Notes under the pieces: model-generated
What the model saw: the letters and a program-made list of their open reading frames with translations, nothing else
Told to the model about the DNA's origin: nothing
Databases searched by the model: none
Origin: a phage
Sequence record: PZ166175.1
Reading direction: 5' to 3' (one strand)
Length of the DNA stretch: 44,735 bases
Shown here: one piece after another, positions 1-44,735 of the stretch
How the letters are laid out: every line of letters begins with the position of its first letter
Numbering within the stretch: the stretch's first letter is position 1
Translations under genes and position numbers: made by a program

Positions 1-1343
1 GTCAGCTTGTCGTTATCCGGCACGTATGGCTCTATCGGTGTTCGCATAACCCTACCTGCCGATTGAATCAGGCCGATACCAGACGCTTTCTTCTCGATGA
101 TGATCTTTCGGAGGATGCCATCTGACTGACTGGTTGCCCTTGATTTCTTCTCGAAGTCCAGCAGTTCTGATTCCAACTCTGGTGCCTCCCACTTACCTCT
201 GCGCTGGTCTATCAGGTAAATCTTAGCATCCTTATAGCCCCACAACTGAAGTACAGAGAAGTCACTATAACTCTTTGTAGTCATCGCAGTATCGCAAGTT
301 ATGAATCTGTAATCGTACTTGGCTGGGGGTCTGAATGTGTCGCTAATTCGCTGGAACCAATCCACGTTAATCAGATTTCCACCGAGCGCTACTGGTTCCT
401 GCTGATATTGACTAAGGAAAGTATATGGGTCACTATCCCACATTGCGACCAGGTCATGCACAGATTCCTTTCCTGGGAAGTAGCTGTAATACCTCACACC
501 ATCGCGCTCAACATATTCGCTTGATAGCACGTCATCAATGAATTGCTTTTTAATCCAGTCAGGTAGTGTGTCGATGTAATCTTCAGTAACCAGCGCTGGT
601 ATCTTCACCAAATCAAAATCAATACCCATACCTCCGCTAAGCATGAACCATGTTGAGTCATTGACGTGAAGTCGCTGCTGAATCTGTATAATTGGAGTTG
701 CCTTACCCTTTACAGAGCTTGCGCGGCGCGAACGAATGGTATTGCCAAGCAGTGTGTGACTCTTAGCTCTGTATACAGATGAAAACATCTCGTCTGGCTT
801 GTCGAAGTCATCCAGCATTACCGCGCCACTGTATGTGTCGGTAATATATCCACCACGCGTACCGGTAATTCTACCTCCTTTTGATGCTGATATGGACTCG
901 AATCTAACCTTTCCGTTGTCGTCAACTATCTGAATCTCGTCATCCTTATTTGTCCCGAACTTGCAAGGCCAAAGCTCCTGAAACTCCCTTGATGATATCA
1001 AATCACGAACTCTCTTAGAGTTGCGTTTCACGTTTGAGTCGGCGAAAGAGATATTAAGGTTGCGAACCTTCTTCAGCTTCAGCATCGAGTAGACGGGGAA
1101 GTGGATTGATGTGATTTCTGTTTTTCCGCTGCCCGGCGCTATGTTAATTATGGTATCTTTGCGCTCTCCGGCGATAATCTCGTCAATGATTCTGCACAAG
1201 TACTTGTGATGCCAGTTGGGGATGTATCGCTCGCCCTGGGTGATTTGGAACCAGCACCGAAGAAAACCCTCGAAGCTGTGCTCCGATATAGCCTTAACCG
1301 CCATCTTTTCCTGAATGGTCATTTCTTCCCATACTAAAGACAT
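1..1343 (-). CDS. terminase large subunit, N-terminal about 447 codons; ORF runs off the window start and continues in frame at 44513..44735
   Basis: ATG at 1341-1343 preceded by AAGAGGG RBS; Walker A-like IAPGSGKT; no stop codon before position 1; frame matches the ORF at the window end. Confidence 0.85.
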   Translation of the reverse strand, partial: MSLVWEEMTIQEKMAVKAISEHSFEGFLRCWFQITQGERYIPNWHHKYLCRIIDEIIAGERKDTIINIAPGSGKTEITSIHFPVYSMLKLKKVRNLNISFADSNVKRNSKRVRDLISSREFQELWPCKFGTNKDDEIQIVDDNGKVRFESISASKGGRITGTRGGYITDTYSGAVMLDDFDKPDEMFSSVYRAKSHTLLGNTIRSRRASSVKGKATPIIQIQQRLHVNDSTWFMLSGGMGIDFDLVKIPALVTEDYIDTLPDWIKKQFIDDVLSSEYVERDGVRYYSYFPGKESVHDLVAMWDSDPYTFLSQYQQEPVALGGNLINVDWFQRISDTFRPPAKYDYRFITCDTAMTTKSYSDFSVLQLWGYKDAKIYLIDQRRGKWEAPELESELLDFEKKSRATSQSDGILRKIIIEKKASGIGLIQSAGRVMRTPIEPYVPDNDKL

Positions 1344-1360
1344 GTTATACCCTCTTATTG

Positions 1361-1867
1361 TTATAGCTTACTAATTACGGACTCCAGCGCTTCCTTCATG
1401 CTATCAACGTCGTTAGCTGTGGAGTTATTGCTAATCTTAATCTCCTGCGGCTTATCAATCCCTAGCTCTTTACCAACAATCGTAGAGTTGATGATGCCTG
1501 CAACGCCAAGCTGGTATTTCTGCTCGTAGATTACGTTATCGATAAACTCCATCACGTCAGAGTATCCAGCCTCAGTACGCCAGCGAGCGAATCTATTTAT
1601 ATTAACTCCCATGAATAGCGCCAGGCCAGTTAAGGTGAACACTCGAGGCTTGTGCACTAAACTCTCGCTAACCACGCCCTGGAATGCCGCCGTCTCAATG
1701 GCTTTGATTGCCTCATTCTCAGCCCATGAAAAGTATCTCACTGCAAAGTCAAATACCTCCTCGGGAGTGTACTTGCGGTTGATTGCCACCATGGCAATAT
1801 CGCCATACTTCTTGTTGTATAGCGCCTTGAAATTTCCCTCACCCATCTTTAATGCTGCTTTGCTCAT
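1361..1867 (-). CDS. terminase small subunit (putative)
   Basis: 168-aa ORF immediately upstream of TerL on the same strand; RBS AAGGAGG before the ATG; assignment by position. Confidence 0.5.
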   Translation of the reverse strand: MSKAALKMGEGNFKALYNKKYGDIAMVAINRKYTPEEVFDFAVRYFSWAENEAIKAIETAAFQGVVSESLVHKPRVFTLTGLALFMGVNINRFARWRTEAGYSDVMEFIDNVIYEQKYQLGVAGIINSTIVGKELGIDKPQEIKISNNSTANDVDSMKEALESVISKL

Positions 1868-1884
1868 AAATCCTCCTTTGTTGA

Positions 1885-1905
1885 GGTCAGATTATACCAT
1901 ATTGC
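1885..1905 (-). promoter_or_regulatory. extended -10 promoter candidate (TGGTATAAT) for the terminase operon
   Basis: minus-strand sense reads TGCAATATGGTATAATCTGACC about 30 nt upstream of the TerS start, just downstream of a terminator hairpin. Confidence 0.4.
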
Positions 1906-1910
1906 AGACG

Positions 1911-1933
1911 AAAAAAAGCCCTCAAGCGAGGGC
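1911..1933 (-). terminator. rho-independent terminator (minus strand)
   Basis: GCCCTC-aagc-GAGGGC hairpin followed by a T7 run in minus-strand sense. Confidence 0.55.
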
Positions 1934-1979
1934 TAAAAAACAACGAGAGAAACCAAACTTAACGAGGGTATAACACTTT

Positions 1980-2177
1980 TTACTTTCGCTCACGAACGTA
2001 AGCTACCAGGAATTTGTGAGTATCAGGGTCAGCTCCTGACATCTCCTTTACTTTCGCTACCGCATCCTCAGCGCTGATTGCGGCAACTGACGCGATGTAA
2101 TCTTGAGTGCAGCTCTTACAACTGCGGCCCATTAAGCGAATGGACAACTTCACATCCCACAGGCTACTCATGGTCAT
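1980..2177 (-). CDS. hypothetical protein
   Basis: ORF track 1980..2243 with a likely internal ATG start; overlaps the upstream ORF end. Confidence 0.35.
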   Translation of the reverse strand: MTMSSLWDVKLSIRLMGRSCKSCTQDYIASVAAISAEDAVAKVKEMSGADPDTHKFLVAYVRERK

Positions 2178-2349
2178 TTGCTGATTCTTTTCCGAATAAG
2201 TGATCAAAACCATGCGGAAGATGCGCGGATACAGAAACTCCATTAAGTGAGCCTTTGACCACTCGGGTTTCCGTGAAGTCCATCTTTGCGTTAAACTTCT
2301 GAACGGAACCTGTTTCTGAATCTTTTACGATGAATGTTACAGTTTTCAT
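2164..2349 (-). CDS. hypothetical protein (61 aa)
   Basis: ORF track; same strand as flanking genes. Confidence 0.4.
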   Translation of the reverse strand: MKTVTFIVKDSETGSVQKFNAKMDFTETRVVKGSLNGVSVSAHLPHGFDHLFGKESANDHE

Positions 2350-2380
2350 AATTGAACTCCCTAGAGTTATTGGTTAAATT

Positions 2381-2458
2381 TGGCGCTCCGCACTGGATTC
2401 GAACCAGTAACCTACGACTTAGAAGGTCGTTGCTGCTATCCGATTGAGCTAGCGGAGC
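2381..2458 (-). tRNA. tRNA-Arg (anticodon UCU), with encoded CCA
   Basis: hand-folded cloverleaf: 7-bp acceptor stem GCTCCGC/GCGGAGC, anticodon stem ACGAC/GTCGT with loop CTTCTAA, T-arm ACTGG-TTCGAAT-CCAGT, discriminator G, CCA. Confidence 0.85.
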
Positions 2459-2462
2459 TTTG

Positions 2463-2495
2463 AATGAGTCCCGGTTATGATTCCGGGGTCGCCTT
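2463..2495. repeat. hairpin-containing direct repeat, copy 1 (TCCCGGTTA..TCCGGGG..GCCT)
   Basis: near-identical to 2545..2578; internal CCCGG/CCGGG inverted repeat; immediately 5' of the tRNA in tRNA sense. Confidence 0.4.
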
Positions 2496-2544
2496 TACGA
2501 CCAATTTACAAGATGACATAAATGCCACCCATATAAATCCCGGT

Positions 2545-2578
2545 TACGGCTCCGGGGCTGCCTGATACAGCCGATTAA
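2545..2578. repeat. hairpin-containing direct repeat, copy 2
   Basis: AAATCCCGGTTACGGCTCCGGGGCTGCCT matches copy 1 at most positions. Confidence 0.4.
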
Positions 2579-2818
2579 TATGCCTATTTGCGCTAGGTCT
2601 TGCAAGTCCCATAAGGGGGTGAGGTTTACGCCTTATCCTCTTGGTCCAACATTTCATCCAGTTTTAGGTCGGAATCACCTGCCGCATACGCTACTTAATG
2701 AGCTACGGACTTTTATTCTGCGCTCCGTGCGCCGTTGTGGCTTAGCCACCTCGTTTGTGCATGGCTTTATAGTAGTTAATGCCGCTCAGTGATGCAAGCT
2801 CTTTTTAAACAATCCAAT

Positions 2819-3058
2819 CTATTCGTACAACGATTGACCATTCTCATCATGACCAACACGACCCTTAAGATAACCGCTAGTCCAAACAAATCTGTCCCGA
2901 CTAATGATTGTGAACACTGGCTTCCACATCTTAGAAATCAATGCCGCAACCTGCTTATCGTCCTTGCGCTGCCTTGTCGATAGCTTGCTATACTCCTCGT
3001 TTAACTTTGCCGCTTGGCGTTTAACTGCGTTAAAGTGCGCTTCTGATAATCCGAACAT
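2819..3058 (-). CDS. hypothetical protein (79 aa)
   Basis: ORF track; start overlaps the stop of the upstream small gene (TAATG). Confidence 0.45.
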   Translation of the reverse strand: MFGLSEAHFNAVKRQAAKLNEEYSKLSTRQRKDDKQVAALISKMWKPVFTIISRDRFVWTSGYLKGRVGHDENGQSLYE

Positions 3059-3198
3059 TAATTCAACCCCCTGTTAAAGCTTGCAGTCACTTCCATCATA
3101 TCCCCATCGCAAACGAACTCGTCGCCATATTTCTCATTGAAGTAAATTAAATCATCCACAAACTCTTCTTCATAATAAAATTTACATGTGTTCTTCAT
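3058..3198 (-). CDS. hypothetical small protein (46 aa, MKNTCKFYYEEEF...)
   Basis: hand translation; RBS GAGATTGAGAA before ATG; promoter cassette immediately upstream; below the ORF-track size cutoff. Confidence 0.4.
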   Translation of the reverse strand: MKNTCKFYYEEEFVDDLIYFNEKYGDEFVCDGDMMEVTASFNRGLN

Positions 3199-3214
3199 TT
3201 CTCAATCTCTCGTT

Positions 3215-3276
3215 TTGTTGGTAATGTCATTATATGCCATTCGTGTCAGATGCTTTTAGCTATTCGTGCTATTTTT
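3215..3276 (-). promoter_or_regulatory. early promoter cassette (palindrome + 22 bp + TATAAT)
   Basis: minus sense: AAATAGCACGAATAGCTAAA, 22-nt spacer, TATAAT. Confidence 0.5.
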
Positions 3277-3392
3277 ATCTTCTCTCTCCTTCCATAGATT
3301 CATCAGTTAAAAGTACTGCATAGCCTCTTAGCCAGTCTTAGCCTCATCCATTATTCTTTTAGCCCACTGGCTTGGTAATTCGTAGTTGTCCA

Positions 3393-3554
3393 TTAGTAAA
3401 TTATTACCTCGTCTTTTGAGAGGTAGATATCTTCGCCATTCTTGTTCTTTACGATGTAGCAACTACCATCATCACTCATCTCTGCGAAGAACACATCGCC
3501 GCGCTGAATTAGCGCCACATAATCACTCTCGCCAACATAAACAACCTTAATCAT
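3393..3554 (-). CDS. hypothetical small protein (53 aa)
   Basis: hand translation MIKVVYVGESDY...; RBS AAGGTG; stop overlaps next ATG. Confidence 0.35.
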   Translation of the reverse strand: MIKVVYVGESDYVALIQRGDVFFAEMSDDGSCYIVKNKNGEDIYLSKDEVIIY

Positions 3555-3572
3555 AGAATCACCTTACTTAAA

Positions 3573-3692
3573 TTATAGTTCGTTAGAATGCGTTTTAGCT
3601 TCATCTACTGATGCCGAAATTATGTAAATAATGGCGAAGCCTATAGACCAAAGTAACCACGGTAGAGCCTCAGCAAAAAGCTCGTCTATCAT
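3573..3692 (-). CDS. hypothetical small membrane peptide (39 aa)
   Basis: hand translation MIDELFAEALPWLLWSIGFAIIYIIS...; one hydrophobic helix; weak RBS. Confidence 0.3.
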   Translation of the reverse strand: MIDELFAEALPWLLWSIGFAIIYIISASVDEAKTHSNEL

Positions 3693-3717
3693 TAACCCTG
3701 TGTGCGTATCGCCACCC

Positions 3718-3915
3718 TCAGATTTTGTTAAGTTGCTCAAGAATTTCGTATGCTAGCTCTCGGGCCTGCTCTTCGGTTAAGTGAATGGTGTGAACCTGAG
3801 GTTCATCTCTCATCCCACACGCCTGGGCAATAATGAATGTTGCGTAGCCATCGAAGTGGTTGGCCTGGAGCTTTGGTTCTGATTGTTGAAATCTCATTTC
3901 TTCTTCCTCGTTCAT
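3718..3915 (-). CDS. hypothetical protein (65 aa)
   Basis: ORF track; promoter cassette directly upstream. Confidence 0.5.
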   Translation of the reverse strand: MNEEEEMRFQQSEPKLQANHFDGYATFIIAQACGMRDEPQVHTIHLTEEQARELAYEILEQLNKI

Positions 3916-3980
3916 TTCGATGGGGTAACTATAGCAAGTTACCCCAATACTGTTTTAGCAATTAGTGCTATTTAGCATTC
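3905..3980 (-). promoter_or_regulatory. early promoter cassette
   Basis: minus sense: AAATAGCACTAATTGCTAAA, 22 nt, TATAGT, TACCCCATCGAAATG; box lies in a GGGGTAACT/AGTTACCCC inverted repeat. Confidence 0.5.
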
Positions 3981-4111
3981 TTTGACAACTTCACACCACT
4001 TAATAGTTCCCCCAAGAACCCTCTGCTGATCAAATGCTTCTTTAAAATCCTCATAAACCCGAACATGCTTCACGCTGTTAAATTTACCAGTGTTGTACGT
4101 ATGGATGTAAA

Positions 4112-4336
4112 TCATTTCTTTGTCACCTCATCCCAGTTAGTCAGGTATGCCGCATTAACGCTAAGCGCCTCGTATTTGCGTGATGACTCGAAGTCACTGA
4201 CGTCGAACTGCTGATTGTTGATCTGCTTAACTACCTCTTTTGCAACCGCGATATGCTCTGATGGCGTATGGTAGCTGAATTGAACAAAGCTCTTCAGGAT
4301 TACTGCGTCTTTCTCTGACAGGTTAATTGTAATCAT
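4112..4336 (-). CDS. hypothetical protein
   Basis: ORF track 4112..4375; start moved to the ATG with AAGGAAAA RBS (MITINLSEK...). Confidence 0.45.
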   Translation of the reverse strand: MITINLSEKDAVILKSFVQFSYHTPSEHIAVAKEVVKQINNQQFDVSDFESSRKYEALSVNAAYLTNWDEVTKK

Positions 4337-4346
4337 ATTGTTTTCC

Positions 4347-4451
4347 TTAGTTGTTGAAATACGCGTAAAACTCAAAATAACTCATGTATGATAAGAATCC
4401 AAAAATCAAAATAACCGTCAATACAACTAAAGCTTCAAATGACTTTGGCAT
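4347..4451 (-). CDS. hypothetical small membrane peptide (34 aa)
   Basis: hand translation MPKSFEALVVLTVILIFGFLSYMSYFEFYAYFNN; RBS GAGAGGAAG; cassette upstream. Confidence 0.4.
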   Translation of the reverse strand: MPKSFEALVVLTVILIFGFLSYMSYFEFYAYFNN

Positions 4452-4454
4452 TTT

Positions 4455-4528
4455 TTCTTCCTCTCGCTTGGTGTGGGCTAACTATAACAAAACCCGCCGG
4501 ACCGGGTTTAGCAATTCGCGCTATTACC
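4455..4528 (-). promoter_or_regulatory. early promoter cassette with terminator-like hairpin in the spacer
   Basis: minus sense: AATAGCGCGAATTGCTAAA, 22 nt containing a CCCGG..CCGGG hairpin, TATAGT. Confidence 0.45.
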
Positions 4529-4780
4529 ACCACTAATTGATTTAGACGATTCATGAATCATCTTCTGCCCGTAAAGCTCCTTAGATTTCTGTAATGAATC
4601 AATCGAGTCATTGAGGTCGGTAAGGTAACCCTTATGGCCTCGTAGCCCAAGGCACAATAGCTTCTTGATTGCGTGCTGAGTTGCCGGGTCTGCCACGTGG
4701 AATGCATCTAGAACGCGATATACATCCACCGTAGTTACTGTTCCATCCAGGCTAATAATTTTACGTTCGTACTTGCTCAT
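4508..4780 (-). CDS. hypothetical protein (90 aa)
   Basis: ORF track; ATGA start/stop overlap with the upstream small gene. Confidence 0.5.
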   Translation of the reverse strand: MSKYERKIISLDGTVTTVDVYRVLDAFHVADPATQHAIKKLLCLGLRGHKGYLTDLNDSIDSLQKSKELYGQKMIHESSKSISGGNSANC

Positions 4781-4860
4781 ATCTCAATCCTCGTTATTGT
4801 GCCGCCATGCGTATTAAGCATGAGTTTTGCGTATTTTTCGTCTACATAGTGCAGGAGCAT
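4777..4860 (-). CDS. hypothetical small protein (27 aa)
   Basis: hand translation MLLHYVDEKYAKLMLNTHGGTITRIEI; RBS AGGGGTG; ATGA overlap with downstream gene. Confidence 0.3.
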   Translation of the reverse strand: MLLHYVDEKYAKLMLNTHGGTITRIEI

Positions 4861-4972
4861 ATCAGCACCCCTGATGCTGAACTTATGTTCGTATATGGTC
4901 AATAAAATTCCTTTCGTGTGGTTGATATGGGGATTATACCAGTCAGGATGAATCCCCTTTTAACGAAAGGTT

Positions 4973-5077
4973 CTATTTGATAAACACCAGAAAAATAATC
5001 ACCAGGAGCAGGGTCGCCAATGATAATCCAAGCATCAACAGTTGCATCAACAGTTGCATCACATCAGATGACTTCAT
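4973..5077 (-). CDS. hypothetical small membrane peptide (34 aa)
   Basis: hand translation MKSSDVMQLLMQLLMLGLSLATLLLVIIFLVFIK; ATGA overlap with upstream gene; contains a 12-bp tandem duplication. Confidence 0.35.
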   Translation of the reverse strand: MKSSDVMQLLMQLLMLGLSLATLLLVIIFLVFIK

Positions 5078-5283
5078 ATCGCCTCCGCCTCGTACGCCGC
5101 CAGGATTAATGCCGCCGCCAGTTTGCGGGCTTGATCAGGGCTGTATCGCATAACCGTCTGGCCGTCTCCATTGTCGTAAGGATCGAAATCCAGATACACA
5201 ACCGCTCCTTGATCGGCGCTACCTATACTTACCTCAGCCCGATCAAAGCACTGATCTTCTACTAGAACAGCTTCCATAATCAT
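5074..5283 (-). CDS. hypothetical protein
   Basis: ORF track 5074..5331; start moved to MIMEAV... after RBS AAAGAGGAAA because the cassette box lies inside the longer ORF. Confidence 0.45.
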   Translation of the reverse strand: MIMEAVLVEDQCFDRAEVSIGSADQGAVVYLDFDPYDNGDGQTVMRYSPDQARKLAAALILAAYEAEAI

Positions 5284-5284
5284 T

Positions 5285-5356
5285 TCCTCTTTGTTTTCGA
5301 TGGGGTAATCATAGCTGACTACCCGATCCATTGTTTAGCAATTCGTGCTATTTACC
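5285..5356 (-). promoter_or_regulatory. early promoter cassette
   Basis: minus sense: AAATAGCACGAATTGCTAAA, 22 nt, TATGAT, TACCCCATCGAAAAC. Confidence 0.5.
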
Positions 5357-5441
5357 ACTCAGGAGTGATTTAGCTTTCCGGTAGAACTCAATGGCCGCTT
5401 CCACCTCTTCCTCGCTGTACCGCAAGTGGTATGGTAGTCTA

Positions 5442-5990
5442 CTACTTTGTTTTCTTAATCATTTCCTGATAAGCGTTAATCATTGTAACGGCGCCCTTAA
5501 GCTCTTCACCTTCCAAGCCCGCAACGCTTGGTGACAGCTTGAGTAGTCTAGACTTAAACTTTTCAATGATGGCCGCCTCTTTCTCTGCTTCCTGCTTCTT
5601 CTTCTCACGATTGCCGGTCCAGTGAGCGCCGTCCTCAATATAGATTACCAGGTATTTATCAGCACCATCGCCATCGAAATTACCCGGCCTGGTTTGCTCG
5701 CCTTCATCGTCAATCCAGATGAACTTGTAGCGCGCTCGCTTGTCGGCGTCTCGTAGTTCATTCATTCGCGACACGGTATTGTAGATGTACGAGTTCTTTA
5801 GTTCAGGCATCGCCCTGTCTGCCAGGTTTAGTATCTCGTCAGTCTCTTCGTCATACTCCATTTCGGGATATGGCTTGCCGCGAACAAGTTTGAATATCTG
5901 GCTTACCGGAACTTTGAACTCGCCGTTCTCAGACGCCATTGCGTTACGCACCATCTCACGGATAACTTCGCCAAGTGTTACTTTCTGCAT
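5442..5990 (-). CDS. hypothetical protein (182 aa), first gene of the leftward early operon
   Basis: ORF track; RBS GAAACGAGG. Confidence 0.55.
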   Translation of the reverse strand: MQKVTLGEVIREMVRNAMASENGEFKVPVSQIFKLVRGKPYPEMEYDEETDEILNLADRAMPELKNSYIYNTVSRMNELRDADKRARYKFIWIDDEGEQTRPGNFDGDGADKYLVIYIEDGAHWTGNREKKKQEAEKEAAIIEKFKSRLLKLSPSVAGLEGEELKGAVTMINAYQEMIKKTK

Positions 5991-6287
5991 GTTGATACCT
6001 CGTTTCGTTTACTTCGTTTCAGTGATTGCCATCTTGCCACTTGTTTACGTGTCGGTCAACGTATTTTTATGTCTATTCCATCGCGTATACGTTTTTTCGG
6101 CCTTCAAGGTAGCGTCAGCACTGGTTGTAAACGCGCCGTATCCCCTGTATACCGTTTTTGAGGGTACTTTCCTATATATGTGCCTTTTTATTCCTACAAT
6201 GTCATCCCTTTCCTACAAGTGTCAGAATATCTGCGCGGAACATATCAATTATCTCACCAATGATCGGTATACACAGTATACATATAT

Positions 6288-6308
6288 ATAATAATAATAA
6301 TAATAATA
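6288..6308. repeat. (ATA)7 microsatellite inside a block shared with 24125..24187
   Basis: ataataataataataataata read directly; paralogous block has (ATA)5. Confidence 0.8.
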
Positions 6309-6519
6309 AAGTAAAATGTTGATATATATAGATATTATATTGTATATCGTGTGTATATCTCGCGTAAAAACGTAGGTTAGTGTTCGCTAACTTTTGTGAC
6401 GACACTGAGTATACATGGGTTACGCGTATGCGAAAAATGGCCCGGCAAGAATAAAAATCAACTTGTATGGTAGTCCTTCAATCCTTCATTCACTCACCCA
6501 CCACTTCATTTCACTTTTC

Positions 6520-6605
6520 GCAACAATCAAAAACATCATTGCATCTGAAGCAATATTGCTATATGTGCAATAATCACGTGAATCATTGCAATATCTGCAA
6601 CAATA
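6520..6605. repeat. iteron-like array, five GCAAYAAT copies plus GCAATATTGC and CACGTG palindromes
   Basis: gcaacaatc, gcaatattg, gcaataatc, gcaatatct, gcaacaata within about 85 bp of non-coding DNA. Confidence 0.5.
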
Positions 6606-6616
6606 CATAAATCTTA

Positions 6617-6691
6617 CGAATAGCACTTTTTGCTAAAGACATTAGGGTCTGGTGGGGCTATAGTTAACTCACCAACAGCGAGGGTGTAGAT
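6617..6691 (+). promoter_or_regulatory. early promoter cassette (plus orientation)
   Basis: AATAGCACTTTTTGCTAAAG, 23 nt, TATAGT, then RBS and ATG at 6692. Confidence 0.5.
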
Positions 6692-6889
6692 ATGAAAGTA
6701 AAGGTTATTGAGCTTGATTTCTGTGGTGATATTTATGATGACGAGTATGAGTACTATGGCATCAATCAAGGAGGTGTGCATGAAGTGGTAACTACTTATC
6801 CGGACTTTGAGGCAATTGTAGTGGTTAACAAGTATGGCCGTAATGTTATGCTCTACAATAGAGAGGTTGAAATCTATGAAGAAAAATAA
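6692..6889 (+). CDS. hypothetical protein (65 aa)
   Basis: ORF track; cassette upstream. Confidence 0.5.
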   Translation: MKVKVIELDFCGDIYDDEYEYYGINQGGVHEVVTTYPDFEAIVVVNKYGRNVMLYNREVEIYEEK

Positions 6890-7055
6890 AGATGGATTAC
6901 GTCACGAGTGCGCACTGATTGGGCTTAACGAAGATTACACAGACCTTGTGGTGCGCGGAAAGTTGGACATAGATTTGGCTAAGCAATTCCAGTCAGAGGA
7001 TGAATTCCTGTGCTGTGATGGACTTGGCTGCGTAGAATGTTTGCCATTTATTTGA
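6876..7055 (+). CDS. hypothetical protein (59 aa, MKKNKDG...)
   Basis: ORF track 6834..7055; start moved to the ATG after GAGAGG. Confidence 0.4.
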   Translation: MKKNKDGLRHECALIGLNEDYTDLVVRGKLDIDLAKQFQSEDEFLCCDGLGCVECLPFI

Positions 7056-7065
7056 GGATTGAGAT

Positions 7066-7305
7066 GTGAAAATTCGCTGCACTAACTGTATCACCAGCAC
7101 CGAAAATAAAGTATTAACTCCATTCGTAAAAGGATCTGTATACGACGCTGAGCCGCTAATGATTAGCGGCAAGGTAATACAGAACGAGTGGTTGATTAAT
7201 GGCGCTGAGCGACCGCACAAGAACGATTCTGGCTGGATTGCCATTGCAGGATGGAATGTTGTGATGTTTATCCCTGGAATTGCAACTTTTGACGAGGTGA
7301 AATGA
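7066..7305 (+). CDS. hypothetical protein (79 aa), GTG start
   Basis: ORF track; Cys-x2-Cys at N-terminus. Confidence 0.4.
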   Translation: MKIRCTNCITSTENKVLTPFVKGSVYDAEPLMISGKVIQNEWLINGAERPHKNDSGWIAIAGWNVVMFIPGIATFDEVK

Positions 7306-7466
7306 TGCTATTACCATCTGAGATAAATTATTTCGATCTTGAGGTTATAAGCGCCTATAGCGGAAAGGGCTGGCCTTGCGGAGACTGGTTCCGCGAAGAC
7401 CTGCTTGAGAGCCATGAAATTATGATCAAGGCGATAGAGAAGGCACGAAATAGCACTAATTGCTAA
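7302..7466 (+). CDS. hypothetical small protein (54 aa)
   Basis: hand translation MMLLPSEINYFDLEV...; ATGA overlap with upstream gene; 3' end runs into the next cassette palindrome. Confidence 0.35.
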   Translation: MMLLPSEINYFDLEVISAYSGKGWPCGDWFREDLLESHEIMIKAIEKARNSTNC

Positions 7467-7519
7467 AGCCCTTCGGGGATTTTCCTGTATATTCATCTCA
7501 TCGAAACGGAGGATTTGAA
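7445..7519 (+). promoter_or_regulatory. early promoter cassette
   Basis: AAATAGCACTAATTGCTAAAG, 22 nt, TATATT, CATCTCATCGAAAC, GGAGG, ATG. Confidence 0.5.
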
Positions 7520-7624
7520 ATGAAAGTTTACTTGCTTAATGCTTATACTTATTATGAAGGCTTTGAAATTTGTGGTGTTTTTGATACAGAGGAACTAGCT
7601 GAACTTGAAATGAATAGGCTCTAA
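7520..7624 (+). CDS. hypothetical small protein (34 aa)
   Basis: hand translation MKVYLLNAYTYYEGFEICGVFDTEELAELEMNRL; strong RBS GGAGG. Confidence 0.35.
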   Translation: MKVYLLNAYTYYEGFEICGVFDTEELAELEMNRL

Positions 7625-7858
7625 GTTATAGATATAGAACTTGGCTATGGTCCTGATTATTATCTTATTGAAGAATTTGACGTTAAGGTAGAGATTTAAT
7701 GTTCGATAACTTTAATGACGCAATGGATGAGGCTTTTTACCGAGCCTCACTTGATGAAAGATTTACGGTTTAGTTCAGAAGGTTGACAAGATTGTTGTGC
7801 GAATCGTGCGCAAATCAGTACCTAACAAATTCATGTGGACAACGAAGAGAGTAAAAAA

Positions 7859-8278
7859 ATGACCATTAATTACTGCAAGATAACTGCCGGATGGAACAAA
7901 ACCACAAATAACTGGGTTAGCAACGAAAACGTACTCTACAAAGCTCGCGTTAAAAAGGTTCACCAATGGGTTGATGGTGTAGTTAAGGAGGTGGAATTTA
8001 AGCAAATCAAGAAAGATGGAAAATGGATTAACCTTGAAGAGCGCGGAAGATACATTAAGACTAAAACTCTTTACGTTACCCGAGTTAACCATAACTCGTC
8101 AGTTAAGAAGTCATTTAAGCTCGGAAAGAGATACCAGGTATCTATGCATGCTGGGATTGGACAAAATGCTGGGTATATTTATGACGAAGATGGTAATGCC
8201 TGGCAGCTTTACCGAAGTGAGGATGTTGGGTTCTTTACTCTCTGTGGCACGTACTATTTTGAGGCTCAATATCTGTAA
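7859..8278 (+). CDS. hypothetical protein
   Basis: ORF track 7835..8278; start moved to the ATG after GAGAGTAAAAAA. Confidence 0.5.
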   Translation: MTINYCKITAGWNKTTNNWVSNENVLYKARVKKVHQWVDGVVKEVEFKQIKKDGKWINLEERGRYIKTKTLYVTRVNHNSSVKKSFKLGKRYQVSMHAGIGQNAGYIYDEDGNAWQLYRSEDVGFFTLCGTYYFEAQYL

Positions 8279-8352
8279 ATAGCACAAATTGTTAATGAAT
8301 TATAAGCGGTCGTTGTTATAATGGCCGCTCAGAAACAACACGGAGAGAAGTA
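8277..8352 (+). promoter_or_regulatory. early promoter cassette with consensus TATAAT
   Basis: AAATAGCACAAATTGTTAA, 22 nt, TGTTATAAT (extended -10), then RBS GGAGAG and ATG at 8353. Confidence 0.5.
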
Positions 8353-9936
8353 ATGTTTGATTTCAACGAAGATAAACTATCTGTTGAACAGGTTATGGCA
8401 ATTGCTGCCGCAGAAAACCTTCCACCTTTGCGCGTCGCCATTAATGCTAATGGATATCGCCAGTCTCAATCATTCTGGAAGGCTCCGGTCGAGATTGATG
8501 CAGCTAATGACAAGTATCCAGTAATCTCACTCGGCAATGATGTTGATGTTGTTGGTAAATTGTCAGCTAACATTGCTCGGAGCGTGCAATTCCCCGAGTC
8601 TTCAGCTTACATGCACTTCCTGGGGTGTATTTCCGCTGCGATGCTAGGCCGCTTTACCGTTGAGTATCACGGAACTCAGCAACCGACCTCGCTTTATGTT
8701 GTGACGAGCCAGCCTCCATCTACAGGTAAATCAGCAATAAACTCACTTTCTATTGCTCCAATGATTGCTGAGACTGAGAGACTGAATGAAGTGCGAAAGC
8801 GCGAGCGCAAAAAGATTATGGCTAAACTATCTGCGTTATCCAAAGAGATGAAGCAGGAAAAATCCCCGTCAGAGATGGCTTCTCTTTTCGAGGAGAAAGA
8901 GGAGTTGGAGGAAAAACTCGAGAAACTATGCGATATCGTTTTCCCGGTTTCAGATACCACACCGGAAGGTCTTGCGCGAATAAACAACCGTCAGGGCAAC
9001 TTTGCAGTAATCTCGGATGAGGCAACGAGTGTAAACTCACTACTTGGCATGACCTATGGTGACGGATCAAAGAAAACGAACAGTGAGCTTGTGCTTAAAG
9101 CATGGGATGCGGGTAACGTATCTATCGCGCGTGCGAACGCAGAAAGCAACATGAGTTTCGTTGCTATGGGTTGTATCTCTGTAATTGCGCAGGATGAGAC
9201 TATTAACGCCATCATGAATGCTGGTGCGCGTGGTATCGGTGTGTCGGAACGTTTTCTTCTTGTACGTGAAAAATCACTCCTGGGAGAACGTGTATTCGTT
9301 GATGAAAATGGTGAATCAACTTACGAGCCAATTGACGGTGGGCTGAAGTCTGACTACTTCCGATTGGTTCACGAAATAATGAATGAGCAAGATGTAAAGT
9401 TGACGGTAAGTAACTCAGCGATGAAATACCTCAACCTAGCGCGTCAGGAAATGGAACCTCACCTTGCTGACGGCGGGAAGTATTCACACACAATGTTGCG
9501 AGGCGCGTTGGGTAAGTTCGATAAGCAGGCAATCAGGATTGCGGCTGTTCTTCACACTGTGCGTAACTGGTTCAACCCAAATGGCGGTAGCCCGCAGAAG
9601 TCCAGGGAGATTGATCTTGACACAATGCAAGAAGCTGTGATTATGTTCCAGGAGTTGAGCAAAACTTATCTGTCATCTGCTAACGCCGCTGGTCACGCTG
9701 GCGACAATGCCGAGATGAATAAGCTGATTGATATTCTGATTAAGCAAGGCAAGAACGGTAAAGGCGTAGTTGGTATTCGTTCATTATATGAAGCGGCTCG
9801 TAAAGTTAAGCCGTTCGAGGCTCAGGCTGGAGTAATGACGAAGATTAAAGATCACCTACTGCCAATGCTTGACGAGAAAAACTACACGTGCCTGATTGGT
9901 GATAAAGTTTACATTAATCCGCGATTGCTGGGGTAA
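8353..9936 (+). CDS. hypothetical 527-aa protein with P-loop-like and DE-box-like motifs
   Basis: ORF track; motifs PPSTGKS and VISDEAT read from the translation; own cassette promoter; no family confidently recognised. Confidence 0.6.
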   Translation: MFDFNEDKLSVEQVMAIAAAENLPPLRVAINANGYRQSQSFWKAPVEIDAANDKYPVISLGNDVDVVGKLSANIARSVQFPESSAYMHFLGCISAAMLGRFTVEYHGTQQPTSLYVVTSQPPSTGKSAINSLSIAPMIAETERLNEVRKRERKKIMAKLSALSKEMKQEKSPSEMASLFEEKEELEEKLEKLCDIVFPVSDTTPEGLARINNRQGNFAVISDEATSVNSLLGMTYGDGSKKTNSELVLKAWDAGNVSIARANAESNMSFVAMGCISVIAQDETINAIMNAGARGIGVSERFLLVREKSLLGERVFVDENGESTYEPIDGGLKSDYFRLVHEIMNEQDVKLTVSNSAMKYLNLARQEMEPHLADGGKYSHTMLRGALGKFDKQAIRIAAVLHTVRNWFNPNGGSPQKSREIDLDTMQEAVIMFQELSKTYLSSANAAGHAGDNAEMNKLIDILIKQGKNGKGVVGIRSLYEAARKVKPFEAQAGVMTKIKDHLLPMLDEKNYTCLIGDKVYINPRLLG

Positions 9937-10275
9937 GTGATGTTTCTGCTCGATATATTTAAGTTCTGCGAGTCGTATTCATACTTTACTCGTCAGCATT
10001 TGGCGCGATTCATATACCAACACAAGGACTCTGAGAGGTTTAGCAAGGCATCTGGTTTATCACATAGAGAGTTTTGCAGCGCTGCTTCAAAGGAGTTTTG
10101 CGCGAAGATGCTTAGTGCGGGTTACATTGATGGTAGGTGCGGTGAGTTTGTTAGCAAGGGGAGTTTAAAGAGGCCATTTGGCTTCAACTTTGAGGCACTT
10201 AGCGGGTATGAGAGCAAGTACATAAAAGAGATGATGAGCATAGGAAAAATGACTGACGACGAGTTATTTAGCTAA
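9937..10275 (+). CDS. hypothetical protein (112 aa)
   Basis: ORF track; start abuts the stop of the 527-aa gene; followed by a terminator. Confidence 0.45.
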   Translation: MMFLLDIFKFCESYSYFTRQHLARFIYQHKDSERFSKASGLSHREFCSAASKEFCAKMLSAGYIDGRCGEFVSKGSLKRPFGFNFEALSGYESKYIKEMMSIGKMTDDELFS

Positions 10276-10281
10276 AAATAT

Positions 10282-10305
10282 AGCCTCCATTAGGAGGCTT
10301 TTTTA
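10282..10305 (+). terminator. rho-independent terminator closing the plus-strand early operon
   Basis: AGCCTCC-atta-GGAGGCT followed by TTTTTT. Confidence 0.6.
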
Positions 10306-10679
10306 CGTCTTAAGATTAATGCCATGAGAGCTAAAACCAGCAGACCCATGGATCCTGTTCCAGCCCACGGAAGTGCTGATGATTCGTTATTGGTAATTTC
10401 AATCTTTTCGGCAGTGATTGTGGATGCCTTAATCGAGTTGTCAGCAGTCTTTTTTCCGCTCGAGCTATCCAGGGAACCTACGCTAGAATCCTTAACGGAA
10501 GCATCGCTGGAGTTGCTGGAGTCTACCTTGTTCGTTAACCCGACACCAACCTTATTGTTCTCTGCGCCAGCTTGAGCGCTAATCTCTGGCTTACTGCCAA
10601 TTAAACCAGTCAGCGCAGATGTTGCCGAACACCCAGATAAAGCTGCGCACATTACTAACGCTGCAATCCACTTAAGCAT
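10290..10679 (-). CDS. unimolecular spanin (putative)
   Basis: N-terminal lipoprotein signal with lipobox LSGC plus C-terminal transmembrane helix LLVLALMALIL; last gene of the lysis cassette. Confidence 0.6.
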   Translation of the reverse strand: MLKWIAALVMCAALSGCSATSALTGLIGSKPEISAQAGAENNKVGVGLTNKVDSSNSSDASVKDSSVGSLDSSSGKKTADNSIKASTITAEKIEITNNESSALPWAGTGSMGLLVLALMALILRRKKAS

Positions 10680-11140
10680 AGCTTAATCTCCTCATTCCGG
10701 CGATTTACCAAACCCTTAACAATAACCTTTTTGCCGTTAACGGTAGCTTTATTCCACATCCCCAAAGCCTTACAACCCTGCTCCACTTTACCCTGGTTAA
10801 TTAATTTAACAGCCGTAGACTTCCTCATCGAAGATCCGCCAACGTTGTAGCTAAAGCTAATTAACGCTGCCCTTGTCTGCTGTGCAATTGGGTAGGTAAC
10901 TGCATCCTGAACATGCTTGGCATGAATCTGGATGTGCTTTTCCAGCAGATTTCTGCACTCCCTGTTGCTGTATGTTTTACCCCAGACCACATCTGGACCG
11001 GTAATACCGGAACACACCGTAGGGATTCCGGCAATGTCCATGTAAGGCTTGTTCTCCACACCCTCAACGAGCTCAATAAGCGGCGCTGCGATGTATATTG
11101 CCGCAGCCGTAGCCGCGCTAATTAGCATCTTTTGCTTCAT
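10655..11140 (-). CDS. endolysin, GH24 lysozyme with N-terminal signal-anchor-release-like segment
   Basis: hydrophobic N-terminus ISAATAAAIYIAAPLI followed by lysozyme-like domain; sits between holin and spanin. Confidence 0.7.
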   Translation of the reverse strand: MKQKMLISAATAAAIYIAAPLIELVEGVENKPYMDIAGIPTVCSGITGPDVVWGKTYSNRECRNLLEKHIQIHAKHVQDAVTYPIAQQTRAALISFSYNVGGSSMRKSTAVKLINQGKVEQGCKALGMWNKATVNGKKVIVKGLVNRRNEEIKLCLSGLQR

Positions 11141-11356
11141 TTACTTGCTCCTTATCTTTATTGCTGTTTTTAAGTCTCCTGATTCAAGAGCGCGCCTAAT
11201 CGCCTGGCTGTCTTTGAACTTCCAGTAAGCTCCCCAGGCCCCAAAAATGATTAGAGCGATAAGGCTGATTATTGCTATAGTCATTTGACCAGTTGCCGCG
11301 CCAGTTACCGCAGCCCCGCCGGTTGATGCCGTAGCGGCGTTGATTACTTCCCTCAT
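11141..11356 (-). CDS. holin (putative, single TMD)
   Basis: ORF track 11141..11434; start moved to MREVIN... after RBS AAGGTGG; TMD MTIAIISLIALIIFGAWGAYW; directly upstream of endolysin. Confidence 0.5.
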   Translation of the reverse strand: MREVINAATASTGGAAVTGAATGQMTIAIISLIALIIFGAWGAYWKFKDSQAIRRALESGDLKTAIKIRSK

Positions 11357-11482
11357 GTGATCCACCTTTATGTATTTGTCAATGTTTAAGTTAGTAAAAG
11401 AATGATACATTAGCCCTGCTAGTAAAAGAAGCATAAAAAAGGGGAGCCAAAAGGCCCCCCGCTTGTAAAGCTATGTTTTAGA

Positions 11483-11662
11483 TGCGCTAGTCTTCGATAA
11501 TAAATTCAACTAACGAACCATCAATCGGCGCTAAAATGTGAGTCATGTCATCGCCGTAAATCTTCCAATATCCATCACCCTGGTACTCTGCATTGTACGG
11601 CTGGTTAACTGTAAATGGCAGTGTCTTGGAGTTGTTCTTGGTGCAATAAATCATTTTAGTCA
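11483..11662 (-). CDS. hypothetical small protein (59 aa)
   Basis: hand translation MTKMIYCTKNNSKTLPF...; RBS AACGAGGAAA. Confidence 0.35.
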
Positions 11663-11689
11663 TTTTGTGTTTCCTCGTTTAGTTAATCT

Positions 11690-11765
11690 CGTTTCGATGT
11701 GGTAATTATGCCGCATTTCTGCGGCATTGGTTAGGCAAAAAGTGCTATTAGCTAAACATTTTAGG
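11690..11765 (-). promoter_or_regulatory. variant early promoter cassette with hairpin TGCCGCAGAAATGCGGCA
   Basis: minus sense: TTTAGCTAATAGCAC, hairpin, CATAATTACCACATCGAAAC. Confidence 0.35.
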
Positions 11766-12884
11766 GCGACAAATGAAGCGGCCAACTTCACCGAATTCTT
11801 TATGGTAGACAATAACTGCCGCTTGACGTTGAGAGCGCCAGCCGCCATTTGCGGAGTACGCGTCAGGACTCCCCAGCTGTCCATGCACCTCATCAATTCC
11901 CAAGTTTGTTTCTGTAATCTTCTGAGAATGCCAGTGGCCACTATGTGTGTAAACATACTCACTTTGACCAAATAACTTACGAAAATCAGTTGCCATAACA
12001 GTTAGTCGAGTATCGGCTTTCCGCATTTGGTGCCCGTGAGTGTATCCAATAAGCGTCTTTCCAAAGCTGGTCATCATCATTGCAGCAGGGCTAACATCAA
12101 CATTTACGCGAGGCTCATCTTCATAAAATGCAGCAAGCGCAGCGCGGAGCCAAACCATTCCAGCCTCGTCGTGATTCCCACTTATTACTTTAATATCAAT
12201 AACTTGATGCTTTTCCATCATTCGAGAAATTGCACGTCGCACTGACCGGATTGCCACATAAACAATTTTTGCGTAACGACTGTCAGAATCTAAGATATGA
12301 CCCGAGGCCGGGGTTTTAGCCTCCAGGGAATCGTAATGTAGGAAATCGCCACCCAATACCAATACAGCATTCTTAGAGTTTGGTGCCTTATCTACAGCGT
12401 AGTCAAAGAACCCATTCATAACCTTCTCTGCTGTTGCTGTGTCGTAGTTTTCGCCACACTCGTGTTTGTGTGCCATTGCTCCAATGTGTAAATCAAAAAC
12501 TGGATACATCGCAAGCGTGTTATCATCAAAGTTAACATTCGGTGATTCGGATGGAATGGCCTTTGGCAAATCAGAGCAGAATGCCTCACGTGCTTGCTGC
12601 ATTAAAACCTCAAGTCGCTCATTGTCTATTGAGGTTTTAACCCAGCGAATCTTCTCGTTGCCTCTCGCGTCAATCAATGTTGAAGTCCCTTTGACCAAAT
12701 AGCCGTCAGGAACCAGCTTCTTAATCCCTGGGTTTCCATGAAGCTCGCCGGATTTTGCCAGCTTACTACGACGCAATTCAACGTTGCGAATGTTCATTCC
12801 GTACTTCTCTGCGATTGCTTTGTTCGTCATGCCATTTGCCAGTTCTTCGCGCAATTGTTCGTTGGTGATTTTTGCAGTTGCCAT
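11748..12884 (-). CDS. calcineurin-like metallophosphoesterase with N-terminal HTH-like segment
   Basis: motifs DLHIG, GGDFLHYD, GNHDE, GHQ, GHWH in canonical order; N-terminal MTNKAIAEKYGMNIRNVELRRSKL resembles an HTH. Confidence 0.65.
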   Translation of the reverse strand: MATAKITNEQLREELANGMTNKAIAEKYGMNIRNVELRRSKLAKSGELHGNPGIKKLVPDGYLVKGTSTLIDARGNEKIRWVKTSIDNERLEVLMQQAREAFCSDLPKAIPSESPNVNFDDNTLAMYPVFDLHIGAMAHKHECGENYDTATAEKVMNGFFDYAVDKAPNSKNAVLVLGGDFLHYDSLEAKTPASGHILDSDSRYAKIVYVAIRSVRRAISRMMEKHQVIDIKVISGNHDEAGMVWLRAALAAFYEDEPRVNVDVSPAAMMMTSFGKTLIGYTHGHQMRKADTRLTVMATDFRKLFGQSEYVYTHSGHWHSQKITETNLGIDEVHGQLGSPDAYSANGGWRSQRQAAVIVYHKEFGEVGRFICRPKMFS

Positions 12885-12967
12885 TATATAAGTTCCTTAA
12901 TTCATTACGATAAAGTATAAGATAGTAAAGCTAAACAGTGGGGCTAATGCCACTAGTATTAGGCTTT

Positions 12968-13219
12968 TCATTCAACTTCTTTTAACCAGTAGTCGATAAC
13001 TTCCGCACTAATTGATAATTTTTCATCAAGGTCAGTCATGCACAGATTTCCGCATGCTGGAGAGTAGTAAATCTGTACCCACTTTCCTTCTTTAGTTTTT
13101 GCGTTCACATCCACATAGTCAGGAGGGAACCAGTCAGCAATAGGTATCGCCCTAAACTTAGCTCCACTTTGACCATATACTAAATCGTAATGCTCTGGCT
13201 GAAAATCTAAACCCAACAT
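12968..13219 (-). CDS. hypothetical protein
   Basis: ORF track 12968..13225 (TTG); start moved to ATG after RBS AAGGATTGAG. Confidence 0.45.
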   Translation of the reverse strand: MLGLDFQPEHYDLVYGQSGAKFRAIPIADWFPPDYVDVNAKTKEGKWVQIYYSPACGNLCMTDLDEKLSISAEVIDYWLKEVE

Positions 13220-13221
13220 AC

Positions 13222-13368
13222 TCAATCCTTTTTCATTTTATGTCTCGGCCTAATGCCATGCCTTGAGAGTTCTCGTGATAGCTGCTCCCTTAACTGCTGC
13301 GTGTCCTTGAATTTTATAGAAACCTCAAGTAACCCGTTAACCAATGCTGAATATTCGTGTGGCTTCAT
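13222..13368 (-). CDS. hypothetical small protein (48 aa)
   Basis: hand translation MKPHEYSALVNGLLEV...; RBS TAAGGG; stop overlaps downstream RBS. Confidence 0.3.
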   Translation of the reverse strand: MKPHEYSALVNGLLEVSIKFKDTQQLREQLSRELSRHGIRPRHKMKKD

Positions 13369-13370
13369 AC

Positions 13371-13619
13371 TTAACCCTTAGGCTTCGTTATCTTAAACTT
13401 GAATCCCTCAGATTTCAGGAACTCATTAACATCAATTCTAACACCTGGCTTAACTCTTACATATTTTCTTGGTCTCTCATCCATGTAAGAGAATTTACCA
13501 TTGAAAACAACGCTGATATCTTTTATGTCAAAGAAGCGAGAGATATGCTTAATGTCATCTTGCAAGCCAGCCTCTCCATAGTGCGCCCATACTGCGGCGC
13601 GCCCAGTTTCAACTATCAT
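13371..13619 (-). CDS. hypothetical protein (82 aa)
   Basis: ORF track; ATGA overlap with upstream small gene. Confidence 0.5.
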   Translation of the reverse strand: MIVETGRAAVWAHYGEAGLQDDIKHISRFFDIKDISVVFNGKFSYMDERPRKYVRVKPGVRIDVNEFLKSEGFKFKITKPKG

Positions 13620-13741
13620 AATCCGTAAGCCATTTTCAGGTACTCTTTAGCACACATCCAGCAATATTCTGAACCAGTGTTAACTGCATCATTTGCGTAA
13701 GCCTGTGCAATTTCAAACATCTCTTTGTCTACAATTTTCAT
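13616..13741 (-). CDS. hypothetical small protein (41 aa, Cys-x2-Cys)
   Basis: hand translation MKIVDKEMFEIAQAYANDAVNTGSEYCWMCAKEYLKMAYGL; translationally coupled. Confidence 0.3.
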   Translation of the reverse strand: MKIVDKEMFEIAQAYANDAVNTGSEYCWMCAKEYLKMAYGL

Positions 13742-13938
13742 CTCACAATCTCCACATCCAATTTTGAAACACTAACAACAATACCCGCATCGTTTTTAAC
13801 GATGTATCTATCTGAGTCTGCGGAAATTTCAAGAACAAAATAGCTACTCCCGCGCTTCAGAAGGTACTCATCAATATCCATCCGTGTGGTGTTGTTTCTT
13901 GGCTTAAACGTAACAACGAACGGTCTATTATTAATCAT
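13738..13938 (-). CDS. hypothetical protein (66 aa)
   Basis: ORF track; overlapping start/stop with neighbours. Confidence 0.45.
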   Translation of the reverse strand: MINNRPFVVTFKPRNNTTRMDIDEYLLKRGSSYFVLEISADSDRYIVKNDAGIVVSVSKLDVEIVR

Positions 13939-14255
13939 TCAAAATCCTCCGGGCAATCTTTCTTCATTTCTTCGACAGGAGGAAATACCTCCCATTTTCC
14001 GACACCCTCCCATACACCGTAATGGCATCGCTCAGCTATGAATGTTCGTCCAAAAAATTCATAGTTAGCCCAGAATAGACGAAACCAGTTTTGCATTTTA
14101 ATGCCGTGAACTTTTCCCAACACTTGGTAATACCTCGCCATACTTGCCGCCTCTACGGCAGGGAATATTAACCAGAGCCAAATCAACAAAAGCATAGCGA
14201 CCGCAATTATTGAGTTAAAAAATACCCCGCTCCAATAGATATATGTGTCAATCAT
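13935..14255 (-). CDS. hypothetical membrane protein
   Basis: ORF track 13935..14273; hydrophobic segment IIAVAMLLLIWLWLIFPAV; C-terminus EEMKKDCPEDFE duplicated in the next gene. Confidence 0.45.
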   Translation of the reverse strand: MIDTYIYWSGVFFNSIIAVAMLLLIWLWLIFPAVEAASMARYYQVLGKVHGIKMQNWFRLFWANYEFFGRTFIAERCHYGVWEGVGKWEVFPPVEEMKKDCPEDFE

Positions 14256-14470
14256 AAAAAATCCTTCGGGCAATCTTTCTTCATTTCTTCAATGTCAGCA
14301 ACCATGCGGTCGCGCCATGTTTCAATATCAGTGTTCAAGTAGTCTTCCTCAAAACTCATATCTAGGCAAAATGCTAAGTCCCAAGGGTTTTTGTTATATC
14401 CAGATTTCTTTAGCTCCTGAACCGCCATTAGCTTAAAAACTTCCCATTGCTTGTCAAAGGTTAATTTCAT
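14252..14470 (-). CDS. hypothetical protein (72 aa) sharing its C-terminal 12 residues with 13935..14255
   Basis: ORF track; C-terminus EEMKKDCPKDFL. Confidence 0.45.
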   Translation of the reverse strand: MKLTFDKQWEVFKLMAVQELKKSGYNKNPWDLAFCLDMSFEEDYLNTDIETWRDRMVADIEEMKKDCPKDFL

Positions 14471-14673
14471 TATTCTAATACCTCATCAAATTTTTCGCCA
14501 AATTCGTTTTTAACAGTTTCTAAATCATCTTTGTAGGTTGGGCTGACTTCGAATGCGTAAGACTTATCATCAACATCAATCAGTATATATCCAACGCTTG
14601 TTGTTATTGCTAGTTCATACATATAACCAGTTTTGCGTGATTCGTAGATTTTACCAGTGTAGATAGTAGCCAT
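14470..14673 (-). CDS. hypothetical protein
   Basis: ORF track 14470..14721; start moved to MATIYTGK... after RBS AAAGAGAGAAAG. Confidence 0.45.
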   Translation of the reverse strand: MATIYTGKIYESRKTGYMYELAITTSVGYILIDVDDKSYAFEVSPTYKDDLETVKNEFGEKFDEVLE

Positions 14674-14689
14674 TTTCTTTCTCTCTTTG

Positions 14690-14757
14690 TGTTTCGTTTC
14701 GATGGAGTAACTATATCGCATCCATGCGAAATCCCTTTAGCAATTCGTGCTATTTTG
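14690..14757 (-). promoter_or_regulatory. early promoter cassette
   Basis: minus sense: AAATAGCACGAATTGCTAAAG, 22 nt, TATAGT, TACTCCATCGAAAC. Confidence 0.5.
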
Positions 14758-15168
14758 AAATCATTTCTTTGAATGCCGCAAGAAAACCTTCGCGCCCGTA
14801 GGCCACAGCAGAGAAACCTCCTGATTCTCTGACGCTTTTAAGGAATGACTTCTGTTCTGAACTGACTGGACTTGCCTGCGCCTTCCCAGCCCTCTTTAGC
14901 TCTATTGCGCCAAATGGATACCTCCCTCGCAAAGATTCTGGTATTAGGAATAAGCAGTCTGACACCCCCTTAAGCAAACCCTTAGCTGCATCCTTCCTTG
15001 CTGACCCAATTGATTTCATACCTTCATTAACTGTGTGCCAGTAAACAATCTGCGGATAATGATACTTAACCCAATCAGAGCAAAATATCTGTTCGTCGTC
15101 TTCCTTTGGGCATGACTTTACAGCGCCCGGGTAAAACTCAATGTAATCCTCTTTATCTGTAATCTTCA
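14750..15168 (-). CDS. VRR-NUC-like PD-(D/E)XK nuclease (putative)
   Basis: ORF track 14750..15202; start moved to MKITDK... after GGAGG; D...ELK motif; adjacent to helicase. Confidence 0.45.
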
Positions 15169-15170
15169 TT

Positions 15171-17165
15171 TCAATCCTCCATAGTAAAAGATTTGTTTGC
15201 AATGATATCCTGACCTTTCTGGTTTTTTCTATGGGTCACCCGCAAAGGCTCACGAAATTGACTTGCATTAGTCATAATCATTCTTGCATTACGCAGCCTA
15301 CCTATTCTAAACGCCTCTGCTTTGCTCTGTATGTGAGTCTGACAAAATGCTTTCCACTTAACAGAGCAAACACGATGGTCACTTTCTGGAAAAAATGTTT
15401 CATATGCAATGAACTTCTGACCACTGTGAGCCATGATTTCATAACGGGCGACTATGCCAGTTTGGTTTTTAGTTAATCCAATGCTGAATCCGTAAACCCT
15501 CAACCAATCACCTTGTCGATACATCTTTCCAGACAATTTTGCGTTAGGGTCAATAAGCATTTCTCCGCAGCAGCGGCAGTTTTTAGCGGCGATATCATTC
15601 TTTTCACCGCAACCTTTCTTAATAGTAACTTTTGTCTGCGGGTCCTCTATATCTTCACATAAGCGAAATGTAAAAAAATGCTCACAACGCTTCCCGTCAA
15701 TTACGTTATTGCAACGACGAGCAAAAGGAGAGTTCTCGTAACTACAGGCCGGACATATTCTTGGCTTATCTCCGCCTTTGCGTGAAGACTTAAATTTCTG
15801 GTCCTGCACTTCCTCTATGATTGGGTCAAAGTACAATTCCGCCATGTCATCAAGAGTACCAGCGAAGTCTAGCACCACGTGATCATCCTTAACCATTCCC
15901 ATTTCCTTATGCTTATTCTTAAGAATTCGCATACCTCGCCCCAAAAGCTGAATCAGTAACGTGATGCTACCAACCTTGCGAAGAATTATTGACGTGTCCC
16001 ACGGCGGGACATTGACGCCAGTTGTGAGGCAACCAATCTGAAAGATGAATTTATACTTACCCTCAGATGCATCAGCTAGAATCTCACGACGCTTTTTCTC
16101 ACCTGTAGAGTCAGTTACTATTGCCCAGGTTACACCCTCAGGAAGCGCCTCGGCTGCCTCCTCGCAATGCCGCTTGCCTGAACAAGTTACTAGTGCTGCG
16201 TTACGAGTTTCCATAAACTTGGCTGCGAACTGCATAATCTTTTGCGTCATGGACTGGTTTTGATGAATTTTTTCCTGCATCGCATCCATTTCTTTCTTAC
16301 TAAAGTCTTTCACGCCATCACTACCGTCTGGAACAAACTCGCTAAGGTCGTAACCCAAATCACCAACCTCTCCGTAAACAGTTGGAACCACGAATCCCAA
16401 ATCAACAAGGTAATTTGTTGGAACCTGAATCACAGTTTTTCGCCAGAACCCACGAATGTTTGGATTACTAACGACGATATGATCATTGTTTCGATAAGGG
16501 CTACCAGTGAGGCCGAATATACGAAGCTCCCGCCCGTATTTTTCACGGCAGCGACGCTTCATCTCAGTGATTATTAGCGTGTACTGCGCACGACCAGTAC
16601 CAAGCAATCCAGTATTAACGCCATCCTTAAAAACCATCTCGCCTTTCTTTGTGCTCATTTGTTCAAATGTTTCTTCATTCTCTTCTGCTTCCACGATATC
16701 CATGTGATCGACCATGTGACACTCATCTATAGCTATAACGGCAGGAACATAGTCACCAAGCCCCTTAAATAAGCCATTAGCGGCCGTGCCCTCACTGGCA
16801 ACTATAGTTGGGTAGTAAACTGATTTAACGTTAAGGCCAGCGCAATATACGCTATTACGGATACCAAAATTACGAAGCTCTTCTGAGTTCTGGCTGATTA
16901 TCTCTGACTGGCGAGAAAGAACCATGTAAGGCAAGCCCAATTGCTCCATGCGCTTACCAATCATGGCGAGAATGATTGTCTTACCAGCCGATACGGAAAG
17001 ATCTGCGATAAATGGGGCCTCGTACTTGCCAATAGCCTTTCCGATTGCATCAAATGTAACGCACTGGAACTCGTAAGGGGTTATCTCGCCAAACTGGTAA
17101 TCTTTCTGAATCTGTTTAATTCTTTCTTTATCAAAGTTGGCAACCAGCTTATCGATAGGCAACAT
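15171..17165 (-). CDS. SF2 (DEAD/DExH-type) helicase with C-terminal Cys-rich zinc-ribbon-like region
   Basis: Walker A SVSAGKT, DExH box AIDECHM, Cys cluster CPACSY...RRCNN...CRCCGE. Confidence 0.7.
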   Translation of the reverse strand: MLPIDKLVANFDKERIKQIQKDYQFGEITPYEFQCVTFDAIGKAIGKYEAPFIADLSVSAGKTIILAMIGKRMEQLGLPYMVLSRQSEIISQNSEELRNFGIRNSVYCAGLNVKSVYYPTIVASEGTAANGLFKGLGDYVPAVIAIDECHMVDHMDIVEAEENEETFEQMSTKKGEMVFKDGVNTGLLGTGRAQYTLIITEMKRRCREKYGRELRIFGLTGSPYRNNDHIVVSNPNIRGFWRKTVIQVPTNYLVDLGFVVPTVYGEVGDLGYDLSEFVPDGSDGVKDFSKKEMDAMQEKIHQNQSMTQKIMQFAAKFMETRNAALVTCSGKRHCEEAAEALPEGVTWAIVTDSTGEKKRREILADASEGKYKFIFQIGCLTTGVNVPPWDTSIILRKVGSITLLIQLLGRGMRILKNKHKEMGMVKDDHVVLDFAGTLDDMAELYFDPIIEEVQDQKFKSSRKGGDKPRICPACSYENSPFARRCNNVIDGKRCEHFFTFRLCEDIEDPQTKVTIKKGCGEKNDIAAKNCRCCGEMLIDPNAKLSGKMYRQGDWLRVYGFSIGLTKNQTGIVARYEIMAHSGQKFIAYETFFPESDHRVCSVKWKAFCQTHIQSKAEAFRIGRLRNARMIMTNASQFREPLRVTHRKNQKGQDIIANKSFTMED

Positions 17166-17187
17166 ATCTAAATTCCTGTAAAAATTG

Positions 17188-17218
17188 TCTTGTAGCGTTT
17201 AATTGAGTACAATAATAC
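17188..17218 (+). promoter_or_regulatory. sigma70-like promoter candidate (TTGTCT, 17 bp, TACAAT)
   Basis: read directly upstream of the 17267 gene in the divergent helicase/regulator intergenic region. Confidence 0.35.
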
Positions 17219-17266
17219 CATCAAATAAGGATGACTTTTAACAAAAAATGCTATTGAGGTAATGAA

Positions 17267-17749
17267 ATGAATGCAGTAGACAAGCGAACCATTAACGGCA
17301 ATAACGGAACCATCCGCACCGAAGACAAAAAGAAACGTAAACGACCTTCAGGCTACTACGTTTTAAAAGATGAAGTAAGGGCCGGGCTACGCGCGCGGCT
17401 AGAGATTGTTCTTGATTTCTTCGGCACAAAGGCGAATATCGCAAAGCAGTTAAAGGTAACACCACAGGCCGTAGAAGAATGGTTTAAGCGCGGCATGATT
17501 TCTGCGCGTGGCGCCCAGCTATCGCACAACTACTATAAGCGAAATGGAGAAGGCTTTCGCGCTACATTCTGCCGCCCAGACCTGCAATTCGACGGTAACG
17601 GCAAGCCGCTAACCCTGCGGTGCAAAAAACGTCATATGCTGCGTGTTGTTACTGAGGCCGAATTAGCCACCAAGCCAGAGTGTCGATCATGGCGCAAGAT
17701 TAAGGCCGCTAACGAGGCAGCACGAAAAGCTAAAGAGCAAGGGAAATAG
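17267..17749 (+). CDS. putative DNA-binding protein (HTH)
   Basis: ORF track; segment TKANIAKQLKVTPQAVEEWFKRG resembles an HTH; basic N-terminus. Confidence 0.45.
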   Translation: MNAVDKRTINGNNGTIRTEDKKKRKRPSGYYVLKDEVRAGLRARLEIVLDFFGTKANIAKQLKVTPQAVEEWFKRGMISARGAQLSHNYYKRNGEGFRATFCRPDLQFDGNGKPLTLRCKKRHMLRVVTEAELATKPECRSWRKIKAANEAARKAKEQGK

Positions 17750-17802
17750 CACGAATTGATAAACAGTGGCGCTATACATTGTGTATAGTGCCTTTATTGT
17801 TT
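17745..17802 (+). promoter_or_regulatory. early promoter cassette
   Basis: AAATAGCACGAATTGATAAAC, 22 nt, TATAGT, then RBS GGGGGTAA and ATG at 17803. Confidence 0.5.
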
Positions 17803-18741
17803 ATGGGGGTAACTATGAGTCACCATGATAAGAACGAAGTGATAGCAAAAATGAAGGGAATGTGGAGTGAATTCTACTTGTCTCATTTAGGATGGAACAG
17901 AGAAAATCTTAGCAAGAAGCATGGACCATGCCCGAATTGCGGAGGTCGTGATAGGTTTCGATTCACTGATGAGCTAGGACAAGAAAAAGGAAACGGAGCA
18001 GCAATATGCAACCAGTGCGGAAATGATTCCGGTGTTGGCTGGGTTATGAAATGCTCGGGAATGAGTTATAGCGAAACAATAGATACGCTTGGTGATTGGC
18101 TGAATCTAGTTCCGGTGGAGGTTATATCAAAAGCAAACAAAAGAGCATCAAGAACTTCACCGTATAAGATGGGTGCTCAAATGGATCATGAAAAATGCTG
18201 GGAGATAATGAGGAGAACTGAGGTTGTTGAGTCAAGCCCGCTGACACAGTATGAAGGTATCTACAGCGAGTTTGGTTTTGATGTTGGCAGGACAAAATCA
18301 GGAGAACTAATACACGCACTGCCGTGCTTTATGGCTTATAGTGACGGTATATCAGAAGAAATGTGCAATGTAATGTTTATCAATGAAGAGGGGGATGTTA
18401 GTTATGCTGCAAAAGATTACACTCGCCAGTCTGTTTCTGTTATTGGTTCCTTTAAGGATGATGAGTACGCTTATCTGGTCGATAATTTCATTGACGGCTA
18501 TCGCGTTCATCTTGCTACTGGAAACCGCTGCGTGCTTGTTTGCTACTCCAGTTACAACATGGAAATGGTTGCTTACGCGCTCAAAGATTTCAAGTTAAGA
18601 GTCGCTTGCACTCGCCACGATTTTGATTTACTTGCCGTTGCTGACGATCGCAATCTTGATGTTGTAATGCCAAATGACGATAACCACTTCAAATCAGGAA
18701 TAAGAAAGCGAATATACAAAGCAAGCGAATTACTAGACTAA
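17803..18741 (+). CDS. DNA primase-like protein with N-terminal zinc-binding domain
   Basis: ORF track 17779..18741, start moved to ATG after RBS; motif HGPCPNCGGRDRFRF...CNQCG typical of primase zinc-binding domains. Confidence 0.6.
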   Translation: MGVTMSHHDKNEVIAKMKGMWSEFYLSHLGWNRENLSKKHGPCPNCGGRDRFRFTDELGQEKGNGAAICNQCGNDSGVGWVMKCSGMSYSETIDTLGDWLNLVPVEVISKANKRASRTSPYKMGAQMDHEKCWEIMRRTEVVESSPLTQYEGIYSEFGFDVGRTKSGELIHALPCFMAYSDGISEEMCNVMFINEEGDVSYAAKDYTRQSVSVIGSFKDDEYAYLVDNFIDGYRVHLATGNRCVLVCYSSYNMEMVAYALKDFKLRVACTRHDFDLLAVADDRNLDVVMPNDDNHFKSGIRKRIYKASELLD

Positions 18742-18759
18742 CCTCCTCGGGATGTTTTT

Positions 18760-18825
18760 ATGCCTGAAAGATGATACAATCCAATTTAGCAATTCTTGCT
18801 GTTTTACAAATGGAGACTTTACACA
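18760..18825 (+). promoter_or_regulatory. tail fiber promoter candidate (TGATACAAT) with palindrome TTTAGCAATTCTTGCTGTTTT downstream of the -10
   Basis: extended -10-like TGATACAAT then the cassette-type palindrome between -10 and start codon. Confidence 0.4.
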
Positions 18826-21231
18826 ATGGCAATTTATGACTTAGGAACAGCATCACTAGCTGCAAATGGCGAGGTGACTGGAGTCGGTACGACATGGAAA
18901 GCACCACTCACTCTAATTCGAGTTGGTGCAACTATTGTATTTAAAACTGAGCCAGTTAAGATTTATACTATCTCTGAAATTATCAGCGACACTCAGATTA
19001 ATGTTTATAACCCTAATTCTGAAACTGTTCCTGCTGGGACTGGTTACGCGATTCTTGCTCACGATGGAATTACAGTTCAGGGGTTGGCTCAGGATGTTGC
19101 AGAAACCCTTCGTTACTATCAGTCGCGTGAAACAGAAGTTGCAGATGCTGTTGATGCATTTAACAATTTTGACTCTGCTGATTTTAAATCAAAGGTAACG
19201 CAGGTAAACACGCAGTACGGTGATGTTGTTACGATTGCAGAACAGGTAAACACGAAGTACGGTGATATTGTTACGATTGCAGAACAGGTTTCAAGTGATG
19301 CATCATCATCACAAATTAACGCCACCAATGCATCATCTTCCGCCGATAGAGCACAAGCAGCGGCAAACTCCGTGTCTGGATCATTAACTTTAAACTTCTC
19401 AGATGGAGGAACGGTAGAGTCTAAAAATCAGCAGGTTTTATACATCAATGGAAGTGATGTTAAGTCTTATGTCTGGACTGGGTCATTCCCGAAGACGATT
19501 CCAGCTGGCTCAACCCCAGATAGCGCAGGTGGTGTTGGTGCTTACTCATGGGTCAAGATTTATGACTCAAACCTGTTTGATTACGATGGTTTAAGTTCAA
19601 TCGGTAAGGTTAAATCAGTTTCAGAGTTATCTTGTTTGTCAGGTGAGATTGGTATTACTACGATTGAGCTAGAGTCTTATGTGGCTGGATTCAACCTAGG
19701 CGGTGGTACTCTTATCGCGTCAGATGCATCACTTCAGGTTAATAATGTAACTGTTTTTTCAGGGGACGGCGTCACATGGAGCCGTAAACTTAACGGTAGA
19801 AGAGCAACAGTATATGATGCTGGTTACACTGGTGATGGTGATATAGCTGCGGCAATAAACTCAGTAAACATGGCTGGCCTTGACTGCGTTGTTCCTGTAG
19901 ATGGCCTTGTGCAATCACAGATAAACATCGACGTATCAAGAGGTTCATTGATAGGCGAGAACAAGTGCAATATTAAAGAGTCCCCTGGTGCTGTTGGTGA
20001 ATATTTCGTAAACATATTCAACTCAAATACTGATTATGTTGATAGAGACTCGATATCATCAACATCATTGATATCTGGGATTTCATTTACTGGCCTTGGA
20101 GCACGCAAGTTCTGTGTAGGTGGATCAACATCAGGTGAGACTGGCGAATTAAGAATCGAGAACTGCGGAATCATATCAACTGGTGGAATTGAGTTCTTAG
20201 ACAACTCATATAGGATTCTTTTTGATAAGTGCGCAATAAGCAGGAGTTTTAATGAGACAATAACTTTTAGGTCGAGAGCTAACTCTGGTGAAGTTATGAA
20301 GTTTAATCACTGCTGGATTGTAGATAACGGAGGCCCAATCACCTTTGAGAATGGTCAGTTTATTTTTGATTCATGCTCGTTACCGGCAGGTAAAAAGAGT
20401 GGCTATTTTGACCCCACAGTAAGTCTGCACGATAACGCGACGGTAGTTTTCTCAAATGGAAATATAGAGTATCAGCCAGGTCAGAACTTCGTATCATTCC
20501 TGGTCACGGGAAGTTCGAGATTAAGCATAAAAGACACCACCATTCTTGTTCCGGATGGTTTTACGTCTGTTCCAATCGTAAGTAATGATGATGGCGTTGT
20601 AATCTTGAATAATTGTTCGCTTCCTCTATACGGAAGTACCACAATTGCTTCTGGTTTCCAAGCAAGGCAAGTTGTCGGCGGGTCTAGTAAAAAGGTTATC
20701 GCGAGAGGGTGCTTTCCGAGGGCTGGATTCCCTGTTAGTGATTGGAGCAAGGGATCAATTGTTAGCCCTTACATTAACAGCTTAAGCAATGGCAGCGGAC
20801 AGTTTCAGAATACTTCCAACTGGTCACTGTCGCAAACTTCTTCTGGATCGGTTACTGCCTCTATTGTCTCGCAGGTGCCCACAGGTATAACTGCTCAGTT
20901 TGATAGGTCATTCCTTTTGAATGTACCTGACTTAAACTCATCAGCGAACTTTACCACTAATGCTTATGATTGCGAGCCGGGTAGATACTTCCAGTTCGGA
21001 TTTTGGGCCATGAACACAACAAAAACATTAGCAAGTATTAGATTTTTAGATATTTCTGGTAATGCTGTTGAGGAATCTGTAGGTTACTACATACCGAAAG
21101 GTGGTATCTTCTCTTTTTACGCTCTTATATCAACGGTTCCCCAGGGTGCATATAGAGCCGAGATAAACTTTAACGTAGGACCATCCACTGGCTACCTTAT
21201 GTTACACAATGTTATTTATGGATTGATTTAA
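18826..21231 (+). CDS. tail fiber protein (putative)
   Basis: ORF track 18796..21231, start moved to MAIYDLGTASLA...; long Ser/Thr/Gly/Asn-rich protein; internal tandem duplication. Confidence 0.6.
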   Translation: MAIYDLGTASLAANGEVTGVGTTWKAPLTLIRVGATIVFKTEPVKIYTISEIISDTQINVYNPNSETVPAGTGYAILAHDGITVQGLAQDVAETLRYYQSRETEVADAVDAFNNFDSADFKSKVTQVNTQYGDVVTIAEQVNTKYGDIVTIAEQVSSDASSSQINATNASSSADRAQAAANSVSGSLTLNFSDGGTVESKNQQVLYINGSDVKSYVWTGSFPKTIPAGSTPDSAGGVGAYSWVKIYDSNLFDYDGLSSIGKVKSVSELSCLSGEIGITTIELESYVAGFNLGGGTLIASDASLQVNNVTVFSGDGVTWSRKLNGRRATVYDAGYTGDGDIAAAINSVNMAGLDCVVPVDGLVQSQINIDVSRGSLIGENKCNIKESPGAVGEYFVNIFNSNTDYVDRDSISSTSLISGISFTGLGARKFCVGGSTSGETGELRIENCGIISTGGIEFLDNSYRILFDKCAISRSFNETITFRSRANSGEVMKFNHCWIVDNGGPITFENGQFIFDSCSLPAGKKSGYFDPTVSLHDNATVVFSNGNIEYQPGQNFVSFLVTGSSRLSIKDTTILVPDGFTSVPIVSNDDGVVILNNCSLPLYGSTTIASGFQARQVVGGSSKKVIARGCFPRAGFPVSDWSKGSIVSPYINSLSNGSGQFQNTSNWSLSQTSSGSVTASIVSQVPTGITAQFDRSFLLNVPDLNSSANFTTNAYDCEPGRYFQFGFWAMNTTKTLASIRFLDISGNAVEESVGYYIPKGGIFSFYALISTVPQGAYRAEINFNVGPSTGYLMLHNVIYGLI
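19201..19284 (+). repeat. 42-bp tandem duplication (x2) inside the tail fiber gene
   Basis: caggtaaacacgcagtacggtgatgttgttacgattgcagaa repeated with 2 mismatches; encodes QVNTQYGDVVTIAE / QVNTKYGDIVTIAE. Confidence 0.85.
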
Positions 21232-21235
21232 CCAA

Positions 21236-21266
21236 ACAAAAAAGGCCCCGAAAGGGGCCTTATCTT
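21236..21266. terminator. bidirectional rho-independent terminator between tail fiber and SSB
   Basis: AGGCCCC-gaaa-GGGGCCT hairpin flanked by A-run and T-rich tract. Confidence 0.6.
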
Positions 21267-21679
21267 TAGAACGGTATATCGTCTTCGAATTGTTTTTGTT
21301 GTTGTGGATTTTGCTGTTGTTGCTGTTGCTGTTGCTGTGTCTGCTGCTGCCCCGCAGTGTCACCACGCTGACTGAATTCAAGTCTCGGGTTGTTCATGTT
21401 GATTGTTACATAAGTCTTACCATCTTTATCTCGAACATCTACAGCCAGGCTTTCAGCGCTAACGCTAACAACCTTACCCTCTTGAAATGCCTCGTTGTAC
21501 CAATCTAACATTGACTCTTTCGCGAAAAAGACGGCGCGATAGTTACTATACTGAGTCTGACCATCTTTATCCTTGTATCGCTCACTCAAATCAACCGCAA
21601 ACATTTTCCAGCTACCATTTGCGTTCTGACCTTCTTTGGTGAATGGGGCGCGGCGAATCTGACCAGTAATTACGTGCAT
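21266..21679 (-). CDS. ssb: single-stranded DNA-binding protein with polyQ linker
   Basis: acidic C-terminal tail FEDDIPF; Gln-rich linker QQQTQQQQQQQQQNPQQQ; sits next to ERF-like gene. Confidence 0.65.
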   Translation of the reverse strand: MHVITGQIRRAPFTKEGQNANGSWKMFAVDLSERYKDKDGQTQYSNYRAVFFAKESMLDWYNEAFQEGKVVSVSAESLAVDVRDKDGKTYVTINMNNPRLEFSQRGDTAGQQQTQQQQQQQQQNPQQQKQFEDDIPF

Positions 21680-21699
21680 ATTTTATCTCTCTGTTGCTT

Positions 21700-21718
21700 G
21701 GGGCCTAAGCCCCGTTAA
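21700..21718 (-). repeat. conserved 19-nt hairpin element GGGGCCTAAGCCCCGTTAA, copy 1
   Basis: identical 19-mer at 31966..31984; both sit between a stop codon and the next RBS. Confidence 0.7.
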
Positions 21719-21720
21719 AT

Positions 21721-22371
21721 TTAAAATGTGTCGATTTGTTGTGATTCTACTTCAATCCTTTCTTCAGGATTACTTTTTTCTGCGACTTTCTTTGGTGTTG
21801 CTGGGTTGAAGCCAGTTGCTGCGTTTGCTTCGATTTCTGCCTTTCGCGCGATAATGTGTGGTTCAAAAACCTTCCATCCTGCCGCATCGAGAGATTGCTT
21901 TGCCTCCTTCCATACGTTACGAAGCTCATCAAGAGTGTTGCACTTCTCAAGTTCTCGTTTGAAGTCTTTAACACCTTTGGCTGCAAGATTGCCATCGTCA
22001 TCTGCCTGGCTAAGCCCTAATGCTGCCGTGATGCCGTAACGTCTTGCGTATGTTAAAGCCGAGCCGTAACCTTGTGCATCATTCTTGCTGATTGGGACAA
22101 TCATTAAGAAGCTAACCCATTCTCCAGATTCTGCATGAAACAGCTTTGTCTCAACCTTCATGCGGTTTGTTTGATCATCATCCAGGACGCTCTGGAACAT
22201 AACCAAACCGCACTCATCAAGTCCTGGCTCAACGGCCGCCAATACGTCTTCTAGGGTGGCGTATTTGTTCTTGAGGTGCGAGTTCTGCTTTGACTTTTCA
22301 GCCTTCGCAAATAGCGATTTAGCAGTGTGCAGCGCGTTTAAAATTGATTTGCATGACTCTGAAATTTGCAT
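21721..22371 (-). CDS. ERF-family single-strand annealing protein (putative)
   Basis: motif GSALTYARRYG; flanked by SSB and exonuclease genes. Confidence 0.55.
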   Translation of the reverse strand: MQISESCKSILNALHTAKSLFAKAEKSKQNSHLKNKYATLEDVLAAVEPGLDECGLVMFQSVLDDDQTNRMKVETKLFHAESGEWVSFLMIVPISKNDAQGYGSALTYARRYGITAALGLSQADDDGNLAAKGVKDFKRELEKCNTLDELRNVWKEAKQSLDAAGWKVFEPHIIARKAEIEANAATGFNPATPKKVAEKSNPEERIEVESQQIDTF

Positions 22372-22384
22372 CTTTCATCCTATT

Positions 22385-22584
22385 TTAAATGTATGGTAAT
22401 TCCGCAAAATGAGTGACATCTTCGTTATTTATATTACTATCTCTCTCTGACCAACTACACCAATCGTCGCCATCAAACCACTTTATTTCAACATTATCCC
22501 CGTCAGTTACAAGGTAATCTTTGAACAAATCAATTTCTTTTTCATTAACATTAAACCACTCAACCGTATTAATTACACTCATTT
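22385..22584 (-). CDS. hypothetical protein
   Basis: ORF track 22385..22618; start moved to MSVINTVEWF... after GAGG because the cassette box lies in the longer ORF. Confidence 0.45.
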
Positions 22585-22665
22585 TGCTAACCTCGCTCGT
22601 TGTTGATTGGGTAATCATACCACAACTTTTAATTTCGTCTTTAGCAATTCGTGCTATTTATATTT
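22585..22665 (-). promoter_or_regulatory. early promoter cassette
   Basis: minus sense: AAATAGCACGAATTGCTAAAG, 22 nt, TATGAT, TACCCAATC. Confidence 0.5.
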
Positions 22666-23623
22666 CTTTATATTGTTTTAATGCCCACTCAGGAACAAAT
22701 AGCTCTTGCTCTGTAATGCCATTAGAGTACCCTGGCCAGATATCTAGCTCCTTACACTTCTTGTAAGTAGCCAGCGCCTCAAGATACTGAAGACGGCCGA
22801 TTCTTAGCTGTTCGTCAGTTAGGGTGTACAGCATTGGTAAGTATGGCTCCACCTTCTCCTGTGCCAGCAACCCTACAGCAACCTTGCGCTTCTCGTTGAA
22901 TGCTTTCACAAACAGATCTCTCTGAAGAGCCATTTTTGCAAGGTATCCGTGCGAGAATGCCGATTTACCGAATCCTTCCGGGCTTGCGTCTGCGGTCGTT
23001 TTGTAATCTGTCAGCTTGACTATGCCATCAACAACGTCAACGTGGTCAATTCGAATCTTCACGCCGACACCAAGAATCTCACCGAATATTGATAGCTCTT
23101 TTTGTGCTGTCTCACTATTCACGATTGCATTATATGCAGGTATATTGCAAAGAACCTCACGCATAGCCACAACTTTATCGTAGTCAGCGGCACTAACTAG
23201 CTCCTTACCCTCCACAAGCGCTTGAGCGCTCTCCTGCTGCTCAATTAGCCATTTAACAGGCCAATCCTCACCAGAACGGTACATCATCTCCACGAGCTCG
23301 CTATAGCCCTTCCCGGACGTGCCGGCTACGCCAACTTTTTTAAGTGCTGACGATAATCCGGCCTGGCTTGTAATTAATCCTTCAATCGTGTCAAGGTCTG
23401 TTGCTCGCAAATATTCCCTATCAAATACGTCTTGCTCAAGAATCATGCAGTGGCTAAGGGTTCCAAACTTAAGCGCCTTGCTATCATTGTTTCGCTGCTT
23501 AAACTTCCACTTAGCTGGGGATCCCTGGATAATCTCGACAAGTGAGGAGCCAGAGATGTGATCAGTTTCAGCGTGATAAGCCTCGTTACTTAGCTCCTCT
23601 CGCGTAAAAACTTTAAAGCTCAT
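22658..23623 (-). CDS. PD-(D/E)XK recombination exonuclease (putative)
   Basis: 321-aa ORF; motif IDHVDVVDGIVKLTDYKT; paired with ERF and SSB. Confidence 0.5.
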   Translation of the reverse strand: MSFKVFTREELSNEAYHAETDHISGSSLVEIIQGSPAKWKFKQRNNDSKALKFGTLSHCMILEQDVFDREYLRATDLDTIEGLITSQAGLSSALKKVGVAGTSGKGYSELVEMMYRSGEDWPVKWLIEQQESAQALVEGKELVSAADYDKVVAMREVLCNIPAYNAIVNSETAQKELSIFGEILGVGVKIRIDHVDVVDGIVKLTDYKTTADASPEGFGKSAFSHGYLAKMALQRDLFVKAFNEKRKVAVGLLAQEKVEPYLPMLYTLTDEQLRIGRLQYLEALATYKKCKELDIWPGYSNGITEQELFVPEWALKQYKEI

Positions 23624-23626
23624 ATC

Positions 23627-23822
23627 CTATTCCTTAACCTTAACTACTTTAACAGATTTCATATCTTCCTCAGTAAAGTACCCGGTCAGCACATCGAGGG
23701 CTTCCTCTTTAGTATCGAATCTATCAGCTTCATTCTTATCTGTTGTGTAACCGGCCGGGCCACCAAAATAGCAATCGCCGAACAGTGCGTTGTTTTTCTC
23801 TTTGATAATGTAGTAGGTCATT
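23627..23822 (-). CDS. hypothetical protein
   Basis: ORF track 23627..23956; start moved to MTYYIIKEK... downstream of TATATAGTTAACCCATCGAAAT. Confidence 0.4.
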
Positions 23823-23824
23823 TC

Positions 23825-23900
23825 CGTGTCTCTCTGGTTGTTTGATTTCGATGGGTTAACTATATATTCGGCGAAGTAGCCAGTCCAATTGGTTTTGCCA
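23825..23900 (-). promoter_or_regulatory. degenerate early promoter cassette
   Basis: minus sense: TTGGCAAAACCAATTGG, spacer, TATATAGTTAACCCATCGAAA; upstream palindrome differs from consensus. Confidence 0.35.
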
Positions 23901-24143
23901 ATCGTTGACTTAAGTTTACGTGTTAATACCTTGTAATTCCGCGTAGGCATTGCCACTAGTTACGTTTCTTGGCATCTCAGCCCAGCTATAGCTCAATGTA
24001 ACCATCGTGTATATCGTGTATACCGTTTCTTGCAGAGGTGCATTGGTATAGCTGTCACGCAATACTGTATAAATCAACATGATATTGAAATTATAACCGG
24101 AACACTCTATAGAAGTAGTTACATGATATACACAGTAATATAT

Positions 24144-24158
24144 ATAATAATAATAATA
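24144..24158. repeat. (ATA)5 microsatellite inside the block paralogous to 6267..6337
   Basis: ataataataataata read directly. Confidence 0.8.
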
Positions 24159-24283
24159 AGAGTAAAAGGTTGATATATATAGATATTTTAATGTAACCAA
24201 TGCGTAACTAGGCGTAACAGGGCGTATATCATTTTTCGCGGATTAGATTGCATACATCGAGTTACATCGGTTACGTGTATGCA

Positions 24284-24367
24284 ATAGCACGAATAGCTAA
24301 AGACATTCCGCAGAGACAGCTGTATTATTACCACGTCGAAACTAAGCAACTTAACAAGGAATGCAAG
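24284..24367 (+). promoter_or_regulatory. early promoter cassette
   Basis: AATAGCACGAATAGCTAAAG, 23 nt, TATTAT, TACCACGTCGAAAC, AAGGAA, ATG. Confidence 0.45.
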
Positions 24368-24598
24368 ATGACTAACTTAATTAAATCAGCAATCATTGCC
24401 GCGGCAACAATCATGATGGTAGGTTGTTCTTCTGGCCCTCGCCCTGATGGTTGGTGCGCAACGTCCTCAAACGGCGTGTGCGTAGCTAAATGGAAAGGTG
24501 GCGTAGTTGTTCCGGCTGGTGAAATTGACATTCGCTACGATGGAATTAAAGGCTCCGGTGGCTCCGTTCGTGATTATGGCTCTAAGGAGTGGAATTAA
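24368..24598 (+). CDS. outer-membrane lipoprotein, Cor-like superinfection exclusion candidate
   Basis: ORF track 24248..24598 with start moved to ATG after RBS; signal peptide with lipobox MVGC; 76 aa. Confidence 0.5.
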
Positions 24599-25533
24599 TG
24601 GCTCAAGGTATATACATAGATCTTAATGATGGAAGGAATCCAATGACAATTACCGCAGGGATGCGAGCCTTGAATTTCGCTGGCAACTTCAACGTTTCTA
24701 GTGGTGGGTTTAGTAAGACTTTCTCAATTCAGGGTAATGAAGGAGCCTCAAGGTTCCTTATCCCTAACAATGGAGCTTACTCATTCGAACTTGATAGAGG
24801 TGTTGAGATTTACTACATAAATGGATTCTCATCAACAGCATCAAGCGGAACGATATCGATTGGCTATGAGAATGGATATCCCGACCGTATAACTCAATTT
24901 TCTGGTACTGTTGTTGAGGTACTAAGAGCATCGACTGGACAAGGTATTTATGTTGCGAATAGTACTGATTTTACCTCGATAACCACCACTGACAGGTTGT
25001 TGGTGTGCAAGTTTGCCCAGAGGATATCTTTCACCAACACATACACACTTCCAATTTATGGGATACCATTTGGAAAGTGGAGCAACCCAGGCGTTTCAGT
25101 TGAATACAACGGTAGCAACCAACTGATATGTACAAACATAAATACTGAAGATACTGGTGATACACCAGGAAGTGTCACTATGGATTTGATTATCTTCCAG
25201 ATGGTCGCTCCAACCCCTGGTCCGGGACTTAACATATTTAATTCAAATGGTGTTTGTACGCTATCGACCGTAACTAGGCCATTGGTTGTTTCTGGATTCA
25301 TAAACCTATCAGGTAGCAATCAGTACATTGGCGAATCTTACTTCCCAATACTCAGATGTGGATTTAACACAAGAGCAATACGAGCATATAAGGAGTTGAG
25401 AAACAAAGGAATCGTAATGAGCAATGGATATGTTAGATCTGGTACGGGCTCAAGGATTGTCAGATACGAGATAGGAAATAGGCCTGACGTAACAATATCA
25501 ACGCCACTTCCTTACCTTCCTGATATGTATTAA
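24598..25533 (+). CDS. hypothetical beta-rich protein (311 aa)
   Basis: ORF track 24589..25533; TAATG overlap with lipoprotein gene; Ser/Thr/Gly/Asn-rich; no signal peptide. Confidence 0.5.
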   Translation: MAQGIYIDLNDGRNPMTITAGMRALNFAGNFNVSSGGFSKTFSIQGNEGASRFLIPNNGAYSFELDRGVEIYYINGFSSTASSGTISIGYENGYPDRITQFSGTVVEVLRASTGQGIYVANSTDFTSITTTDRLLVCKFAQRISFTNTYTLPIYGIPFGKWSNPGVSVEYNGSNQLICTNINTEDTGDTPGSVTMDLIIFQMVAPTPGPGLNIFNSNGVCTLSTVTRPLVVSGFINLSGSNQYIGESYFPILRCGFNTRAIRAYKELRNKGIVMSNGYVRSGTGSRIVRYEIGNRPDVTISTPLPYLPDMY

Positions 25534-25537
25534 ATAT

Positions 25538-25563
25538 AAAGCCCCTTTCGGGGCTTTTGTTTT
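25538..25563. terminator. rho-independent terminator (convergent junction with gpJ-like gene)
   Basis: AGCCCC-tttc-GGGGCT followed by TTTTGTTTT. Confidence 0.6.
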
Positions 25564-28500
25564 AGAAAGTACCTACCACAACTCTTCCTCCTCCAGGCAA
25601 GTTAACCGTTATTCCGTTTCCGTTAATCTGTACCGTATTGTTTATTCCGTTGAAAGCGAATTCACCACTGTTGGCGTACAGTTTACCGCGAATCTCAGCG
25701 TTACCAGACTTATCAATCCTCCAGCCTGTGCTTCCTGCTACGTAGTTGCTGGACTGAATAAAGTTACCAATCTTCGCGTTGCTGATTGAGCCATCACCGA
25801 TTACTGCGCTCTGGATGATTACGTTTCCGTTCTCGACAACGAAGGGGAGTTGCCATTGACCGGAGCCAGAACCAATACCATTACTGATTGCGAATCTGTT
25901 TGCGTCAAAGATGAACTGACTGCGAACATTACCACCAGTGCCAACTAGCTCCATGCTCATGCCGGACGAATAAGTCTGTCCATTGTATTTCAGGCCAAGA
26001 CTAATTCCGTACTGTACGCCAGTTGACGTGGCATTAGAGAAAGCATCCAGTTTCTGGTTTAGTGCCGCCTCGTTATCACCCAATCTTGCTGATAGAGCCG
26101 TGTCTGCAGTAGCCCTTGCTTCTGTCTCGGTGGCTAGCGCCGTCTGAACTTCTGTAATCGATGCTACAACTTCATCATCTATCTGTGCTTTAAGGGCTGT
26201 GAGAGCCTCTACGCGCGCCTGAGTTTCATCGGCTATGAGATTAACAGCCTGAACATATTCAGCCTTACGCTTGCCGTTCTCCTTAGTCATGCGACGAACA
26301 TCAGTGTCATTAGCTAATGCGTTCTCAAGAATTGATTCTGCCTGGTTCTGGATGTCCTGATTCTTTTGAATCGCATTCTGTTCGAGGTATTTGAATCCTT
26401 CTGAGCCTTCAATATCAACCTTGATGTAGTCATTGATAATGTTTTCGTCGTCAGTACTCATGCCTCTTGCGAAACTAGACCAATCAGACGTATTACCTAT
26501 TCTGTCAATCAATCTTGCGCGATACCAGATAACCTTACCTGGCTGAATAGGAGTATGCCAGTATTCATAGGCTGGATAAGGCAGCAACGTCAGCAAGCTT
26601 GCGTTATCAGGATTGTAAGTACCATCGCCATTATCAGGAACCTGCTGAAGCTCAGTGTAAGCAGTATCACCAGAGCCATCAGGGAATCCCCATTTAACAC
26701 GGATGCCAAATACCTCATCTGTTGATGCCGTGATAACAGTAGGCGCTGATGGGCGACCAATCTTGCCAGTTAGTGATACCGTTACAATGTCAGACCAGGC
26801 AGACACGTTTTCAGTATCTGATACGCTGCGAACCCTAACGTCATATATTCCTGCGTAAATACCTTCGATATCAACTTCTGTACTAGCTGTTCTTGGTACG
26901 TTAATCCAGTTACCATTTTCCTTCCTCCACTGAACATTGTAGGTTTTGGCGTATGGTGCCTTATCCCATCCGATAACCATCGTCTCAACCGATAAGCCCT
27001 GAACAACCTTACTGTAGCTTGATACAGTCAAGTTTTCTGGTGGCGATAATCTGTCAGGCTCAACAATTGAAGTTGGTCGGTCGACAATATTTACGCCGTA
27101 GTCAATCTCGTCATACTTGTTAGGGTCATACTCTACTGCGGTAATTGTATACTGGAATGAGTCCGAGCCGTCAGAATCTGCTTTTTGAATCCCGGTCACA
27201 ACGTATTGCTGAAGCGCGAGGTTATCCTTGTCGATTGCGAACACAGTATCAGGTTGAGCTACAAAGCTAAAAGCAGTATTCAGGTTGATGGTTCTACCGT
27301 CTTCCGAAATGCTGGCAATAGTTCTCGCTTCAGGGCTTCCGTCTGGTTTGTTCAGAAGAATTCTGTCACCTGGCGCTGCGTCAACTTTAAACGGGGTAAA
27401 AACCTGCAATCCCTGAACTGATTCAATACGACCGGAAAGGTTTAACTGATAGTTGCTGGACCATGCCGCGTCATTGACCGCAATGACCTCTCCAATCATC
27501 GGAATCATGCCCTCCAACCCAGTGGTGAAGCTGATAGTTTCGCTTCTCAGATTGGTTTTTAGGAGCCATCTGCCGCGTCTGTTTGCTTCACTTCTTCTCG
27601 TACATCCGATTGCCGTGAGATCTACTGGGTTGAATCCGAATCGACGAGTGGCTTCCAGTTCAAATACTGGTTCAACATCCTGCTGATAGTTGTTCTCCAC
27701 ATCATCAAACTGAACGTTTGCCGTAGTGTAAAGGCTCTTATCGCTGGCAAATGTGCGGCTGAATAATCCATTAACGACGTTATCATTCGTGAAGATGTAA
27801 GATGGATTACGAGGTTTGTCGACAACAATACCAATCTTTTCGCCATCGTAGAAAGTTAAGCCACGGAAGATTGAGCAGATATCACGAATTAGTGTGTAGG
27901 CCTCAACTTTATTCTGAACAACCATATCGCACAGGTAGCGCGGCTCCATGCCGCCTTTTCCATCTGGAACCATTTGGTCGCAGAATTGCGCAGCCTCGTA
28001 AAGACCCCACTTATCAATCTCTACACCTAGTTCTCGCTGGTCAAGACCGTAGCGGCGGTTTGTCACTAAGTCATACAGAACCCACGCTGGGTTGTTTGAC
28101 CATGCCATTTTGAATAGGCCATTCCATGTCCCGCTGTAAGTTCTGGTTTCAGGGTCGTAGTTAGTTGGGACCTGAATCAGCTTCCATCTCTTCTTGATTG
28201 AGATTGTCGGGATACCGTTAGGGAATAAGTCAGAGCCAAACTCAACGTAAACCAGAGCCGTAAGCGGATAGCGGAATTTAGCATCTATTACTTCCTGATA
28301 GGTTGTAATTTGCATTCCGTTAACCAGGGTGCTACTTGTTGAATCTGGTGTAATCTTGCGGATGCGAACCAGTGCGCTATCAAATTCAGCCGGAAGGTTC
28401 ACGCGAATGCTTCTGTCGTAACCTGTAGTGGTTTTCCCGTTAGCAACTCCGCGAGTGTATTCCTGGTAAGCCCCGCCATTAACAGACAGGTCAATCGCAT

Positions 28501-28972
28501 ACTCGCAAGTAGTTCCGTTCAGATCGCCATTACTTTCTTGCTTAACCAGCCTGGGCCAATATAGCTTTACACGAATCGCTGATAGCTGAGTATTGTTAAC
28601 CGCAATGATGTAAGGGGTATCGTTCGTGATTTCTCTGGAAGCCTGAATCTCTGAGTTAGCACCATCAAGACCAGCGATATAGTCCTGATACTGCGTGCCA
28701 GCACGGAACTCAGCGCGAACACCCTCGTAGTTGTAGCTACCATCCTGGTTTTGCACTGGAACATCAGCAAGGTATAAATCCTTCATTGAGAAGTTTGAAT
28801 CCACCTCTCCGTCAGCAACAGCAAGCAACACCTTAACCTTGTTAAGTGAAATAAGGTTATCTTCCTGTTCAACTGGTTGATGCTGCTTCTGGCTACCGCC
28901 TTTAGCACCATAAATCTTAATCTCTTCAGCCATATCACAAAGCCTCATGTTTGTTTTGATCATTTGTGCCAT
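25562..28972 (-). CDS. central tail fiber / host specificity protein (lambda gpJ-like)
   Basis: 1136-aa ORF at the distal end of the tail module after gpI/K/L/M-like genes. Confidence 0.7.
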   Translation of the reverse strand: MAQMIKTNMRLCDMAEEIKIYGAKGGSQKQHQPVEQEDNLISLNKVKVLLAVADGEVDSNFSMKDLYLADVPVQNQDGSYNYEGVRAEFRAGTQYQDYIAGLDGANSEIQASREITNDTPYIIAVNNTQLSAIRVKLYWPRLVKQESNGDLNGTTCEYAIDLSVNGGAYQEYTRGVANGKTTTGYDRSIRVNLPAEFDSALVRIRKITPDSTSSTLVNGMQITTYQEVIDAKFRYPLTALVYVEFGSDLFPNGIPTISIKKRWKLIQVPTNYDPETRTYSGTWNGLFKMAWSNNPAWVLYDLVTNRRYGLDQRELGVEIDKWGLYEAAQFCDQMVPDGKGGMEPRYLCDMVVQNKVEAYTLIRDICSIFRGLTFYDGEKIGIVVDKPRNPSYIFTNDNVVNGLFSRTFASDKSLYTTANVQFDDVENNYQQDVEPVFELEATRRFGFNPVDLTAIGCTRRSEANRRGRWLLKTNLRSETISFTTGLEGMIPMIGEVIAVNDAAWSSNYQLNLSGRIESVQGLQVFTPFKVDAAPGDRILLNKPDGSPEARTIASISEDGRTINLNTAFSFVAQPDTVFAIDKDNLALQQYVVTGIQKADSDGSDSFQYTITAVEYDPNKYDEIDYGVNIVDRPTSIVEPDRLSPPENLTVSSYSKVVQGLSVETMVIGWDKAPYAKTYNVQWRKENGNWINVPRTASTEVDIEGIYAGIYDVRVRSVSDTENVSAWSDIVTVSLTGKIGRPSAPTVITASTDEVFGIRVKWGFPDGSGDTAYTELQQVPDNGDGTYNPDNASLLTLLPYPAYEYWHTPIQPGKVIWYRARLIDRIGNTSDWSSFARGMSTDDENIINDYIKVDIEGSEGFKYLEQNAIQKNQDIQNQAESILENALANDTDVRRMTKENGKRKAEYVQAVNLIADETQARVEALTALKAQIDDEVVASITEVQTALATETEARATADTALSARLGDNEAALNQKLDAFSNATSTGVQYGISLGLKYNGQTYSSGMSMELVGTGGNVRSQFIFDANRFAISNGIGSGSGQWQLPFVVENGNVIIQSAVIGDGSISNAKIGNFIQSSNYVAGSTGWRIDKSGNAEIRGKLYANSGEFAFNGINNTVQINGNGITVNLPGGGRVVVGTF

Positions 28973-28980
28973 TCTACACT

Positions 28981-29006
28981 AAATAAAAAACCCGCACTAG
29001 GCGGGT
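28981..29006 (-). terminator. terminator-like hairpin between gpI-like and gpJ-like genes
   Basis: CCCGC-actag-GCGGG followed by T-run in minus sense. Confidence 0.45.
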
Positions 29007-29013
29007 ATGATGT

Positions 29014-29586
29014 TTAAGCAATATCTTCACTATAAGATCCGGCACTAAATACCGAACCGCCAACCGTTCGATAGCCATAAGGTAGGCAAACAGGATAACC
29101 AGCTGCTACAGTGTTTACAGCTGAGCCAAATGCGTAAGAGGCGCGGTTGCTTGTTTGGTTGTCCTGCGTCTTTAATCCAGTTGCTTGAGGTGAAAGTATC
29201 TGGGCAATACCACCTGCTGCCAAAGATACGCCAGCGCCGACAAGATAAATCTGCCCAGAAATGATACCAACCGTGATAAGTGCGGCACCTAAAATTGTCT
29301 GAAACAACCCACCAGACTTTCGGCCTTGAGGGATTGGTAAGATGCGTATCTCCTGAACGGCACTAAAATCAGAGATTCGATGCTCGTTCACATTTTTGCC
29401 ATCAACGAACACGGCGTACCTTGTGTTCTGACCGACATGGCTATTCATGAACTCCTTGAAGGCGGGAATCTGAGAGCAGAGCGCTCGCATTGCTTCGGGA
29501 ACGCTATTCACTGCCATTTGGTGAATCTTTCCAAACTTACGGCCTAGTGATAGGCCCAACTTAATGTCAATCAGTTTCTGGGTCAT
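29014..29586 (-). CDS. tail assembly protein (lambda gpI-like)
   Basis: 190-aa ORF with Gly/Ala-rich hydrophobic C-terminal half; position between gpK-like and gpJ-like. Confidence 0.55.
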   Translation of the reverse strand: MTQKLIDIKLGLSLGRKFGKIHQMAVNSVPEAMRALCSQIPAFKEFMNSHVGQNTRYAVFVDGKNVNEHRISDFSAVQEIRILPIPQGRKSGGLFQTILGAALITVGIISGQIYLVGAGVSLAAGGIAQILSPQATGLKTQDNQTSNRASYAFGSAVNTVAAGYPVCLPYGYRTVGGSVFSAGSYSEDIA

Positions 29587-30325
29587 AAATTACATCCTCT
29601 GGTAAATCCTTGTGGCGAACGATTCGCACAGTGCGCTCGCGCCAGTAATCGGAGTAGACATCAACGGAGCTCATTTTACCATAAAGATGATGAATGAATC
29701 TGTTGTTGCCAATGTAGATTCCGGCGTGGTTTGTCACCTCGCTTTGCACCTGCATCATAATCATTGAGCCAATTGGAATATCTGAAGTTTTTACCAGCTC
29801 AAATCCTTCCTTAATCCAGTTGTCGTCATAGATATTTTCATTGTACCGCCTCTCCCACCACGGGTAATTAACGCGATAGTCATTCAGTTTTACGCCGTAT
29901 TTCTTGTGAAATTCCATGACTAAGCCCCAGCAATCAAAGCTACCAAGACCCCACGGGCGACCAATAAGAGGCATCGTTGATGGTTCAAGTATTCTCATAT
30001 CTCCCTCTGGTATGCTTACGATAACATATGGAATCTCGCACTCATTGCAGCTACAGATATCCGCAGGGCTGGGTCTTGTCGTGGCTCCATCACCTGTGTG
30101 GGAGTGAACCACGTAAACAATAGATTCACTGTGAGCCAAATTAAAGAGAACATCTGCATACTCATTTGAATCAAGAATAAATTCATGCTCTGGGTCCTTG
30201 CTGGCATTGGTGATTCTGTGATATTTCTGGGCTCGTCCCTTCTGCGTGACAACGCCACAGCATTCTTGCGGGTAAACTTCTTTTGCGTGGTGGAAGATTT
30301 GCAGCTTAACTTTTGGTGTTAACAT
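29567..30325 (-). CDS. tail assembly protein (lambda gpK-like, JAB/MPN + NlpC/P60)
   Basis: ORF track 29567..30349, start moved to MLTPKV...; motifs HSH and DCWGLV...H. Confidence 0.65.
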   Translation of the reverse strand: MLTPKVKLQIFHHAKEVYPQECCGVVTQKGRAQKYHRITNASKDPEHEFILDSNEYADVLFNLAHSESIVYVVHSHTGDGATTRPSPADICSCNECEIPYVIVSIPEGDMRILEPSTMPLIGRPWGLGSFDCWGLVMEFHKKYGVKLNDYRVNYPWWERRYNENIYDDNWIKEGFELVKTSDIPIGSMIMMQVQSEVTNHAGIYIGNNRFIHHLYGKMSSVDVYSDYWRERTVRIVRHKDLPEDVIYDPETD

Positions 30326-30383
30326 TTTATCTCCAATAAAAAAGGCCAATCTCTCGATTGACCCAGTTTAACACTAATTTCGT

Positions 30384-30743
30384 TTATTCAAAATAAACCT
30401 CGAAATCTATAAATACTGAAACACCCTTTGATTTAAGCTCCTCAACCTCTATCAAACTATCATCAAAGAATTTCTTAGTAACATCAATCCCATTCATTCG
30501 ATACTTCATCTTGCCATCGTGAGCATCCTTGCGAGGAGTCACTCCCTCTACTCGTGAGAAGTCGTAACAATCATCACAAGTCATGCTGTTAAATTTTACA
30601 ATATTGCCATTCTCATCTTGAGTCTGATAGTGCCTGTTTGAGTCAACAACATTGCAGGTGTAAATGCAGCCAGCAAAAAACAAACCAGCGCACTTTTCTT
30701 TTTCTTTTTTGTATCCGTTAAATTTAATGTAGAACATTTTCAT
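30384..30743 (-). CDS. hypothetical Cys-rich protein, inserted gene inside the tail operon
   Basis: ORF track; own early-type promoter cassette upstream; multiple Cys pairs. Confidence 0.5.
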   Translation of the reverse strand: MKMFYIKFNGYKKEKEKCAGLFFAGCIYTCNVVDSNRHYQTQDENGNIVKFNSMTCDDCYDFSRVEGVTPRKDAHDGKMKYRMNGIDVTKKFFDDSLIEVEELKSKGVSVFIDFEVYFE

Positions 30744-30744
30744 C

Positions 30745-30815
30745 TCCTCTTGTTTCGATATGGTAACTATAACCCATCTTTCAAAATCGCCTTTAGCAAT
30801 TTGTGCTATTTAGCT
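30745..30815 (-). promoter_or_regulatory. early promoter cassette inside the late tail operon
   Basis: minus sense: AAATAGCACAAATTGCTAAAG, 22 nt, TATAGT, TACCATATCGAAAC, AGAGGAG, ATG. Confidence 0.5.
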
Positions 30816-31565
30816 CTGGTTTGCTTTAGCCTGAAGGCTTGCTGCTGCGCATCCACCAAATGAAATCTGATTATTCTCACCAAATCTAAGCTTGCAGCTA
30901 TTTACCGTTCCGGCGCAGAAGTCTAATGAAGGGTCTGATACTGGGTTATCATCCTTGTCAAAGTAACGATTACCAGCGTAGTCGCAACCATTCCCGCTAC
31001 GATACCAGCCACGTGAAGCCCAATAGCAAACAGACTGAACAAGTCTCGCCGGGATATAAATGCCATCCATATCCATCGGGCTACTAAGCTCAAATGATGC
31101 CGTCTTGTAATCAACCTGCCTAGGTCGCTCAATGAAGTAAACAAATCGGCGATAGTCCCCATCAGCAATACTTCCGTCTTCATTAATATTATCGCGCGTA
31201 GTAATCCAGATTGTAACCTTAGCCTTAACCAATCCATTGTAAGTACGTATAAGTGCGCTAATGCGCTGGTCTACGTTTGATACTGTTAGCGTTACTTTGT
31301 TGGCCTTCCCGTCAGAAGTCATATTGATGCCCGATATACCGAAAGGTCTAGGACCATACTCTTCACCGCGAAATGTAATAGTCTTCTCTGGTAGTGGCTC
31401 CCCATTCATTTGAGCCATCATAATCTCTTCTGGCGTGTATGAAATGTTCTCATTGTGGAAGTTGTAAACGAGACTTCCGAAGGAGGTTCCGTCAACCTGG
31501 ATTAGTGTCACAATCTCGCCAGGGAAAAGGCTTTGCAACTGATTTTCAAACTTTGAACTTAACAT
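30810..31565 (-). CDS. minor tail protein (lambda gpL-like)
   Basis: ORF track 30810..31577, start moved to MLSSKF... after TTGGAGAAA; C-terminal Cys cluster. Confidence 0.6.
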   Translation of the reverse strand: MLSSKFENQLQSLFPGEIVTLIQVDGTSFGSLVYNFHNENISYTPEEIMMAQMNGEPLPEKTITFRGEEYGPRPFGISGINMTSDGKANKVTLTVSNVDQRISALIRTYNGLVKAKVTIWITTRDNINEDGSIADGDYRRFVYFIERPRQVDYKTASFELSSPMDMDGIYIPARLVQSVCYWASRGWYRSGNGCDYAGNRYFDKDDNPVSDPSLDFCAGTVNSCKLRFGENNQISFGGCAAASLQAKANQS

Positions 31566-31577
31566 ATATTTCTCCAA

Positions 31578-31599
31578 TAAAAAAGCCCCTAATGGGGCT
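31578..31599 (-). terminator. terminator-like hairpin between gpM-like and gpL-like genes
   Basis: AGCCCC-atta-GGGGCT followed by TTTTTTATT in minus sense. Confidence 0.5.
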
Positions 31600-31603
31600 T
31601 AGT

Positions 31604-31954
31604 TTAACGCATTGAGCTAAAAACTTCTACGAATTGCATGCTCACAGTCTGAACTTCCTTGCTGAGCGGAGTGACGCTAATGCTATCCTGCTGAATCACG
31701 AACATGGATGTATCACCCTGCGGAGTTGTCCAGAAGAATGGAGTAATGATGTGGTTGAAGCAAAAAACCATCACATCTCTCCAGTCCTTGTTAGTGTATG
31801 TCATCTGGTAGCTTCTAGTGTTACTACGATATCCACCCGTACCCCTTTGGGTGTAACCATTGCCGAAGCTAACAATTCGCACGTTGTTCGTATTACTGAA
31901 TGAAGCTGAGCCACCCTGTATTTGAGTACACCAGTTGAAAGTATCAATAGCCAT
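31604..31954 (-). CDS. minor tail protein (lambda gpM-like)
   Basis: 116-aa ORF directly downstream of tape measure gene. Confidence 0.55.
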   Translation of the reverse strand: MAIDTFNWCTQIQGGSASFSNTNNVRIVSFGNGYTQRGTGGYRSNTRSYQMTYTNKDWRDVMVFCFNHIITPFFWTTPQGDTSMFVIQQDSISVTPLSKEVQTVSMQFVEVFSSMR

Positions 31955-31965
31955 AAAAATCCTTA

Positions 31966-31984
31966 GGGGCCTAAGCCCCGTTAA
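31966..31984 (-). repeat. conserved 19-nt hairpin element GGGGCCTAAGCCCCGTTAA, copy 2
   Basis: identical to 21700..21718; between tape measure stop and gpM-like RBS. Confidence 0.7.
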
Positions 31985-34963
31985 TTAGTTAAATCCGCGA
32001 AGGTACTGATAAGCTTTCCCACCCTGCTGGAAGGACTGAGCAATCTCTTCCGCTACGATGGCCTTGACGCCATTCTGCAATGCCTTGGCTTGCTCTGGGT
32101 CGCTACCGACACCTGAGTTTACGTTAACAGTGATGCCGCTAACATTAACATCCGAACCAACAGAAACCAAGCCGCCATTTGCATAACCAGATGGACCACC
32201 TACAGCGCCGCCGTTTGCATACCCCTTCATTAGCGCGTAAAGGTTTTTCACACCGATTCGGCTTGTAGCTTCTTTTGTGAATACAAACTCACCACGGTGC
32301 ACAGTGCCTGCTGGCTGGTACTTACCGCCGTCACCAGTGTAACCGCCACCGGCGAAACCTATAGCAGACGCAAAAGAGCCAAACGCATTACCTCCACCAC
32401 CACCAAAGCTAGTCAATGTTGACTCGATGGCCTTAACCAAAAGTAACTGAGTTGCAATCTTCGCAATCATTTTGAGGATGCTTGCTGTGAACTCCCTAAA
32501 ATTGGTCTCACCAGTGGTTACAAGGTTTGTAATTTGCTCTGTAATCCCTTCGAATGCCGCAACTGTCAAGTCCTTAGCAATCTTGTTGTAGTCTGTATAT
32601 TTATCAGTCAAGTCTGCAAGCGTTGATGTTACGCCAGCTTGCCAATCAGACCTAAGATTATCTTCCTGCTTGTAGTATTCCTTTCTTGCATCTAGTAACT
32701 GCTGAAAATCAACATCATCGACAGAACCACCAGCATTAACCTGATTGGATTGAAGTGCCTGAATTTCCTTAGCTCTTTGCTGCTCGCGAGATGATAATCC
32801 AGCCCCCAAATTAATATTGCTTGCTTCATTGTTAATCTGAATAATCTTCTTGCGGTTATCTTCAGCTAGCTTATTGGCTCTCTCCTGCAAAACAATCTGA
32901 TCACCTAGCTCAGCCTTCTGCCTGGATAACTCAAGAACCTTATCCTTTTCAATGAGAAGTCTTGCTTGCTCTTTTTTTATTGAGCCATCACGCTGTCTTT
33001 GCTCAAGAATCTGGAATTTTGCAACCTCCTGAAGATACTGCTTGCGCTCATTGCTTATTACTGAGCCAATATCCCTGTTTTCCTGAAGCACCTTGAGTTG
33101 TGCCTGTAGTGCAAGCACGCCAGATTCGTAACCAATTGTAAGGTCTCTTTGCTCTTTAACCCTACCATTTTCTTCTTTCCTGTTCTTCTTGATCGCATCA
33201 AGTTCATCCTGAAGCGCTTTCTTCCTTTTTGAAAACTCCTCATCCGTGCCTGACTGCTCATTGGTATTCTGATTTTCTCTGCGAGTAACGTAACCAAGTT
33301 CTCCTTCTCTGATTCTGGCATCGCGCTCCTTGATGGACTTCTCTAGCTCAAGGTTTTGCTTCTTAGCGGCATCGATAATCTTCTGCTGTCCCTTTATAAC
33401 ATCATCACCAACACCATCAAGGCCGGGGATGTTCTGCAATGCCTGTGTTGCGCTAATTACGAATTCACCAATCAGCACATCACCCTGGTTAATGAAGACC
33501 CTGATTTGCTCAATTGTTCCGGCAATTACGTCAACAAACAGGTTCAGCGCCCCAACCGTTCTACGACTAATTGCATCCCAGATATCAGAGATGTACTTCT
33601 TAAAGTCATTCCATGCCAATTCAAGTGGTGTCAATTGAGCTGCTATGTCGTTAAGGTTGGCTTCCTGCGACTTGCTGAAAATATCAATCGCGGCGGTAAC
33701 AGCCTCAACCTCTCCCTTTGTCTTTCTCAGGTTTTCGATTGTCGTCAACTGCCCCTGCGTGAGGAAGTTAAAGCGCTTATCCAAATCAACTAAACCCTGG
33801 ATTGGGTCGCTTGCAATCTGGTTATAGTAACCAGTAATCTCCTTCGCATCCTTACCTGTCAACTGCGCCCATCTGGCGGTTGATTTGGTAATCTTGTCAA
33901 TCTGCGTCAGCGTAAGGTTCCCTTGCTCAATAAGGCTTGTTGCGATGCTAGTCACAAGTCCTCTGGTGGCACCAGTAGCATCAGAAACAGAGCTAACCAA
34001 CTCTCTAACCTGCGAGATTGATGCGATTGTGGAGTTGTTTGAGAACACAATGGCAGAATTTAATGCTCTGAATTCACTCTCTGCCTGAGCGGCACCGATA
34101 CCGAGAGCAACAAGTGCCCCACCCAAAACGCCAACAGCAACATTGAATGGATTTAAGGCTTCGAGCGCGAATCTAAAGGTGTTACCAATACCTCCAAATG
34201 CATCCTTAATTTGTCCGCCTTGCTGAATTGCAATAAGCCAAATCGGAATGCCGCCAGCAAGTGATGTCCCAATATCTGTAATCTGCGCTGGCAATTGAGA
34301 GATTGCAGCCTTGTATTGACCCGCGCTTAAGCCAGAGCGTCGAAAGGCCTTGCTCTGAGCAATTAGCTGGGTGTTTGCCTTCTGTGATGCATCGGCGATT
34401 CTGTCAATAATAGGCGCTGCCTGAGAACTTACGCCAAGCTGAGCAGCCTGTAATTTTAAGTACTCCTCACGCGTCAATGTTGCCGCTTGAGCCTGTCGCT
34501 CAAGTGACTCAATGAACCTGTCAGCTTCAGCCTTCGCTTTTGCCTTATCCTTTGCGGCTTGAGCTGCTGCCCTACCCTCCTCAGTTAGCGCCGCACGTGA
34601 GCGAGCAAGCTTTGCGTTCTGCGTTTCAAGCGCCTCACCTAATCGGAAAAACTCCTCATCAGGAACCACGCCAGCCGCGAAAGCCTTATCCAGACCTACA
34701 GCAGCCTCCTGGAGTTTACGGAACTTTGCCGCAGTTGGATCAATAGCAGTTTGCAATTTAGCTAAAGATGCTTGTTGCTCAGCAAGTGCGCGAGCGGTAT
34801 CTCTAGCCTGGTTTTTAGCAACCTGCTCAGCGTTGACGAACTCACTAATACCGGAAGCGGCTTGCTGGTTTGCCTGCCTGAACTTCTGTAGTGATTGAGT
34901 GCCCCTGTCTACTTGCGCGACGTCTACGGCTAGTGTTATTCCGGCTAATTCATTTGTTGCCAT
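31985..34963 (-). CDS. tail tape measure protein
   Basis: 992-aa ORF, Ala/Gln-rich coiled-coil composition; downstream of G/T-like chaperone pair. Confidence 0.8.
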   Translation of the reverse strand: MATNELAGITLAVDVAQVDRGTQSLQKFRQANQQAASGISEFVNAEQVAKNQARDTARALAEQQASLAKLQTAIDPTAAKFRKLQEAAVGLDKAFAAGVVPDEEFFRLGEALETQNAKLARSRAALTEEGRAAAQAAKDKAKAKAEADRFIESLERQAQAATLTREEYLKLQAAQLGVSSQAAPIIDRIADASQKANTQLIAQSKAFRRSGLSAGQYKAAISQLPAQITDIGTSLAGGIPIWLIAIQQGGQIKDAFGGIGNTFRFALEALNPFNVAVGVLGGALVALGIGAAQAESEFRALNSAIVFSNNSTIASISQVRELVSSVSDATGATRGLVTSIATSLIEQGNLTLTQIDKITKSTARWAQLTGKDAKEITGYYNQIASDPIQGLVDLDKRFNFLTQGQLTTIENLRKTKGEVEAVTAAIDIFSKSQEANLNDIAAQLTPLELAWNDFKKYISDIWDAISRRTVGALNLFVDVIAGTIEQIRVFINQGDVLIGEFVISATQALQNIPGLDGVGDDVIKGQQKIIDAAKKQNLELEKSIKERDARIREGELGYVTRRENQNTNEQSGTDEEFSKRKKALQDELDAIKKNRKEENGRVKEQRDLTIGYESGVLALQAQLKVLQENRDIGSVISNERKQYLQEVAKFQILEQRQRDGSIKKEQARLLIEKDKVLELSRQKAELGDQIVLQERANKLAEDNRKKIIQINNEASNINLGAGLSSREQQRAKEIQALQSNQVNAGGSVDDVDFQQLLDARKEYYKQEDNLRSDWQAGVTSTLADLTDKYTDYNKIAKDLTVAAFEGITEQITNLVTTGETNFREFTASILKMIAKIATQLLLVKAIESTLTSFGGGGGNAFGSFASAIGFAGGGYTGDGGKYQPAGTVHRGEFVFTKEATSRIGVKNLYALMKGYANGGAVGGPSGYANGGLVSVGSDVNVSGITVNVNSGVGSDPEQAKALQNGVKAIVAEEIAQSFQQGGKAYQYLRGFN

Positions 34964-34976
34964 CTAAGCCTCCATA

Positions 34977-35008
34977 ATAGAAAACCCGCCGAAGCGGGTT
35001 ATTTTTTT
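34977..35008. terminator. bidirectional terminator-like hairpin upstream of tape measure gene
   Basis: AACCCGC-cgaa-GCGGGTT with T-runs on both sides. Confidence 0.5.
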
Positions 35009-35310
35009 CTCAGGTTATCCATCATCTCAAGAGCCTTAGCTTCAAGGATGCGTAAATCGCTGAGTACCAATTCTTCTTCAGAAACATTATACACTCTAAA
35101 GAGGAAATTTAGCACGTTGTAATCTAGCCCTGTAGCTCCGTTAGCTCCGACTCTCCACTGCGTAGCCATTGAACAATAAATGTCCCACGCCTTCATCATG
35201 TTGTCGTCGAAGTGCAAAACCTCAGGCTCTTCGTCTTCGTAATCAGAGCGGCGCATCCCAATAGCTTCCAGTTCGGCATCTGTTGGCTCTGACTGGTACT
35301 GTAGATACAC
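34999..35310 (-). CDS. tail assembly chaperone, gpT-like frameshift extension
   Basis: ORF in the -1 frame relative to 35319..35633; slippery heptamer A_AAA_AAC at the junction. Confidence 0.6.
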   Translation of the reverse strand: MYLQYQSEPTDAELEAIGMRRSDYEDEEPEVLHFDDNMMKAWDIYCSMATQWRVGANGATGLDYNVLNFLFRVYNVSEEELVLSDLRILEAKALEMMDNLRKK

Positions 35311-35318
35311 CGCCCTCT

Positions 35319-35633
35319 TTAGTTTTTTACCCGCTGGCCTGCCAGTGCCTGCATATAAGCGGTAGTAAGTGCAACGGTTGAGGCTGGGAACAGGTCGGAG
35401 AACTCATTAACGTTATCCTCGTTGTATTCTTCTTCCAGATCCCAATCAGAAGCAATTGCCATGATAAGTTCTTTGGTGCTCAAATCTTCCTTGCTAAGCA
35501 ATTCCTGCAACTCAGATGTTTTCTTATGCTTGACTGTAAAGATAACCTCTACATCCTGGTCGTTAGCCAGCTTGAATTTTACCGGAAGCTTGAAGTCTGG
35601 CAGCGCCGCCAGTGAAAGTTTGAACTTTGCCAT
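35319..35633 (-). CDS. tail assembly chaperone (gpG-like)
   Basis: 104-aa acidic ORF between major tail and tape measure genes; ends ...GTA AAA AAC TAA. Confidence 0.6.
   Translation of the reverse strand: MAKFKLSLAALPDFKLPVKFKLANDQDVEVIFTVKHKKTSELQELLSKEDLSTKELIMAIASDWDLEEEYNEDNVNEFSDLFPASTVALTTAYMQALAGQRVKN
35322..35328 (-). other. programmed -1 ribosomal frameshift site A_AAA_AAC
   Basis: heptamer in zero-frame codons AAA AAC one codon before the gpG-like stop; -1 frame reads into 34999..35310. Confidence 0.6.
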
Positions 35634-35682
35634 CTTAGTTAATCCTCTTATTGTTTGTGAGTATGTATTCTATTACTTAGTT

Positions 35683-35920
35683 CTTTCTTTTGCAATCTTA
35701 GCGGCTGAGTCCTTACAAACCTCCTTGCCATATTTCATGATTTGGTCAACTTTACCACCCGCAAGTTCCTGGCATGCTCGCTCAGCCTTAGAAAATTCAA
35801 CAGTATATTTGTTTGCCTTGCTATTTGCACCAGCCTCGCCAGTTGGGTTAACAATCTGAACTACTGCATAAAAAGCAACCAGAACTGCAGCAAGCTTGAT
35901 AATTTTTTAACGTTATTCAT
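35683..35920 (-). pseudogene. small secreted-protein gene interrupted by a frameshift at an A6 run
   Basis: ATG after RBS AAGGAA gives MNNVKK then stops after 19 codons; the -1 frame continues for about 70 aa; one extra A restores an 85-aa signal-peptide ORF. Confidence 0.4.
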
Positions 35921-35924
35921 TTCT

Positions 35925-36000
35925 TAATTCCTTCATTTCGTTTCGATGAGTTAACTATACAGGAAGATTGCATTAACGCTTTAGCAAAAAGTGCCATGCA
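35925..36000 (-). promoter_or_regulatory. early promoter cassette inside the late operon
   Basis: minus sense: CACTTTTTGCTAAAG, 22 nt, TATAGT, TAACTCATCGAAAC. Confidence 0.45.
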
Positions 36001-36001
36001 A

Positions 36002-36024
36002 TAAAAAACCCTCCGAAGAGGGTT
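36002..36024 (-). terminator. rho-independent terminator downstream of major tail protein gene
   Basis: AACCCTC-cgaa-GAGGGTT followed by TTTTTTAT in minus sense. Confidence 0.6.
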
Positions 36025-36030
36025 TGTGCT

Positions 36031-36687
36031 TTAAACTTCAGCTGCCACAGAGGACAGACGACCACGAATGGATACAGCTATGGATACCGTTTCGATTTCG
36101 TTAACACCAATGGTAGGGGTGTCGTTGAAAGCGATAGTGCCGGACTGCAGACGCATTTCCTGAGCGCGAGGTACAAACAGACGAATAGCAACAACCTGGC
36201 CAGACTCATCGTAGTTACGCAGGACAGGATAAACCGGGTTAGTGTACTCATGAGCGAAGGTGAAGGTGTTCGTTACCGCAGATTTATAAGTAGGAATCTG
36301 CTGCTCACGGTCATCAGAAAGACACTGGAAGTTAACGAACTGCTGTTCGCCGCCATCAGTGGAAACGTCCTGAACGCACGGAACTTCGAACCATGAAGTA
36401 ATCTTAACAACCTCACCAGTTAAGCCAGCAGGGAACTTAGTGGTGTTGGAGGTATCAATACCTTCAACTGTTACCGAAGTGCCAGAAACTTCAGTTACTC
36501 TCACCTGCTTGTCGCTAAGTAGGGTTGAGCTGGAGGCGGTAAACAGAAGGTAGTCACCCTTAGCCAGGCCGGATCCGTCAGATACAGTTAAAACAGGGGT
36601 AGCTGCGTTAGAGATTGCAGTTACGTTAATTGCAGTTCCGCGAGATCCTTCTACGAAGACCTGCGTGCCATTTGATAAATGAGCCAT
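36031..36687 (-). CDS. major tail protein (putative)
   Basis: 218-aa ORF upstream of the chaperone pair with a strong terminator after it. Confidence 0.5.
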   Translation of the reverse strand: MAHLSNGTQVFVEGSRGTAINVTAISNAATPVLTVSDGSGLAKGDYLLFTASSSTLLSDKQVRVTEVSGTSVTVEGIDTSNTTKFPAGLTGEVVKITSWFEVPCVQDVSTDGGEQQFVNFQCLSDDREQQIPTYKSAVTNTFTFAHEYTNPVYPVLRNYDESGQVVAIRLFVPRAQEMRLQSGTIAFNDTPTIGVNEIETVSIAVSIRGRLSSVAAEV

Positions 36688-36702
36688 GTATTTTTCCTTT
36701 TG

Positions 36703-37104
36703 TTAGTCTAGACGAACATAAAAACGAACCGGGATAAACCACCCAGACTTGGATTTGATAACAGGGTTAACAACTCCAGACTCATAAATGGTCCCGCTGT
36801 CAAGCATTGTACCATCAACGATAGATTCTGCCAATTGATTAGCGATTTGCCTGGGTCTATCAATTCCAGTTCCCGGGCTGAAGAACACTGAAATCTGCAC
36901 CATTCCTACATAGTATTTACACTTCCTACTCAGTCCGTAGGTTACAGTGTCAACTTCCGTGTAGTCGTACTTAAGCCAGATTGACCCATCTGCCGGAGGT
37001 GTGAATGCAGCATTCTCCCACGCAACTGGATATCTGACCGGAAACTCACTCACCAGTAAATCATTGACGAATTTCCTTGCCGCTAATGATAATTCATATT
37101 GCAC
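36703..37104 (-). CDS. tail completion / tail terminator protein (putative)
   Basis: 133-aa ORF; assignment by position only. Confidence 0.4.
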   Translation of the reverse strand: MQYELSLAARKFVNDLLVSEFPVRYPVAWENAAFTPPADGSIWLKYDYTEVDTVTYGLSRKCKYYVGMVQISVFFSPGTGIDRPRQIANQLAESIVDGTMLDSGTIYESGVVNPVIKSKSGWFIPVRFYVRLD

Positions 37105-37531
37105 GACGAGCCTCCTCCACTGCTTCTTGGAAATACCTGCCTAACCTTGCCTGAACAACACCTAAAACACCTGCTGGAGCCTGATTTGATGCGCCATACT
37201 CAAGCCTAGCAGCATAATCAAGTCGGTTAGTTATATAAATAACGCTTGTGGCTTTTGAATTAGCAACTGCCATGGCTTGCCTGGCGAGGTATGTTTTCGT
37301 CTGCCCACCAGTCTGATCGTACTCATTGAGTGACTGATTGGCCGGTGAGTTTGCGGTGATTTGCCAGTTAGCCTTGAACCTACCAGTGTCGACAGGAGAT
37401 AGGTCTACAATTGCGTTAGCTGTTTTTGTGACTGTATTAGCCACTACAATCTCAAAACCACTTTCCGCTCTGTCAATCCAGTCAGCAATAGATTTCTCAA
37501 AAGTAACCACGCTTCCAATGTTTCTAGCCAT
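37094..37531 (-). CDS. neck/tail completion protein (putative)
   Basis: ORF track 37094..37708; start moved to MARNIGS... (ATG overlapping upstream stop) to avoid a 185-nt overlap. Confidence 0.4.
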   Translation of the reverse strand: MARNIGSVVTFEKSIADWIDRAESGFEIVVANTVTKTANAIVDLSPVDTGRFKANWQITANSPANQSLNEYDQTGGQTKTYLARQAMAVANSKATSVIYITNRLDYAARLEYGASNQAPAGVLGVVQARLGRYFQEAVEEARRAI

Positions 37532-37907
37532 AAGTAGCCACCCTACGAAGAATCGGTCTATACCCAACAACTGTTCCGGTTGGTTTAACGGGCCGTGGGT
37601 CAATAACAACAAAAGTCTCACCATCGACTTTAATCTGATAACCCTGCCTGATTTCAATCTGAGCCGTGAAGATTCCGCGCTTATCGCCAAACTGGATAAA
37701 CTCGCCATCGATATCTCGAGTCTTAATTTCTCGCACCAAACCTTTTAGTTGAAATGTTTGCGAAGGCACTTCAACCTCAACGCCGTTAACGATTTCAACA
37801 TATCCAGCGCCGGTACTCATTTCATAAACACCATTAGCATCACTAAAGAAGTTAATGCCAGCGCGAGTAATTGATTCGATTTCGTTGTAGTTCATCGGCA
37901 ACCGCAC
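37524..37907 (-). CDS. head-tail joining protein (putative)
   Basis: 127-aa ORF; position only. Confidence 0.4.
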   Translation of the reverse strand: MRLPMNYNEIESITRAGINFFSDANGVYEMSTGAGYVEIVNGVEVEVPSQTFQLKGLVREIKTRDIDGEFIQFGDKRGIFTAQIEIRQGYQIKVDGETFVVIDPRPVKPTGTVVGYRPILRRVATYG

Positions 37908-38308
37908 CCACCGCCACCAGCGGAAGTAATCAATCCAAAGCCGCCACCTTTCTTGCGGATAAGCGCCTTGTACATGCGACCCCAGGAGGAGGATGATAAA
38001 TCACCCTGGATTGCTGATTGGTTATCATAGGTTATAGAGAATTCACCGCTCAGTGCATAACTTGACATTCTACGGCTGTATGTTTCCAGGCCTTCATTCT
38101 CACCCTTAAATGCGCCATCAGCAAGCATCAGGTGTAGCGCATAAAGACCGACAGCCTTGTCTTTGTCTGCACCAAACTTGCTTTCGCATACATATAGACG
38201 TGCCAAATCAATCCATACATTAATTGCTTCGTCATCCACCGCTTTAAGCGCAGGAACAAGAGAGCGCATAAACGCCAAAATTGCATCATTCATATTAGCT
38301 CCATACAA
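37892..38308 (-). CDS. head-tail connector / head completion protein (putative)
   Basis: 138-aa ORF; Gly-rich Cys-containing C-terminus; position only. Confidence 0.4.
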   Translation of the reverse strand: MYGANMNDAILAFMRSLVPALKAVDDEAINVWIDLARLYVCESKFGADKDKAVGLYALHLMLADGAFKGENEGLETYSRRMSSYALSGEFSITYDNQSAIQGDLSSSSWGRMYKALIRKKGGGFGLITSAGGGGCGCR

Positions 38309-38334
38309 TAAAGGACGCCGAAGCGCCCTGTTTG

Positions 38335-38580
38335 TTATTTGTACTCGTTACCAGTCTCAGCTTCGGAGATGGTTTTCGGTTCTTTGCGCTTTTTCTTGCT
38401 AACAATCTCTTGCGCGATTTGCTTGGTTGCTTTAGCGTCACCTTCAATAGTGAGTTTACCCTCTGCGATTAAACGCTTGAGTCCGTCGCAAATTACATCA
38501 ACCTCGAGAGTGTCACCAGGTAAATATTTCTCACCCTTGTAAACGATAAGGCAAGCGCCAGTATGCTCTAAACGAATCAT
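38335..38580 (-). CDS. hypothetical protein (81 aa)
   Basis: ORF track; between capsid gene terminator and connector genes. Confidence 0.4.
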   Translation of the reverse strand: MIRLEHTGACLIVYKGEKYLPGDTLEVDVICDGLKRLIAEGKLTIEGDAKATKQIAQEIVSKKKRKEPKTISEAETGNEYK

Positions 38581-38644
38581 TTTTGTCTCCTTTGTTTATC
38601 TGATTGAGTGATTATAACCCAACAATTCCATTTGGTACAGACGT

Positions 38645-38668
38645 AAAAAAAAGCCCTCCGAAGAGGGC
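38645..38668 (-). terminator. rho-independent terminator downstream of major capsid protein gene
   Basis: GCCCTC-cgaa-GAGGGC followed by T8 in minus sense. Confidence 0.65.
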
Positions 38669-38674
38669 GATTTA

Positions 38675-39616
38675 TTACTCGAAGGTAATACCCTTCATTA
38701 CAGCCATCGTCAGTGGACGATAAACAATCAAACCTGTAGCTTTTGATGTTACAGGGTACTTAAAGTGCAAGTCCTTGGGTTGCCCAGGAAGTACGTTAGT
38801 AGCTTCTGGAATCTCAATAGACATATTGAGTGGATTCTTTTCAAACGCCAGAGCAGCCTTGCCACCTGCGCCATCGTAGTTGTCCAGGAATTGAAGATAA
38901 CGCAGATTGATACCCGAGTTGTTGGTAGCGAACAGCTGCGCGTAACTGATAGAGGTGTTGGGAACCAGCTCTTGCATCATGCGGCGAGCGGAAGCAGGCA
39001 GCAAGATATCAGTTGCGGTGTGAGTGCCATTGGTCGAAGTCTCGATTGCATCAATAAGTGCGGTGATATCATTCATGGCAGCAGCTGCGGAGTTCCACGT
39101 ACCAGCAACAACGTTGTTGATGTTCGGATGGTCAAATACGCTCACGATACCGTGCGGAGAGGAACCAGACCAAACCAGTTTATCAAGCAGGTTGTCGTGA
39201 GCTTCGAAAGCCAATGCCTGTTTGCGAGTCGACAGAGACTGACCAGTTGCGGCGCCAGCTTTAATTTCATCAGTAGAAATCAGGAATGCGTTACCGAAAC
39301 GGAAAACTTTACCCTGTTTCTCAGTCATGAAGGCATCAACCAGCGGCAAGTCGTCAGAGTAATCAGCGATAATCTGAGCAATGCCAGCACCATCAAATTC
39401 TGGGTATTCGAAATACTTCGCGTGACCAGGAATTTCATTTGTTACAGGGAAGATATTAACAACTGAGTTTTCTGCGTATTCTTTTTCGTAAGCGCGATTC
39501 AGAGCAGCGGTAAGCTGGCTAACAGTCCAGACACCAGCGGCATCTGCTTTATCTACGCCCATTTGCTCGAGGTGAGCGGTGATTTTTGCTTGCTCTGCAT
39601 CAAATTTAATGGCCAT
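38675..39616 (-). CDS. major capsid protein (putative)
   Basis: 313-aa ORF in the head module, followed by a strong terminator; assignment by size and position. Confidence 0.6.
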   Translation of the reverse strand: MAIKFDAEQAKITAHLEQMGVDKADAAGVWTVSQLTAALNRAYEKEYAENSVVNIFPVTNEIPGHAKYFEYPEFDGAGIAQIIADYSDDLPLVDAFMTEKQGKVFRFGNAFLISTDEIKAGAATGQSLSTRKQALAFEAHDNLLDKLVWSGSSPHGIVSVFDHPNINNVVAGTWNSAAAAMNDITALIDAIETSTNGTHTATDILLPASARRMMQELVPNTSISYAQLFATNNSGINLRYLQFLDNYDGAGGKAALAFEKNPLNMSIEIPEATNVLPGQPKDLHFKYPVTSKATGLIVYRPLTMAVMKGITFE

Positions 39617-39708
39617 TCTTTATTGTTCCTTTTCAGTTATGTGTATACGGATTCATTATACAGTAGGGCGACCGCAAATCAACAGATAAGTTAGTCGCCC
39701 ATAATTCG

Positions 39709-40281
39709 TTAGCTCGCGATGATCTTAGCTACGCGAAGCTGAGCGAGAAGGTCGTTTAGCTTAGCGCCTACTGCGTTAACTGCCGTGGTAGCTGAGGTGG
39801 CTACCTCTGAGGCTTCAGCGCCAGTCACGCCCTGGATCCCAACGTCATCGACAGCCGAACCTGCAACAAACTTATTGCCAGGCATAGCTTGGTTTTCACC
39901 AGTGCCAACAATCGGGGCAAAAGTGGCTGGTTTTCCGGTTACGTCAGCCCAAGATACTGAAACAGCACCGCCTGAACTTCCTTTATATGCGTAAGCAAAG
40001 AATTGACCCGCCGACAGGCTCAGGCTTGATGTGTCAATGGTAAATCCGTCATTAGACGCGGCCTCAATGGCTTCGAACAGCTTGCGCATATTTGTGGAGG
40101 TGATCACCTTGGCTTCAGTGATTGAACTATCAGCTCCCTTGGCAACAACGATGGAATATGACTGAGAGCCATTTACCGTGATTTTGCTTACTGGCTGAAA
40201 GCCTGCCGTTATAGCCGCTTTCAATAGTGCATTGAATCGTCCGCTATCTGCGTTGATAGCCTTAACTTCGGTGTAAGCCAT
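39709..40281 (-). CDS. hypothetical head-associated protein (190 aa)
   Basis: ORF track; Ala/Ser/Gly-rich. Confidence 0.4.
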   Translation of the reverse strand: MAYTEVKAINADSGRFNALLKAAITAGFQPVSKITVNGSQSYSIVVAKGADSSITEAKVITSTNMRKLFEAIEAASNDGFTIDTSSLSLSAGQFFAYAYKGSSGGAVSVSWADVTGKPATFAPIVGTGENQAMPGNKFVAGSAVDDVGIQGVTGAEASEVATSATTAVNAVGAKLNDLLAQLRVAKIIAS

Positions 40282-40336
40282 GATTTATCTCCTTTTCTAA
40301 GTGACAATTGAATATAACATAGGCGTAATTTGATTA

Positions 40337-40359
40337 CAAAAAAACCTCCCGAAGGAGGC
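40337..40359 (-). terminator. rho-independent terminator downstream of the 169-aa head gene
   Basis: CCTCC-cgaa-GGAGG followed by T7 in minus sense. Confidence 0.6.
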
Positions 40360-40376
40360 TTTATATATCTTAATTA

Positions 40377-40886
40377 TTAAGCTGCAACAGTTGAGTCTGC
40401 GGATTGAATAAGCTGAACTTCAACTAGTGCGCCATCAACGCTTAGATCTTGCGGGTCTGTGCCCTTGTTTTTGATGTAACCACCAGCAAATGTAAAACCA
40501 GTCTCCCAAGTAGTGGTGGCAGCCTTAGCAGCAACAACACCACTCGAGTTTACGTAAACCTTGCTACCAAAGTCCGGCGCAGCATCTAGAGTTGTACGAA
40601 CCCAGATTCGACCATGAGTCATTACGTTAACCGCTTCTTTTACGCGAGCTGTGCCATCTGGAGTCTCGTAATGAGATTTAACAACAACACCATAAGGTTT
40701 AACTGCCGTGCCAGTTACGACTGGGAGTCCAACAACCTTGTGACCATCTACAGGCTGAGCGGATGTAACGCCAACAAAAGTGCCAACCTGAATTGGTGCT
40801 GCACCGCCAACCACACAAGCGCCGTCGATGTTATACAGAGAAGTATCGGAAACCATACCAGCCAGTGCTACGGAACGAATTGCCAT
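40377..40886 (-). CDS. hypothetical abundant head protein (decoration-type candidate)
   Basis: 169-aa ORF followed by its own terminator. Confidence 0.4.
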   Translation of the reverse strand: MAIRSVALAGMVSDTSLYNIDGACVVGGAAPIQVGTFVGVTSAQPVDGHKVVGLPVVTGTAVKPYGVVVKSHYETPDGTARVKEAVNVMTHGRIWVRTTLDAAPDFGSKVYVNSSGVVAAKAATTTWETGFTFAGGYIKNKGTDPQDLSVDGALVEVQLIQSADSTVAA

Positions 40887-40898
40887 GTTTATAACTCC

Positions 40899-41984
40899 TT
40901 ATTTCTTAATTTTAGCTAAACGAGCACGCGGGTCTAATTTCTTAGGCTCATTGGCGCTGTCATATTTGTCGGAAGCGGTAGTCGCTTTACGTACTTCAGC
41001 CATTTTATCAGATTCTTTGGCAATGTCGAACGCTGCGTCGATGTACGCGTCAGACTTCTCGGAAACATCAAGGCCGGAGACTTCTTTAACGTAAGCAACT
41101 TTAATGCCTTTAGCATCCAGACCGTCAGCCTTAACACCAGCCTCAGCAGCAACAGCAACCAGGGCGGCAAGGGCATCAGCGTCAGCTTTCGCTTTAGCCA
41201 CGGCAGCTTCGATTTCAGCAGGCATTGCATCAACTTTAGCTTTCAGTGCATCGCGCTCAGCAATTGCGGTGTCAGCCTTTGCGTTCAGCGCTTCGATGTG
41301 AGAAGCGATTTCCGGGGCGACCTCAAATTCCTGTGCGCCGTCGAGTTTAATCTTAATCATTTCCTGTTTATCCTCTTTATTGATATCAACGTCAGTAGTA
41401 TACGGGTTTTCCTGCTCACCGTCCATATTCAATTTGGCAATACCTGCTCGACCTCTATATACCATTGCGAGATGGTTCACTTTAATGTCACGCTGAATTG
41501 CGTCGAACTCCTGCCAACCATCTGGCACATCGAATTGCTCACCATCAGACTTAAGTACGTACTCGCCAGTAATAGGATCACCCCAGCCAGGGGTTTCGTC
41601 AAGAATTGCAGAGTAACCAACGGATAACTCCTTGGCGTTACCTGCCATAGCTTCCTGAATGGCTGTGTTATCGTAAACAACAATCGGAGCAACCACTGAG
41701 CTACCTAATGGCTCAGCTTTGCCAGTAACGGAACCTACCACCACCTCTTTAGCGTTCTCTGAGTTAACGAAAACATGGTCAAGAGTCATTGGCTTACCCT
41801 GGTAACTTTCCAGAGATTCATCCTTGAAAACCTCCTCGGCTGGGCGAAACTCTCGAACCGTGCGACCGTCATCCATGTAGTAGACTTGCACGCCGAGACG
41901 TGCGACCACTGGTGTATCGACTAAGAAACCGTTCTCGTCAATTGTTGCTTTAAACTTTACACTGTCATAGCGGGTTTTACACAT
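40899..41984 (-). CDS. scaffolding-like protein with Ala/Lys-rich coiled-coil C-terminus
   Basis: ORF track 40899..41999 (GTG); start moved to MCKTRYD... after RBS GAGGAGG. Confidence 0.45.
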   Translation of the reverse strand: MCKTRYDSVKFKATIDENGFLVDTPVVARLGVQVYYMDDGRTVREFRPAEEVFKDESLESYQGKPMTLDHVFVNSENAKEVVVGSVTGKAEPLGSSVVAPIVVYDNTAIQEAMAGNAKELSVGYSAILDETPGWGDPITGEYVLKSDGEQFDVPDGWQEFDAIQRDIKVNHLAMVYRGRAGIAKLNMDGEQENPYTTDVDINKEDKQEMIKIKLDGAQEFEVAPEIASHIEALNAKADTAIAERDALKAKVDAMPAEIEAAVAKAKADADALAALVAVAAEAGVKADGLDAKGIKVAYVKEVSGLDVSEKSDAYIDAAFDIAKESDKMAEVRKATTASDKYDSANEPKKLDPRARLAKIKK

Positions 41985-42032
41985 CCCAATCCTCCTCACT
42001 AAAAGCCATCAAATTCATCATTTATCCTCACA

Positions 42033-42761
42033 TTATGATTCCCAATCAGGAACTGACCAGCAACGACAACCGTATTCTTGACCTGGAAATATATCAGCGC
42101 CACCAAGTTTAAAGCTAAGACCTTCTCTCGCTATATGCGATTGTCGCTCTCTTTCATCTAGCATTCCATGCCAGACGTATCGGCTAACACCAGCATCCTC
42201 AAGCCTGCGTCTCATAAGTGTTGAGTTCAGACTTGAGACAATTCCAGATGCAATATTTGCCGTTCGCTTCCTGTATGTTTTGTACCTATCGGATAACTTA
42301 ACGTAGTCCCCACTCTGGATTGTTGACGCCGTCTGCAAAAAGTCATCTTTAATGTTATTCAGCAATTTAATCACTGACTTGTTTGTGGTGTAAACCCACT
42401 GATTAAGGTCATCATTATACCAAGGCTCATCGCCATTGATGCCATTAACTTCAAGGTCTAGAACGCTAGGGTTTGACCTTCCACCGGTCTTAATTGCAAG
42501 CACAAGAAATTGAGAGCTATTGTATCTGTATATAGCTGCACCTATGGCTGGGATGGTTGATATAAATGAAGACACCAGTGCCGCAATTACCCCGTCAAGA
42601 TATCCTTCCTCTTCCTCCAGCTCCTCTGCAGTATCAATTTTAAGTCTTGTTGCTGATTCCCTCATTGCTGAAATTAGCTCAGTTACCGCAATGCTAAGAT
42701 TGCGGTTTACCTGGCTCTCAATTGTCTGTGGGTACTTCCAGCGGGTCATTACTGGTTTCAC
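42033..42761 (-). CDS. head morphogenesis protein (Mu F / SPP1 gp7-like)
   Basis: 242-aa ORF directly downstream of portal; C-terminal motif RQSHIAREG...FPGQEYGCRCW; start may be internal because it overlaps the portal gene. Confidence 0.55.
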   Translation of the reverse strand: MKPVMTRWKYPQTIESQVNRNLSIAVTELISAMRESATRLKIDTAEELEEEEGYLDGVIAALVSSFISTIPAIGAAIYRYNSSQFLVLAIKTGGRSNPSVLDLEVNGINGDEPWYNDDLNQWVYTTNKSVIKLLNNIKDDFLQTASTIQSGDYVKLSDRYKTYRKRTANIASGIVSSLNSTLMRRRLEDAGVSRYVWHGMLDERERQSHIAREGLSFKLGGADIFPGQEYGCRCWSVPDWES

Positions 42762-43986
42762 TAATTGTCACCTCTGTTTCTACTGAACCGTCACTAATCT
42801 TAACCTCTGGAGCGATTGTGCGCAATGTGTCTCTTGCCTCATCAATATCCATAGCGCCAGCTGCAATTAGTGTCGCAATGCTGTTTACGTTCTTCTCAAG
42901 AATCTCGGCCTTATCCTTACTTGATTCCTGCGCTAGGGGATAAAACTCAACTGACCATTCGTCAACGTTAACAATGAACGGGATTAGGAACTCAAGAATA
43001 GGAAGCAGTTCAGAGTTACGCTTGCGGTCAATTAGCTTGTGGAATGTCTCCAGCGCTGTATTCTGGCTTGAGGATACGCCGCCAACGTTCTTATTCTTCA
43101 GGATAATCTCATGAATACCGCTCAGCGCAACAATTCTGTCAAACTTCTTATCCAGGAACGCATCAATCCCGCCAATATCAGAGTTTAGAATGCTATACTC
43201 TTCAGATTCCGCGTCAATGCCAATCGCCTGACCAACGCCGCTATTGTTGTCAACCTGCGCAAGTCGTAATCTTGCAGCGCCAAACCCTTCGCTATCATCA
43301 CACAACTCAGCCAAGCCTTTCGCTTTCCACACTGCTTGCTGCTTTCGTCTCAGTAGTTGGGTAGCGAGTCTTTCGCAGTTGGTGTAATCCTTGATTGAGT
43401 CAAGAATATCACTGGATAGAACGCTTCGGCCCCAGCCATCATTCTGCCGACGCATTGCGTTAGGAATTCGCTCTCCGCCAATGATGTGAATTCTGCTGTA
43501 GTGTACATCATAGAACATATCGCTCTCATCAGTGGTGATTCGATAGGTTAGTGGCTTGCCAAAACGTGCGTTGCGGGGATTCTCTTCGCGAGTTTGTACT
43601 TTTACTTGAGTACGGTCGTAAACGCGAACGGTTTCAAGCTCAGCACCTTCTCTGACCGGACTTGTTAGCGCCCTATTGTCCTTAACGATAGCTACAATTG
43701 CAGCCCCACCGAATAATCTAGCCCACGACCATGCGTCGTTAATATTCTGCGTCATTTCTAGGTCATCCCAGCGAGACCAGAATGCAGGCTCATCATCAAT
43801 ACCATCAATGTGGAATCCTGCCGCTAATGCTGTCTCAGGGATTGTGTCGATAATTCTACGCACTATGGCATTATTTGCATAAAGCGAACCCAGAATTGTA
43901 GGTTCCTGATTCTGTAAGCTCCCGTAAATCTCACTACCATCACTGTCGCCGAGAAATATATTGGCGTAGCTGTCTGTCTTGACCAT
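42718..43986 (-). CDS. portal protein
   Basis: ORF track 42718..43998 (TTG); start moved to MVKTDSY... after GGAGAAAAAC; size and position after TerL. Confidence 0.65.
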   Translation of the reverse strand: MVKTDSYANIFLGDSDGSEIYGSLQNQEPTILGSLYANNAIVRRIIDTIPETALAAGFHIDGIDDEPAFWSRWDDLEMTQNINDAWSWARLFGGAAIVAIVKDNRALTSPVREGAELETVRVYDRTQVKVQTREENPRNARFGKPLTYRITTDESDMFYDVHYSRIHIIGGERIPNAMRRQNDGWGRSVLSSDILDSIKDYTNCERLATQLLRRKQQAVWKAKGLAELCDDSEGFGAARLRLAQVDNNSGVGQAIGIDAESEEYSILNSDIGGIDAFLDKKFDRIVALSGIHEIILKNKNVGGVSSSQNTALETFHKLIDRKRNSELLPILEFLIPFIVNVDEWSVEFYPLAQESSKDKAEILEKNVNSIATLIAAGAMDIDEARDTLRTIAPEVKISDGSVETEVTISETSNDPLEVPTDN

Positions 43987-43997
43987 GTTTTTCTCCA

Positions 43998-44021
43998 ATA
44001 AAAAAGCCCCATGTAGGGGCT
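43998..44021 (-). terminator. rho-independent terminator between the inserted gene and portal
   Basis: AGCCCC-atgta-GGGGCT followed by TTTTTTATT in minus sense. Confidence 0.55.
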
Positions 44022-44042
44022 AGTTTATCACACGGCTTTTAA

Positions 44043-44441
44043 TTACTCGAATTTTACTTCGAACTTGATTGTGTCGCACTTTACACCATCCTCACTAAGC
44101 TCATCTACAGTATAGCGAACACTCCCGAACTCAATCATGTCAACCTCATGCCCGTTTATGTAATATCTAAGTTTTGGTTTTTCATCATTGAGAGTTGGTT
44201 TTTCATTATTGAGAGTTGGCGTGACTACACATTCGGTCTCAGTCACAAAGTTGTCATCTACACCAAGCAGATTGAAATTATGGAGCGATCCGTTTTTAAC
44301 GCAACGGTGACTATTATTATCATCGCAAAGTTCAATAAATCCACCGTGAAAATCGCAAACATCATATTCCTTACCTACGGTGAAGCCCCAATAATCTCCA
44401 TCCGTGCTGCCAAGATATACGGCTTTTAATTTGGTTGTCAT
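44043..44441 (-). CDS. hypothetical Cys-containing protein, inserted gene between TerL and portal
   Basis: ORF track; own early-type promoter cassette and own terminator; internal 21-bp tandem repeat. Confidence 0.55.
   Translation of the reverse strand: MTTKLKAVYLGSTDGDYWGFTVGKEYDVCDFHGGFIELCDDNNSHRCVKNGSLHNFNLLGVDDNFVTETECVVTPTLNNEKPTLNDEKPKLRYYINGHEVDMIEFGSVRYTVDELSEDGVKCDTIKFEVKFE
44175..44216 (-). repeat. 21-bp tandem repeat (x2) inside the inserted gene
   Basis: ttggtttttcatcattgagag / ttggtttttcattattgagag; encodes PTLNNEKPTLNDEKP. Confidence 0.8.
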
Positions 44442-44444
44442 TTG

Positions 44445-44520
44445 TTTTTTCTCCTCTCGTTTGTGTAAGTTAACTATAAGCCATCCGTGTCTTTGGTGTT
44501 TAGCAATTCGTGCTATTTAA
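44445..44520 (-). promoter_or_regulatory. early promoter cassette overlapping the TerL stop codon
   Basis: minus sense: AAATAGCACGAATTGCTAAAC, 22 nt, TATAGT, TAACTTACACAAACGAGAGGAG, ATG. Confidence 0.5.
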
Positions 44521-44735
44521 TTCCAGCTATGCGCATTAATCGCGCTTTGGGATCATCCGCGATGTTAAGCACCAGGTTGATTGCCATTGTCATGGTATCA
44601 ATTTGGTCGTCGTGCTTATGCGAGTCATCCGCCGTAAAAGCTGCAATCTCAGTAAGCAATCCGTTTAACCACGGTGCGGACTCAGGAAGAACTACGTTGC
44701 CAGCTTTAATCTGTGGCAATGCGCTCATTACGCGA
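44513..44735 (-). CDS. terminase large subunit, C-terminal continuation of the ORF that starts at 1343
   Basis: reading frame from position 1 joins across the window junction (codon uses positions 2, 1 and 44735); ends ...HKHDDQIDTMTMAINL... Confidence 0.75.
   Translation of the reverse strand, partial: RVMSALPQIKAGNVVLPESAPWLNGLLTEIAAFTADDSHKHDDQIDTMTMAINLVLNIADDPKARLMRIAGIK

Follow-up and report, generated by a model that had tools for sequence, protein, structure and literature searches.

A DUF3987-family, MCM-like DNA helicase and its winged-helix partner in an Rtp-like phage of the Drexlerviridae

The DUF3987 family is not new to phage replication. Its family assignment as superfamily 6 (SF6) helicase, its relationship to MCM, its C-terminal wHTH domain and its predicted role as replicative helicase of phages were already published in 2016, and that paper describes the dns protein of phage N4, which is genetically essential for replication of the phage, as a member of the family; in dns a C-terminal archaeo-eukaryotic primase domain is joined to the DUF3987-type helicase (PMC4889955). 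In primase fusions DUF3987 replaces DnaB, MCM or RepA (PMC5862659). The sole characterised DUF3987 helicase is AgaPH (PriCT-DUF3987), which was described in 2025. This protein unwinds DNA in the 5'->3' direction with ATP or dATP, requires both Walker A and Walker B and binds a primase-polymerase; it is an oligomer and comes from a mobile element with pAgo, for which it has been proposed as replicative helicase and where it works with the primase (PMC11724360).

Here we analyse a member of this family which is encoded on a phage DNA of 44,735 nucleotides (record PZ166175.1; the whole stretch is called the window below). The window is from an Rtp-like phage of the Drexlerviridae. A first-pass annotation had pointed to an early gene pair with a 527-aa protein "of unclear family" and without a nameable fold. 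The sequence features it named are all found in place, apart from small corrections: the large open reading frame contains PPSTGKS (residues 121-127) and VISDEAT (residues 219-225), and together with the small partner gene it forms a unit of its own between a promoter (TATAAT, 8317-8322) and a terminator hairpin (10282-10299). The coordinates are collected in Table 1. The family, however, can be named, as detailed below.

Table 1. Features of the helicase operon and of the replication genes discussed in the text
Feature	Position	Strand	Basis or remark
Upstream promoter box AATAGCACAAATTGTTAAT	8278..8296	+	One copy of the Drexlerviridae 21-nt repeat aaATAGCACnnnTTGnTAAAA
Hairpin AGCGGTCGTTG-tta-TAATGGCCGCT around the -10 element	8305..8329	+	Folding energy, relatives
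Shine-Dalgarno GGAGAG	8342..8347	+	5 nt ahead of ATG 8353; conserved in Rtp and SU57
DUF3987-family (SF6, MCM-like AAA+) DNA helicase, 527 aa	8353..9936	+	Orthologue of Rtp rtp67, T1 gp09
N-terminal helical region, residues 1-100, acidic (pI 4.9)	8353..8652	+	AF2 secondary structure
AAA+ ATPase core, residues about 101-410: P-loop QPPSTGKS 120-127; long helical-hairpin insertion 126-191; Walker B SDE 221-223; beta-hairpin ahead of sensor 1, 255-270, with Arg260; sensor-1 strand VIAQDE 277-282; arginine finger S-E-R-F 298-301 (MCM-like); sensor 2 LRGALGK 382-388	8653..9582	+	Invariant columns, AF2 secondary structure, fold matches
C-terminal helical linker and basic winged helix, residues about 411-527	9583..9933	+	
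Partner gene, winged-helix protein, 111 aa (112 aa from GTG 9937)	9940..10275	+	Orthologue of Rtp rtp66, T1 gp10
Bidirectional intrinsic terminator, 7-bp G+C-rich stem, tetraloop, T-run	10282..10305	.	Both-strand detection
SF2 helicase (Helicase_C)	15171..17165		Beside primase and VRR-NUC
DNA primase, T7 gp4-type zinc ribbon	17779..18741	+	Pfam Zn_Ribbon_Prim, E = 8e-15; orthologue of Rtp rtp51, T1 gp24

The gene pair is clearly real. At the nucleotide level the region is about 89% identical to that of Rtp, where rtp67 and rtp66 are the orthologues, and the highest protein identity of the helicase is 98.5% (to BEK1-1). The order of small early open reading frames, helicase, partner, terminator and convergent spanin-endolysin-holin genes is the same in Rtp, T1 and other Drexlerviridae; in Rtp, T1, SU57, ZL19 and others the orthologues have the same neighbours and are annotated as "DNA helicase" or "DUF3987 domain-containing protein". 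Only local differences occur: some relatives have one additional gene within the pair or ahead of it, which is the HNH gene ST8 in T1 and an open reading frame of 171 aa in SU57. With tblastn the helicase matches 925 phage records and the partner 835, and of the Drexlerviridae records searched essentially every one has the pair, a distribution typical of core rather than accessory genes. A clear homologue in the same gene context was what the first-pass annotation had named as making the locus ordinary. Such orthologues exist in Rtp (rtp67/rtp66) and T1 (ST9/ST10), and thus the locus is genuine yet ordinary.

The 527-aa protein matches the Pfam family PF13148 (DUF3987), one of the families proposed for comparison, with E = 3.2e-41 and a score of 142.2 bits, the gathering cut-off being 27. 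The alignment runs from residue 81 to 430 and from position 3 to 349 of the profile, covering 347 of its 364 positions, and the domain is present in all listed homologues; ahead of residue 81 Pfam gives no match. In addition, the protein matches PHROG 2373 "DNA helicase" with an E value of 1.7e-258, and neither NCBIfam nor PADLOC has a match for the helicase or the partner. As had been noticed before, the Walker A motif of this P-loop NTPase is non-canonical, with Gln in place of the first Gly of GxxxxGK[ST]. This Gln is invariant across 33 relatives, in which the motif takes the form QPPSxGK[ST], and is thus a trait of the family and not a sign of decay. Invariant in these relatives, which reach down to 35% identity, are also G125, K126, E223, R260, E282, E299, R300, R383 and K388, so that the Walker A lysine (Lys126) and the Walker B glutamate (Glu223) are unchanged in 33 of 33. 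Asp222 of Walker B is replaced by Ala in five of the 33, and the chemistry may therefore not be that of textbook AAA+ enzymes in every detail.

The AF2 model of the helicase (pLDDT 89, pTM 0.86) has its best fold matches in MCM, RavA, BchI, Cch and ComM. According to this model the protein is an MCM-like AAA+ fold to which a basic winged helix is added at the C-terminus (residues 450-527, pI 9.3). The core has the beta-hairpin before sensor 1, the SRF-type arginine finger and the sensor-2 arginine which are typical for MCM. Residues 11-97 are modelled as helices only, and neither model nor sequence of residues 1-100 contains an OB fold or beta-barrel, a zinc domain or a Cys/His cluster. At the level of sequence the relationship to MCM is not seen: the Pfam search gave no match to the MCM profile (PF00493) at E <= 0.1, and phmmer and hmmsearch against the PDB sequences retrieved no MCM chain at E <= 10 and chance matches only (E > 0.09). 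We also considered other types of motor. The best structural matches are not the DnaB-like proteins expected for a helicase of the DnaB or T7 gp4 type (SF4, RecA-type), and the core of the initiator clade of AAA+ proteins (DnaC, DnaA, ORC/Cdc6) is not the best structural match either. In place of the helicase loader proposed initially, fold and motifs indicate the helicase motor itself. No second locus resembling that of the helicase was found in the window. A role as known defence trigger was also considered and set aside; the publications about Avs sensors and Retron-Eco11 do not deal with this family.

Compared with MCM (archaeal MCM, eukaryotic MCM2-7 and MCM8/9) the phage helicase shares the AAA+ core, the pre-sensor-1 beta-hairpin, an arginine finger of the S-R-F type (here S-E-R-F), the sensor-2 arginine and the C-terminal winged helix. 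Unlike MCM it is devoid of the N-terminal OB-fold/zinc domain, carries a long helical hairpin after the P-loop and has QPPSxGKS as Walker A, whereas the MCM motif is GDPxx[AS]KS. Moreover, the characterised DUF3987 member has the opposite polarity to MCM. The SCCmec protein Cch (DUF927) and the Rep/primase-helicases of SaPI belong to other Pfam families and reach structural scores clearly below MCM; they are demonstrated to bind their origin and to load themselves, properties that are a proposal in the case of the phage helicase. AgaPH, by its description, shares with the phage helicase the Pfam family, Walker A and B motifs "with some variation" and a small C-terminal domain. It differs in its N-terminal PriCT domain and in that its gene lies directly downstream of the archaeo-eukaryotic primase-polymerase which it binds (PMC11724360). 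The phage helicase has a short helical N-terminus instead, and the primase of the phage is of the T7/DnaG type and encoded elsewhere. In contrast to N4 dns, the phage helicase stands alone (PMC4889955).

The primase is probably the working partner of the helicase. About 7.8 kb separate the two genes, a stretch that includes the lysis cassette besides other genes. A fused primase or a primase directly next to the helicase is frequent but not obligatory in DUF3987, and this phage has neither arrangement; in the distant relative ZX4 the primase adjoins the helicase. The genome further codes for ERF, a DUF3799 exonuclease and VRR-NUC. Distant homologues of the helicase (35-37% identity) reside directly inside replication/recombination modules, where their neighbours are either an SF2 helicase, DUF3799, AAA_24 and SSB or a primase. 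A polymerase gene is not annotated in Rtp, and none has been reported for T1 and TLS (PMC11447400). A literature search on experiments with T1 gp09 and on the T1 genes 1 and 2 (DNA-synthesis mutants) retrieved nothing relevant.

The open reading frame of the partner was listed as 9937..10275 with a GTG start and 112 aa. ATG 9940 is the likelier start since the resulting 111 aa are the length of the database homologues (P0121) and since this codon lies 3 nt past the stop codon of the helicase. Partner and helicase appear to be translationally coupled. The partner consists of a three-helix bundle and a beta-hairpin wing, that is, of a winged helix. Its body (residues 1-80) is basic with a pI of 9.2 and its tail is acidic and contains the invariant motif [ST]D[DE]ELF; in many genera a C-terminal extension of about 20 aa follows beyond DDELF. 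Among 1.84 billion proteins the family has 21 representatives, all of them short and none a Rosetta-stone fusion. Fold searches in PDB and BFVD returned generic winged helices and orthologues only. The partner is a winged-helix protein restricted to the Drexlerviridae. It is not a duplicate of the C-terminal winged helix of the helicase, the hhalign probability being 0.1%. Our tentative guess is that the partner is an accessory of the same process, possibly an adaptor which binds DNA or helps in loading and whose acidic DDELF tail docks to a protein. Fold, charge and synteny are what speaks for a replication role of the partner.

The operon is bracketed by a TGnTATAAT promoter cassette and the bidirectional terminator hairpin. 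Fourteen copies of the cassette are present in the window, each with the box AAATAGCACnnnTTGnTAAA and, after about 22 nt of spacer, the -10 element, and all are oriented with transcription. The copies of the 21-nt repeat fall in the repeat families D1-D5, D9 and D10; the same repeat was described in phage TLS and no function was attributed to it (PMC11447400). Read from the sequence, TATAAT at 8317-8322 and TG at 8314-8315 form an extended -10 element, TGTTATAAT. A -35 hexamer at sigma-70 spacing from this element was not found, and a consensus promoter scan did not call the site. The ATAGCAC box does not qualify as a sigma-70 -35 element, as its TTGnTA is 22 nt away from the -10, nor as an extended -10, as its TAAAAn has no T at -7. 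The hairpin around the -10 element has a predicted energy of -14.2 kcal/mol (z = -3.6 against shuffles). T1, SH2, phSE-2, tonijn and many IMG/VR relatives have a hairpin at this position, too, built from stems of unrelated yet complementary sequence. In a comparison across genera the stem covaries and the loop contains the -10 hexamer. As there is no downstream U-run, we rejected the hairpin as an intrinsic terminator. Rfam has no family match in the region 6000-10400 and a single tRNA in the whole window. The covarying hairpin at the -10 hexamer may be the one new observation of this analysis; the description of the repeats in the TLS paper does not mention it (PMC11447400). It pertains to the promoter cassettes of the phage in general and not to the helicase operon in particular.

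At the other end of the operon the terminator hairpin AGCCTCC-ATTA-GGAGGCT is followed by TTTTTT and has predicted energies of -13.6 kcal/mol on the plus strand and -14.3 kcal/mol on the minus strand. It sits between the convergent genes, overlaps the end of the spanin gene and also serves the convergent lysis cassette. Terminators are annotated at the equivalent place in SU57 and T1.

A role in replication, as already proposed by the first-pass annotation, remains the best reading of these data. We suggest that the 527-aa protein probably acts as replicative helicase in this T1/Rtp-like phage, with a motor of the MCM type. The helicase would assemble into a ring, most likely a hexamer, with the ATP sites between the subunits and Arg300 acting as finger in trans. 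The hairpin with Arg260 could line the central channel and pull the single-stranded DNA. In this way the helicase would unwind the phage fork in cooperation with the T7-type zinc-ribbon primase, the phage SSB and the host DNA polymerase III. These phages are without a polymerase gene. By analogy with AgaPH the polarity is probably 5'->3', which would suit a lagging-strand helicase serving a primase of the DnaG type. With its basic C-terminal winged helix the protein probably contacts duplex DNA or some partner during loading. Expression of the pair would start from a standard phage promoter cassette and stop at the terminator which is shared with the lysis genes. Several points are against this explanation, namely the Walker A motif without its first glycine, the Ala in place of D222 in some relatives and the distance to the primase. 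A further such point is the polarity, as MCM and Cch translocate 3'->5' and AgaPH 5'->3'.

It is possible, albeit considerably less probable, that the protein is in addition an initiator-helicase which recognises the origin and loads itself, as do SaPI Rep, SCCmec Cch, P4 alpha and SV40 large T antigen. This would extend the role as replicative helicase and not exclude it: the winged helix, perhaps together with the 111-aa partner, would recognise a specific origin of the phage, open the duplex there and assemble the ring. The basic charge of the winged helix fits this proposal, and the annotations of Rtp and T1 contain neither a DnaC-like or lambda P-like loader nor a separate initiator. Also in its favour, the AT-rich, non-coding strand switches at 5995-6620 and about 23900-24280 have an 85-nt element in common. 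The action on nearby iterons, which had been suggested earlier, is not borne out, however. Near or inside the helicase gene there are weak two- to three-copy repeats only: the repeats GCAAyAATCA..ATCATTGCA at 6520-6543 and 6567-6590 amount to two to three imperfect copies within the 620-nt non-coding region 5995-6620. The authors of the TLS paper likewise found no origin-like repeats, and winged helices of the MCM type often make protein contacts rather than recognise a sequence. The GC skew of the window tracks the direction of transcription.

Alternatively, the DUF3987 protein could be an auxiliary motor for recombination-dependent replication, repair, degradation of host DNA or concatemer processing, while the SF2 helicase or host DnaB drives the fork. 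We consider this improbable. The SF2 "ATP-dependent helicase" is encoded beside the primase and VRR-NUC and is taken by the T1/TLS literature as "the" replication helicase, which has to be counted against our explanation, and T1-like phages have a strong recombination module with ERF, exonuclease and Mre11-like nuclease. Yet pairs of SF2 helicase and VRR-NUC are typically devoted to fork remodelling and repair and are not ring-shaped replicative motors, whereas AAA+ rings of the MCM type serve as replicative helicases. The replacement of DnaB, MCM or RepA by DUF3987 in primase fusions (PMC5862659), the essential role of N4 dns (PMC4889955) and the occurrence of the helicase gene in so many phage records also argue against an auxiliary motor. 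Finally, that the two genes are an accessory module for host interaction, takeover or anti-defence outside replication is very improbable: the unit lies within an early-type block of small open reading frames without assigned function and its partner gene is, as is typical for accessory genes, confined to one phage family, but PADLOC gave no match, the catalytic motifs of the helicase are intact, the helicase is conserved inside replication modules well beyond the Drexlerviridae and the pair has the distribution of core genes.

Returning to the replicative helicase, a more far-reaching proposal is that helicase and partner make up a two-component module for initiation and loading, in which the motif [ST]D[DE]ELF of the partner docks to a component of the host replisome (beta-clamp, SSB-binding pocket, Pol III) or to the phage primase and the hairpin with the -10 element in its loop controls expression. 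We regard this proposal as unlikely. If true, it would explain how a phage without polymerase captures the host Pol III.

In summary, both genes can be named with confidence, the first as a DNA helicase of the DUF3987 family (SF6, MCM-like) and the second as a conserved winged-helix protein of the T1 gp10 family. T1-like phages have been described as common contaminants of laboratories and fermentations and are candidates for therapy. Given this relevance, a well-defined helicase that is essential would be of use both as target and as marker.

The 527-aa protein, which the first-pass annotation had described as P-loop-like and of unclear family, is a DUF3987 protein. The comparison with the DUF3987 model that had been proposed gives a match to Pfam PF13148 with E = 3.2e-41 and 142 bits (cut-off 27) over nearly the full profile, and the protein also matches PHROG 2373 'DNA helicase' (E = 1.7e-258). 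The open reading frame and its two motifs had been read correctly (PPSTGKS, residues 121-127; VISDEAT, residues 219-225). PF13148 is found in all 120 homologues listed, several of which bear the names 'DNA helicase' or 'DUF3987 domain-containing protein'. With tblastn, the protein is matched in 925 phage records, mostly from phages of Klebsiella, Escherichia, Salmonella and Shigella. The orthologue in phage Rtp is rtp67, recorded as 'similar to gp09 of phage T1', and that in T1 is ST9, annotated 'DNA helicase'.

Structure prediction, likewise proposed earlier, gave a confident AlphaFold2 model (mean pLDDT 89, pTM 0.86) built on 33 relatives with 35-89% identity. After MCM the fold matches are RavA (11.1), BchI (10.2), the SCCmec helicase Cch (9.6), ComM (9.4) and the SaPI5 primase-helicase (8.5). 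A search of the PDB by sequence alone gave no match, and the DUF3987-type helicase family appears to be without a solved structure in the PDB copy searched. Judged from the predicted model and the alignment together, the AAA+ catalytic set is complete. The P-loop reads QPPS-x-GK[ST] with Q120, P121, P122, G125 and K126 invariant. Walker B, S-D-E, sits where strand 217-221 ends; S221 and E223 do not vary, and in five of the 33 relatives (P0097, P0103, P0104, P0117 and P0119) D222 is replaced by alanine, an unusual change in an active AAA+ ATPase. A pre-sensor-1 beta-hairpin (residues 255-270, R260 invariant) directly precedes the sensor-1 strand VIAQDE. The arginine finger [ST]-E-R-[FIY] at residues 298-301 (R300 invariant) resembles the 'SRF' finger of MCM, and sensor 2 is L-R-G-x-x-G-K-x-D-K at residues 382-391 (R383 invariant). 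In contrast to MCM, the model has a long antiparallel helical hairpin (126-191) inserted behind the P-loop, a short, acidic and all-helical N-terminal region in place of the OB/zinc collar, and a basic C-terminal winged helix (pI 9.3).

The gene that follows, whose product we call the partner, had been given as 112 aa. The gene is there, but this length holds only from GTG 9937; from ATG 9940 it encodes 111 aa, the length of its closest database homologue. This ATG lies 3 nt past the helicase stop codon, which makes translational coupling of the two genes probable. The partner is found in 835 phage records (orthologues rtp66 of Rtp and gp10 of T1) and stands behind the helicase in all Drexlerviridae genera examined (T1, SH2, phSE-2, tonijn, Kilian); in SU57 one open reading frame is inserted between them. 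No partner gene was present in the neighbourhoods examined of distant helicase homologues. The locus is a gene pair already known and family-wide in T1-like phages.

The only match of the partner is PHROG 2794, of unknown function, and the name 'YdbL' given to it in some records looks like an annotation copied from record to record. A full HMMER scan over 1.84 billion representative proteins returned only 21 family members, all short and none with an informative fusion. The protein has a basic body (pI 9.2) and an acidic tail (pI 4.4). All 32 aligned members of the family share, without exception, the acidic-aromatic motif [ST]D[DE]ELF (residues 104-110), which lies near the C-terminus in Rtp-like phages; elsewhere about 20 further residues follow it. 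The motif recalls the acidic docking tails of SSB or T7 gp2.5 but is not at the very C-terminus in most genera. As to its role, we can only infer that the partner is an accessory of the helicase, acting in DNA binding or as an adaptor; alternatively it may be a transcription factor. By comparison with the winged helix of the helicase itself, the partner is not a paralogue of that domain.

Over 8277-10305 the sequence has 88-91% nucleotide identity to more than 100 T1-like coliphages, among them Rtp, vB_EcoD_SU57, MSK, ZL19 and 'A110b', which are classified in the genus Rtpvirus (Drexlerviridae, Braunvirinae). By this identity the window is essentially a complete Rtp-like phage genome. Some near-identical Rtp/T1-like genomes (search matches H1, H20, H71 and H91) are filed under Campylobacter, Pseudomonas or Stenotrophomonas phages, host labels which look doubtful for genomes so like those of coliphages. 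The coordinates of the features are collected in the table. For the 378-aa protein listed there, a weak match to calcineurin-like phosphoesterases and an HTH-like segment at the N-terminus were also noted.

Features of the helicase locus and of the wider genome
Feature	Position	Strand	Basis or remark
Helicase gene, 527 aa	8353..9936	+	ORF listing
Partner gene, 111 aa	9940..10275	+	from ATG 9940
Upstream box AATAGCACAAATTGTTAAT	8278-8296	+	copy of the phage's repeated box
-10 TATAAT, perfect, preceded by TG	8317-8322	+	sequence upstream of helicase
Box copies	3273, 3972, 4525, 5352, 14754, 18803, 22658, 30810, 44517	-	repeat search
Box copies	6619, 7449, 8278, 17745, 24283	+	repeat search
Further cassettes with -10 hairpin	boxes 3972-3954, 5352-5334, 17745-17763	-, -, +	same feature as 8305-8329
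T1 hairpin stem TTGACGGTGT/ACGCCGTCAA	upstream of helicase gene
SH2 hairpin stem TTGGCGGTGTA/TACACCGTCAA	upstream of helicase gene
phSE-2 hairpin stem TGTTGCCGTTA/TAGCGGCAACA	upstream of helicase gene
tonijn hairpin stem TGGGCCGT/ACGGCCCA	upstream of helicase gene
Terminator hairpin with T-run	10282-10299	both	terminator scan
Primase, T7 gp4-type zinc ribbon	17779..18741		encoded in window
SF2 helicase	15171..17165		encoded in window
tRNA gene	2384-2458	-	Rfam RF00005, 59.6 bits
378-aa protein	11748-12884	-	PHROG 'DNA repair exonuclease' match; T1 gp16 orthologue

The cassette promoter proposed ahead of the helicase gene is real: counted with up to four mismatches, the window holds 14 copies of the box, each co-oriented with the downstream gene and nearly all about 22 nt ahead of a TATAGT- or TATAAT-like hexamer. 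The TG ahead of the TATAAT at the helicase makes this an extended -10. No -35 hexamer at sigma-70 spacing is present upstream of the helicase, a simple promoter scan made no call at this site, and the distance between box and hexamer is too great for the box itself to be a sigma-70 -35. The repeat AAATAGCACnnnTTGnTAAA includes the palindrome TAGCA-N5-TGCTA and is followed, about 22 nt on, by a TATAGT-like hexamer and a conserved TACCCCATCGAAAC leader. The literature already describes this 21-nt repeat, given as aaATAGCACnnnTTGnTAAAA, as a direct repeat of phage TLS that also occurs in T1 and Rtp; the roles proposed for it are those of a stoperator, an enhancer site or an UP-like element (PMC11447400). 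At the boxes at 4525 and 7449 the spacer contains a terminator-like hairpin.

The terminator behind the partner, taken earlier to be strong, is present and moderately stable (predicted -13.6 and -14.3 kcal/mol); it divides the helicase/partner unit from the convergent spanin-endolysin-holin genes. The supposed nearby iterons are weak: the non-coding stretch 5995-6620 (620 nt) holds only two or three imperfect copies of GCAAyAATCA...ATCATTGCA. The genome has two non-coding regions of divergent strand switch, and each contains a copy (6261-6344 and 24120-24195) of an AT-rich element of about 85 nt that consists of (ATA)n and then AGTAAAAnGTTGATATATATAGATATT; these regions could be early promoters or origins.

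Around the -10 of the helicase gene lies a hairpin, AGCGGTCGTTG-tta-TAATGGCCGCT (8305-8329; predicted -14.2 kcal/mol, z = -3.6 against shuffles). Other genera have a hairpin at the same place before the orthologous gene; its stem is unrelated in sequence, and the loop contains a TAnnnT hexamer or has one next to it. Among 45 distinct helicase-upstream regions from 80 IMG/VR relatives, 60% reach z < -2 against dinucleotide shuffles, and at least ten unrelated stems occur. The 3′ ends of these hairpins lie 15-24 nt ahead of the start codon; Webervirus relatives have only a 4-5-bp version. Compensatory series of textbook form pass through a G.T intermediate (TGGTTGGCCT/GGGCCAACCA, TGGTTGGCCT/GGGTCAACCA, TGGTTGACCT/AGGTCAACCA). 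In the window, a hairpin of comparable strength is present in four of the 14 cassettes, and a weaker one in two others. Stem sequences vary between genera and between cassettes, and complementarity is kept.

That the stem tolerates G.T pairs hints at a role at the RNA level. If transcription begins about 7 nt past the hexamer, the 5′ arm would be contained solely in read-through RNA that comes from the promoters further upstream, at 6619 and 7449. Alternatively, the hairpin may act at the DNA level, at the promoter. An intrinsic terminator is rejected because no U-run follows. The hairpin has no match in Rfam and is not mentioned in the paper on the TLS repeats (PMC11447400). It pertains to the promoter cassettes of the phage generally and not to the helicase operon specifically.

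As to the helicase, Kazlauskas, Krupovic and Venclovas (2016) assigned phage DUF3987 proteins to divergent superfamily-6 helicases, distant kin of MCM, with a C-terminal winged helix and frequent association with AEP or DnaG primases; citing the essential N4 dns protein, they proposed them as replicative helicases (PMC4889955). A follow-up paper predicts the same for primase-fused DUF3987 domains (PMC5862659). AgaPH (PriCT-DUF3987), purified in 2025, is an oligomeric 5′→3′ helicase that depends on ATP or dATP and on its Walker A and B motifs; it also binds its own primase-polymerase (PMC11724360). Homologues beyond the Drexlerviridae (35-37% identity) lie directly within replication/recombination modules, one in the order DUF3987, SF2 helicase, nuclease, DUF3799, AAA_24, SSB; Klebsiella phage ZX4 has, in sequence, helicase, 62-aa ORF, primase, HNH gene and DEAD helicase. 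Family membership and this context favour the suspected role in replication, and the fold and motifs point to a helicase and not to the helicase loader considered in the first-pass annotation.

The fork might instead be driven by the SF2 helicase beside the primase, to which the T1/TLS literature points as 'the' helicase. The window also encodes a Cro-like regulator, VRR-NUC, ERF and a DUF3799 exonuclease. The Rtp annotation includes an SSB and lists no DNA polymerase, and T1 and TLS are without a polymerase gene (PMC11447400). The most economical reading is that the 527-aa protein is the putative ring helicase of the phage replisome, which would act together with the primase and the SSB of the phage and use the Pol III of the host.

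Follow-up and report, generated by a model that had tools for sequence, protein, structure and literature searches.

Gene content and affiliation of the locus

ORF analysis of the minus strand revealed three abutting or overlapping genes at positions 10290-11356 of the window, the whole stretch of 44,735 nucleotides of phage DNA (sequence record PZ166175.1) that was analyzed in this study. The genes follow the order holin, endolysin, spanin. The TAA stop codon of the holin lies directly 5' of the endolysin ATG, and the start of the spanin gene overlaps the 3' end of the endolysin gene by 25 nt. Terminator-like hairpins flank the cassette on both sides, and an additional small gene lies beyond the hairpin upstream of the holin. 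The features of the locus are as follows.

10282..10299, both strands: terminator-like hairpin readable in both directions, located where the spanin and gp10-like genes converge and overlapping the stop codon of the spanin
10290..10679, minus strand: predicted unimolecular spanin (u-spanin), 129 aa (PHROG 1804; homology to T1 gp11 and Rtp; lipobox; transmembrane domain [TMD])
10655..11140, minus strand: predicted SAR-type GH24 endolysin (muramidase), 161 aa (PF00959; PHROG 7; homology to R21 and RrrD)
11141..11356, minus strand: predicted holin, 71 aa (PHROG 2877; homologue of T1 gp13; Shine-Dalgarno [SD] sequence; upstream stop codons in relatives)
11441..11460, minus strand: intrinsic-terminator-like hairpin with an 8-bp stem (7 GC pairs) followed by TTTTTT
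11487..11663, minus strand: DUF7244 protein, 58 aa, T1 gp14 homologue, SH3-like clan (PF23896, E = 4.7e-28)

We interpret 10290-11356, with a probability of about 93%, as the late lysis operon of a T1/Rtp-like siphophage, encoding a holin, a SAR endolysin, and a u-spanin; the gene order, domains, motifs, and homology shown here are the basis of this reading. The original prediction had placed a three-gene lysis cassette at these positions, and all three ORFs were found there on the minus strand. Its assignments of the genes to a holin, a SAR-type GH24 endolysin, and a u-spanin likewise withstood testing by family matches, motifs, and T1 homology. Topology was assessed from Kyte-Doolittle (KD) hydropathy, from matches to a PROSITE-type pattern, and from the helices modeled by AlphaFold. 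Searches of Pfam and NCBIfam matched no model to the holin or the spanin, returning only subthreshold noise (TatA_B_E, Glyco_hyd_101C, and spanin2_3, the last with 20 bits against a cutoff of 80). Because these collections have no model for either protein, the family calls for the holin and the spanin rest on PHROGs and direct comparison.

The window shares 86-91% nucleotide identity with phages A110b, DTL, and Rtp, which places it by sequence in the Drexlerviridae, subfamily Braunvirinae. The original prediction took the rare spanin architecture as support for T1-family affiliation; the affiliation holds, but the u-spanin is not a marker of it. Homologues of the spanin occur in 1,080 phage records, and T1gp11-family u-spanins are also found outside the T1 group, in the Autographiviridae podophages Drulisvirus Pone and Stompvirus BF25/12 and, in SpaninDB, in KP34. 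The affiliation therefore rests on nucleotide identity and synteny rather than on spanin type.

Comparing the last gene with T1 gp11, a check put forward together with the original prediction, gave 37% identity (E = 4e-23), and the whole cassette is syntenic with T1 gp13-gp12-gp11. The two phages share the gene order exonuclease, gp14-like/DUF7244, holin, endolysin, and spanin, followed by convergent gp10-like and gp9 helicase genes. Both have a holin of 71 aa, an identical LSGC lipobox, an E-D-T catalytic triad, and terminators flanking the cassette. They differ in the endolysin-spanin overlap (25 nt here versus 1 nt in T1), in spanin length (129 aa here versus 133 aa in T1), and in an HNH endonuclease gene that lies upstream of gp14 in T1 and is absent here. 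At the sequence level, we consider these differences to be allelic only. The cassette of Rtp (rtp63-65) is nearly identical, and the curated annotation of OzMSK, an 88%-identical phage, reads “holin / SAR endolysin / u-spanin.” The combination of pinholin, SAR endolysin, and u-spanin is the published description of T1-like cassettes (PMC4559738; PMC11447400; PMC13164509).

This is a standard T1-type coliphage module, already well described in the literature; it is a textbook case and raises no new question. The main value of the analysis lies in correct annotation, namely, placement in the T1 lineage and the correction of two start sites, those of the spanin (129 aa) and the holin (71 aa). The compact set of pinholin, SAR endolysin, and u-spanin might also find practical use in engineered lysis.

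Endolysin and holin

The endolysin matches the Pfam family PF00959 Phage_lysozyme (GH24; E = 6e-36) and the PHROG 7 endolysins (E = 4e-48) and is 44% identical to T1 gp12 (E = 3e-44). Its catalytic triad, E26, D35, and T41 (E-X8-D-X5-T), is invariant in eight homologues. The best relatives with solved structures are RrrD (4zpu) and R21 (3hde/3hdf), with E values of 2e-28 to 5e-27; both align from residue 12 onward, so that the alignment extends into the N-terminal hydrophobic segment. This segment, MLISAATAAAIYIAAPLI (residues 5-22), is preceded by K2 and K4, has a mean KD value of 1.98, and consists of 50% Gly, Ala, Ser, and Thr. The prediction that a hydrophobic segment occupies the position of a SAR domain agrees with its hydropathy and its alignment with the SAR region of R21. 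Cysteines are found only at positions 43, 62, 123, and 155, none of them within residues 1-22, and Asp rather than Cys serves as the second catalytic residue. The hydrophobic segment ends 3 residues ahead of the catalytic Glu26. The sole small-x-small site in the N terminus is I-A-A at 17-19, followed by Pro20; a proline at +1 blocks signal peptidase I.

The hydropathy of the segment is not especially weak: its KD value is close to that of the permanent TMD of the spanin (1.95), and an average of 1.98 across 18 residues falls within the values typical of TMDs and signal peptides in general, as would be expected if the N terminus were cleaved off as a Sec signal peptide or served as a permanent anchor instead of a SAR domain. 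We therefore base the release of the endolysin from the membrane on composition and homology, not on hydropathy. A cleavable peptide or permanent anchor is nevertheless quite improbable, given that the segment aligns with the SAR regions of both R21 and RrrD, that it is 50% Ala, Ser, and Thr, and that the only A-x-A-like site carries the +1 proline. An arrangement of this kind would also distort the active site, which begins so few residues after the segment, and a specialist lysis group annotates the relatives as SAR endolysins. Judged by its sequence, this protein is a predicted SAR endolysin of the type found in phage 21 (R21).

The holin matches the PHROG 2877 family “holin” over profile positions 1-71 of 71 (E = 3e-37) and is 58% identical to T1 gp13 (E = 8e-32). 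An SD sequence, AAGGTGGA, lies 6 nt 5' of the ATG, and the start giving 71 aa is conserved, with an in-frame stop codon located upstream by 5 codons in Rtp, 5 in KLPN1, and 4 in Rogue1. Starts at 11434 or 11410, which would lengthen the holin as in the DTL and OzMSK annotations, were considered and rejected: the extension overlaps the T-run of the terminator, has no good SD sequence, and is interrupted by a stop codon in Rtp, KLPN1, and Rogue1. These comparisons indicate that the correct holin should be 71 aa and that the extended forms of 89-97 aa in public records are wrong or inconsistent.

The holin is composed of a weakly hydrophobic segment rich in Gly, Ala, Ser, and Thr (residues 4-23), a strong TMD (residues 25-44), and a basic C-terminal tail. 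Public annotations of T1-type holins are split between one TMD and two, and the RefSeq record of T1 states that its holin “contains single transmembrane domain.” The protein could thus be a canonical large-hole holin with a single TMD (N-out, C-in), its N-terminal Gly/Ala/Thr-rich stretch being a periplasmic tail. Consistent with that arrangement, only segment 25-44 (KD 2.10) clears the classical hydropathy threshold, segment 4-23 averaging 0.84, and BLASTP detected no similarity between this protein and the S21 pinholin (S21 68, E = 3). However, TMD1 of S21 68, a proven pinholin, is even less hydrophobic (KD 0.64) and similarly rich in small residues (63%, compared with 80% in segment 4-23), while its TMD2 has a KD value of 1.50. 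Furthermore, the holin gene adjoins the gene for a SAR-type endolysin, the genetic partnership expected of a pinholin and one in which large holes are not needed, and specialist annotations name T1-type holins class II pinholins. We regard a large-hole holin as unlikely, though the least unlikely of the alternatives weighed here. By analogy and following the literature, we consider it probable that the protein is a class II pinholin whose partner is the SAR endolysin. It belongs to the T1 gp13 family and lacks homology to S21 68, so “pinholin” here denotes a functional likeness, a protein that would work like S21 68, and not membership in the S21 family.

The unimolecular spanin

The 129-aa product of the last gene consists of a signal peptide (residues 1-16), the lipobox LSGC, a periplasmic domain (residues 18-104), a TMD (residues ~105-123), and a cytoplasmic tail, RRKKAS. 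In MLKWIAALVMCAALSGC, the PROSITE-type pattern recognizes a lipobox at residues 7-17 (ALVMCAALSGC); K3 belongs to the n-region, the h-region has a KD value of 2.3, Cys17 is the lipobox cysteine, and Ser18 occupies +2. In E. coli, a lipidated cysteine not followed by Asp at +2 directs sorting to the outer membrane under the Lol rule. The strongest hydrophobic stretch, WAGTGSMGLLVLALMALIL at residues 105-123 (KD 1.95), immediately precedes the basic tail. Both a lipobox and a C-terminal TMD had been predicted for this protein from the letters of the sequence, and both were recovered. G16, C17, and S18 are invariant in nine homologues that are 38-95% identical to the spanin, as well as in 31 closer homologues, and all nine of the aligned proteins end in a hydrophobic helix and a basic tail.

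The middle of the protein is Ser-rich, and residues 18-104 contain no Cys; periplasmic Cys is reported to be absent from all 58 u-spanins (PMC6139136). The AlphaFold2 model, built from 31 homologues with 75-96% identity, is poor (mean pLDDT 52.9, pTM 0.19) and contains helices only at residues 2-14 and 105-127, of which the latter is the best-scoring part. In this poor model the periplasmic part (pLDDT 42-57) has no confident secondary structure and no beta structure. The T1gp11 family is characterized by a periplasmic domain predicted to consist largely of beta strands, and the SpaninDB entry for the Rtp u-spanin lists 26 beta and 5 helical residues of 86.

The spanin matches the PHROG 1804 family “Rz-like spanin” (E = 3.5e-49). 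Identity amounts to 95% with the u-spanin of Rtp, which SpaninDB (Table 5) lists as a 129-aa member of the T1 family, to 53% with that of Ec_L1, and to 50% with those of Pone and Salmonella phage 36. For membership in the T1gp11 family, SpaninDB (Kongari et al. 2018) requires a match to a member with ≥40% identity across ≥40% of the length. Sequence comparison assigns the spanin to this family through linked members such as Rtp, T1 gp11 itself being only 37-38% identical. The spanin in the RefSeq records of Rtp and DTL is 120 aa; that start appears wrong because the signal peptide is lost, and the protein should be 129 aa, beginning at M1.

T1 gp11 bears the same LSGC lipobox, T1 gene 11 complements the lysis defect of lambda RzRz1, and a pinholin and a SAR endolysin accompany members of the T1gp11 family (PMC6139136). 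A membrane lipoprotein with another role, such as superinfection exclusion, might be imagined at this position, the outer membrane being handled elsewhere or by a hidden two-component spanin: the periplasmic part is of low complexity, Ser-rich, and unstructured in the model, and the phage encodes a second lipoprotein at 24368-24598. Against this stand the homology to a protein that complements RzRz1, the shared position with T1 gp11 as the final gene of the cassette, 3' of the endolysin and facing a convergent gene, and the absence from the cassette of any other lipobox ORF or candidate i-spanin. Such a role is extremely improbable, the least probable of the alternatives considered, and the u-spanin assignment is retained.

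The proposal that one protein replaces a two-component spanin also agreed with the search for a second spanin ORF, embedded or neighboring. Among ORFs of at least 25 aa on both strands of 9900-11800, a relaxed lipobox pattern found only 10290-10679, and no signal peptide was found among minus-strand ORFs of 25 aa or more within the cassette. Two candidates were examined and discarded. A 33-aa ORF at 10857-10958, inside the endolysin, contains CSGC, as a hidden o-spanin might, but has no hydrophobic signal region. The lipoprotein at 24368-24598 was weighed as a possible partner of the spanin, but it is encoded on the opposite strand at a distance of 13 kb, and neither an i-spanin nor a TMD partner accompanies it.

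Flanking hairpins, proposed lysis pathway, and related systems

The hairpin at 11441..11460 lies 85 nt upstream of the holin start, between the cassette and the DUF7244 gene. Hairpins occur at the equivalent position in T1, KLPN1, Rogue1, Ec_L1, Rtp, and OzMSK, with differing stem sequences, so that the position of a terminator between DUF7244 and the holin is conserved in seven Drexlerviridae of five lineages. The hairpin at the 3' end of the spanin has equivalents in T1, Rogue1, and KLPN1. A consensus scan of the minus strand between the upstream terminator and the holin found no sigma-70 promoter. In the relatives, a TAnnAT hexamer is aligned upstream of the holin, with a weak -35 region, so that the element downstream of the terminator is at most weakly promoter-like. 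T1 gp14 belongs to the same Pfam family, PF23896 DUF7244, as the protein encoded upstream of the hairpin, which falls in PHROG 4788, a family with no function assigned. This protein has been proposed as an auxiliary component of the Drexlerviridae lysis module (PMC13164509). It is doubtful, however, that the DUF7244 protein is a fourth lysis factor and that the conserved terminator gates the lysis genes by read-through or antitermination. If it did, the timing of lysis would be set transcriptionally, as by Q and tR' in lambda.

We infer every mechanistic step of lysis from work on T1 gp11, R21, and S21. In the model that emerges, the holin would build up in the inner membrane until timed triggering collapses the proton-motive force, most likely by acting as a pinholin that forms small holes. 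Sec would export the GH24 endolysin, and its N-terminal SAR segment would keep it tethered, in inactive form, to the inner membrane until depolarization lets the segment exit the bilayer. Because that segment is free of Cys and abuts the catalytic Glu26, activation is expected to take the R21 route, in which the freed segment folds back onto the body of the enzyme, rather than the disulfide isomerization route of P1 Lyz. The activated muramidase would then break down the peptidoglycan. The spanin would be lipidated at Cys17 and, since the +2 residue is Ser and not Asp, sorted by Lol to the outer membrane, while its C-terminal helix remains in the inner membrane and the 87 periplasmic residues of the single polypeptide thread through the cell wall. 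After the peptidoglycan has been removed, the spanin may collapse or oligomerize, so that the outer membrane is fused or disrupted and virions are released.

Phage 21 offers parallels for two of the three proteins. R21 (PDB 3HDE/3HDF; E about 1e-27) is a clear homologue of the endolysin, with an aligned hydrophobic N terminus and a Cys-free SAR segment, and E. coli RrrD (4ZPU) is a homologue in the same way; here, a shorter linker joins the SAR segment to the catalytic Glu. S21 68 shares the layout of the holin, a weak segment rich in Gly, Ala, Ser, and Thr followed by a strong TMD and a basic tail, but without detectable homology, and phage 21 has a two-component Rz/Rz1 spanin in place of the u-spanin. 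As with lambda Rz/Rz1, the spanin would carry out the last step of lysis by joining an outer-membrane lipid anchor to an inner-membrane TMD across the periplasm. It differs from Rz/Rz1 in being one polypeptide instead of two, with no embedded ORF, and in lacking the periplasmic Cys needed for disulfide-linked dimers; no coiled-coil helices are predicted (in the poor AlphaFold2 model), and the sequences are not similar.

Autographiviridae podophages of the Klebsiella phage Pone/KP34 group and Dickeya phage BF25/12 encode u-spanins that are homologous to the one described here (39-50% identity), share its GC-S lipobox core and C-terminal TMD, and likewise occur together with a class II holin and a SAR endolysin. 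In those phages, by contrast, the order is spanin, holin, endolysin, the cassette adjoins terminase and tail spike genes, and the endolysins are longer, with an identity of only 28%.

Organization of the lysis cassette

[quoted passage not shown] The three genes abut on the minus strand: the endolysin ATG immediately follows the holin TAA, and the start of the spanin gene overlaps the end of the endolysin gene by 25 nt in a different frame. Terminator-like hairpins flank the cassette on both sides.

Features of the lysis region
11748-12884, exonuclease gene
11487-11663, minus strand, DUF7244 gene, 58 aa, homologue of T1 gp14 (full-length match, E = 4.7e-28)
11441-11460, minus strand, strong intrinsic-terminator-like hairpin between the DUF7244 and holin genes, 85 nt before the holin ATG
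11141-11356, minus strand, holin gene, 71 aa, with AAGGTGGA 6 nt 5' of the ATG
10655-11140, minus strand, endolysin gene, 161 aa
10290-10679, minus strand, spanin gene, 129 aa, with GAGGAG upstream
10282-10299, both strands, bidirectional terminator-like hairpin overlapping the spanin stop codon
9937-10275, convergent, gp10-like gene, next downstream of the spanin gene
8353-9936, gene for a homologue of the gp9 helicase

Searches against PHROGs assigned the holin to phrog_2877 (holin; E = 3e-37, 71/71 profile positions), the endolysin to phrog_7 (endolysin; E = 4e-48), and the spanin to phrog_1804 ("Rz-like spanin"; E = 3.5e-49). In Pfam the endolysin matched PF00959, Phage_lysozyme (GH24), with E = 6e-36, and the holin and spanin had no significant match; an NCBIfam search of the three proteins returned nothing further. 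The comparison with phage T1 proposed earlier found pairwise homologues of gp13 (holin; 58% identity, E = 8e-32), gp12 (endolysin; 44%, E = 3e-44), and gp11 (spanin; 37%, E = 4e-23). In T1 the exonuclease gene (gp16) is followed by an HNH gene, gp14, gp13, gp12, gp11, and the convergent gp10 and gp9, and the window has the same order minus the HNH gene. The cassette is a well-described module.

Holin, endolysin, and spanin

The holin has a single strong transmembrane domain (TMD) at residues 25-44 (Kyte-Doolittle hydropathy [KD], 2.10) and a basic C-terminal tail, preceded by an N-terminal segment (residues 4-23; KD, 0.84) that is 80% Gly/Ala/Ser/Thr. In the phage 21 pinholin S21 68, whose reference sequence matched phage 21 at 100%, the SAR-like TMD1 has a KD of 0.64 with 63% small residues, and TMD2 has a KD of 1.50. 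Because these scores are comparable, the two proteins share a layout of a weak, small-residue-rich segment followed by a TMD, with no detectable homology between them (E = 3). Genome papers call T1-type holins class II pinholins (PMC6139136, PMC11447400, PMC4559738), and the RefSeq note on the T1 holin gives a single TMD. By analogy, the protein is probably a pinholin, which would refine the predicted holin. The Shine-Dalgarno sequence and the in-frame stops that Rtp, KLPN1, and Rogue1 have 4 to 5 codons before it favor the 71-aa start and hence disfavor the 89-aa annotation in OzMSK (locus L001, 1591-1860) and the 97-aa annotation in DTL (locus L011, 367-660), whose N-terminal extensions reach into the terminator.

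The endolysin carries the E-X8-D-X5-T triad (E26, D35, and T41), invariant across eight homologues. Its nearest solved structures, Escherichia coli RrrD (4zpu) and the phage 21 SAR endolysin R21 (3hde, 3hdf; E = 2e-28 to 5e-27), align from residue 12, within the hydrophobic segment that had been predicted at the N terminus. That segment (residues 5-22) is 50% Ala/Ser/Thr, lacks Cys, and is preceded by K2 and K4. Its KD of 1.98 is not in itself "weak," so the main grounds for the predicted SAR assignment are homology, composition, a proline (Pro20) following the sole A-x-A-like site, and the annotation of relatives by specialists. R21 is activated by refolding, and P1 Lyz is held by disulfide caging; since residues 5-22 contain no Cys, analogy points to the R21 mode rather than the P1 Lyz mode.

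In the spanin N terminus, MLKWIAALVMCAALSGC, a basic n-region leads into a hydrophobic core (KD, 2.3) and then the LSGC lipobox, with Ser at +2 of Cys17; LSGC is also the lipobox of wild-type T1 gp11 (PMC6139136). The most hydrophobic stretch, residues 105-123, is followed by RRKKAS. In an AlphaFold model (mean pLDDT, 52.9), the sole helices are those at 2-14 and 105-127, and the residues between them are unmodelled. The 87 residues between signal and TMD contain no Cys and 22% Ser; fully extended to ~30 nm, they would be long enough to span the periplasm. Across nine aligned homologues, which represent two genera of Autographiviridae and five lineages of Drexlerviridae, the conserved features are G16, C17, and S18, an AQxGAxN motif (A35, Q36, G38, and N41 invariant), and a C-terminal hydrophobic helix followed by basic residues. 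Neither of the observations named earlier as refuting the prediction was made: the lipobox and C-terminal TMD claimed for this protein are present, and a scan of 9900-11800 on both strands (ORFs of at least 25 aa, relaxed lipobox) found the spanin gene alone, with no embedded second spanin ORF.

The spanin is 95% identical to its Rtp counterpart, a u-spanin of 129 aa that SpaninDB counts among the 28 members of the T1 family. The gene 11 product of T1 can make good the lysis defect of lambda RzRz1 (PMC6139136), and its proposed action is to fuse the inner and outer membranes after wall removal (PMC6139136; PMC9636201). Rtp rtp65 (locus L004, 3349-3711) and the DTL spanin (L011, 1149-1511) are annotated as 120 aa from Met10, by which the signal peptide is lost. 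OzMSK has ~330 bp extra between its spanin and gp10-like genes (L001, 2712-3063; ~10276-10289 in the window), as does the vB_EcoS-12210I group, judged from the same two-piece match pattern; in OzMSK this stretch includes a 210-nt ORF, and it is absent from the window, Rtp, and DTL. The sole further lipobox ORF that a scan of the 44.7-kb window detected (24368-24598, plus strand, 76 aa) belongs to PHROG 4281 (unknown function), has no C-terminal TMD, and may encode a candidate Cor/Llp-type superinfection-exclusion lipoprotein.

The upstream DUF7244 gene and terminator

Directly upstream of the cassette, the 58-aa DUF7244 protein (SH3-like clan; T1 gp14 is also a member) has neither a signal sequence nor a TMD. 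A 2026 paper (PMC13164509) described it as a standalone SH3-like domain with a proposed auxiliary role in lysis, and reported that 39 of the 42 Tunavirus genomes keep the order exonuclease-SH3-holin-endolysin-spanin. The intervening hairpin has equivalents with differing stem sequences in T1 (locus L003, 6782-6808), Rogue1, KLPN1 (locus L006, 1174-1193), Ec_L1, Rtp, and OzMSK, and holds a conserved position in seven Drexlerviridae, ~75-95 nt before the start of the holin gene (alignment A4). KLPN1 retains it with the DUF7244 gene absent from that position. This strong, conserved terminator suggests that the three lysis genes form a transcription unit of their own. Transcription may reach them by terminator read-through or from a weak promoter: a TAnnAT hexamer is aligned across relatives downstream of the hairpin, with no good -35 element seen for it. 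That DUF7244 is a fourth lysis factor and the terminator gates lysis gene expression is an improbable combination.

Affiliation and the diagnostic value of the spanin

The 1.3-kb cassette region shares 88-92% nucleotide identity with the Braunvirinae coliphages "A110b," DTL, BEK1-1, CEB_EC3a, and Rtp, and both window halves, searched separately, gave a similar picture (86-90%). Given these identities and the taxonomy of Rtp (Drexlerviridae; Braunvirinae; Rtpvirus), DTL (Loudonvirus), and the vB_EcoS-12210I group (Veterinaerplatzvirus), the window is assigned by sequence to a Braunvirinae phage, in the family Drexlerviridae shared with T1.

The T1-family affiliation originally drawn from the rare spanin architecture thus holds on nucleotide identity and synteny; the u-spanin by itself does not mark it. 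A 2018 survey that covered 677 phages of Gram-negative hosts found u-spanins in 58, and 28 of these were of the T1 family (PMC6139136). Homologues of this spanin were found in 1,080 of the 50,697 records of the present phage collection, more than half of them Klebsiella phages. Among them are the Autographiviridae podophages Pone and BF25/12, and SpaninDB lists related u-spanins in KP34 and NTUH-K2044-K1-1, of the same group, so the u-spanin is uncommon yet not diagnostic of the T1 family. In Pone and BF25/12, the two loci examined, the order is spanin, holin, SAR endolysin, unlike that of the window.

No genome in the collection searched reached species-level nucleotide identity. The best match, MG065688.1, is labelled "Campylobacter phage A110b," and a close relative, PP134917.1, "Pseudomonas phage PsgS01F," unexpected host labels for sequences ~90% identical to Braunvirinae coliphages. 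The window also carries a single tRNA gene, tRNA-Arg (anticodon TCT; 2381-2458, minus strand), and a tRNA-Arg is annotated in related Veterinaerplatzvirus records as well.

Follow-up and report, generated by a model that had tools for sequence, protein, structure and literature searches.

A doubled gene junction around a grafted membrane-protein gene in an Rtp-like coliphage: a probable recombination scar and shared crossover site

Why two consecutive phage genes of unrelated descent should end in the same amino acids is the question raised by one locus of the phage record PZ166175.1, analysed here as a window of 44,735 nt in which all genes at the junction lie on the minus strand. A repeat search identified a single direct repeat at this locus, 41 nt long, with 38/41 positions identical (93%) and a start-to-start spacing of 317 (Table 1). 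The initial annotation had described 33 nt with one mismatch, and this core was recovered on renewed search at 13941-13973 and 14258-14290, the sole mismatch being C at 13949 and T at 14266; the second copy starts at 14258 and not at 14257 as first given, and the core is part of the full 41-nt unit. With three or fewer mismatches allowed, the core matches two sites only in the 44.7-kb window and none in 100 dinucleotide-preserving shuffles, and a window-wide survey found no near-identical repeat at any gene junction other than this pair. BLASTP of the two proteins finds only the tail in common, with 10/12 residues identical, which bears out the earlier description of neighbouring, otherwise unrelated genes that end alike.

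On the coding strand, both copies of the repeat unit, here called R, read GAAGAAATGAAGAAAGATTGCCCG[G/A]AGGATTTT-NN-ATGATT. The unit encodes 11 shared codons, EEMKKDCP[E/K]DF, and one variable final codon, after which a TGA stop overlaps the ATG of the next gene (ATGA) and is followed by the codon ATT. Within the tail, the Glu-Asp codons GAGGAT make a GGAGGA ribosome-binding site 6 nt ahead of that ATG. Because the repeat runs on through the next ATG and ATT, it is 8 nt longer than first reported and includes the downstream start; since it carries tail codons, a ribosome-binding site and a stop/start overlap, R amounts to an entire gene junction, of which the shared C-terminus is only a part. 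The longest perfect block between the two copies of the window is 24 nt. Four folds of R gave z-scores of +1.3 to -0.8, RNA structure thus being no better than in shuffles, and no enzyme dedicated to R was found in the window. In the window and in the numbered loci of relatives (L001-L057), the genes that occupy the slot after R (rtp57-like, gp17-like and X, the gene between the two copies) nearly all begin ATGATT (Met-Ile) directly after it; the exceptions are rtp57 of Sd1 (ATGACT), gp17 of RobRod40 (ATGATC) and the rtp58-like and 55-aa genes (ATGAAA). The 6 nt by which the repeat extends into the next gene may belong to the shared junction itself or reflect a favoured start context.

Table 1. 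Features of the window at and around the doubled junction, with the putative recombination genes (positions are those of the whole window)
Feature	Position	Strand	Remarks
Promoter-like intergenic motif copy	14686..14762	-	Head of the small-gene operon rtp55, rtp56, X, gp17; putative function
rtp55-like gene, 67 aa	14470..14673	-	Starts MATIYTGK; upstream of rtp56 in the same operon
rtp56-like gene, 72 aa	14252..14470	-	PHROG 2676, no function assigned; small all-helical protein; 96.6% identity to L050 in the body
R copy 2 (native position)	14250..14290	-	Last 12 codons of the rtp56-like gene (EEMKKDCPKDFL); AAGGA ribosome-binding site, TGA/ATG overlap, X codons 1-2 (ATGATT)
X, 106 aa	13935..14255	-	PHROG 2531; chimera of Kagunavirus-type residues 1 to ~94 and the rtp56 tail
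Foreign body of X between the R copies	13974..14249	-	96.7% identical to metagenomic L004, ~70% to Kagunavirus-type genes
R copy 1 (duplicated position)	13933..13973	-	Grafted last 12 codons of X (EEMKKDCPEDFE); GGAGGA 6 nt before ATG, TGA/ATG overlap, gp17-like codons 1-2 (ATGATT)
gp17-like gene, 66 aa	13738..13938	-	phiEB49 gp17 family, PHROG 29417; 97.9% identical to T145P1
rtp58-like gene, 41 aa	13616..13741	-	Conserved right-hand border of the variable slot
ERF-family single-strand annealing protein	21721..22371	-	PF04404, 96.9 bits (cut-off 25)
PDDEXK-type nuclease (DUF3799)	22658..23623	-	PF12684, 75.7 bits (cut-off 26)

The window comes from an Rtp/T1-like coliphage (Drexlerviridae, Braunvirinae-like), and the region is 82-87% identical to that of ACG-M12, Rtp, EC3a, the Piccard phages and others. 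Its local gene order is helicase, VRR-NUC nuclease, promoter-like spacer, rtp55-like, rtp56-like, X, phiEB49-gp17-like, rtp58-like and rtp59-like; in ACG-M12, T145P1, Jk06, SU57, G8 and RobRod40, gp17 comes directly after rtp56. In PHROG, the 41-aa rtp58-like protein is weakly similar (E = 2e-4) to the entry 'Kil protein for bacterial septation inhibition' and also matches its own family, in which function is unassigned. A second variable slot lies at the helicase/VRR-NUC junction: it is empty in the window, where the two genes overlap, and holds an HNH_3 endonuclease gene in L052 (1172-1657) and a 77-aa gene in L004 (1863-2096), L039 (551-784) and L056 (1149-1382).

Several further elements of the window were recorded. 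At the place equivalent to the promoter-like spacer, the SU57 record annotates a predicted promoter. The conserved intergenic motif TTTAGCAATTCGTGCTATTTA (reverse complement TAAATAGCACGAATTGCTAAA) has at least 12 sites in the window and is ~77 nt long at four of them; it lies in the + orientation at 3248, 3947, 4500, 5327, 14729, 18778, 22633, 30785 and 44492 and in the opposite orientation at 6619, 7449 and 24283, and probably serves the phage as a promoter or regulatory signal of its own. The spacer between rtp57 and rtp58 in relatives (AATAGCACTTTTTGTTAAAAC) is a copy of the same motif, and the window is without that spacer. An AT-rich stretch of ~85 nt with (ATA)n runs occurs twice, 17.85 kb apart (6261-6344 and 24120-24195, 75-91% identical), and the pair may mark divergent-promoter or origin-type regions. 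Repeated terminator-like elements (AAAAAAGCCCC...GGGGC) with conserved flanks lie at 30326-30350, 31563-31611 and 43984-44032. A 42-nt tandem duplication in perfect register, 95% identical and amounting to a 14-residue repeat, lies at 19201-19284 in an 811-aa open reading frame with a tail-spike N-terminal domain (a receptor-binding-type protein).

To which of the two genes does the shared ending belong? X starts at the ATG at 14255 (MIDTYIYW..., 106 aa) and not at an upstream TTG. In its product a single segment is strongly hydrophobic (residues ~8-34, with Kyte-Doolittle values of up to 2.7), and the AlphaFold model, with a mean pLDDT of 68, consists of a confident long N-terminal helix and is weak elsewhere; given this segment and helix, the label 'membrane protein' that the gene had received at the outset is reasonable. 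X has no Pfam match, and PHROG 2531 carries no known function. By tblastn, homologs of X occur in more than 500 phage records, from Kagunavirus, Dhillonvirus, Klebsiella, Salmonella and other siphophages, the best of them 66-71% identical, and their alignments stop at X residues 91-100. The PHROG 2531 profile likewise ends at residue 92; the native homologs end ...FPAEAENEPRN or ...FPAEVE, directly before their stop, and lack the R tail; the DNA homology between the window and a Kagunavirus-type gene spans ATGATTGAC exactly to GTATTTCCT and none is found beyond; and residues 96-106 of X are predicted to be disordered (pLDDT <50). No isolated Rtp-like phage with X was present in the collection; KMB36 was considered as one and rejected, being a Kagunavirus.

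The opposite holds for rtp56. In 25 of 25 distinct relatives examined, R terminates this gene, the PHROG 2676 profile reaches its last residue with the R tail included, and in the model of the protein (pLDDT 90) the tail forms the end of the last helix, an ordered C-terminus. That model matched nothing in the PDB, and its BFVD matches were uncharacterised phage proteins only; among them, the homolog of phage DTL (A0A2H4PGR5) is annotated with 121 aa against the usual 72-75 aa, which may reflect a mis-called start, a fusion or a record-end effect. Over 300 pairs from the 25 distinct relatives, the mean conservation of R is 90.6%, against 60-73% for the rtp56 body. Given that the same nucleotides encode the end of the rtp56 helix, a ribosome-binding site and a stop/start overlap, this triple coding accounts for the conservation and a special role need not be invoked. 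A search for other genes with the R tail, in which the full rtp56 protein was the query, returned only family members of 72-75 aa; this query missed even known proteins in which X carries the tail, and is blind to tail-only matches. Native to rtp56, R is of foreign origin in X, the direction of the graft being from rtp56 to X.

Relatives of the window display three states of this locus: no X and one R (state 0), X with its own stop and one R (state 1), and X fused to R, with two copies of R (state 2, written X::R). State 0 is found in ~110 Rtp-like isolates, in which the flanks of the window match as two pieces spanning ~410 bp compared with 727 bp; its junctions were read directly in at least 20 loci. 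R is followed by rtp57 in Rtp, Sd1, the Piccard phages, phiA2-1 and L050, by gp17 and then rtp57 in ACG-M12, T145P1, Jk06, SU57 and RobRod40, by gp17 alone in G8, by rtp58 directly in EC3a and IME542, and by a 55-aa gene in L052-L055, so that at least five kinds of gene (rtp57, gp17, rtp58, X and the 55-aa gene) stand directly after R. The presence or absence of X in relatives is thus as the initial annotation had anticipated: the isolates of state 0 join the genes that flank X in the window, or other pairs, by a single R. These empty sites fit a locus that never had X and a locus that lost it equally well.

State 1 was found on two contigs, L039 and L057, and has the order rtp56, R, X with its own stop, the spacer that normally comes after rtp57, and rtp58. 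The last two codons of X, its stop and the downstream sequence (GTTGAATAGCACTTTTTG; L039 1975-2000, L057 2775-2800) are those of the rtp57 3' end, indicating that X has there replaced the body of rtp57 and is itself a small chimera. Relatives with both genes and no shared segment, which the initial annotation had named as evidence against a recombination scar, therefore exist; they look like an intermediate state and the idea stands. State 2, with the order rtp56, R, X::R and next gene, is that of the window (then gp17) and of L004, L005 and L056 (then rtp57); the second copy of R is present in all four phages in which X is followed by another slot gene. A single R in the isolates without X and a doubled R in the X::R phages agree with the scar around a gained gene that had been proposed. 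Directly ahead of the tail, each of the four X::R genes has different codons, encoding PPV, PPA, PPNT and PPET.

One of the four X::R genes departs from the others in its reading frame. In L056 (Logan SRR18691217 contig, 45.5 kb; 2740-2830), X::R carries two frameshifts, one from an additional G within a G-run and the other from an additional A within an A8 run; as a result, X ends early (...WEGGREMGGISTRDK, then a stop) and the tail is untranslated, while the ribosome-binding site and start of rtp57 are intact. As the L056 protein is identical on three contigs, the frameshifts are probably real. The dN/dS of native X genes is 0.05-0.13, indicative of strong purifying selection; within the X::R clade it is 0.41 from few sequences, reaching 0.88 in the closest pair, where changes are very few, and these higher values would be compatible with relaxed constraint.

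It could be supposed that the shared C-terminus is a functional peptide module, such as a binding or localisation tag, that was selected on two unrelated proteins, given that the tail is almost invariant in rtp56 and that three of the four X::R genes keep it in frame. However, this is very improbable for several reasons: first, the identity extends to synonymous sites and to the stop, the start and the next codon, which points to copying and not to convergence. Second, the tail has lost its frame in L056, on all three contigs, and is absent from the state-1 proteins and all native X proteins; where X does carry it, it is the disordered part of the prediction.

Doubling of R was also searched for outside the X::R phages. 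Among 138 matching phage records, phiJLA23 alone had two places for R (L038, NC_047740.1, ~31.9-32.1 kb). This candidate for a second natural doubling was rejected: it is a 196-bp tandem duplication with Ns and single-base differences, extending from the 3' end of rtp56 into the 5' end of rtp57, and most likely reflects an error of sequencing or assembly in the deposited sequence. Pattern scans returned 8 loci in IMG/VR and 22 in metagenomes, none with a doubled R; of the latter, the 18 inspected were chance matches to the degenerate pattern.

Direct repeats that flank an inserted segment may also arise as the target-site duplication of a transposable or homing element, or by faulty assembly. 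The probability of either is negligible here. The 317-bp segment consists of X only, with no transposase, homing endonuclease or terminal inverted repeats, and in L039 and L057 X stands at the same site without a duplication. As for assembly, the same architecture recurs in four independent and diverged assemblies (84-97% identity), and a repeat of 41 nt is not long enough to mislead an assembler.

Considered together, we think it likely that the repeat is a recombination scar and a shared crossover site, X having been grafted by unequal recombination and the resulting cassette exchanged since. X, native to Kagunavirus-type siphophages, would have entered the variable slot downstream of R, its own start ATGATTGAC providing 6 nt of microhomology with the ATGATT start of the resident slot genes. 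The duplication would then have arisen by an unequal, in-frame crossover in which the end of X was joined just upstream of R in a second genome. A candidate for this join is GTC-GAA in X against ATC-GAA-GAA in rtp56: the GTC-GAA|GAA-ATG of the window fits a cross between a state-1-like ...GTC-GAA-TAG and an rtp56 ...ATC-GAA-GAA-ATG, with 5 nt in common. Such a join would have given X a tail of 11-12 residues and a stop while leaving the next gene translationally coupled, with its ribosome-binding site in place. Since the four X::R genes vary in the codons ahead of the tail, the crossover can be placed only approximately, and there may have been more than one event. The initial annotation had suggested gain by homologous recombination or a duplication scar; it is proposed here that homologous recombination served the later spread only, and that the first gain and the duplication occurred by non-homologous or microhomology joins.

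This raises the question of whether state 1 preceded state 2 at all. In the tree, the state-1 clade is supported at 97% and the X::R clade at 65%, and the branching relative to the Kagunavirus genes at 24-38%; with the deep nodes of the tree unsupported, the order from state 1 to state 2 is tentative. An alternative is that X was copied into the rtp56/rtp57 junction in one step by replication template switching (copy choice), which left the donor at ATGATT and returned just upstream of R, so that R was doubled on acquisition and state 1 would be separate or secondary. Consistent with this, state-1 genes are placed neither as ancestors nor as sisters of the X::R clade, both groups are equally distant from the Kagunavirus genes (dS >1), and state-1 X ends GTTGAATAGCAC..., which is the rtp57 3' end, making state 1 a distinct replacement in itself. 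However, the GTC-GAA before the tail of the window's X matches the rtp57-type GTC-GAA-TAG of the state-1 genes, which fits descent from a state-1-like gene. This match is limited to the window and, one base off, L004, and does not separate the two routes decisively; the one-step route is considered unlikely.

Whichever bases were joined, the segments on either side of the two R copies do not share one history. The rtp56 body of the window is closest to that of L050 (96.6%), a relative with flanks of 80-84% and no X. The window's X is closest to that of L004, at about 96.5-96.7%, while the rtp56 body of L004 is only 74% identical, its VRR-NUC gene 83%, and the genes downstream are unrelated. 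For gp17 the closest relative is T145P1 (97.9%), which has an rtp56 body of 77% and no X. Segments of 96.6-97.9% identity thus stand in backgrounds of otherwise 74-85%, and three neighbouring segments with different closest relatives indicate three different histories. The switches of closest relative coincide with the two copies of R; in the comparison with L004, the identity profile climbs to 93-100% at R copy 2 and falls away immediately beyond the ATGATT of R copy 1.

On the preferred reading, a recombination scar that since serves as a crossover site, the X::R cassette would have been swapped among diverged Rtp-like backbones, and set before different genes, by crossovers in R. Since R is the best conserved stretch of the region, its two copies would act as portable homology. 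The Erf/nuclease system of the phage would probably be the executor of this exchange, Erf being the likely recombinase on short homologies such as R and the PDDEXK nuclease its likely exonuclease partner. Published work finds an Erf/Exo pair to equal lambda Red in efficiency when the substrates are diverged, quotes a minimum of ~30 bp for Red-beta, and counts short conserved sequences at the flanks among the ways in which mosaics arise (PMC3945230, PMC2327257). Judged from the repeat itself, recombination between the two copies of R could plausibly excise X cleanly and yield the arrangement of T145P1, ACG-M12 and G8, a deletion to which the initial annotation had also pointed; with a perfect block shorter than the length quoted for Red-beta, such deletion may be rare.

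It may be asked whether R has in addition been selected as a cassette handle for the swapping of accessory genes, with an effect like that of integron attC sites or the PeSL cassettes of T4-type phages. The evidence in its favour is that R precedes at least five different genes, that it is the most conserved stretch beside a hypervariable slot, that cassette exchange bounded by R is visible and that the phage encodes Erf. Nevertheless, the conservation of R is already accounted for by its triple coding; a second copy occurs with one gene family only, X, among ~140 phage records and 96 protein clusters; R has neither structure nor a dedicated enzyme; and selection for evolvability, which would be difficult to demonstrate, need not be assumed. 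A selected handle is for these reasons held to be quite improbable. A bolder form of the idea, with still longer odds, is that Rtp-like phages fuse R to an incoming gene and so make a self-contained cassette between identical handles that Erf could, in any relative, insert before any slot gene or excise; were this so, R handles would constitute an enzyme-light, integron-like system for accessory genes in virulent phages.

The probable scar at R can be set beside the known modes of phage mosaicism. Illegitimate recombination followed by selection, the Hendrix/Juhala model, is the prevalent hypothesis (PMC2327257). As in that model, a gene from another group was joined near gene boundaries with few shared bases, here ATGATT on the 5' side and ~5 nt on the 3' side, and the survivors are in-frame and expressible; the R locus differs in that its 3' join lies within coding sequence, that 41 nt are duplicated, that the C-terminus is chimeric and that a plausible intermediate is kept in other phages. 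The modular theory, as represented by ref. 9 in PMC2327257, invokes homologous exchange via short conserved linkers, with lambdoid examples. R resembles such linkers in that it flanks interchangeable genes, at a conservation of 90.6% against ~73% for the gene body, and has discordant relatives on its sides; unlike them, it is not intergenic and consists of a coding 3' end and the initiation region of the next gene, and it is found in virulent T1/Rtp-like phages and twice in one genome. The third mode is relaxed homologous recombination by the Rad52-like phage recombinases Red-beta, Erf and RecT (PMC3945230, PMC2327257). The window encodes an Erf-family protein and a nuclease, and its patches of 96-98% in a background of 74-85% are like those described for lambdoid phages; compared with those papers, the homology that R would offer is 33-41 nt, with a median of 16-21 nt for the perfect blocks, which does not exceed the lengths tested there.

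X also invites comparison with morons, given that it is inserted between two genes, rtp56 and gp17, that are adjacent in relatives. Unlike a moron, it has no promoter or terminator of its own, matches to such signals being at chance (promoter-like 6 against 6.6, terminator-like 2 against 1.8), and it is coupled at both ends by ATGA overlaps within the small-gene operon of a virulent phage, not carried as a prophage-expressed unit. A PeSL consists of an early promoter and a stem-loop. In T4-type phages, such regulatory cassettes were reportedly seen by Arbiol et al. in 2010 to flank shuffled accessory genes. Like a PeSL, R is a repeated short expression signal that borders mobile accessory genes; unlike one, it has no stem-loop, its fold being at the level of shuffles, and its promoter matches are at chance.

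In summary, the R locus adds one more case to a known class of events, as a clear instance of ordinary gene-by-gene shuffling, and is not a new kind of element. For annotation, it carries the warning that a common C-terminus is here no sign of a common function. Models of phage mosaicism have mostly been argued from finished products, whereas this locus keeps the apparent steps side by side, from the empty site through X with its own stop to X fused to a doubled junction, with near-identical cassettes in diverged backbones. It illustrates how a non-homologous join may create a chimeric tail and by the same act supply the homology for the spread of the gene. A 317-bp deletion between 41-nt repeats would, furthermore, provide a simple test system for short-homology recombination of the Erf type in a virulent phage.

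Follow-up and report, generated by a model that had tools for sequence, protein, structure and literature searches.

We observed that the tail-fibre gene in a phage sequence of 44,735 nucleotides (PZ166175.1; this whole stretch is called the window below) has a predicted extended -10 promoter of its own, and that a reversed marbox, a candidate site for MarA, SoxS and Rob, monomeric stress regulators of the host that belong to the AraC family, lies over its predicted transcription start. Seventeen other promoters of the window, the cassettes, carry the same element in the forward orientation and upstream of the -10. The reading that we infer from this arrangement, and to which we give a probability of about one half, is that host MarA/SoxS/Rob would activate the cassettes and occlude the tail-fibre promoter.

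The tail-fibre promoter is predicted from TGATACAAT (18772-18780, plus strand), an extended -10 of the form TGaTACAAT, with the hexamer TACAAT at 18775-18780 and the TG at -15/-14. It has A-11, T-7 and the TGn, lacks a usable -35, and the pattern TGnTAnAAT was invariant in 18 aligned sequences. As a stand-alone intergenic element, TGnTAnAAT occurs twice in the window, at the tail-fibre gene and at TerS. Transcription is predicted to start at A18788 (18787-18789, plus strand), eight nucleotides past the hexamer, which is the usual distance from a -10 to a start; the annotated +1 of micF also lies 8 nt beyond its TAGAAT. A Shine-Dalgarno GGAG (18812-18815) stands 10 nt 5' of the ATG at 18826, which opens a gene for a lateral tail fibre or tailspike of 801 aa (18826-21231, plus strand; Pfam Tail_spike_N, E 2.6e-15). 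The N-terminus, MAIYDLGTAS, is common to annotated tail-fibre proteins including T1 gp26. The ORF listing had offered TTG 18796 as the start, but the annotated homologues begin with MAIYDLG at ATG 18826, and this start was used. Together, these observations support the prediction that the tail-fibre gene has its own conserved promoter, independent of an activator.

The original prediction had placed a perfect palindrome between a -10-like sequence and the tail-fibre start, and we found it there: AGCAATTCTTGCT (18788-18800) follows TGATACAAT and precedes the GGAG and the ATG. It forms the core, AGCAA-TTC-TTGCT, of the longer motif TTTAGCAATTCTTGCTGTTTT (18785-18805). The motif lies 3-7 nt 3' of the -10 hexamer, whereas in the cassettes it lies 20 nt 5' of the -10, so the difference in placement that had been claimed also held. 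Exact AGCAANNNTTGCT had a single occurrence in the window; with at most one mismatch there were 13 matches against 3.07 expected, and none of 100 shuffles reached 13. The perfection of the core, correctly described, turned out to be private to this phage. All 17 relatives have AGCAATTCGTGCT, and therefore the perfect palindrome was made by a G>T change in the window copy. On the marbox strand, the same private change is GCAC>GCAA and falls at a conserved marbox position; the element itself is asymmetric.

The tail-fibre motif proved to be the 21-nt Drexlerviridae direct repeat, aaATAGCACnnnTTGnTAAAA, in inverted orientation, its minus strand reading aaACAGCAAgaaTTGcTAAAt; copies of this repeat stand in front of most operons of the phage. 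This repeat was published for phage TLS and also for T1, Rtp and Rogue1, and the 2024 re-annotation of TLS leaves its function open between a stoperator, an enhancer site and a UP element (PMC11447400). In the passages of that paper available to us, the repeats are not tied to the marbox or to a fixed -10 spacing. The tail-fibre copy shares with the TLS repeats the sequence element (it fits the intergenic consensus aaATAGCACnnnTTGnTAAAA, of which the relatives' copies are canonical examples) and the intergenic location. It differs in direction and distance, since the TLS repeats are described as running with transcription about 76 nt from the start codon, whereas the tail-fibre copy runs against transcription, at 24-42 nt from the ATG, and ends 24 nt 5' of it.

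We found that the 21-nt repeat equals the marbox consensus GCACTAATTGCTAAA. The published E. coli consensus is gcactaattgctaaa (PMC5684230); the window copies at 7453 and 3954 match at 15/15 positions and GCACGAATTGCTAAA at 14/15. The degenerate form AYnGCACnnWnnRYYAAAY (PMC3709825), with at most one mismatch, had 16 matches in the window against 0.92 expected, and the tail-fibre site ACAGCAAGAATTGCTAAAT (18784-18802, minus strand, including the palindrome) fits it at 18/19 positions. We also scored sites with a position weight matrix (PWM) built solely from 29 host MarA ChIP-seq sites, on which the host median is about 14 bits. The tail-fibre site scored 17.2 bits, above that median. The window had 16 sites of at least 16 bits (0.20 expected) and 9 of at least 18 bits (0.01 expected). 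Each of four Drexlerviridae genomes had 18-25 sites of at least 14 bits, and the lambda genome scanned with the same matrix had none. Phage 15-mers are identical to the MarA-bound host sites at yneO (in the window) and at pheP and ypeC (in T1/TLS), and those host sites bound MarA in vivo and in vitro (ChIP-seq, EMSA). The window tail-fibre site departs from the marbox at position 7 of the repeat, in recognition element 1, where it reads GCAA instead of GCAC; C stands here in 64 of 70 cassettes. GCAA is present in a few MarA-bound host sites, for example yfeS/cysM, scored '+++'. These results suggest that the tail-fibre motif is an asymmetric marbox of 19-20 bp and a candidate MarA/SoxS/Rob site, and that these proteins may be its binders in infected cells. 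A search of the literature found no paper connecting the marbox or MarA/SoxS/Rob with T1-like phages, and no binding, transcription, start-site or transcriptome data for any T1-like phage.

Each of the 17 window cassettes consists of a forward marbox 5' of a good -10, without a -35, followed on the same strand by a ribosome-binding site and a start codon. Their marboxes (19-mers) begin on the minus strand at 3254 (that is, 3254-3272), 3953, 4506, 4958, 5333, 11730, 14735, 17236, 22639, 30791, 35979 and 44498, and on the plus strand at 6620, 7450, 8279, 17746 and 24284. All 17 -10s match TATAAT at 5/6 positions or better, with A-11 and T-7. Counted from the 20-bp marbox, the spacer to the -10 is 18 bp in 14 cassettes, 19 bp in two and 17 bp in one. 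Over 70 cassettes from four genomes the spacer was 18 bp in 55, 19 bp in 9 and 17 bp in 6, in a set whose selection itself required each marbox to read toward its -10. The same spacing is found in micF, in which a 20-bp marbox and N18 precede TAGAAT. In class II promoters a forward site overlaps the -35, and the 17 cassettes have this layout (forward, centre between -36 and -55, about 18 bp to the -10), their marboxes being centred near -41. The E. coli class II promoters micF, lpxC, lpxL and rfaY likewise have a consensus forward marbox over the -35 and no -35 hexamer; the phage cassettes differ in standing on a virulent genome, in 14-25 copies per about 45-50 kb, and in being far nearer the consensus than most host class II sites. 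A factor bound at a cassette would replace the -35 contact and recruit RNA polymerase, as in the host promoters. The tail-fibre copy is of another kind: it is reversed, lies 3' of its -10 and has no minus-strand -10 at 17-19 bp. All other consensus-grade marboxes of the window have a -10 at the spacing of the cassettes; the tail-fibre copy alone has none, which is also the case in T1.

The cassettes had been described as early, and this could not be upheld, as in the window they also precede replication and structural operons. An opposition of activated early genes and a repressed tail-fibre gene is too simple for this phage, since the cassettes drive genes of all temporal classes. It is a better fit to T1; the marboxes of the T1 late region differ in place or orientation, and none has a good -10 after it at the spacing of the cassettes. 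Why one factor should repress a structural gene while activating other structural operons is not self-evident.

We also considered that the binder is a phage-encoded protein, which would activate the cassettes and shut off both its own promoter and that of the tail fibre, the marbox likeness then being mimicry or coincidence. Such a protein could be a dimer of the Cro-like, T1 gp23-like regulator (17267-17749, plus strand; a single Cro-type HTH) on TAGCA-N5-TGCTA, or an unrecognised early protein. The regulator gene is conserved throughout the family, and TTGTCT-N17-TACAAT is a plausible promoter for it that would need no activator. The marbox of the helicase cassette (17236-17254, minus strand) lies reversed in its 5' leader, a second case of a reversed marbox ahead of a gene, with the same layout in T1, Jk06 and KP36, and this would resemble autoregulation. 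The repeat also holds a partial dyad. This two-fold symmetry is, however, limited to 5+5 bp, and positions 1, 7, 11, 17 and 18, which are among the best conserved in the 70 cassettes, break it; a dimer would leave them, and the fixed orientation to the -10, unexplained. On the same two grounds we excluded the palindrome as the dyad operator of a dimeric HTH repressor. Moreover, chance is very unlikely to give both a 15/15 identity with the MarA consensus and the spacing of micF, and experiments have shown MarA to bind sequences identical to the phage 15-mers. The left-end small-gene cassettes (3254-7450), which are presumably early, would also have to await a regulator encoded in mid-genome. 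We regard a phage-encoded binder as unlikely, if far from negligible. An AraC-type activator of the phage's own was rejected, if not conclusively: tblastn with MarA and SoxS gave chance matches alone, in the terminase gene (E 0.1-0.7), and a Pfam scan of 75 ORFs had no AraC-type family among the 25 of 47 families listed. No MotA/AsiA, repressor or integrase was among those 25 families either.

If the binder is instead host MarA, SoxS or Rob, the position of the tail-fibre site points to repression. The 20-bp site (18783-18802) spans about -5 to +15 if transcription starts at A18788, and it would overlap the stretch that RNA polymerase holds when the open complex has formed (about -55 to +20), which is the geometry of an occlusion operator. 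The bound factor would occupy DNA needed in the polymerase cleft and therefore probably lower initiation by steric occlusion, and tail-fibre expression would then run opposite in trend to activator occupancy. The operator position claimed for the element was thus borne out as to place, with a marbox over the predicted start, but not as to kind, the site being an asymmetric marbox and no dyad operator. That one factor could act with both signs agrees with the documented dual action of this protein family. MarA/SoxS/Rob activate from a forward site overlapping the -35 and repress pbpG, whose marbox lies within the core promoter and overlaps promoter elements, as we propose for the tail-fibre copy; a screen for repressed targets of these proteins used sites centred between -35 and +25. 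The purA, hdeA and rob promoters are also repressed through a marbox in the core promoter. In these four cases the marbox lies in the spacer or over the -35, whereas in the tail-fibre promoter, which is of the extended -10 type, it covers the predicted start. The lambda cI protein at OR activates PRM from -42 and represses PR by overlap. There, too, the position of the site alone sets the sign, and the cassette marbox near -41 is placed like OR2 for PRM. Lambda cI, however, is a phage-encoded dimer that acts on dyad operators in lysogeny, whereas the tail-fibre site belongs to a virulent phage and its binder is probably a monomer from the host. It is not obvious that a fast lytic phage should rely on MarA/SoxS/Rob, because unstressed cells contain little MarA and SoxS, and under standard conditions most Rob is sequestered. 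Classical T1-resistant mutants are affected in receptor and uptake genes and are not known to map to the genes for MarA, SoxS or Rob.

The arrangement was compared in an alignment of 18 sequences, the window and 17 relatives, which we take to be virulent T1-like Drexlerviridae. A primase-based search for related loci gave 6 loci, and the relatives were hence taken from GenBank phage records. We observed the same order, consisting of terminator, TGnTAnAAT, 5-6 nt, TTAGCAATT(C/A)GTGCTAT, Shine-Dalgarno and ATG, in 17/17 sampled relatives outside the Rogunavirinae (Tunavirinae, Braunvirinae, Nouzillyvirus and unclassified relatives), which bears out the view that it is beyond chance. Throughout the alignment no change occurs in the TG, in the T, A, A, A and T of the hexamer or in the motif core, and the gap from -10 to marbox is fixed at 5-6 nt; the flanking spacers diverge and the distance from marbox to Shine-Dalgarno varies. 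The relatives carry the canonical marbox GCACGAATTGCTAA(A/G). Four Rogunavirinae retain the TGnTAnAAT promoter without the marbox, and in KP36 the tail-fibre promoter likewise has none. Since these phages do without it, the marbox is dispensable at this promoter.

The reversed repeat could also have no role, being a relic or a hitch-hiker such as a linker for homologous recombination at the edge of the exchangeable tail-fibre module. The homology of the window with T1-group phages begins at the promoter and repeat (window 18755-18771), which marks a module boundary, and the receptor-binding part 3' of there is mosaic; the absence of the repeat from Rogunavirinae and KP36 and the decay of the window copy would also fit. 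An invariant core and a gap held at 5-6 nt across diverged lineages, while neighbouring intergenic bases change, are not what a relic would give, and a reversed linker would favour inversions over module exchange. We consider a repeat without function improbable.

The gene directly upstream, in the same direction, encodes the DNA primase (17815-18741, plus strand; Pfam Zn_Ribbon_Prim). It is headed by a class II-type cassette (17746-17789, plus strand) with its marbox at 17746-17764, N18 and TATAGT at 17784-17789, and this -10 position led us to assign its start to ATG 17815. In the 17 relatives an intrinsic terminator follows, CCTCCTTCGGGAGG-T7 or stems with compensatory changes, which folds at -10.5 to -11.8 kcal/mol (z about -3.5 to -3.8) and would insulate the tail-fibre promoter from the primase gene. 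From alignment and folding, the window retains a decayed remnant, CCTCC-TCG-GGATG-T5 (18742-18759, plus strand), which folds at -2.5 kcal/mol (z 0.04); a terminator scan of the window detected nothing at 18742-18759. Since the insulating terminator of the relatives has been lost from the window, read-through from the primase cassette into the tail-fibre gene likely contributes in this phage, and given this loss the local promoter may matter less. With both the GCAC>GCAA change in the operator and the dead terminator, the tail-fibre gene probably receives read-through transcription as well and is probably under looser control here than in the relatives.

This read-through would give work to a roadblock, in which the bound protein halts polymerases coming from the primase gene and does not act on local initiation. 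Stoperators are among the functions raised by the TLS authors (PMC11447400). The stoperators of mycobacteriophage L5 are likewise many asymmetric sites spread over a phage genome, but they are bound by the repressor of a temperate phage and block elongation, whereas most of the repeats here stand at a fixed activating distance to a -10. A roadblock would be redundant in the 17 relatives, with a strong terminator 30 bp upstream, and the conserved coupling of the site is to the -10. Monomeric activators are generally weak roadblocks. A roadblock is in our judgement very unlikely.

When read on the minus strand, the tail-fibre marbox is a forward site, and it might serve a leftward class II promoter that makes an antisense RNA to the primase 3' end or competes for polymerase with the rightward promoter. 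An overlap or direct abutment of a leftward with a rightward -10 is indeed found at the helicase/regulator pair and also 5' of T1 gene 40. At the tail-fibre gene there is no acceptable minus-strand -10 at 17-19 bp: the window has GGCATA, and CATAAA at 20 without T-7, T1 has TACCTG/GATACC and ESCO41 has GGAATA at that spacing, and no leftward gene is there to be driven. We rejected the antisense class II promoter on the lack of a -10 at 17-19 bp in the window, T1 and ESCO41, and rate the leftward reading as quite improbable.

An element acting at the RNA level or as a sigma-dependent pause is scarcely credible. The local promoter would transcribe the palindrome, which might form a hairpin in the 5'-UTR, and the relatives read TGcTATTTT on the sense strand, so that TGCTATTTT might be a -10-like pause or a second promoter. 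The hairpin has -4.1 kcal/mol (z +0.45), no better than shuffles, and just 4 bp are pairable in the relatives. The sense-strand reading varies (TAAACA in ESCO41, TATCAA in AugustePiccard) and is destroyed in the window, which has TGCTGTTTT; being unconserved and dead in the window, it was set aside along with the hairpin.

Several other assignments were tried. TTGCTA as a -35 would leave an overlong spacer of 22 nt. If the site activated, in class I fashion, a promoter some 60 bp downstream, the transcript would lack the start codon, and inspection of the sequence showed no -10/-35 there. IHF, Fis, CRP, a UP element, the MotA box and the TTGC repeats of lambda CII, compared by eye with their consensus sequences, fitted neither in sequence nor in spacing. 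The T4 MotA box is (a/t)3TGCTTtA centred at -30, 11-13 bp from the -10, and works with MotA/AsiA; TTGCTAAA ends 20 nt from the -10 and is centred near -37, so a T4-type middle promoter was excluded.

A wider reading, tentative and doubtful, is that the T1 family has handed promoter recognition to host MarA/SoxS/Rob, and that marbox titration acts as a timer and an environmental sensor. Most promoters would be of class II with super-consensus marboxes, and at a few late promoters that have an extended -10 and an insulating terminator (that of the tail fibre and, in T1, those of J and TerS) the marbox would cover the start site and occlude it. Hundreds of replicating genomes, each with 14-25 top-affinity sites, would soak up a limited activator, or the activator pool would respond to gut stress from bile, oxidants or phenolics; the activated promoters would reach saturation, and the occluded late ones would open. 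To our knowledge, T1 has no RNA polymerase or sigma factor of its own, and the ordering of its early, middle and late genes has been unexplained since the 1970s. Once the repeat is seen as a consensus marbox placed as in class II promoters, this question of temporal control can be tested directly. If the reading were true, phage yield and tail-fibre dosage would follow the stress state of the host, with a bearing on T1-type fermentation contaminations and on therapy phages of this family, and the host antibiotic-resistance regulon would meet competition from the phage sites for its activators. The tail-fibre site would then show clearly, in a natural setting, a virulent phage using one host factor with both signs.

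Marboxes were also seen at other late promoters. The TerS and J promoters of T1 have strong marboxes directly next to their extended -10 or after it. In the window, the tail-tip gene J has a promoter insulated by a terminator, and a weak marbox-like sequence (28954-28972, minus strand) overlaps the -10 (TAGAAT) of this promoter; the sequence scores 6.2 bits, against 13.8 bits in Jk06 and 15.3 bits in T1 at the homologous place.

Upstream of the tail fibre/tailspike gene (801 aa, ATG at 18826 (+), Pfam Tail_spike_N), we observed the order ...CCTCCTCGGGATGTTTTTATGCCTGAAAGA-TGATACAAT-CCAAT-TTAGCAATTCTTGCTGTTTT-ACAAAT-GGAG-ACTTTACACA-ATG. At 18772-18780 (+), TGATACAAT fits the extended -10 pattern TGnTAnAAT exactly, and no -35 hexamer was found at this promoter. 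The original prediction had placed a motif between the -10 and the tail-fibre start, and this was borne out, with the core AGCAA-TTC-TTGCT at 18788-18800. The motif is almost certainly a conserved copy of a family repeat.

A motif search of the window revealed about 17 cassettes carrying this repeat, on both strands. Along transcription they read aAAT-AGCAC-NNN-TTGCT-AAA, 20 nt, a TATAGT-like -10, the conserved leader TAcCCCATCGAAAC, AGGAG and ATG. A ribosome-binding site and start codon follow every cassette on the same strand, and every repeat points toward its own -10. TTGCTA was rejected as their -35, since that would require a 22-nt spacer. The cassettes had been described as early; the motif is indeed upstream of the -10 in them, but they are not confined to early genes, as replication genes and structural operons lie behind them as well as small genes at the left end. 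The conserved TATAGT-TAcCCCATCGAAAC was seen, for example, at 3900-3930, 5290-5320 and 14690-14720 (all (-)); TAcCCCATCGAAAC spans the predicted start site and the opening bases of the transcript, and could be a discriminator or leader element. The 2024 re-annotation of phage TLS describes a 21-nt direct repeat, aaATAGCACnnnTTGnTAAAA, present in 18 intergenic copies, with similar repeats in T1, Rtp and Rogue1; for its function the authors ventured stoperators, enhancer sites or UP elements (PMC11447400). The T1 GenBank record carries no annotation of the 21-nt repeats.

We evaluated the repeat against the marbox, the binding site of the host regulators MarA, SoxS and Rob. It agrees at 18-19 of 19 positions with the degenerate box AYnGCACnnWnnRYYAAAY (quoted in PMC3709825), which at one mismatch or fewer matched the window 16 times (0.92 expected). 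The consensus of a MarA ChIP-seq study, gcactaattgctaaa (PMC5684230), recurs without a mismatch at 7453 (+) and 3954 (-), and the commonest copy, GCACGAATTGCTAAA, is one position off it. With a PWM derived solely from 29 host ChIP-seq sites (Table 1 of PMC5684230), the window had 16 sites of at least 16 bits and 9 of at least 18 bits, against 0.20 and 0.01 expected from first-order Markov resampling. T1, Jk06 and Klebsiella phage KP36 had 18, 14 and 14 sites of at least 16 bits, while lambda had none of at least 14. The majority of phage sites exceed the host median of ~14 bits.

The geometry also agrees with class II MarA/SoxS/Rob promoters, defined by a forward site overlapping the -35 position (PMC6900184, PMC12052159). 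In E. coli micF, the 20-bp marbox ACAGCACTGAATGTCAAAAC is followed by 18 bp, the -10 TAGAAT and an annotated +1 8 nt beyond. Of the window cassettes, 14 have 18 bp between marbox and -10, two have 19 and one has 17; across four genomes, 55 of 70 cassettes have 18 bp, and 55 of 70 have G at -14. The repeat has a partial 5+5 bp dyad (TAGCA-N5-TGCTA), and the asymmetric positions 1, 7, 11, 17 and 18 are conserved as strongly. A dimer was thus rejected as the binder, as such positions suit a monomer with two helix-turn-helix motifs. On sequence and geometry, the repeat is very probably a marbox.

The tail-fibre marbox lies on the minus strand (ACAGCAAGAATTGCTAAAT, 18784-18802; 18/19 to consensus, 17.2 bits). 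Every other consensus-grade marbox in the window has a -10 at cassette spacing on the strand it occupies; this one has none, so no leftward promoter is expected. An antisense promoter driven by the reversed site is therefore quite improbable; the best minus-strand candidate, CATAAA at 20, lacks T-7. The 20-bp site covers about -5 to +15 of the rightward promoter (start predicted at A18788). Protein bound there would cover DNA required by RNA polymerase to form the open complex, and the expected outcome is repression by occlusion. We put net repression, given binding, at about 0.5-0.6. Repression by MarA-family proteins is documented for marboxes within the core promoter, as at pbpG (PMC12052159).

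Comparable sites occur at other promoters of the phage family. At T1 TerS (T1 8322-8396), a 19.6-bit forward marbox, with the same sequence as the MarA site of host pheP, adjoins the -10 TGgTAAAAT. Window TerS (1885-1960 (-)) has a terminator and then a perfect extended -10, TGGTATAAT (1891-1899 (-)), with no marbox. At the T1 tail-tip gene J, a strong 15.3-bit marbox (25021-25039) lies 13 nt past cTGTATAAT. The J marbox overlaps or follows the -10; it is also strong in Jk06, at 13.8 bits (4745-4763), and degenerate in the window, at 6.2 bits. Window J (28930-29010 (-)) has a terminator and then TAGAAT, where T1 has TGTATAAT; the ATG that comes first in the listed ORF (28972) probably belongs to this element and is not the true start.

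The phage is, by sequence, a T1-like siphophage of the Drexlerviridae, nearest to ESCO41 (Nouzillyvirus, 93%) and Veterinaerplatzvirus/Msk-type phages (~88%). We aligned 18 sequences (the window, Veterinaerplatz/Msk types, Braunvirinae, Nouzillyvirus, LF82-19, and Tunavirinae T1, ADB-2 and S2_02). The -10 positions TG, T-12, A-11, A-9, A-8 and T-7 were invariant or nearly so, as were the core of the marbox and its 5-6 nt distance from the -10; the spacer sequences and marbox-to-SD distance varied. T1-group BLAST homology starts exactly at this promoter. Four Rogunavirinae keep the terminator and cTGATACAAT without the marbox, and KP36 has only TGcTATTAT. Since all these keep it, the predicted promoter is family-wide; the putative operator marbox is conserved in several lineages, coupled in position to the -10. 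That the reversed repeat is a relic or recombination linker is improbable, as this positional conservation contradicts it. The relatives' upstream terminator stems show compensatory changes (CCTCC/GGAGG, CCCGC/GCGGG, CCCTC/GAGGG, CCGCC/GGCGG) and have folding energies of -10.5 to -11.8 kcal/mol, with z from about -3.5 to -3.8. A roadblock by bound protein would be redundant beside so strong a terminator and is very improbable, and an RNA hairpin or sigma pause, being unsupported, has hardly any chance of being right.

The best database match to the 89-nt region was 92.4% (92 records). Among the 18 sequences, only the window has a destroyed primase-tail fibre terminator (18742-18759; 3-nt deletion and GGAGG>GGATG), which folds at -2.5 kcal/mol (z 0.04). 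Also private to it are a T-tract of 5, versus 7, and a G>T in the marbox (GCAC to GCAA) at a position that is C in 64 of 70 cassettes. The perfect palindrome reported earlier is present in the window, but as the product of this G>T, and is absent from the aligned relatives. The marbox mutation lies 40 bp downstream of the coinciding terminator loss. All three changes would favour a higher level of tail-fibre transcription, with polymerase arriving from the primase cassette (17746-17789) by read-through and the mutated marbox acting as a weaker operator.

Neither tblastn with MarA/SoxS nor the Pfam families listed revealed an AraC-type phage gene. The phage's only annotated regulator, a T1 gp23-like protein (17267-17749), carries a single HTH of the P22 Cro type. 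Host sites bound by MarA in vivo and in vitro are matched exactly by several phage 15-mers, and the SoxS/Rob/RamA motifs are nearly indistinguishable from MarA's; MarA, SoxS, Rob and RamA, whenever present, would therefore be expected to bind. Host MarA/SoxS/Rob are likely the physiologically relevant activators and binders. A phage-encoded binder would leave the operator logic unchanged, but is unlikely, as it leaves the marbox identity unexplained.

In the T1 late region (8.4-29.6 kb), no marbox had a good -10 at cassette spacing. Of its four strong marboxes, the two forward ones (8362, 25021) are placed at the -10 of a late promoter or beyond it, and the two reversed ones (15068, 18832) have only weak -10s at cassette spacing, on the opposite strand. 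The KP36 late region (9-32 kb) has no marbox at all. In contrast, the window has late-region cassettes at 44498, 35979 and 30791; these predicted cassettes are a lineage difference in promoter wiring.

The regulator leader also has a reversed marbox (17236-17254), which evidently serves to activate the helicase promoter on the divergent side. In this divergent region (17165-17267), the leftward marbox-dependent helicase -10, TATTAT, overlaps the -10 region of the rightward regulator promoter (TTGTCT-N17-TACAAT, 17185-17213). The layout is kept in T1, Jk06 and KP36, and suggests that firing of either promoter shuts out the other. A second strong marbox (17.0 bits, 17720-17734 (+)) lies inside the regulator gene's 3' end, 29 bp ahead of the primase cassette marbox. 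The 3' arm of a terminator-like hairpin with T-tract (17768-17792 (+)) includes the primase cassette -10, TATAGT.

Taken singly, the repeat, promoters of the extended -10 type and regulation through marboxes have all been described before. In the searched literature we found neither a paper equating the Drexlerviridae repeat with the consensus marbox and its layout with class II geometry, nor one describing a conserved marbox in reverse orientation over the start site of the tail-fibre gene, nor a transcriptome or start-site map of any T1-like phage.

The terL ORF leaves the left end of the window (1-1350) and seemingly resumes at the right end (44516-44735 (-)), so the window is probably a whole genome that is circularly permuted and has its ends inside terL. 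A tRNA-Arg gene (anticodon tct), also reported for other T1-like phages, lies at 2381-2458 (-).

Follow-up and report, generated by a model that had tools for sequence, protein, structure and literature searches.

The window, by which we mean the whole 44,735-nucleotide stretch of phage DNA analysed (PZ166175.1), carries the same short G:C hairpin just past the stop codons of two genes, those for ERF and for the tape measure protein. It is an ordinary phage gene-end hairpin in a new place, known from the TJ element of phage phiX174. From its sequence, fold, transcript-sense position, conservation, missing U-tract and identity with TJ, we infer an exonuclease-barrier function combined with low termination efficiency at both copies. 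The explanation that we prefer, namely that the hairpin is a barrier to 3′ exonucleases which stabilises the upstream RNA and terminates transcription weakly at most, has in our judgement about an even chance of being correct.

The repeat GGGGCCTAAGCCCCGTTAA lies on the + strand at 21700-21718 and 31966-31984. An exact-match search finds precisely these two copies, the number does not rise when up to three mismatches are allowed, and 100 dinucleotide-preserving shuffles of the window give an expectation of 0.01 matches. All four flanking genes are encoded on the minus strand, and in transcript sense either copy reads UUAAC-GGGGC-UUAG-GCCCC. At site 1 the transcript runs from the ERF stop to the SSB start as TAA-AU-UUAAC-GGGGC-UUAG-GCCCC-AAGCAACAGAGAGAUAAAAU-AUG, and at site 2 from the tape-measure stop to the gpM start as TAA-UUAAC-GGGGC-UUAG-GCCCC-UAAGGAUUUUU-AUG. 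The preliminary description had placed the copies at the ERF/SSB and tape measure/gpM-like junctions, each between a stop codon and the next ribosome-binding site; Pfam matches for three of the genes and orthology for SSB confirm the junctions, and the order of elements can be read directly from the sequence. Copy 1 is located 7 nt 3′ of the ERF stop and 20 nt 5′ of the SSB AUG, whereas copy 2 is located 5 nt 3′ of the tape-measure stop and directly adjoins the gpM Shine-Dalgarno sequence. Both consist of a 5-bp stem and a 4-nt loop with a predicted energy of about -10 kcal/mol (-9.8 to -10.1), and both are kept in the centroid structure of their 101-nt contexts, so the fold proposed earlier holds at either site. 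Among relatives the 5′ flank is UUAAC or UAAAC, the Shine-Dalgarno-like stretch of SSB is kept as AGAGAGAUAAAA and the UAAGGA of gpM is invariant. Coordinates are collected in Table 1.

Table 1. Positions of the hairpin copies, their surroundings and the features compared with them (window coordinates unless a locus is named)
Feature	Position	Strand	Remarks
Hairpin copy 1	21700..21713	-	GGGGC-UUAG-GCCCC, 5-bp G:C stem, 4-nt loop
5′ flank UUAAC of copy 1	21714..21718	-	common to both copies
ERF stop codon UAA	21721..21723	-	followed by in-frame AUU UAA, a tandem stop
SSB Shine-Dalgarno-like AGAGAGA	21686..21692	-	purine-rich, read from sequence; AUG at 21677-21679
Hairpin copy 2	31966..31979	-	GGGGC-UUAG-GCCCC
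5′ flank UUAAC of copy 2	31980..31984	-	
Tape measure protein stop codon UAA	31985..31987	-	
gpM-like Shine-Dalgarno UAAGGA	31960..31965	-	AUG at 31952-31954 after UUUUU spacer
ERF	21721..22371	-	Pfam PF04404
SSB	21266..21679	-	no Pfam match; orthologue of genes annotated SSB in Rtp and other relatives
Tape measure protein	31985..34963	-	Pfam PF06791, PF09718
Phage minor tail protein, gpM type	31604..31954	-	Pfam PF05939
12 canonical terminators	~1917, 11441, 21242, 25538, 28990, 31583, 34983, 36006, 38312, 38653, 40341, 44005		
CUUCGG terminators	34983-35000, 36006-36025, 38312-38329, 38653-38668, 40341-40362	all -	
HNH-insertion loci	L003 379-879; L004 403-897; L005 379-891; L133; L138		L003, ECH1; L004, C119; L005, IME542
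Cross-family junction	window 31952-31987; L162 1500-1540; L163 1200-1240		L162, EnC15; L163, WA13

The window belongs to a T1-like siphovirus (Drexlerviridae, Braunvirinae) with 85-93% identity to Rtp, Guelphvirus and Veterinaerplatzvirus phages. Elsewhere in it we observe a tRNA-Arg(tct) gene at 2381-2458 (-), as in MM01 and other T1-like phages. Beside this gene, at 2470-2572, stand two tRNA-arm-like hairpin pairs, CCCGGTTATGATTCCGGG/GGTCGCCTTTACGACC and CCCGGTTACGGCTCCGGG/GGCTGCCTGATACAGCC, which ARAGORN and Rfam do not recognise and which may be tRNA remnants. At 193-1360, about 1.17 kb are free of ORFs of 40 aa or more on the local coding strand; this stretch may represent the genome end or the pac region of a permuted assembly.

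Both junctions were taken from fetched relatives, which gave a comparative set of about 30 genomes (related-locus searches with gpK and gpL returned only 8 and 5 loci). The preliminary description had named uniqueness to this genome as the outcome that would count against it; the hairpin is found at both junctions across the relatives checked, namely Rtp, MM01, T145P1, Msk, EC3a, 12210I/12397V, A110b, metagenomic contigs and Rogunavirinae, with the site-1 stem damaged in some. In Nouzillyvirus it is present at the ERF-SSB junction only. Rtp, MM01, T145P1 and Msk each contain exactly two copies, at the same two junctions as the window, and a REP- or MITE-like dispersed repeat was rejected on this count. 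Damage to the site-1 stem is confined to three lineages, the 12397V type, EC3a and A110b, and in A110b and 12397V the only intact copy is at site 2. The site-2 junction of Braunvirinae is a nearly invariant 36-nt sequence, TAATTAAC-GGGGC-loop-GCCCC-TAAGGATTTTT-ATG, found in Rtp, MM01, T145P1, Msk, 12397V/12210I, EC3a, A110b and several metagenomic contigs; its loop is UUCG throughout, except for UUAG in A110b and the window. The Rogunavirinae Rogue1, Opt-79, e4/1c and Sf12 have TAATAAAT-GGGGCTTCGGCCCC-TAAGG at this site, and TR2 has GTGGC-TTCG-GCCAC (GUGGC...GCCAC in RNA), that is, a compensated pair in which G:C is replaced by U:A.

Site-1 loops are more diverse. UUCG is present in MM01, Msk, A110b, C119, Jk06, Rogue1, Opt-719, XT34 and ESCO41, UGCG in Rtp, T145P1 and IME253, and UUAG in the window and one metagenomic contig; EC3a has UACG, DTL CUCG, IME542 UUAU and Sd1 UUCU. 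On the transcript strand, the loops of relatives are thus mostly of the UNCG type (UUCG, UGCG, UACG), to which the UUAG loops at both window sites do not conform. Judged by this distribution, the ancestral element was a UNCG tetraloop hairpin, of which the window copies are variants. The exact 19-nt identity in the window arises because, in an old, family-wide pair of hairpins, both loops show the same C-to-A variant. The earlier statement that an identical element sits at two unrelated junctions is therefore true but describes nothing peculiar to the window, as the pair is family-wide and only the UUAG in both loops sets the window apart. The exact 19-mer has 0 matches in IMG/VR, so the UUAG form with the given flank is rare; a search with the degenerate pattern AACGGGGCNNNNGCCCCAA returned mainly unrelated contigs.

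Nine distinct Braunvirinae site-2 junctions were aligned. None of the 10 stem positions varies and one loop position does, whereas over the last 27 coding nucleotides of the same alignment 7 of 9 third-codon positions are variable (Fisher's exact test of stem against third-codon positions, p ~7e-4). By this comparison, the hairpin is under purifying selection. In a covariation count, 96.8% of cells were paired and a single pair was compensated; as 65 of 500 shuffles do as well, this control is not significant, because the stem is almost invariant. Distant genera provide stronger evidence for selection on structure than covariation within the family. At their ERF-SSB junctions the position is the same, the stems are unrelated and the loops are of classic extra-stable classes: GGGCGGC-UUAG-GUCGCCC in T1, GGCGG-GAAA-CCGCC in Webervirus Sin4, GGGGCG-CUUG-CGCCCC in Hanrivervirus egaa and GGGGCG-CUAGC-CGCCCC in Henuseptimavirus BubbaBully. 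No hairpin is seen at the tape measure-gp37 junction of T1 or before SSB in a Vibrio relative.

These data also bear on the idea that the element has no present function and persists by descent as what is left, decayed or neutral, of an earlier terminator. The broken site-1 stem of three lineages and the loss of the UNCG loop at both window sites are what such decay would leave behind. However, site-2 stems are invariant next to synonymous sites saturated with changes, a version without U-tract is conserved across subfamilies, and different-sequence hairpins occupy the same position in distant genera, which makes a functionless remnant very unlikely.

The closest counterpart of the window elements is found in phiX174, which is unrelated to the window's dsDNA siphovirus. 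Its J-F region, verified by BLAST, reads TAA-TTGCA-GGGGCTTCGGCCCC-TTACTTGAGGATAAATT-ATG, and thus shows the layout of the window junctions: stop, 5 nt, hairpin, Shine-Dalgarno sequence and AUG of the next gene. The TJ hairpin, GGGGCUUCGGCCCC, agrees in 14/14 nt with the relatives and in 13/14 nt with the window; GGGGC-UUCG-GCCCC is the form of the relatives, while the window has the UUAG loop. As a Rho-independent terminator TJ is leaky: at 37 °C read-through amounts to 68% (PMC3335065), and just 20-40% of transcription is stopped (bioRxiv 10.1101/2020.03.05.979765). Transcripts ending at TJ are more stable, and disruption of the structure leads to faster decay (PMC3335065); these effects are known for phiX174 only. 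Four of the 8 nt after the TJ stem are U (UUACUUGA), compared with 0/8 and 3/8 in the window, so termination should be weaker in the window than at TJ.

Hairpins of this kind are widespread. CUUCGG hairpins are described as common in phage intergenic regions in the work of Tuerk (1988), as cited in PMC8948821 and PMC4371310. Like the window elements, the C(UUCG)G hairpins of phage T4 are intergenic and have a short, perfectly complementary, C:G-closed stem on the transcript strand, but the UUCG loop is matched only in the window's relatives, and the functions of the T4 hairpins are varied. In IMG/VR, TAATTAAN-GGGGCTTCGGCCCC occurs in 99 stretches, which by eye represent about 40 distinct contexts with a GC content of 34-57%; every copy lies where an ORF ends, with either a T-run or a Shine-Dalgarno sequence plus ATG behind it. 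Sampling the bare hairpin in 122 distinct viral contexts, we found TAA within 12 nt upstream in 83 and a U-tract in 54. By these surveys, the hairpin is one of the commonest phage gene-end modules, with or without a U-tract. As a side observation, the palindromic double stop TAATTA, which provides a stop on both strands, occurs within 12 nt upstream of GGGGCTTCGGCCCC in about 12% of the 122 contexts by eye, a frequency estimated to be far above chance (IMG/VR loci L263-L382).

BLAST with the 36-nt consensus junction retrieved near-identical sequences from unrelated phages. In the T4-like Karamvirus EnC15, the junction between the genes for the distal long tail fibre subunit and the receptor-recognising protein (gp37-gp38) reads TAATTAAAGGGGCTTCGGCCCCTAAGGATTTTTATTATG and matches in 34/35 nt (E 4e-8); the J-F junction of Alphatrevirus WA13 reads TAATTAACGGGGCTTCGGCCCCTATAAGGATTCTTAAATG, where the flanks match as well (TAATTAAC-hairpin-TATAAGGATT). 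The shared junction of about 36 nt comprises TAA, TTAA(C/A), GGGGCTTCGGCCCC, T(A)TAAGGATT.. and ATG. It is conceivable that such a stop-hairpin-Shine-Dalgarno unit moves as a block: within a genome it might pass from one junction to the other by gene conversion or concerted evolution, and it might also cross between coliphage families that are not related. We regard this as distinctly unlikely. In its favour, the rare UUAG is found in both window loops, the 5′ flanks of the two sites change together (in most Braunvirinae either site has TTAAC, in Rogunavirinae the two sites have TAAAC/TAAAT), and TAATTAA(C/A)-GGGGCTTCGGCCCC-TAAGGATTTTT is near-identical in T1-like phages, the Karamvirus and Alphatrevirus microviruses. 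The identity across families and the matching rare loops may have come about by convergence, by gene conversion or by the transfer of a small cassette.

With regard to termination, the window copies were compared with other hairpins of the same genome. In twelve junction hairpins of the window, U makes up 5 or more of the first 8 nt past the stem. The two window copies resemble canonical Rho-independent terminators of T1-like phages in being GC-rich stem-loops right after a stop codon, and five of the terminators in the window use a CUUCGG-type loop, but the focal copies are devoid of the U-tract that defines terminators. They offer five G:C/C:G pairs just downstream of a gene; of the 8 nt that follow the stem, none is U at site 1 and 3 are U at site 2, in agreement with the earlier remark that a strong U-tract is missing, and their stems are the shortest of the junction hairpins compared. 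A terminator consensus scan of the window called neither focal copy on the coding strand. A terminator acting on the + strand was rejected, as the flag was weak and appeared at site 1 only, not at site 2, and + transcription is not expected within these operons. The five CUUCGG loops are in transcript sense and belong to the structural operon, many of whose junctions carry a hairpin when these and the other terminators are taken together.

The gap between hairpin and start codon leaves no promoter space before SSB or gpM, and expression of both must therefore come from read-through. Since the U-tract is missing, in contrast to the 12 window terminators, a role in RNA stability is favoured over efficient termination. 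To this extent the view of the preliminary description, which preferred such a role to that of a terminator, stands; an outright 'not a terminator' cannot be asserted, because the UUCG form of the same 14-nt hairpin is phiX174 TJ, a terminator as well as a stabiliser. Both copies might thus be leaky intrinsic terminators or attenuators at which, as at TJ, some polymerases stop and downstream transcription is stepped down, a possibility that we consider rather unlikely. For termination by E. coli RNA polymerase a U-tract must follow the hairpin directly, and the values of 0/8 and 3/8 contrast with 4/8 in TJ and at least 5/8 in the window terminators; the dependence of SSB and gpM on read-through likewise argues against such a step-down. 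What recommends it, besides the partial block by the phiX174 hairpin, is that UUUUU begins 7 nt past the stem at site 2, that real terminators stand at neighbouring window junctions, and that the MM01 GenBank record labels the ERF-SSB copy 'terminator' on the basis of an ARNold prediction (the other records annotate neither element). In addition, T1-like late regions have been described as terminator-flanked modules (PMC11447400).

The protection of RNA by 3′ hairpins inside operons is established for E. coli (PMC5927463), and the window hairpins have the corresponding features: they are stable, conserved and placed at a cistron boundary across which read-through is needed. In the malE-malF and puf decay terminators (PMC5927463), too, a stable, conserved intercistronic stem-loop without U-tract is combined with a need for read-through; with 14 nt, however, the window hairpin is far smaller than REP elements.

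On the basis of these likenesses, we propose that a short, very stable stem-loop would form in the polycistronic mRNA just past the upstream stop, that of ERF or tape measure. It would belong to the cUUCGg tetraloop class of intercistronic hairpins, of which phiX174 TJ is the best-studied case. Because no U-tract follows the hairpin, host RNA polymerase would mostly read through into SSB or gpM. Endonucleolytic cleavage downstream, or occasional termination, could then leave the hairpin at the 3′ end of the upstream RNA, where it would block the 3′-to-5′ exonucleases PNPase and RNase II; the upstream message would live longer, and the expression ratio across the junction would be set in this way. 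Several points weigh against the barrier explanation. The extra tetraloop stability is lost in the window, because the loops are UUAG and not UNCG; the element is dispensable at site 1 in the three lineages in which the stem is broken; and there is no obvious need for ERF and tape-measure mRNA to be stabler than that of SSB and gpM. A literature search on the transcriptomes of T1-like phages yielded nothing usable.

The position of the hairpin relative to the ribosome points to a further alternative, a translational role, in which the structure either insulates the downstream ribosome-binding site or couples the two genes when the ribosome terminating upstream melts it. The hairpin begins 5-7 nt past the stop, which places it where the mRNA enters a terminating ribosome. 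Copy 2 directly adjoins UAAGGA, a layout that recurs in unrelated phage contigs, and the minimum-free-energy fold at site 2 lengthens the stem into a weak helix that takes in the Shine-Dalgarno sequence; this extended helix is, however, missing from the centroid structure. According to the partition function, the predicted Shine-Dalgarno accessibility at site 1 is 0.83 with the hairpin versus 0.61-0.65, but at site 2 it is 0.39 with the hairpin and 0.40-0.56 when the hairpin is removed or scrambled, so that the two sites disagree. Moreover, the spacing between hairpin and AUG differs (20 nt at site 1, 11 nt at site 2), and in C119 and IME542 the gene behind the hairpin is an inserted HNH gene and not SSB. 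Taken together, a translational role is unlikely.

Further RNA classes were considered. An RNase III site of the T7 type, with a stem of about 20 bp, was discarded, as the stem here has 5 bp and gains no stable extension in the 101-nt folds. Rfam covariance models gave no match at either site at E up to 1. The site-2 hairpin is spaced like an element that stimulates read-through or frameshifting, and the 30-nt Braunvirinae spacer between tape measure and gpM (31955-31987) is in frame and free of stops, so that read-through would fuse the two proteins. Stop-codon read-through was nevertheless rejected: Rogunavirinae carry the tandem stop TAATAA and a spacer of 31 nt, which is out of frame; at site 1 a second stop follows in frame; and of the stop codons UAA is the tightest. 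The in-frame spacer of Braunvirinae, which is not kept in Rogunavirinae, is probably incidental.

Both junctions have also been targets of insertion. Free-standing HNH endonuclease genes in relatives are inserted at exactly the ERF-SSB and tape measure-gpM junctions, at site 2 in ECH1, IME253 and IME542 and at site 1 in C119 and IME542. At the ERF-SSB junction of C119 and IME542 the hairpin remains upstream of the HNH gene. In ECH1, IME253 and IME542 the cassette replaces the site-2 hairpin with AAGCCAAA-AGGA-UUUGGCUU, which follows the tape-measure stop and has no U-tract; the hairpin brought by the site-2 cassette is also written AAGCCAAA-AGGA-TTTGGCTT. The HNH cassette as carrier of the hairpin was rejected, as the site-1 hairpin stays upstream and the site-2 cassettes bring a different one. 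The ECH1 cassette has GGATT(C/T)AAC at both ends. In the window, a 119-aa ORF without Pfam match occupies 30384-30743 (-) between the gpL-like and gpK-like genes, and Rtp has the HNH endonuclease rtp40 at this position.

The insertions at both junctions would fit a DNA-level role, in which the repeat would link modules during their exchange by recombination or mark the place for homing-endonuclease cassettes. The junction is indeed more conserved than the flanking coding DNA, and the phage encodes RecE-like and Erf recombination proteins. Distant genera, however, keep the hairpin and not its sequence, one relative has a compensated pair, the preference for UNCG loops is strand- and RNA-specific, and HNH genes in the family occur at other junctions too. 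We therefore attach hardly any probability to a function in DNA.

Our analysis gives two intergenic elements that Braunvirinae and Rogunavirinae have in common an annotation that is concrete and can be tested, and ties these conserved T1-like junction elements to the experimentally characterised TJ of phiX174. It also calls for caution: an exact short repeat in a phage genome need not be a genome-specific regulatory signal, and the one in the window reflects the reuse of one of the commonest hairpins at phage gene ends. For phage engineering, the HNH genes of relatives indicate that both junctions tolerate cassettes. In the phage itself, the hairpin likely tunes the expression ratio across each junction.

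Follow-up and report, generated by a model that had tools for sequence, protein, structure and literature searches.

Separated cis-acting sites that share short repeats are familiar from the satellite phage P4, in which ori and crr carry the same short repeats, are both needed for replication and are both bound by P4's own primase-helicase, the alpha protein, an SF3 helicase-primase fusion. In SaPI origins, 6-12 penta- or hexanucleotide iterons are arranged about an AT-rich centre, with at least two on each side in opposed orientation, and they are read by the C-terminal winged helix of Rep, a self-loading helicase (PMC9371898). The MCM-like Cch helicases of SCCmec are related to these SaPI Rep helicases. 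Two origins can also reside in a single phage genome, as in the Bacillus phage SPP1, a virulent pac-type siphovirus of ~44 kb, where oriL and oriR lie far apart, are similarly organised, each combining direct repeats with an unwinding element that is AT-rich, and where one of them occupies a long intergenic region within late genes (PMC6316719). For T1-like phages, the genome papers on TLS (2024) and SU57 (2020) sought an origin and reported none, and our literature search, which had the original T1 and Rtp genome papers outside its scope, retrieved no description of paired elements or of a T1-like origin.

Here, we analysed a window of 44,735 nt (PZ166175.1), the whole of which comes from an Rtp/T1-like coliphage (Drexlerviridae, Braunvirinae), and found that two of its intergenic regions, A and B, each harbour a copy of a strongly constrained non-coding element that occurs family-wide. 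The order of genes in this phage is as in Rtp and T1, and region B together with its flanks is 85-90% identical to the Rtp-like coliphages (Rtp, JeanPiccard, BEK1-1 and Veterinaerplatzvirus isolates). To the left of unit B lie recE (22658-23623, minus strand) and a small rtp46-like gene of 64 aa (MTYYIIKEKNN..., 23627-23821, minus strand, with its start ATG at 23821), while the first gene to the right encodes a Cor-type phage lipoprotein (24368-24598, plus strand; Pfam PF24052, E=3e-36) and is followed by a DUF6453 gene. The flanks are therefore those given by the sequence-only reading, namely a leftward recombination module and a rightward lipoprotein operon. Since the rtp46-like gene starts at ATG 23821, the 546 bp between the two divergent genes (23822-24367) are non-coding, and they contain no conserved reading frame. 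The genome's other large intergenic region between divergent units is region A (5991-6691), which splits two arms of small early-type genes; it is at the equivalent place that the sequence records of Rtp, T1 and TLS have been opened.

The relationship between the two regions is evident from their alignment. Smith-Waterman comparison of the A and B intergenic sequences yielded a score of 102, as against 23.7±3.4 (maximum 42) for 500 dinucleotide-preserving shuffles (z=23), with aligned spans of 6268-6431 in A and 24127-24282 in B, and the score was only 28 when one of the two was reverse-complemented. The MAFFT alignment was co-linear too and brought out additional blocks, present in both copies, on either side. 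From left to right, GTATACCGTTTCTTG of B (24018-24032) has its counterpart in GTATACCGTTT of A (6147-6157), the (ATA)5 run (24144-24158) in a longer run starting at 6288, AGTAAAAGGTTGATATATATAGATATT (24161-24187) in a stretch identical at 26 of 27 positions (6310-6336), and GGTTACGTGTATGCA (24269-24283) in GGTTACGCGTATGC (6418-6431). Thus, the proposal that B is a paralog of A, made from the letters of this one genome, holds on proper alignment and is strengthened by the family-wide retention of the pair. Every block that had been quoted for region B was found in its place, each with an equivalent in A; the blocks had been said to stand in a partly different order, but A and B carry them in the same one.

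Segment-by-segment identities were obtained for 12 relatives from full GenBank genomes. Unit B (23988-24285, ~300 bp) is 85-95% identical in 11 relatives, with Rogue1 at 82% across 58% of its length, and the inner part (24085-24285) reaches 89-97% (Rogue1 82%), compared with 77-90% for recE and 75-93% for the lipoprotein gene beside it. That a non-coding stretch is better conserved than the neighbouring genes indicates strong constraint. Indeed, in TH21 (Nouzillyvirus) the B core is 91% identical while recE is beyond DNA-level alignment. When the 201 bp from 24100 to 24300 were used as a query, 135 phage records were matched, most of them at 90-99% identity, and no copy of unit B, on satellites for instance, turned up in a search of E. 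coli genomes and plasmids. An IMG/VR search for related loci recovered seven close relatives with RecE and six with the DUF7174 protein.

The pairing of the two sites recurs throughout the family. In seven genomes (PZ166175.1, Rtp, four more Braunvirinae including L019 and L020, and T1), the 11-mer ATATATAGATA occurs exactly twice, once per site and in the same orientation, and the TH21 stretch examined has the exact 11-mer at site B only. The A and B sites of Rogue1 align with each other (local score 76), those of TLS have co-linear blocks in common over about 400 bp, as judged by eye, and T1 has the core 13-mer ATATATATAGATA as well as identical repeat words at both of its sites. We looked for concerted evolution of A and B within genomes and did not see it: B is near-constant across genera, A varies by lineage, and the A site of Rtp is closer to B of PZ166175.1 than to A of PZ166175.1. 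The (ATA)n run was also considered as a hypervariable microsatellite serving as a phase switch, an idea that we rejected because the length of the run is the same in 10 of 12 B sites; it is also equal in four A sites of the PZ166175.1 lineage.

Within unit B, a central AT-rich core is framed by two arms of short repeats, 5-7 bp in length, and, farther out, by distal blocks. On the left, the distal block consists of a tandem repeat, CGTGTATAT and CGTGTATAC (24006-24023, plus strand), in which CGTGTATATCGTGTAT is invariant among 12 genomes; of only 10 occurrences of the motif CGTGTA/TACACG in all of PZ166175.1, three fall within 24001-24300. A variable stretch that is not conserved (about 24040-24085) separates this block from the left-arm repeats, GTTAC at 24118 and ATATAC at 24126 (24118-24131), which point leftward (minus strand) and show no variation in the 12-genome alignment except for one substitution in TH21. 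The core itself (24133-24192) is 86% A+T, holds the (ATA)5 run and the 11-mer (24175-24185), and constitutes a candidate DNA-unwinding element. It is followed by the right-arm direct repeats GTAAC (24193), GCGTAAC (24202 and 24212) and GCGTATA (24222), all on the plus strand (24193-24228), whose GTA triplets, at 24193, 24204, 24214 and 24224, are spaced by 11, 10 and 10 bp. Across 12 genomes, 25 of the 26 repeat positions of this arm are invariant as against 2 of the 10 spacer positions (Fisher p=1.3e-5), a pattern that we read as a trace of selection acting on the repeats as such. The distal right block (24236-24285) contains CGCGGA at 24237, which in most relatives forms the palindrome TCCGCGGA, and an inverted repeat, ATTGCATACA (24247-24256) and TGTATGCAAT (24276-24285), enclosing GTTAC at 24261 and 24270. 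The unit ends on the right at about 24283, beyond which several relatives have inserted genes.

Unit A (6135-6435) is built in the same manner, with an AT core at about 6277-6345 (91% A+T), the 11-mer at 6324-6334 and right-arm GTA triplets at 6342, 6353, 6364 and 6372. Counted from the start of the 11-mer, the triplets lie at +18, +29, +40 and +48 in A and at +18, +29, +39 and +49 in B. The cores of the two units, 60-70 bp long, are 86-91% A+T in a genome with an average of 56%. The type of repeat differs between the units of PZ166175.1, being GTATAT in A and GCGTAAC in B.

To place the cores in the context of entire genomes, duplex stability was computed with a nearest-neighbour calculation along PZ166175.1, Rtp, L018 (Veterinaerplatzvirus), Msk, TH21, T1, TLS and Rogue1, which represent five lineages (Braunvirinae, Nouzillyvirus, Tunavirinae, Tempevirinae and Rogunavirinae). 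Sites A and B are, in each of the eight, the two windows of lowest stability, at 60 bp and at 100 bp alike, with z values of 4.2-5.9 as compared with at most 3.8 for the next sites. In PZ166175.1, the 60-bp window of lowest stability falls in unit A (z=5.7), and the B core ranks second (z=5.2 for 60 bp and 4.8 for 100 bp); the next, unrelated site has z~3.2. The repeat words around the cores are nearly confined to the two sites: all six copies of TGTAACA in T1 and all six of CCGCGGA in Rtp fall at the two sites, as do five of the eight copies of GTGTATA in PZ166175.1 and four of the eight of GTGAACA in TLS. In TLS, AGAACA, core and TGTTCT follow one another, so that the repeats are opposed, and the plan in T1 is likewise. 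Because the repeat words are concentrated at A and B and depend on the genus, they suggest a phage-encoded specificity factor that co-evolves with its sites.

We propose that A and B are paired replication-origin-like elements, either two origins or one origin with an auxiliary site, and assign this reading, which draws on sequence anatomy and a structural model, a probability of roughly 45%. An iteron-type replication origin accounts for the anatomy of B no less well than a control region does. Of the features that mark such origins, an AT-rich, unstable unwinding element is found in 8/8 genomes, phased repeats in opposite orientation are found with at least two per side (four in the right arm and two in the left), and the repeats bear the mark of selection as sites, in their invariance as in their near-exclusive occurrence at A and B. 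We infer that a phage-encoded, sequence-specific initiator would bind the repeats on either side of the AT core, that the core would then melt in vivo, and that helicase rings would be loaded there, so that bidirectional replication would start at the core with the host polymerase and with priming by the phage primase. Further points in favour of an origin are that the flanking genes have promoter-like sites of their own and that site B of TLS is not divergent. Against it, AT-rich islands with flanking binding sites are also a description of strong early promoters with operators, and the difference in repeat type between A and B is awkward for one protein reading both. Moreover, replication of T1-like phages might be largely recombination-driven, with no need for a fixed origin. 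GC skew, which we considered as an origin signal, is uninformative because it follows the direction of transcription.

The best candidate for such an initiator is encoded ~2 kb rightward of site A by a DUF3987 gene (8353-9936, plus strand), a homolog of T1 gp09 and Rtp67 that PHROG labels 'DNA helicase'. A sequence search with this protein against the PDB returned no significant match, which made structure prediction necessary. The AlphaFold2 model, built with 27 homologs, is confident, with a pLDDT of 89 and a pTM of 0.87, and its top Foldseek matches are without exception MCM2-7 subunits (TM 0.31-0.38, with E values as low as 3e-6); the predicted product is an AAA+ helicase of MCM-like type whose C-terminal domain (residues about 450-527) resembles a winged helix. 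Between PZ166175.1 and T1, the winged-helix end (49% identity) and the N-terminus (42%) are the most divergent parts of the helicase, as against 63% in the ATPase core. By analogy with SaPI Rep, this helicase is our candidate for the initiator that would read the repeats, possibly via its winged-helix domain. The phage also encodes helix-turn-helix proteins, including a Cro/C2-like protein (17267-17749) and the product of 9937-10275, and one of the small helix-turn-helix proteins may be the initiator instead. A more specific version of the origin reading, in which T1-like phages would start replicating by means of a self-loading MCM-family helicase assembling on inverted pentanucleotide repeats round an AT core, with two paralogous origins on either side of the DNA-metabolism half of the genome, is tentative and, as we see it, rather doubtful.

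Set against the described systems, A and B are closest to the SaPI origins, with which they have in common the short repeats, the AT-rich centre, the opposed arms and an element-encoded AAA+ helicase with a predicted C-terminal winged helix. However, the SaPI origin is single and lies immediately downstream of rep, whereas here two copies are located ~2 kb and ~14 kb from the helicase gene; unlike the SaPI origin, the A/B unit also includes distal repeat blocks and palindromes, and the pairing of repeats with helicase is in our case drawn by analogy. SPP1 offers a precedent for two similar origins in one phage, as proposed for A and B, but there is no sequence similarity between the two systems, the repeats of SPP1 are bound by gp38, an origin-binding protein dedicated to this task that acts alongside a loader and a helicase of the DnaB type, and its oriL lies inside gene 38, while T1-like phages have no recognisable gp38/gp39/gp40 set. 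The crr site of P4 is, unlike A and B, not an AT-rich copy of the origin. The TLS repeat TGTTCAC is similar to the octamer of P4, TGTTCACC, a resemblance that may be coincidence.

The strongest competitor of the origin reading, unlikely on balance but to be taken seriously, is that A and B are hubs for the control of early transcription. In that case, each AT core would contain divergent early promoters at which the host RNA polymerase acts unmodified, the repeats on either side would serve as operators to which a phage repressor or activator, such as the Cro/C2-like protein, responds, and one regulator would switch four early units jointly, much as the paralogous operators OL and OR do in lambda. 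The setting agrees with this: both sites lie between divergent units in PZ166175.1, Rtp, T1 and Rogue1, and the four units look early, with small genes beside A, and recombination genes and a superinfection-exclusion lipoprotein beside B. Nevertheless, TLS lacks a cor gene, and its site B is flanked by tail fibre J and recE, both rightward, where it follows a late gene and a terminator-like hairpin and precedes a separate, consensus-like recE promoter. Divergent transcription is thus no defining feature of the element, and the word 'divergent', which the sequence-only reading had applied to region B, is apt for PZ166175.1 and does not extend to TLS.

Both core strands bear promoter-like hexamers (6 and 7 sites as against ~3 in shuffles), and a weak minus-strand TTTACT-N16-18-TATATT/TATTAT lies inside the core in A and B of most Rtp-like phages, at the same aligned place in the two copies (TTTACT-18-TATATT or TTTACT-16-TATTAT). 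Furthermore, divergent promoters were predicted in the core by the GenBank annotators of CEB_EC3a, and the core of ETEP102 is also annotated with predicted promoters, all of these being software calls. However, an AT-rich composition, like any (TA)n or (ATA)n run, yields -10-like hexamers by itself. In five phages, the 150 bp on either side of nine cores were scanned with position weights, and no promoter came near the genome-wide top scores, the best score within 150 bp of the cores being 9.7 as against a genome best of 13.4; nor was there a good sigma-70 promoter whose offset is conserved across genera, or one whose offset is kept in T1 or TLS.

The best promoter-like sites of both flanking operons, as predicted by our promoter scan, lie outside the conserved unit, 130-250 bp off the core. 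For the leftward rtp46-like/recE operon, this is TGGACT-17-TATAGT (23887-23859, minus strand), with its -10 region in repeat family D5. For the lipoprotein operon, it is a cassette (24281-24328, plus strand) composed of the 21-nt repeat GCAATAGCACGAATAGCTAAA (24281-24301), which belongs to repeat families D7 and D10, and the promoter-like AAGACA-17-TATTAT (24300-24328); judging from its sequence, this cassette is probably the promoter of that operon. Region B does, then, end in a cassette, as had been claimed. A 21-nt intergenic repeat with the consensus aaATAGCACnnnTTGnTAAAA, oriented toward the downstream gene, has been described in TLS, T1 and Rtp (PMC11447400). The sequence at 24281-24301 fits this consensus and points to the downstream gene, 87 nt before the ATG at 24368 (the criterion is ~70-90 nt), so that the right end of B is one copy of the 21-nt repeat of T1-like phages. 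That repeat nonetheless differs from unit B in being a separate, many-copy element that makes up no more than the 20 bp at the right end of the finding, and it stands outside the A/B paralogy, as the cassette of A sits 190 bp past the end of unit A. The label 'control region', given earlier to B, is without direct support.

The repeats themselves bear on the question as well. The phage has helix-turn-helix proteins to offer as regulators, and the palindrome TCCGCGGA and the inverted repeat of ATTGCATACA and TGTATGCAAT are typical operator shapes. On the other hand, the main repeats are short direct ones without palindromic symmetry, one helical turn apart, which makes them more iteron-like than operator-like. 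The comparison with lambda leads to the same contrast: OL and OR, like A and B, are two related regions per genome that lie beside early transcription units and contain repeated protein-binding sites, but they are made up of 17-bp palindromes over promoters that are strong and well defined, whereas A and B present short direct repeats and a promoter-poor AT island, with separate promoters.

An architectural role is a less probable account. It would have the AT islands recruit IHF, Fis, H-NS or phage proteins that bend or loop the genome, possibly as an aid to packaging, to recombination or to the bridging of A and B. The core consensus for IHF, WATCAANNNNTTR, is matched on the minus strand of both copies, by TATCAACCTTTTA in B and TATCAACATTTTA in A; the match is, however, missing from the T1 and TLS cores and degraded in site A of Rtp, and an IHF site as a universal feature was accordingly rejected, being present in most Rtp-like copies only. 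A link to packaging is suggested by a cluster of TTGCA/TGCAA (6538-6592) a few hundred bp from site A, which is similar to the opening 60 bases of the T1 record, and by the convention that T1-type records start near pac, which makes site A adjoin the presumed pac region, but for site B no connection with packaging is known. The DNA-metabolism half of the genome lies between A and B, which speaks for an architectural role, yet the genus-specific repeat words favour a phage-encoded specificity factor over a host protein.

Finally, that the conserved stretch yields a small protein, as an N-terminal extension of rtp46, or a small RNA is very improbable: although Rtp46 is annotated as 132 aa in Rtp and so extends into the left part of the unit, phrog_35664 (a 143-aa family) matches the long form and conservation this high could in principle mean a gene, the stop-free frame 5' of the rtp46-like Met has a different start and length in each genome, being shifted in PZ166175.1 and closed right before the Met in L005, the short form fits the 67-aa family phrog_5247, which covers residues 46-109 of the longer rtp46-like ORF, the Rfam 15 covariance models gave nothing at E≤1 on either strand of 23800-24400, a core of 86-91% A+T with a microsatellite is unlikely to be a structured RNA, and conservation tracks the repeats rather than codons. 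The coding potential of the left part, as annotated in the long rtp46, was rejected on the ground that the upstream frame is not conserved.

Iteron and unwinding-element origins, like paired origins, are already-known kinds. What the present analysis adds is a concrete pair of candidate origin sites in five Drexlerviridae lineages, with a genus-specific repeat code and an MCM-like candidate initiator, in the family of T1, one of the seven classic T phages, whose relatives are common contaminants and phage-therapy candidates. Should A and B be hubs for early promoters instead, they would still be the master regulatory sites of the family. If MCM-type loading at two origins is true, the T1 family would provide a simple bacterial model of sequence-defined loading of an MCM-type helicase, and it may be asked whether looping or handcuffing, as in ori and crr of P4, lets the two sites communicate and thereby time the switch from early replication to concatemers. 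If the broader reading of A and B as replication origins is true, the origins of the T1 family would have been located, they would supply parts for phage engineering, such as origin plasmids amplified upon infection, and their function would account for a pair of non-coding stretches that are among the longest and best conserved of these compact genomes.

A composite, promoter-like cassette recurs in some 15-20 copies across the window, among them those at 3904-3980, 4472-4527, 5284-5360, 6617-6664, 7447-7467, 14686-14762, 17743-17763, 22605-22660, 24281-24328, 30742-30818, 35945-36000 and 44464-44519. Each copy starts with the known 21-nt repeat of the T1 family, the function of which is posed as an open question in PMC11447400, and which contains the near-palindrome TAGCA-N5-TGCTA. 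The repeat is followed some 20-30 bp downstream by a TATAGT-type -10 element, often preceded by TGn, and then by the conserved CCCATCGAAA; the 3′ end of the repeat supplies only a weak -35 (AAGACA). The cassettes look like a family of activator-dependent or extended -10 promoters. Between late genes, GC-rich hairpin families of the form AAAAACCC(G/T)CCGAAG(C/A)GGGTTT occur (34970-35007, 35994-36031, 38299-38336, 38639-38676, 31563-31611 and 43984-44032); they resemble rho-independent terminators and themselves form repeated sequence families.

The right boundary of the B unit, the conserved non-coding stretch preceding the lipoprotein gene, is an insertion hot spot, as seen when window positions 24283-24368 are compared with the relatives L001 (3100-4040), L005 and L019. 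Between the B unit and the lipoprotein gene, relatives have additional genes: CEB_EC3a has one for a DNA-binding or anti-repressor-like protein, JeanPiccard one for a Dcm-like methyltransferase and BEK6 one for a homing endonuclease; in Rogue1, a pRha-like gene lies on the opposite side of the unit. As for rtp46, its conserved protein length is 64-67 aa, and both the GenBank annotation of 132 aa (Rtp record 28260-28658) and the 143-aa family phrog_35664 probably over-extend the gene so that it overlaps the conserved non-coding unit (window 23822-24080). Within the non-coding units, MG065688.1 ('Campylobacter phage A110b') and PP134917.1 ('Pseudomonas phage PsgS01F') are 92-94% identical to the E. 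coli Rtp-like phage of the window, which renders their stated hosts doubtful; coliphage contamination is a possible explanation.

Elsewhere in the window, a 42-bp tandem duplication (19201-19284; 95% identical, in perfect register and equivalent to 14 codons) falls within an 811-aa ORF (18796-21231), presumably the rtp50-like side tail fibre.

In region A, ATTGCA/TGCAAT/GCAAC motifs are clustered at 6530-6610, rightward of the A unit. B lacks this cluster, except for a single inverted ATTGCA/TGCAAT pair (24247 and 24280). Similarity to the cluster is seen in the opening 60 bases of the T1 record (GTTGCATGGTGTGCAACTGTTG...GAATGCAATGATTG) and in the corresponding region of Rogue1, and the cluster may represent the terminase recognition (pac) region.
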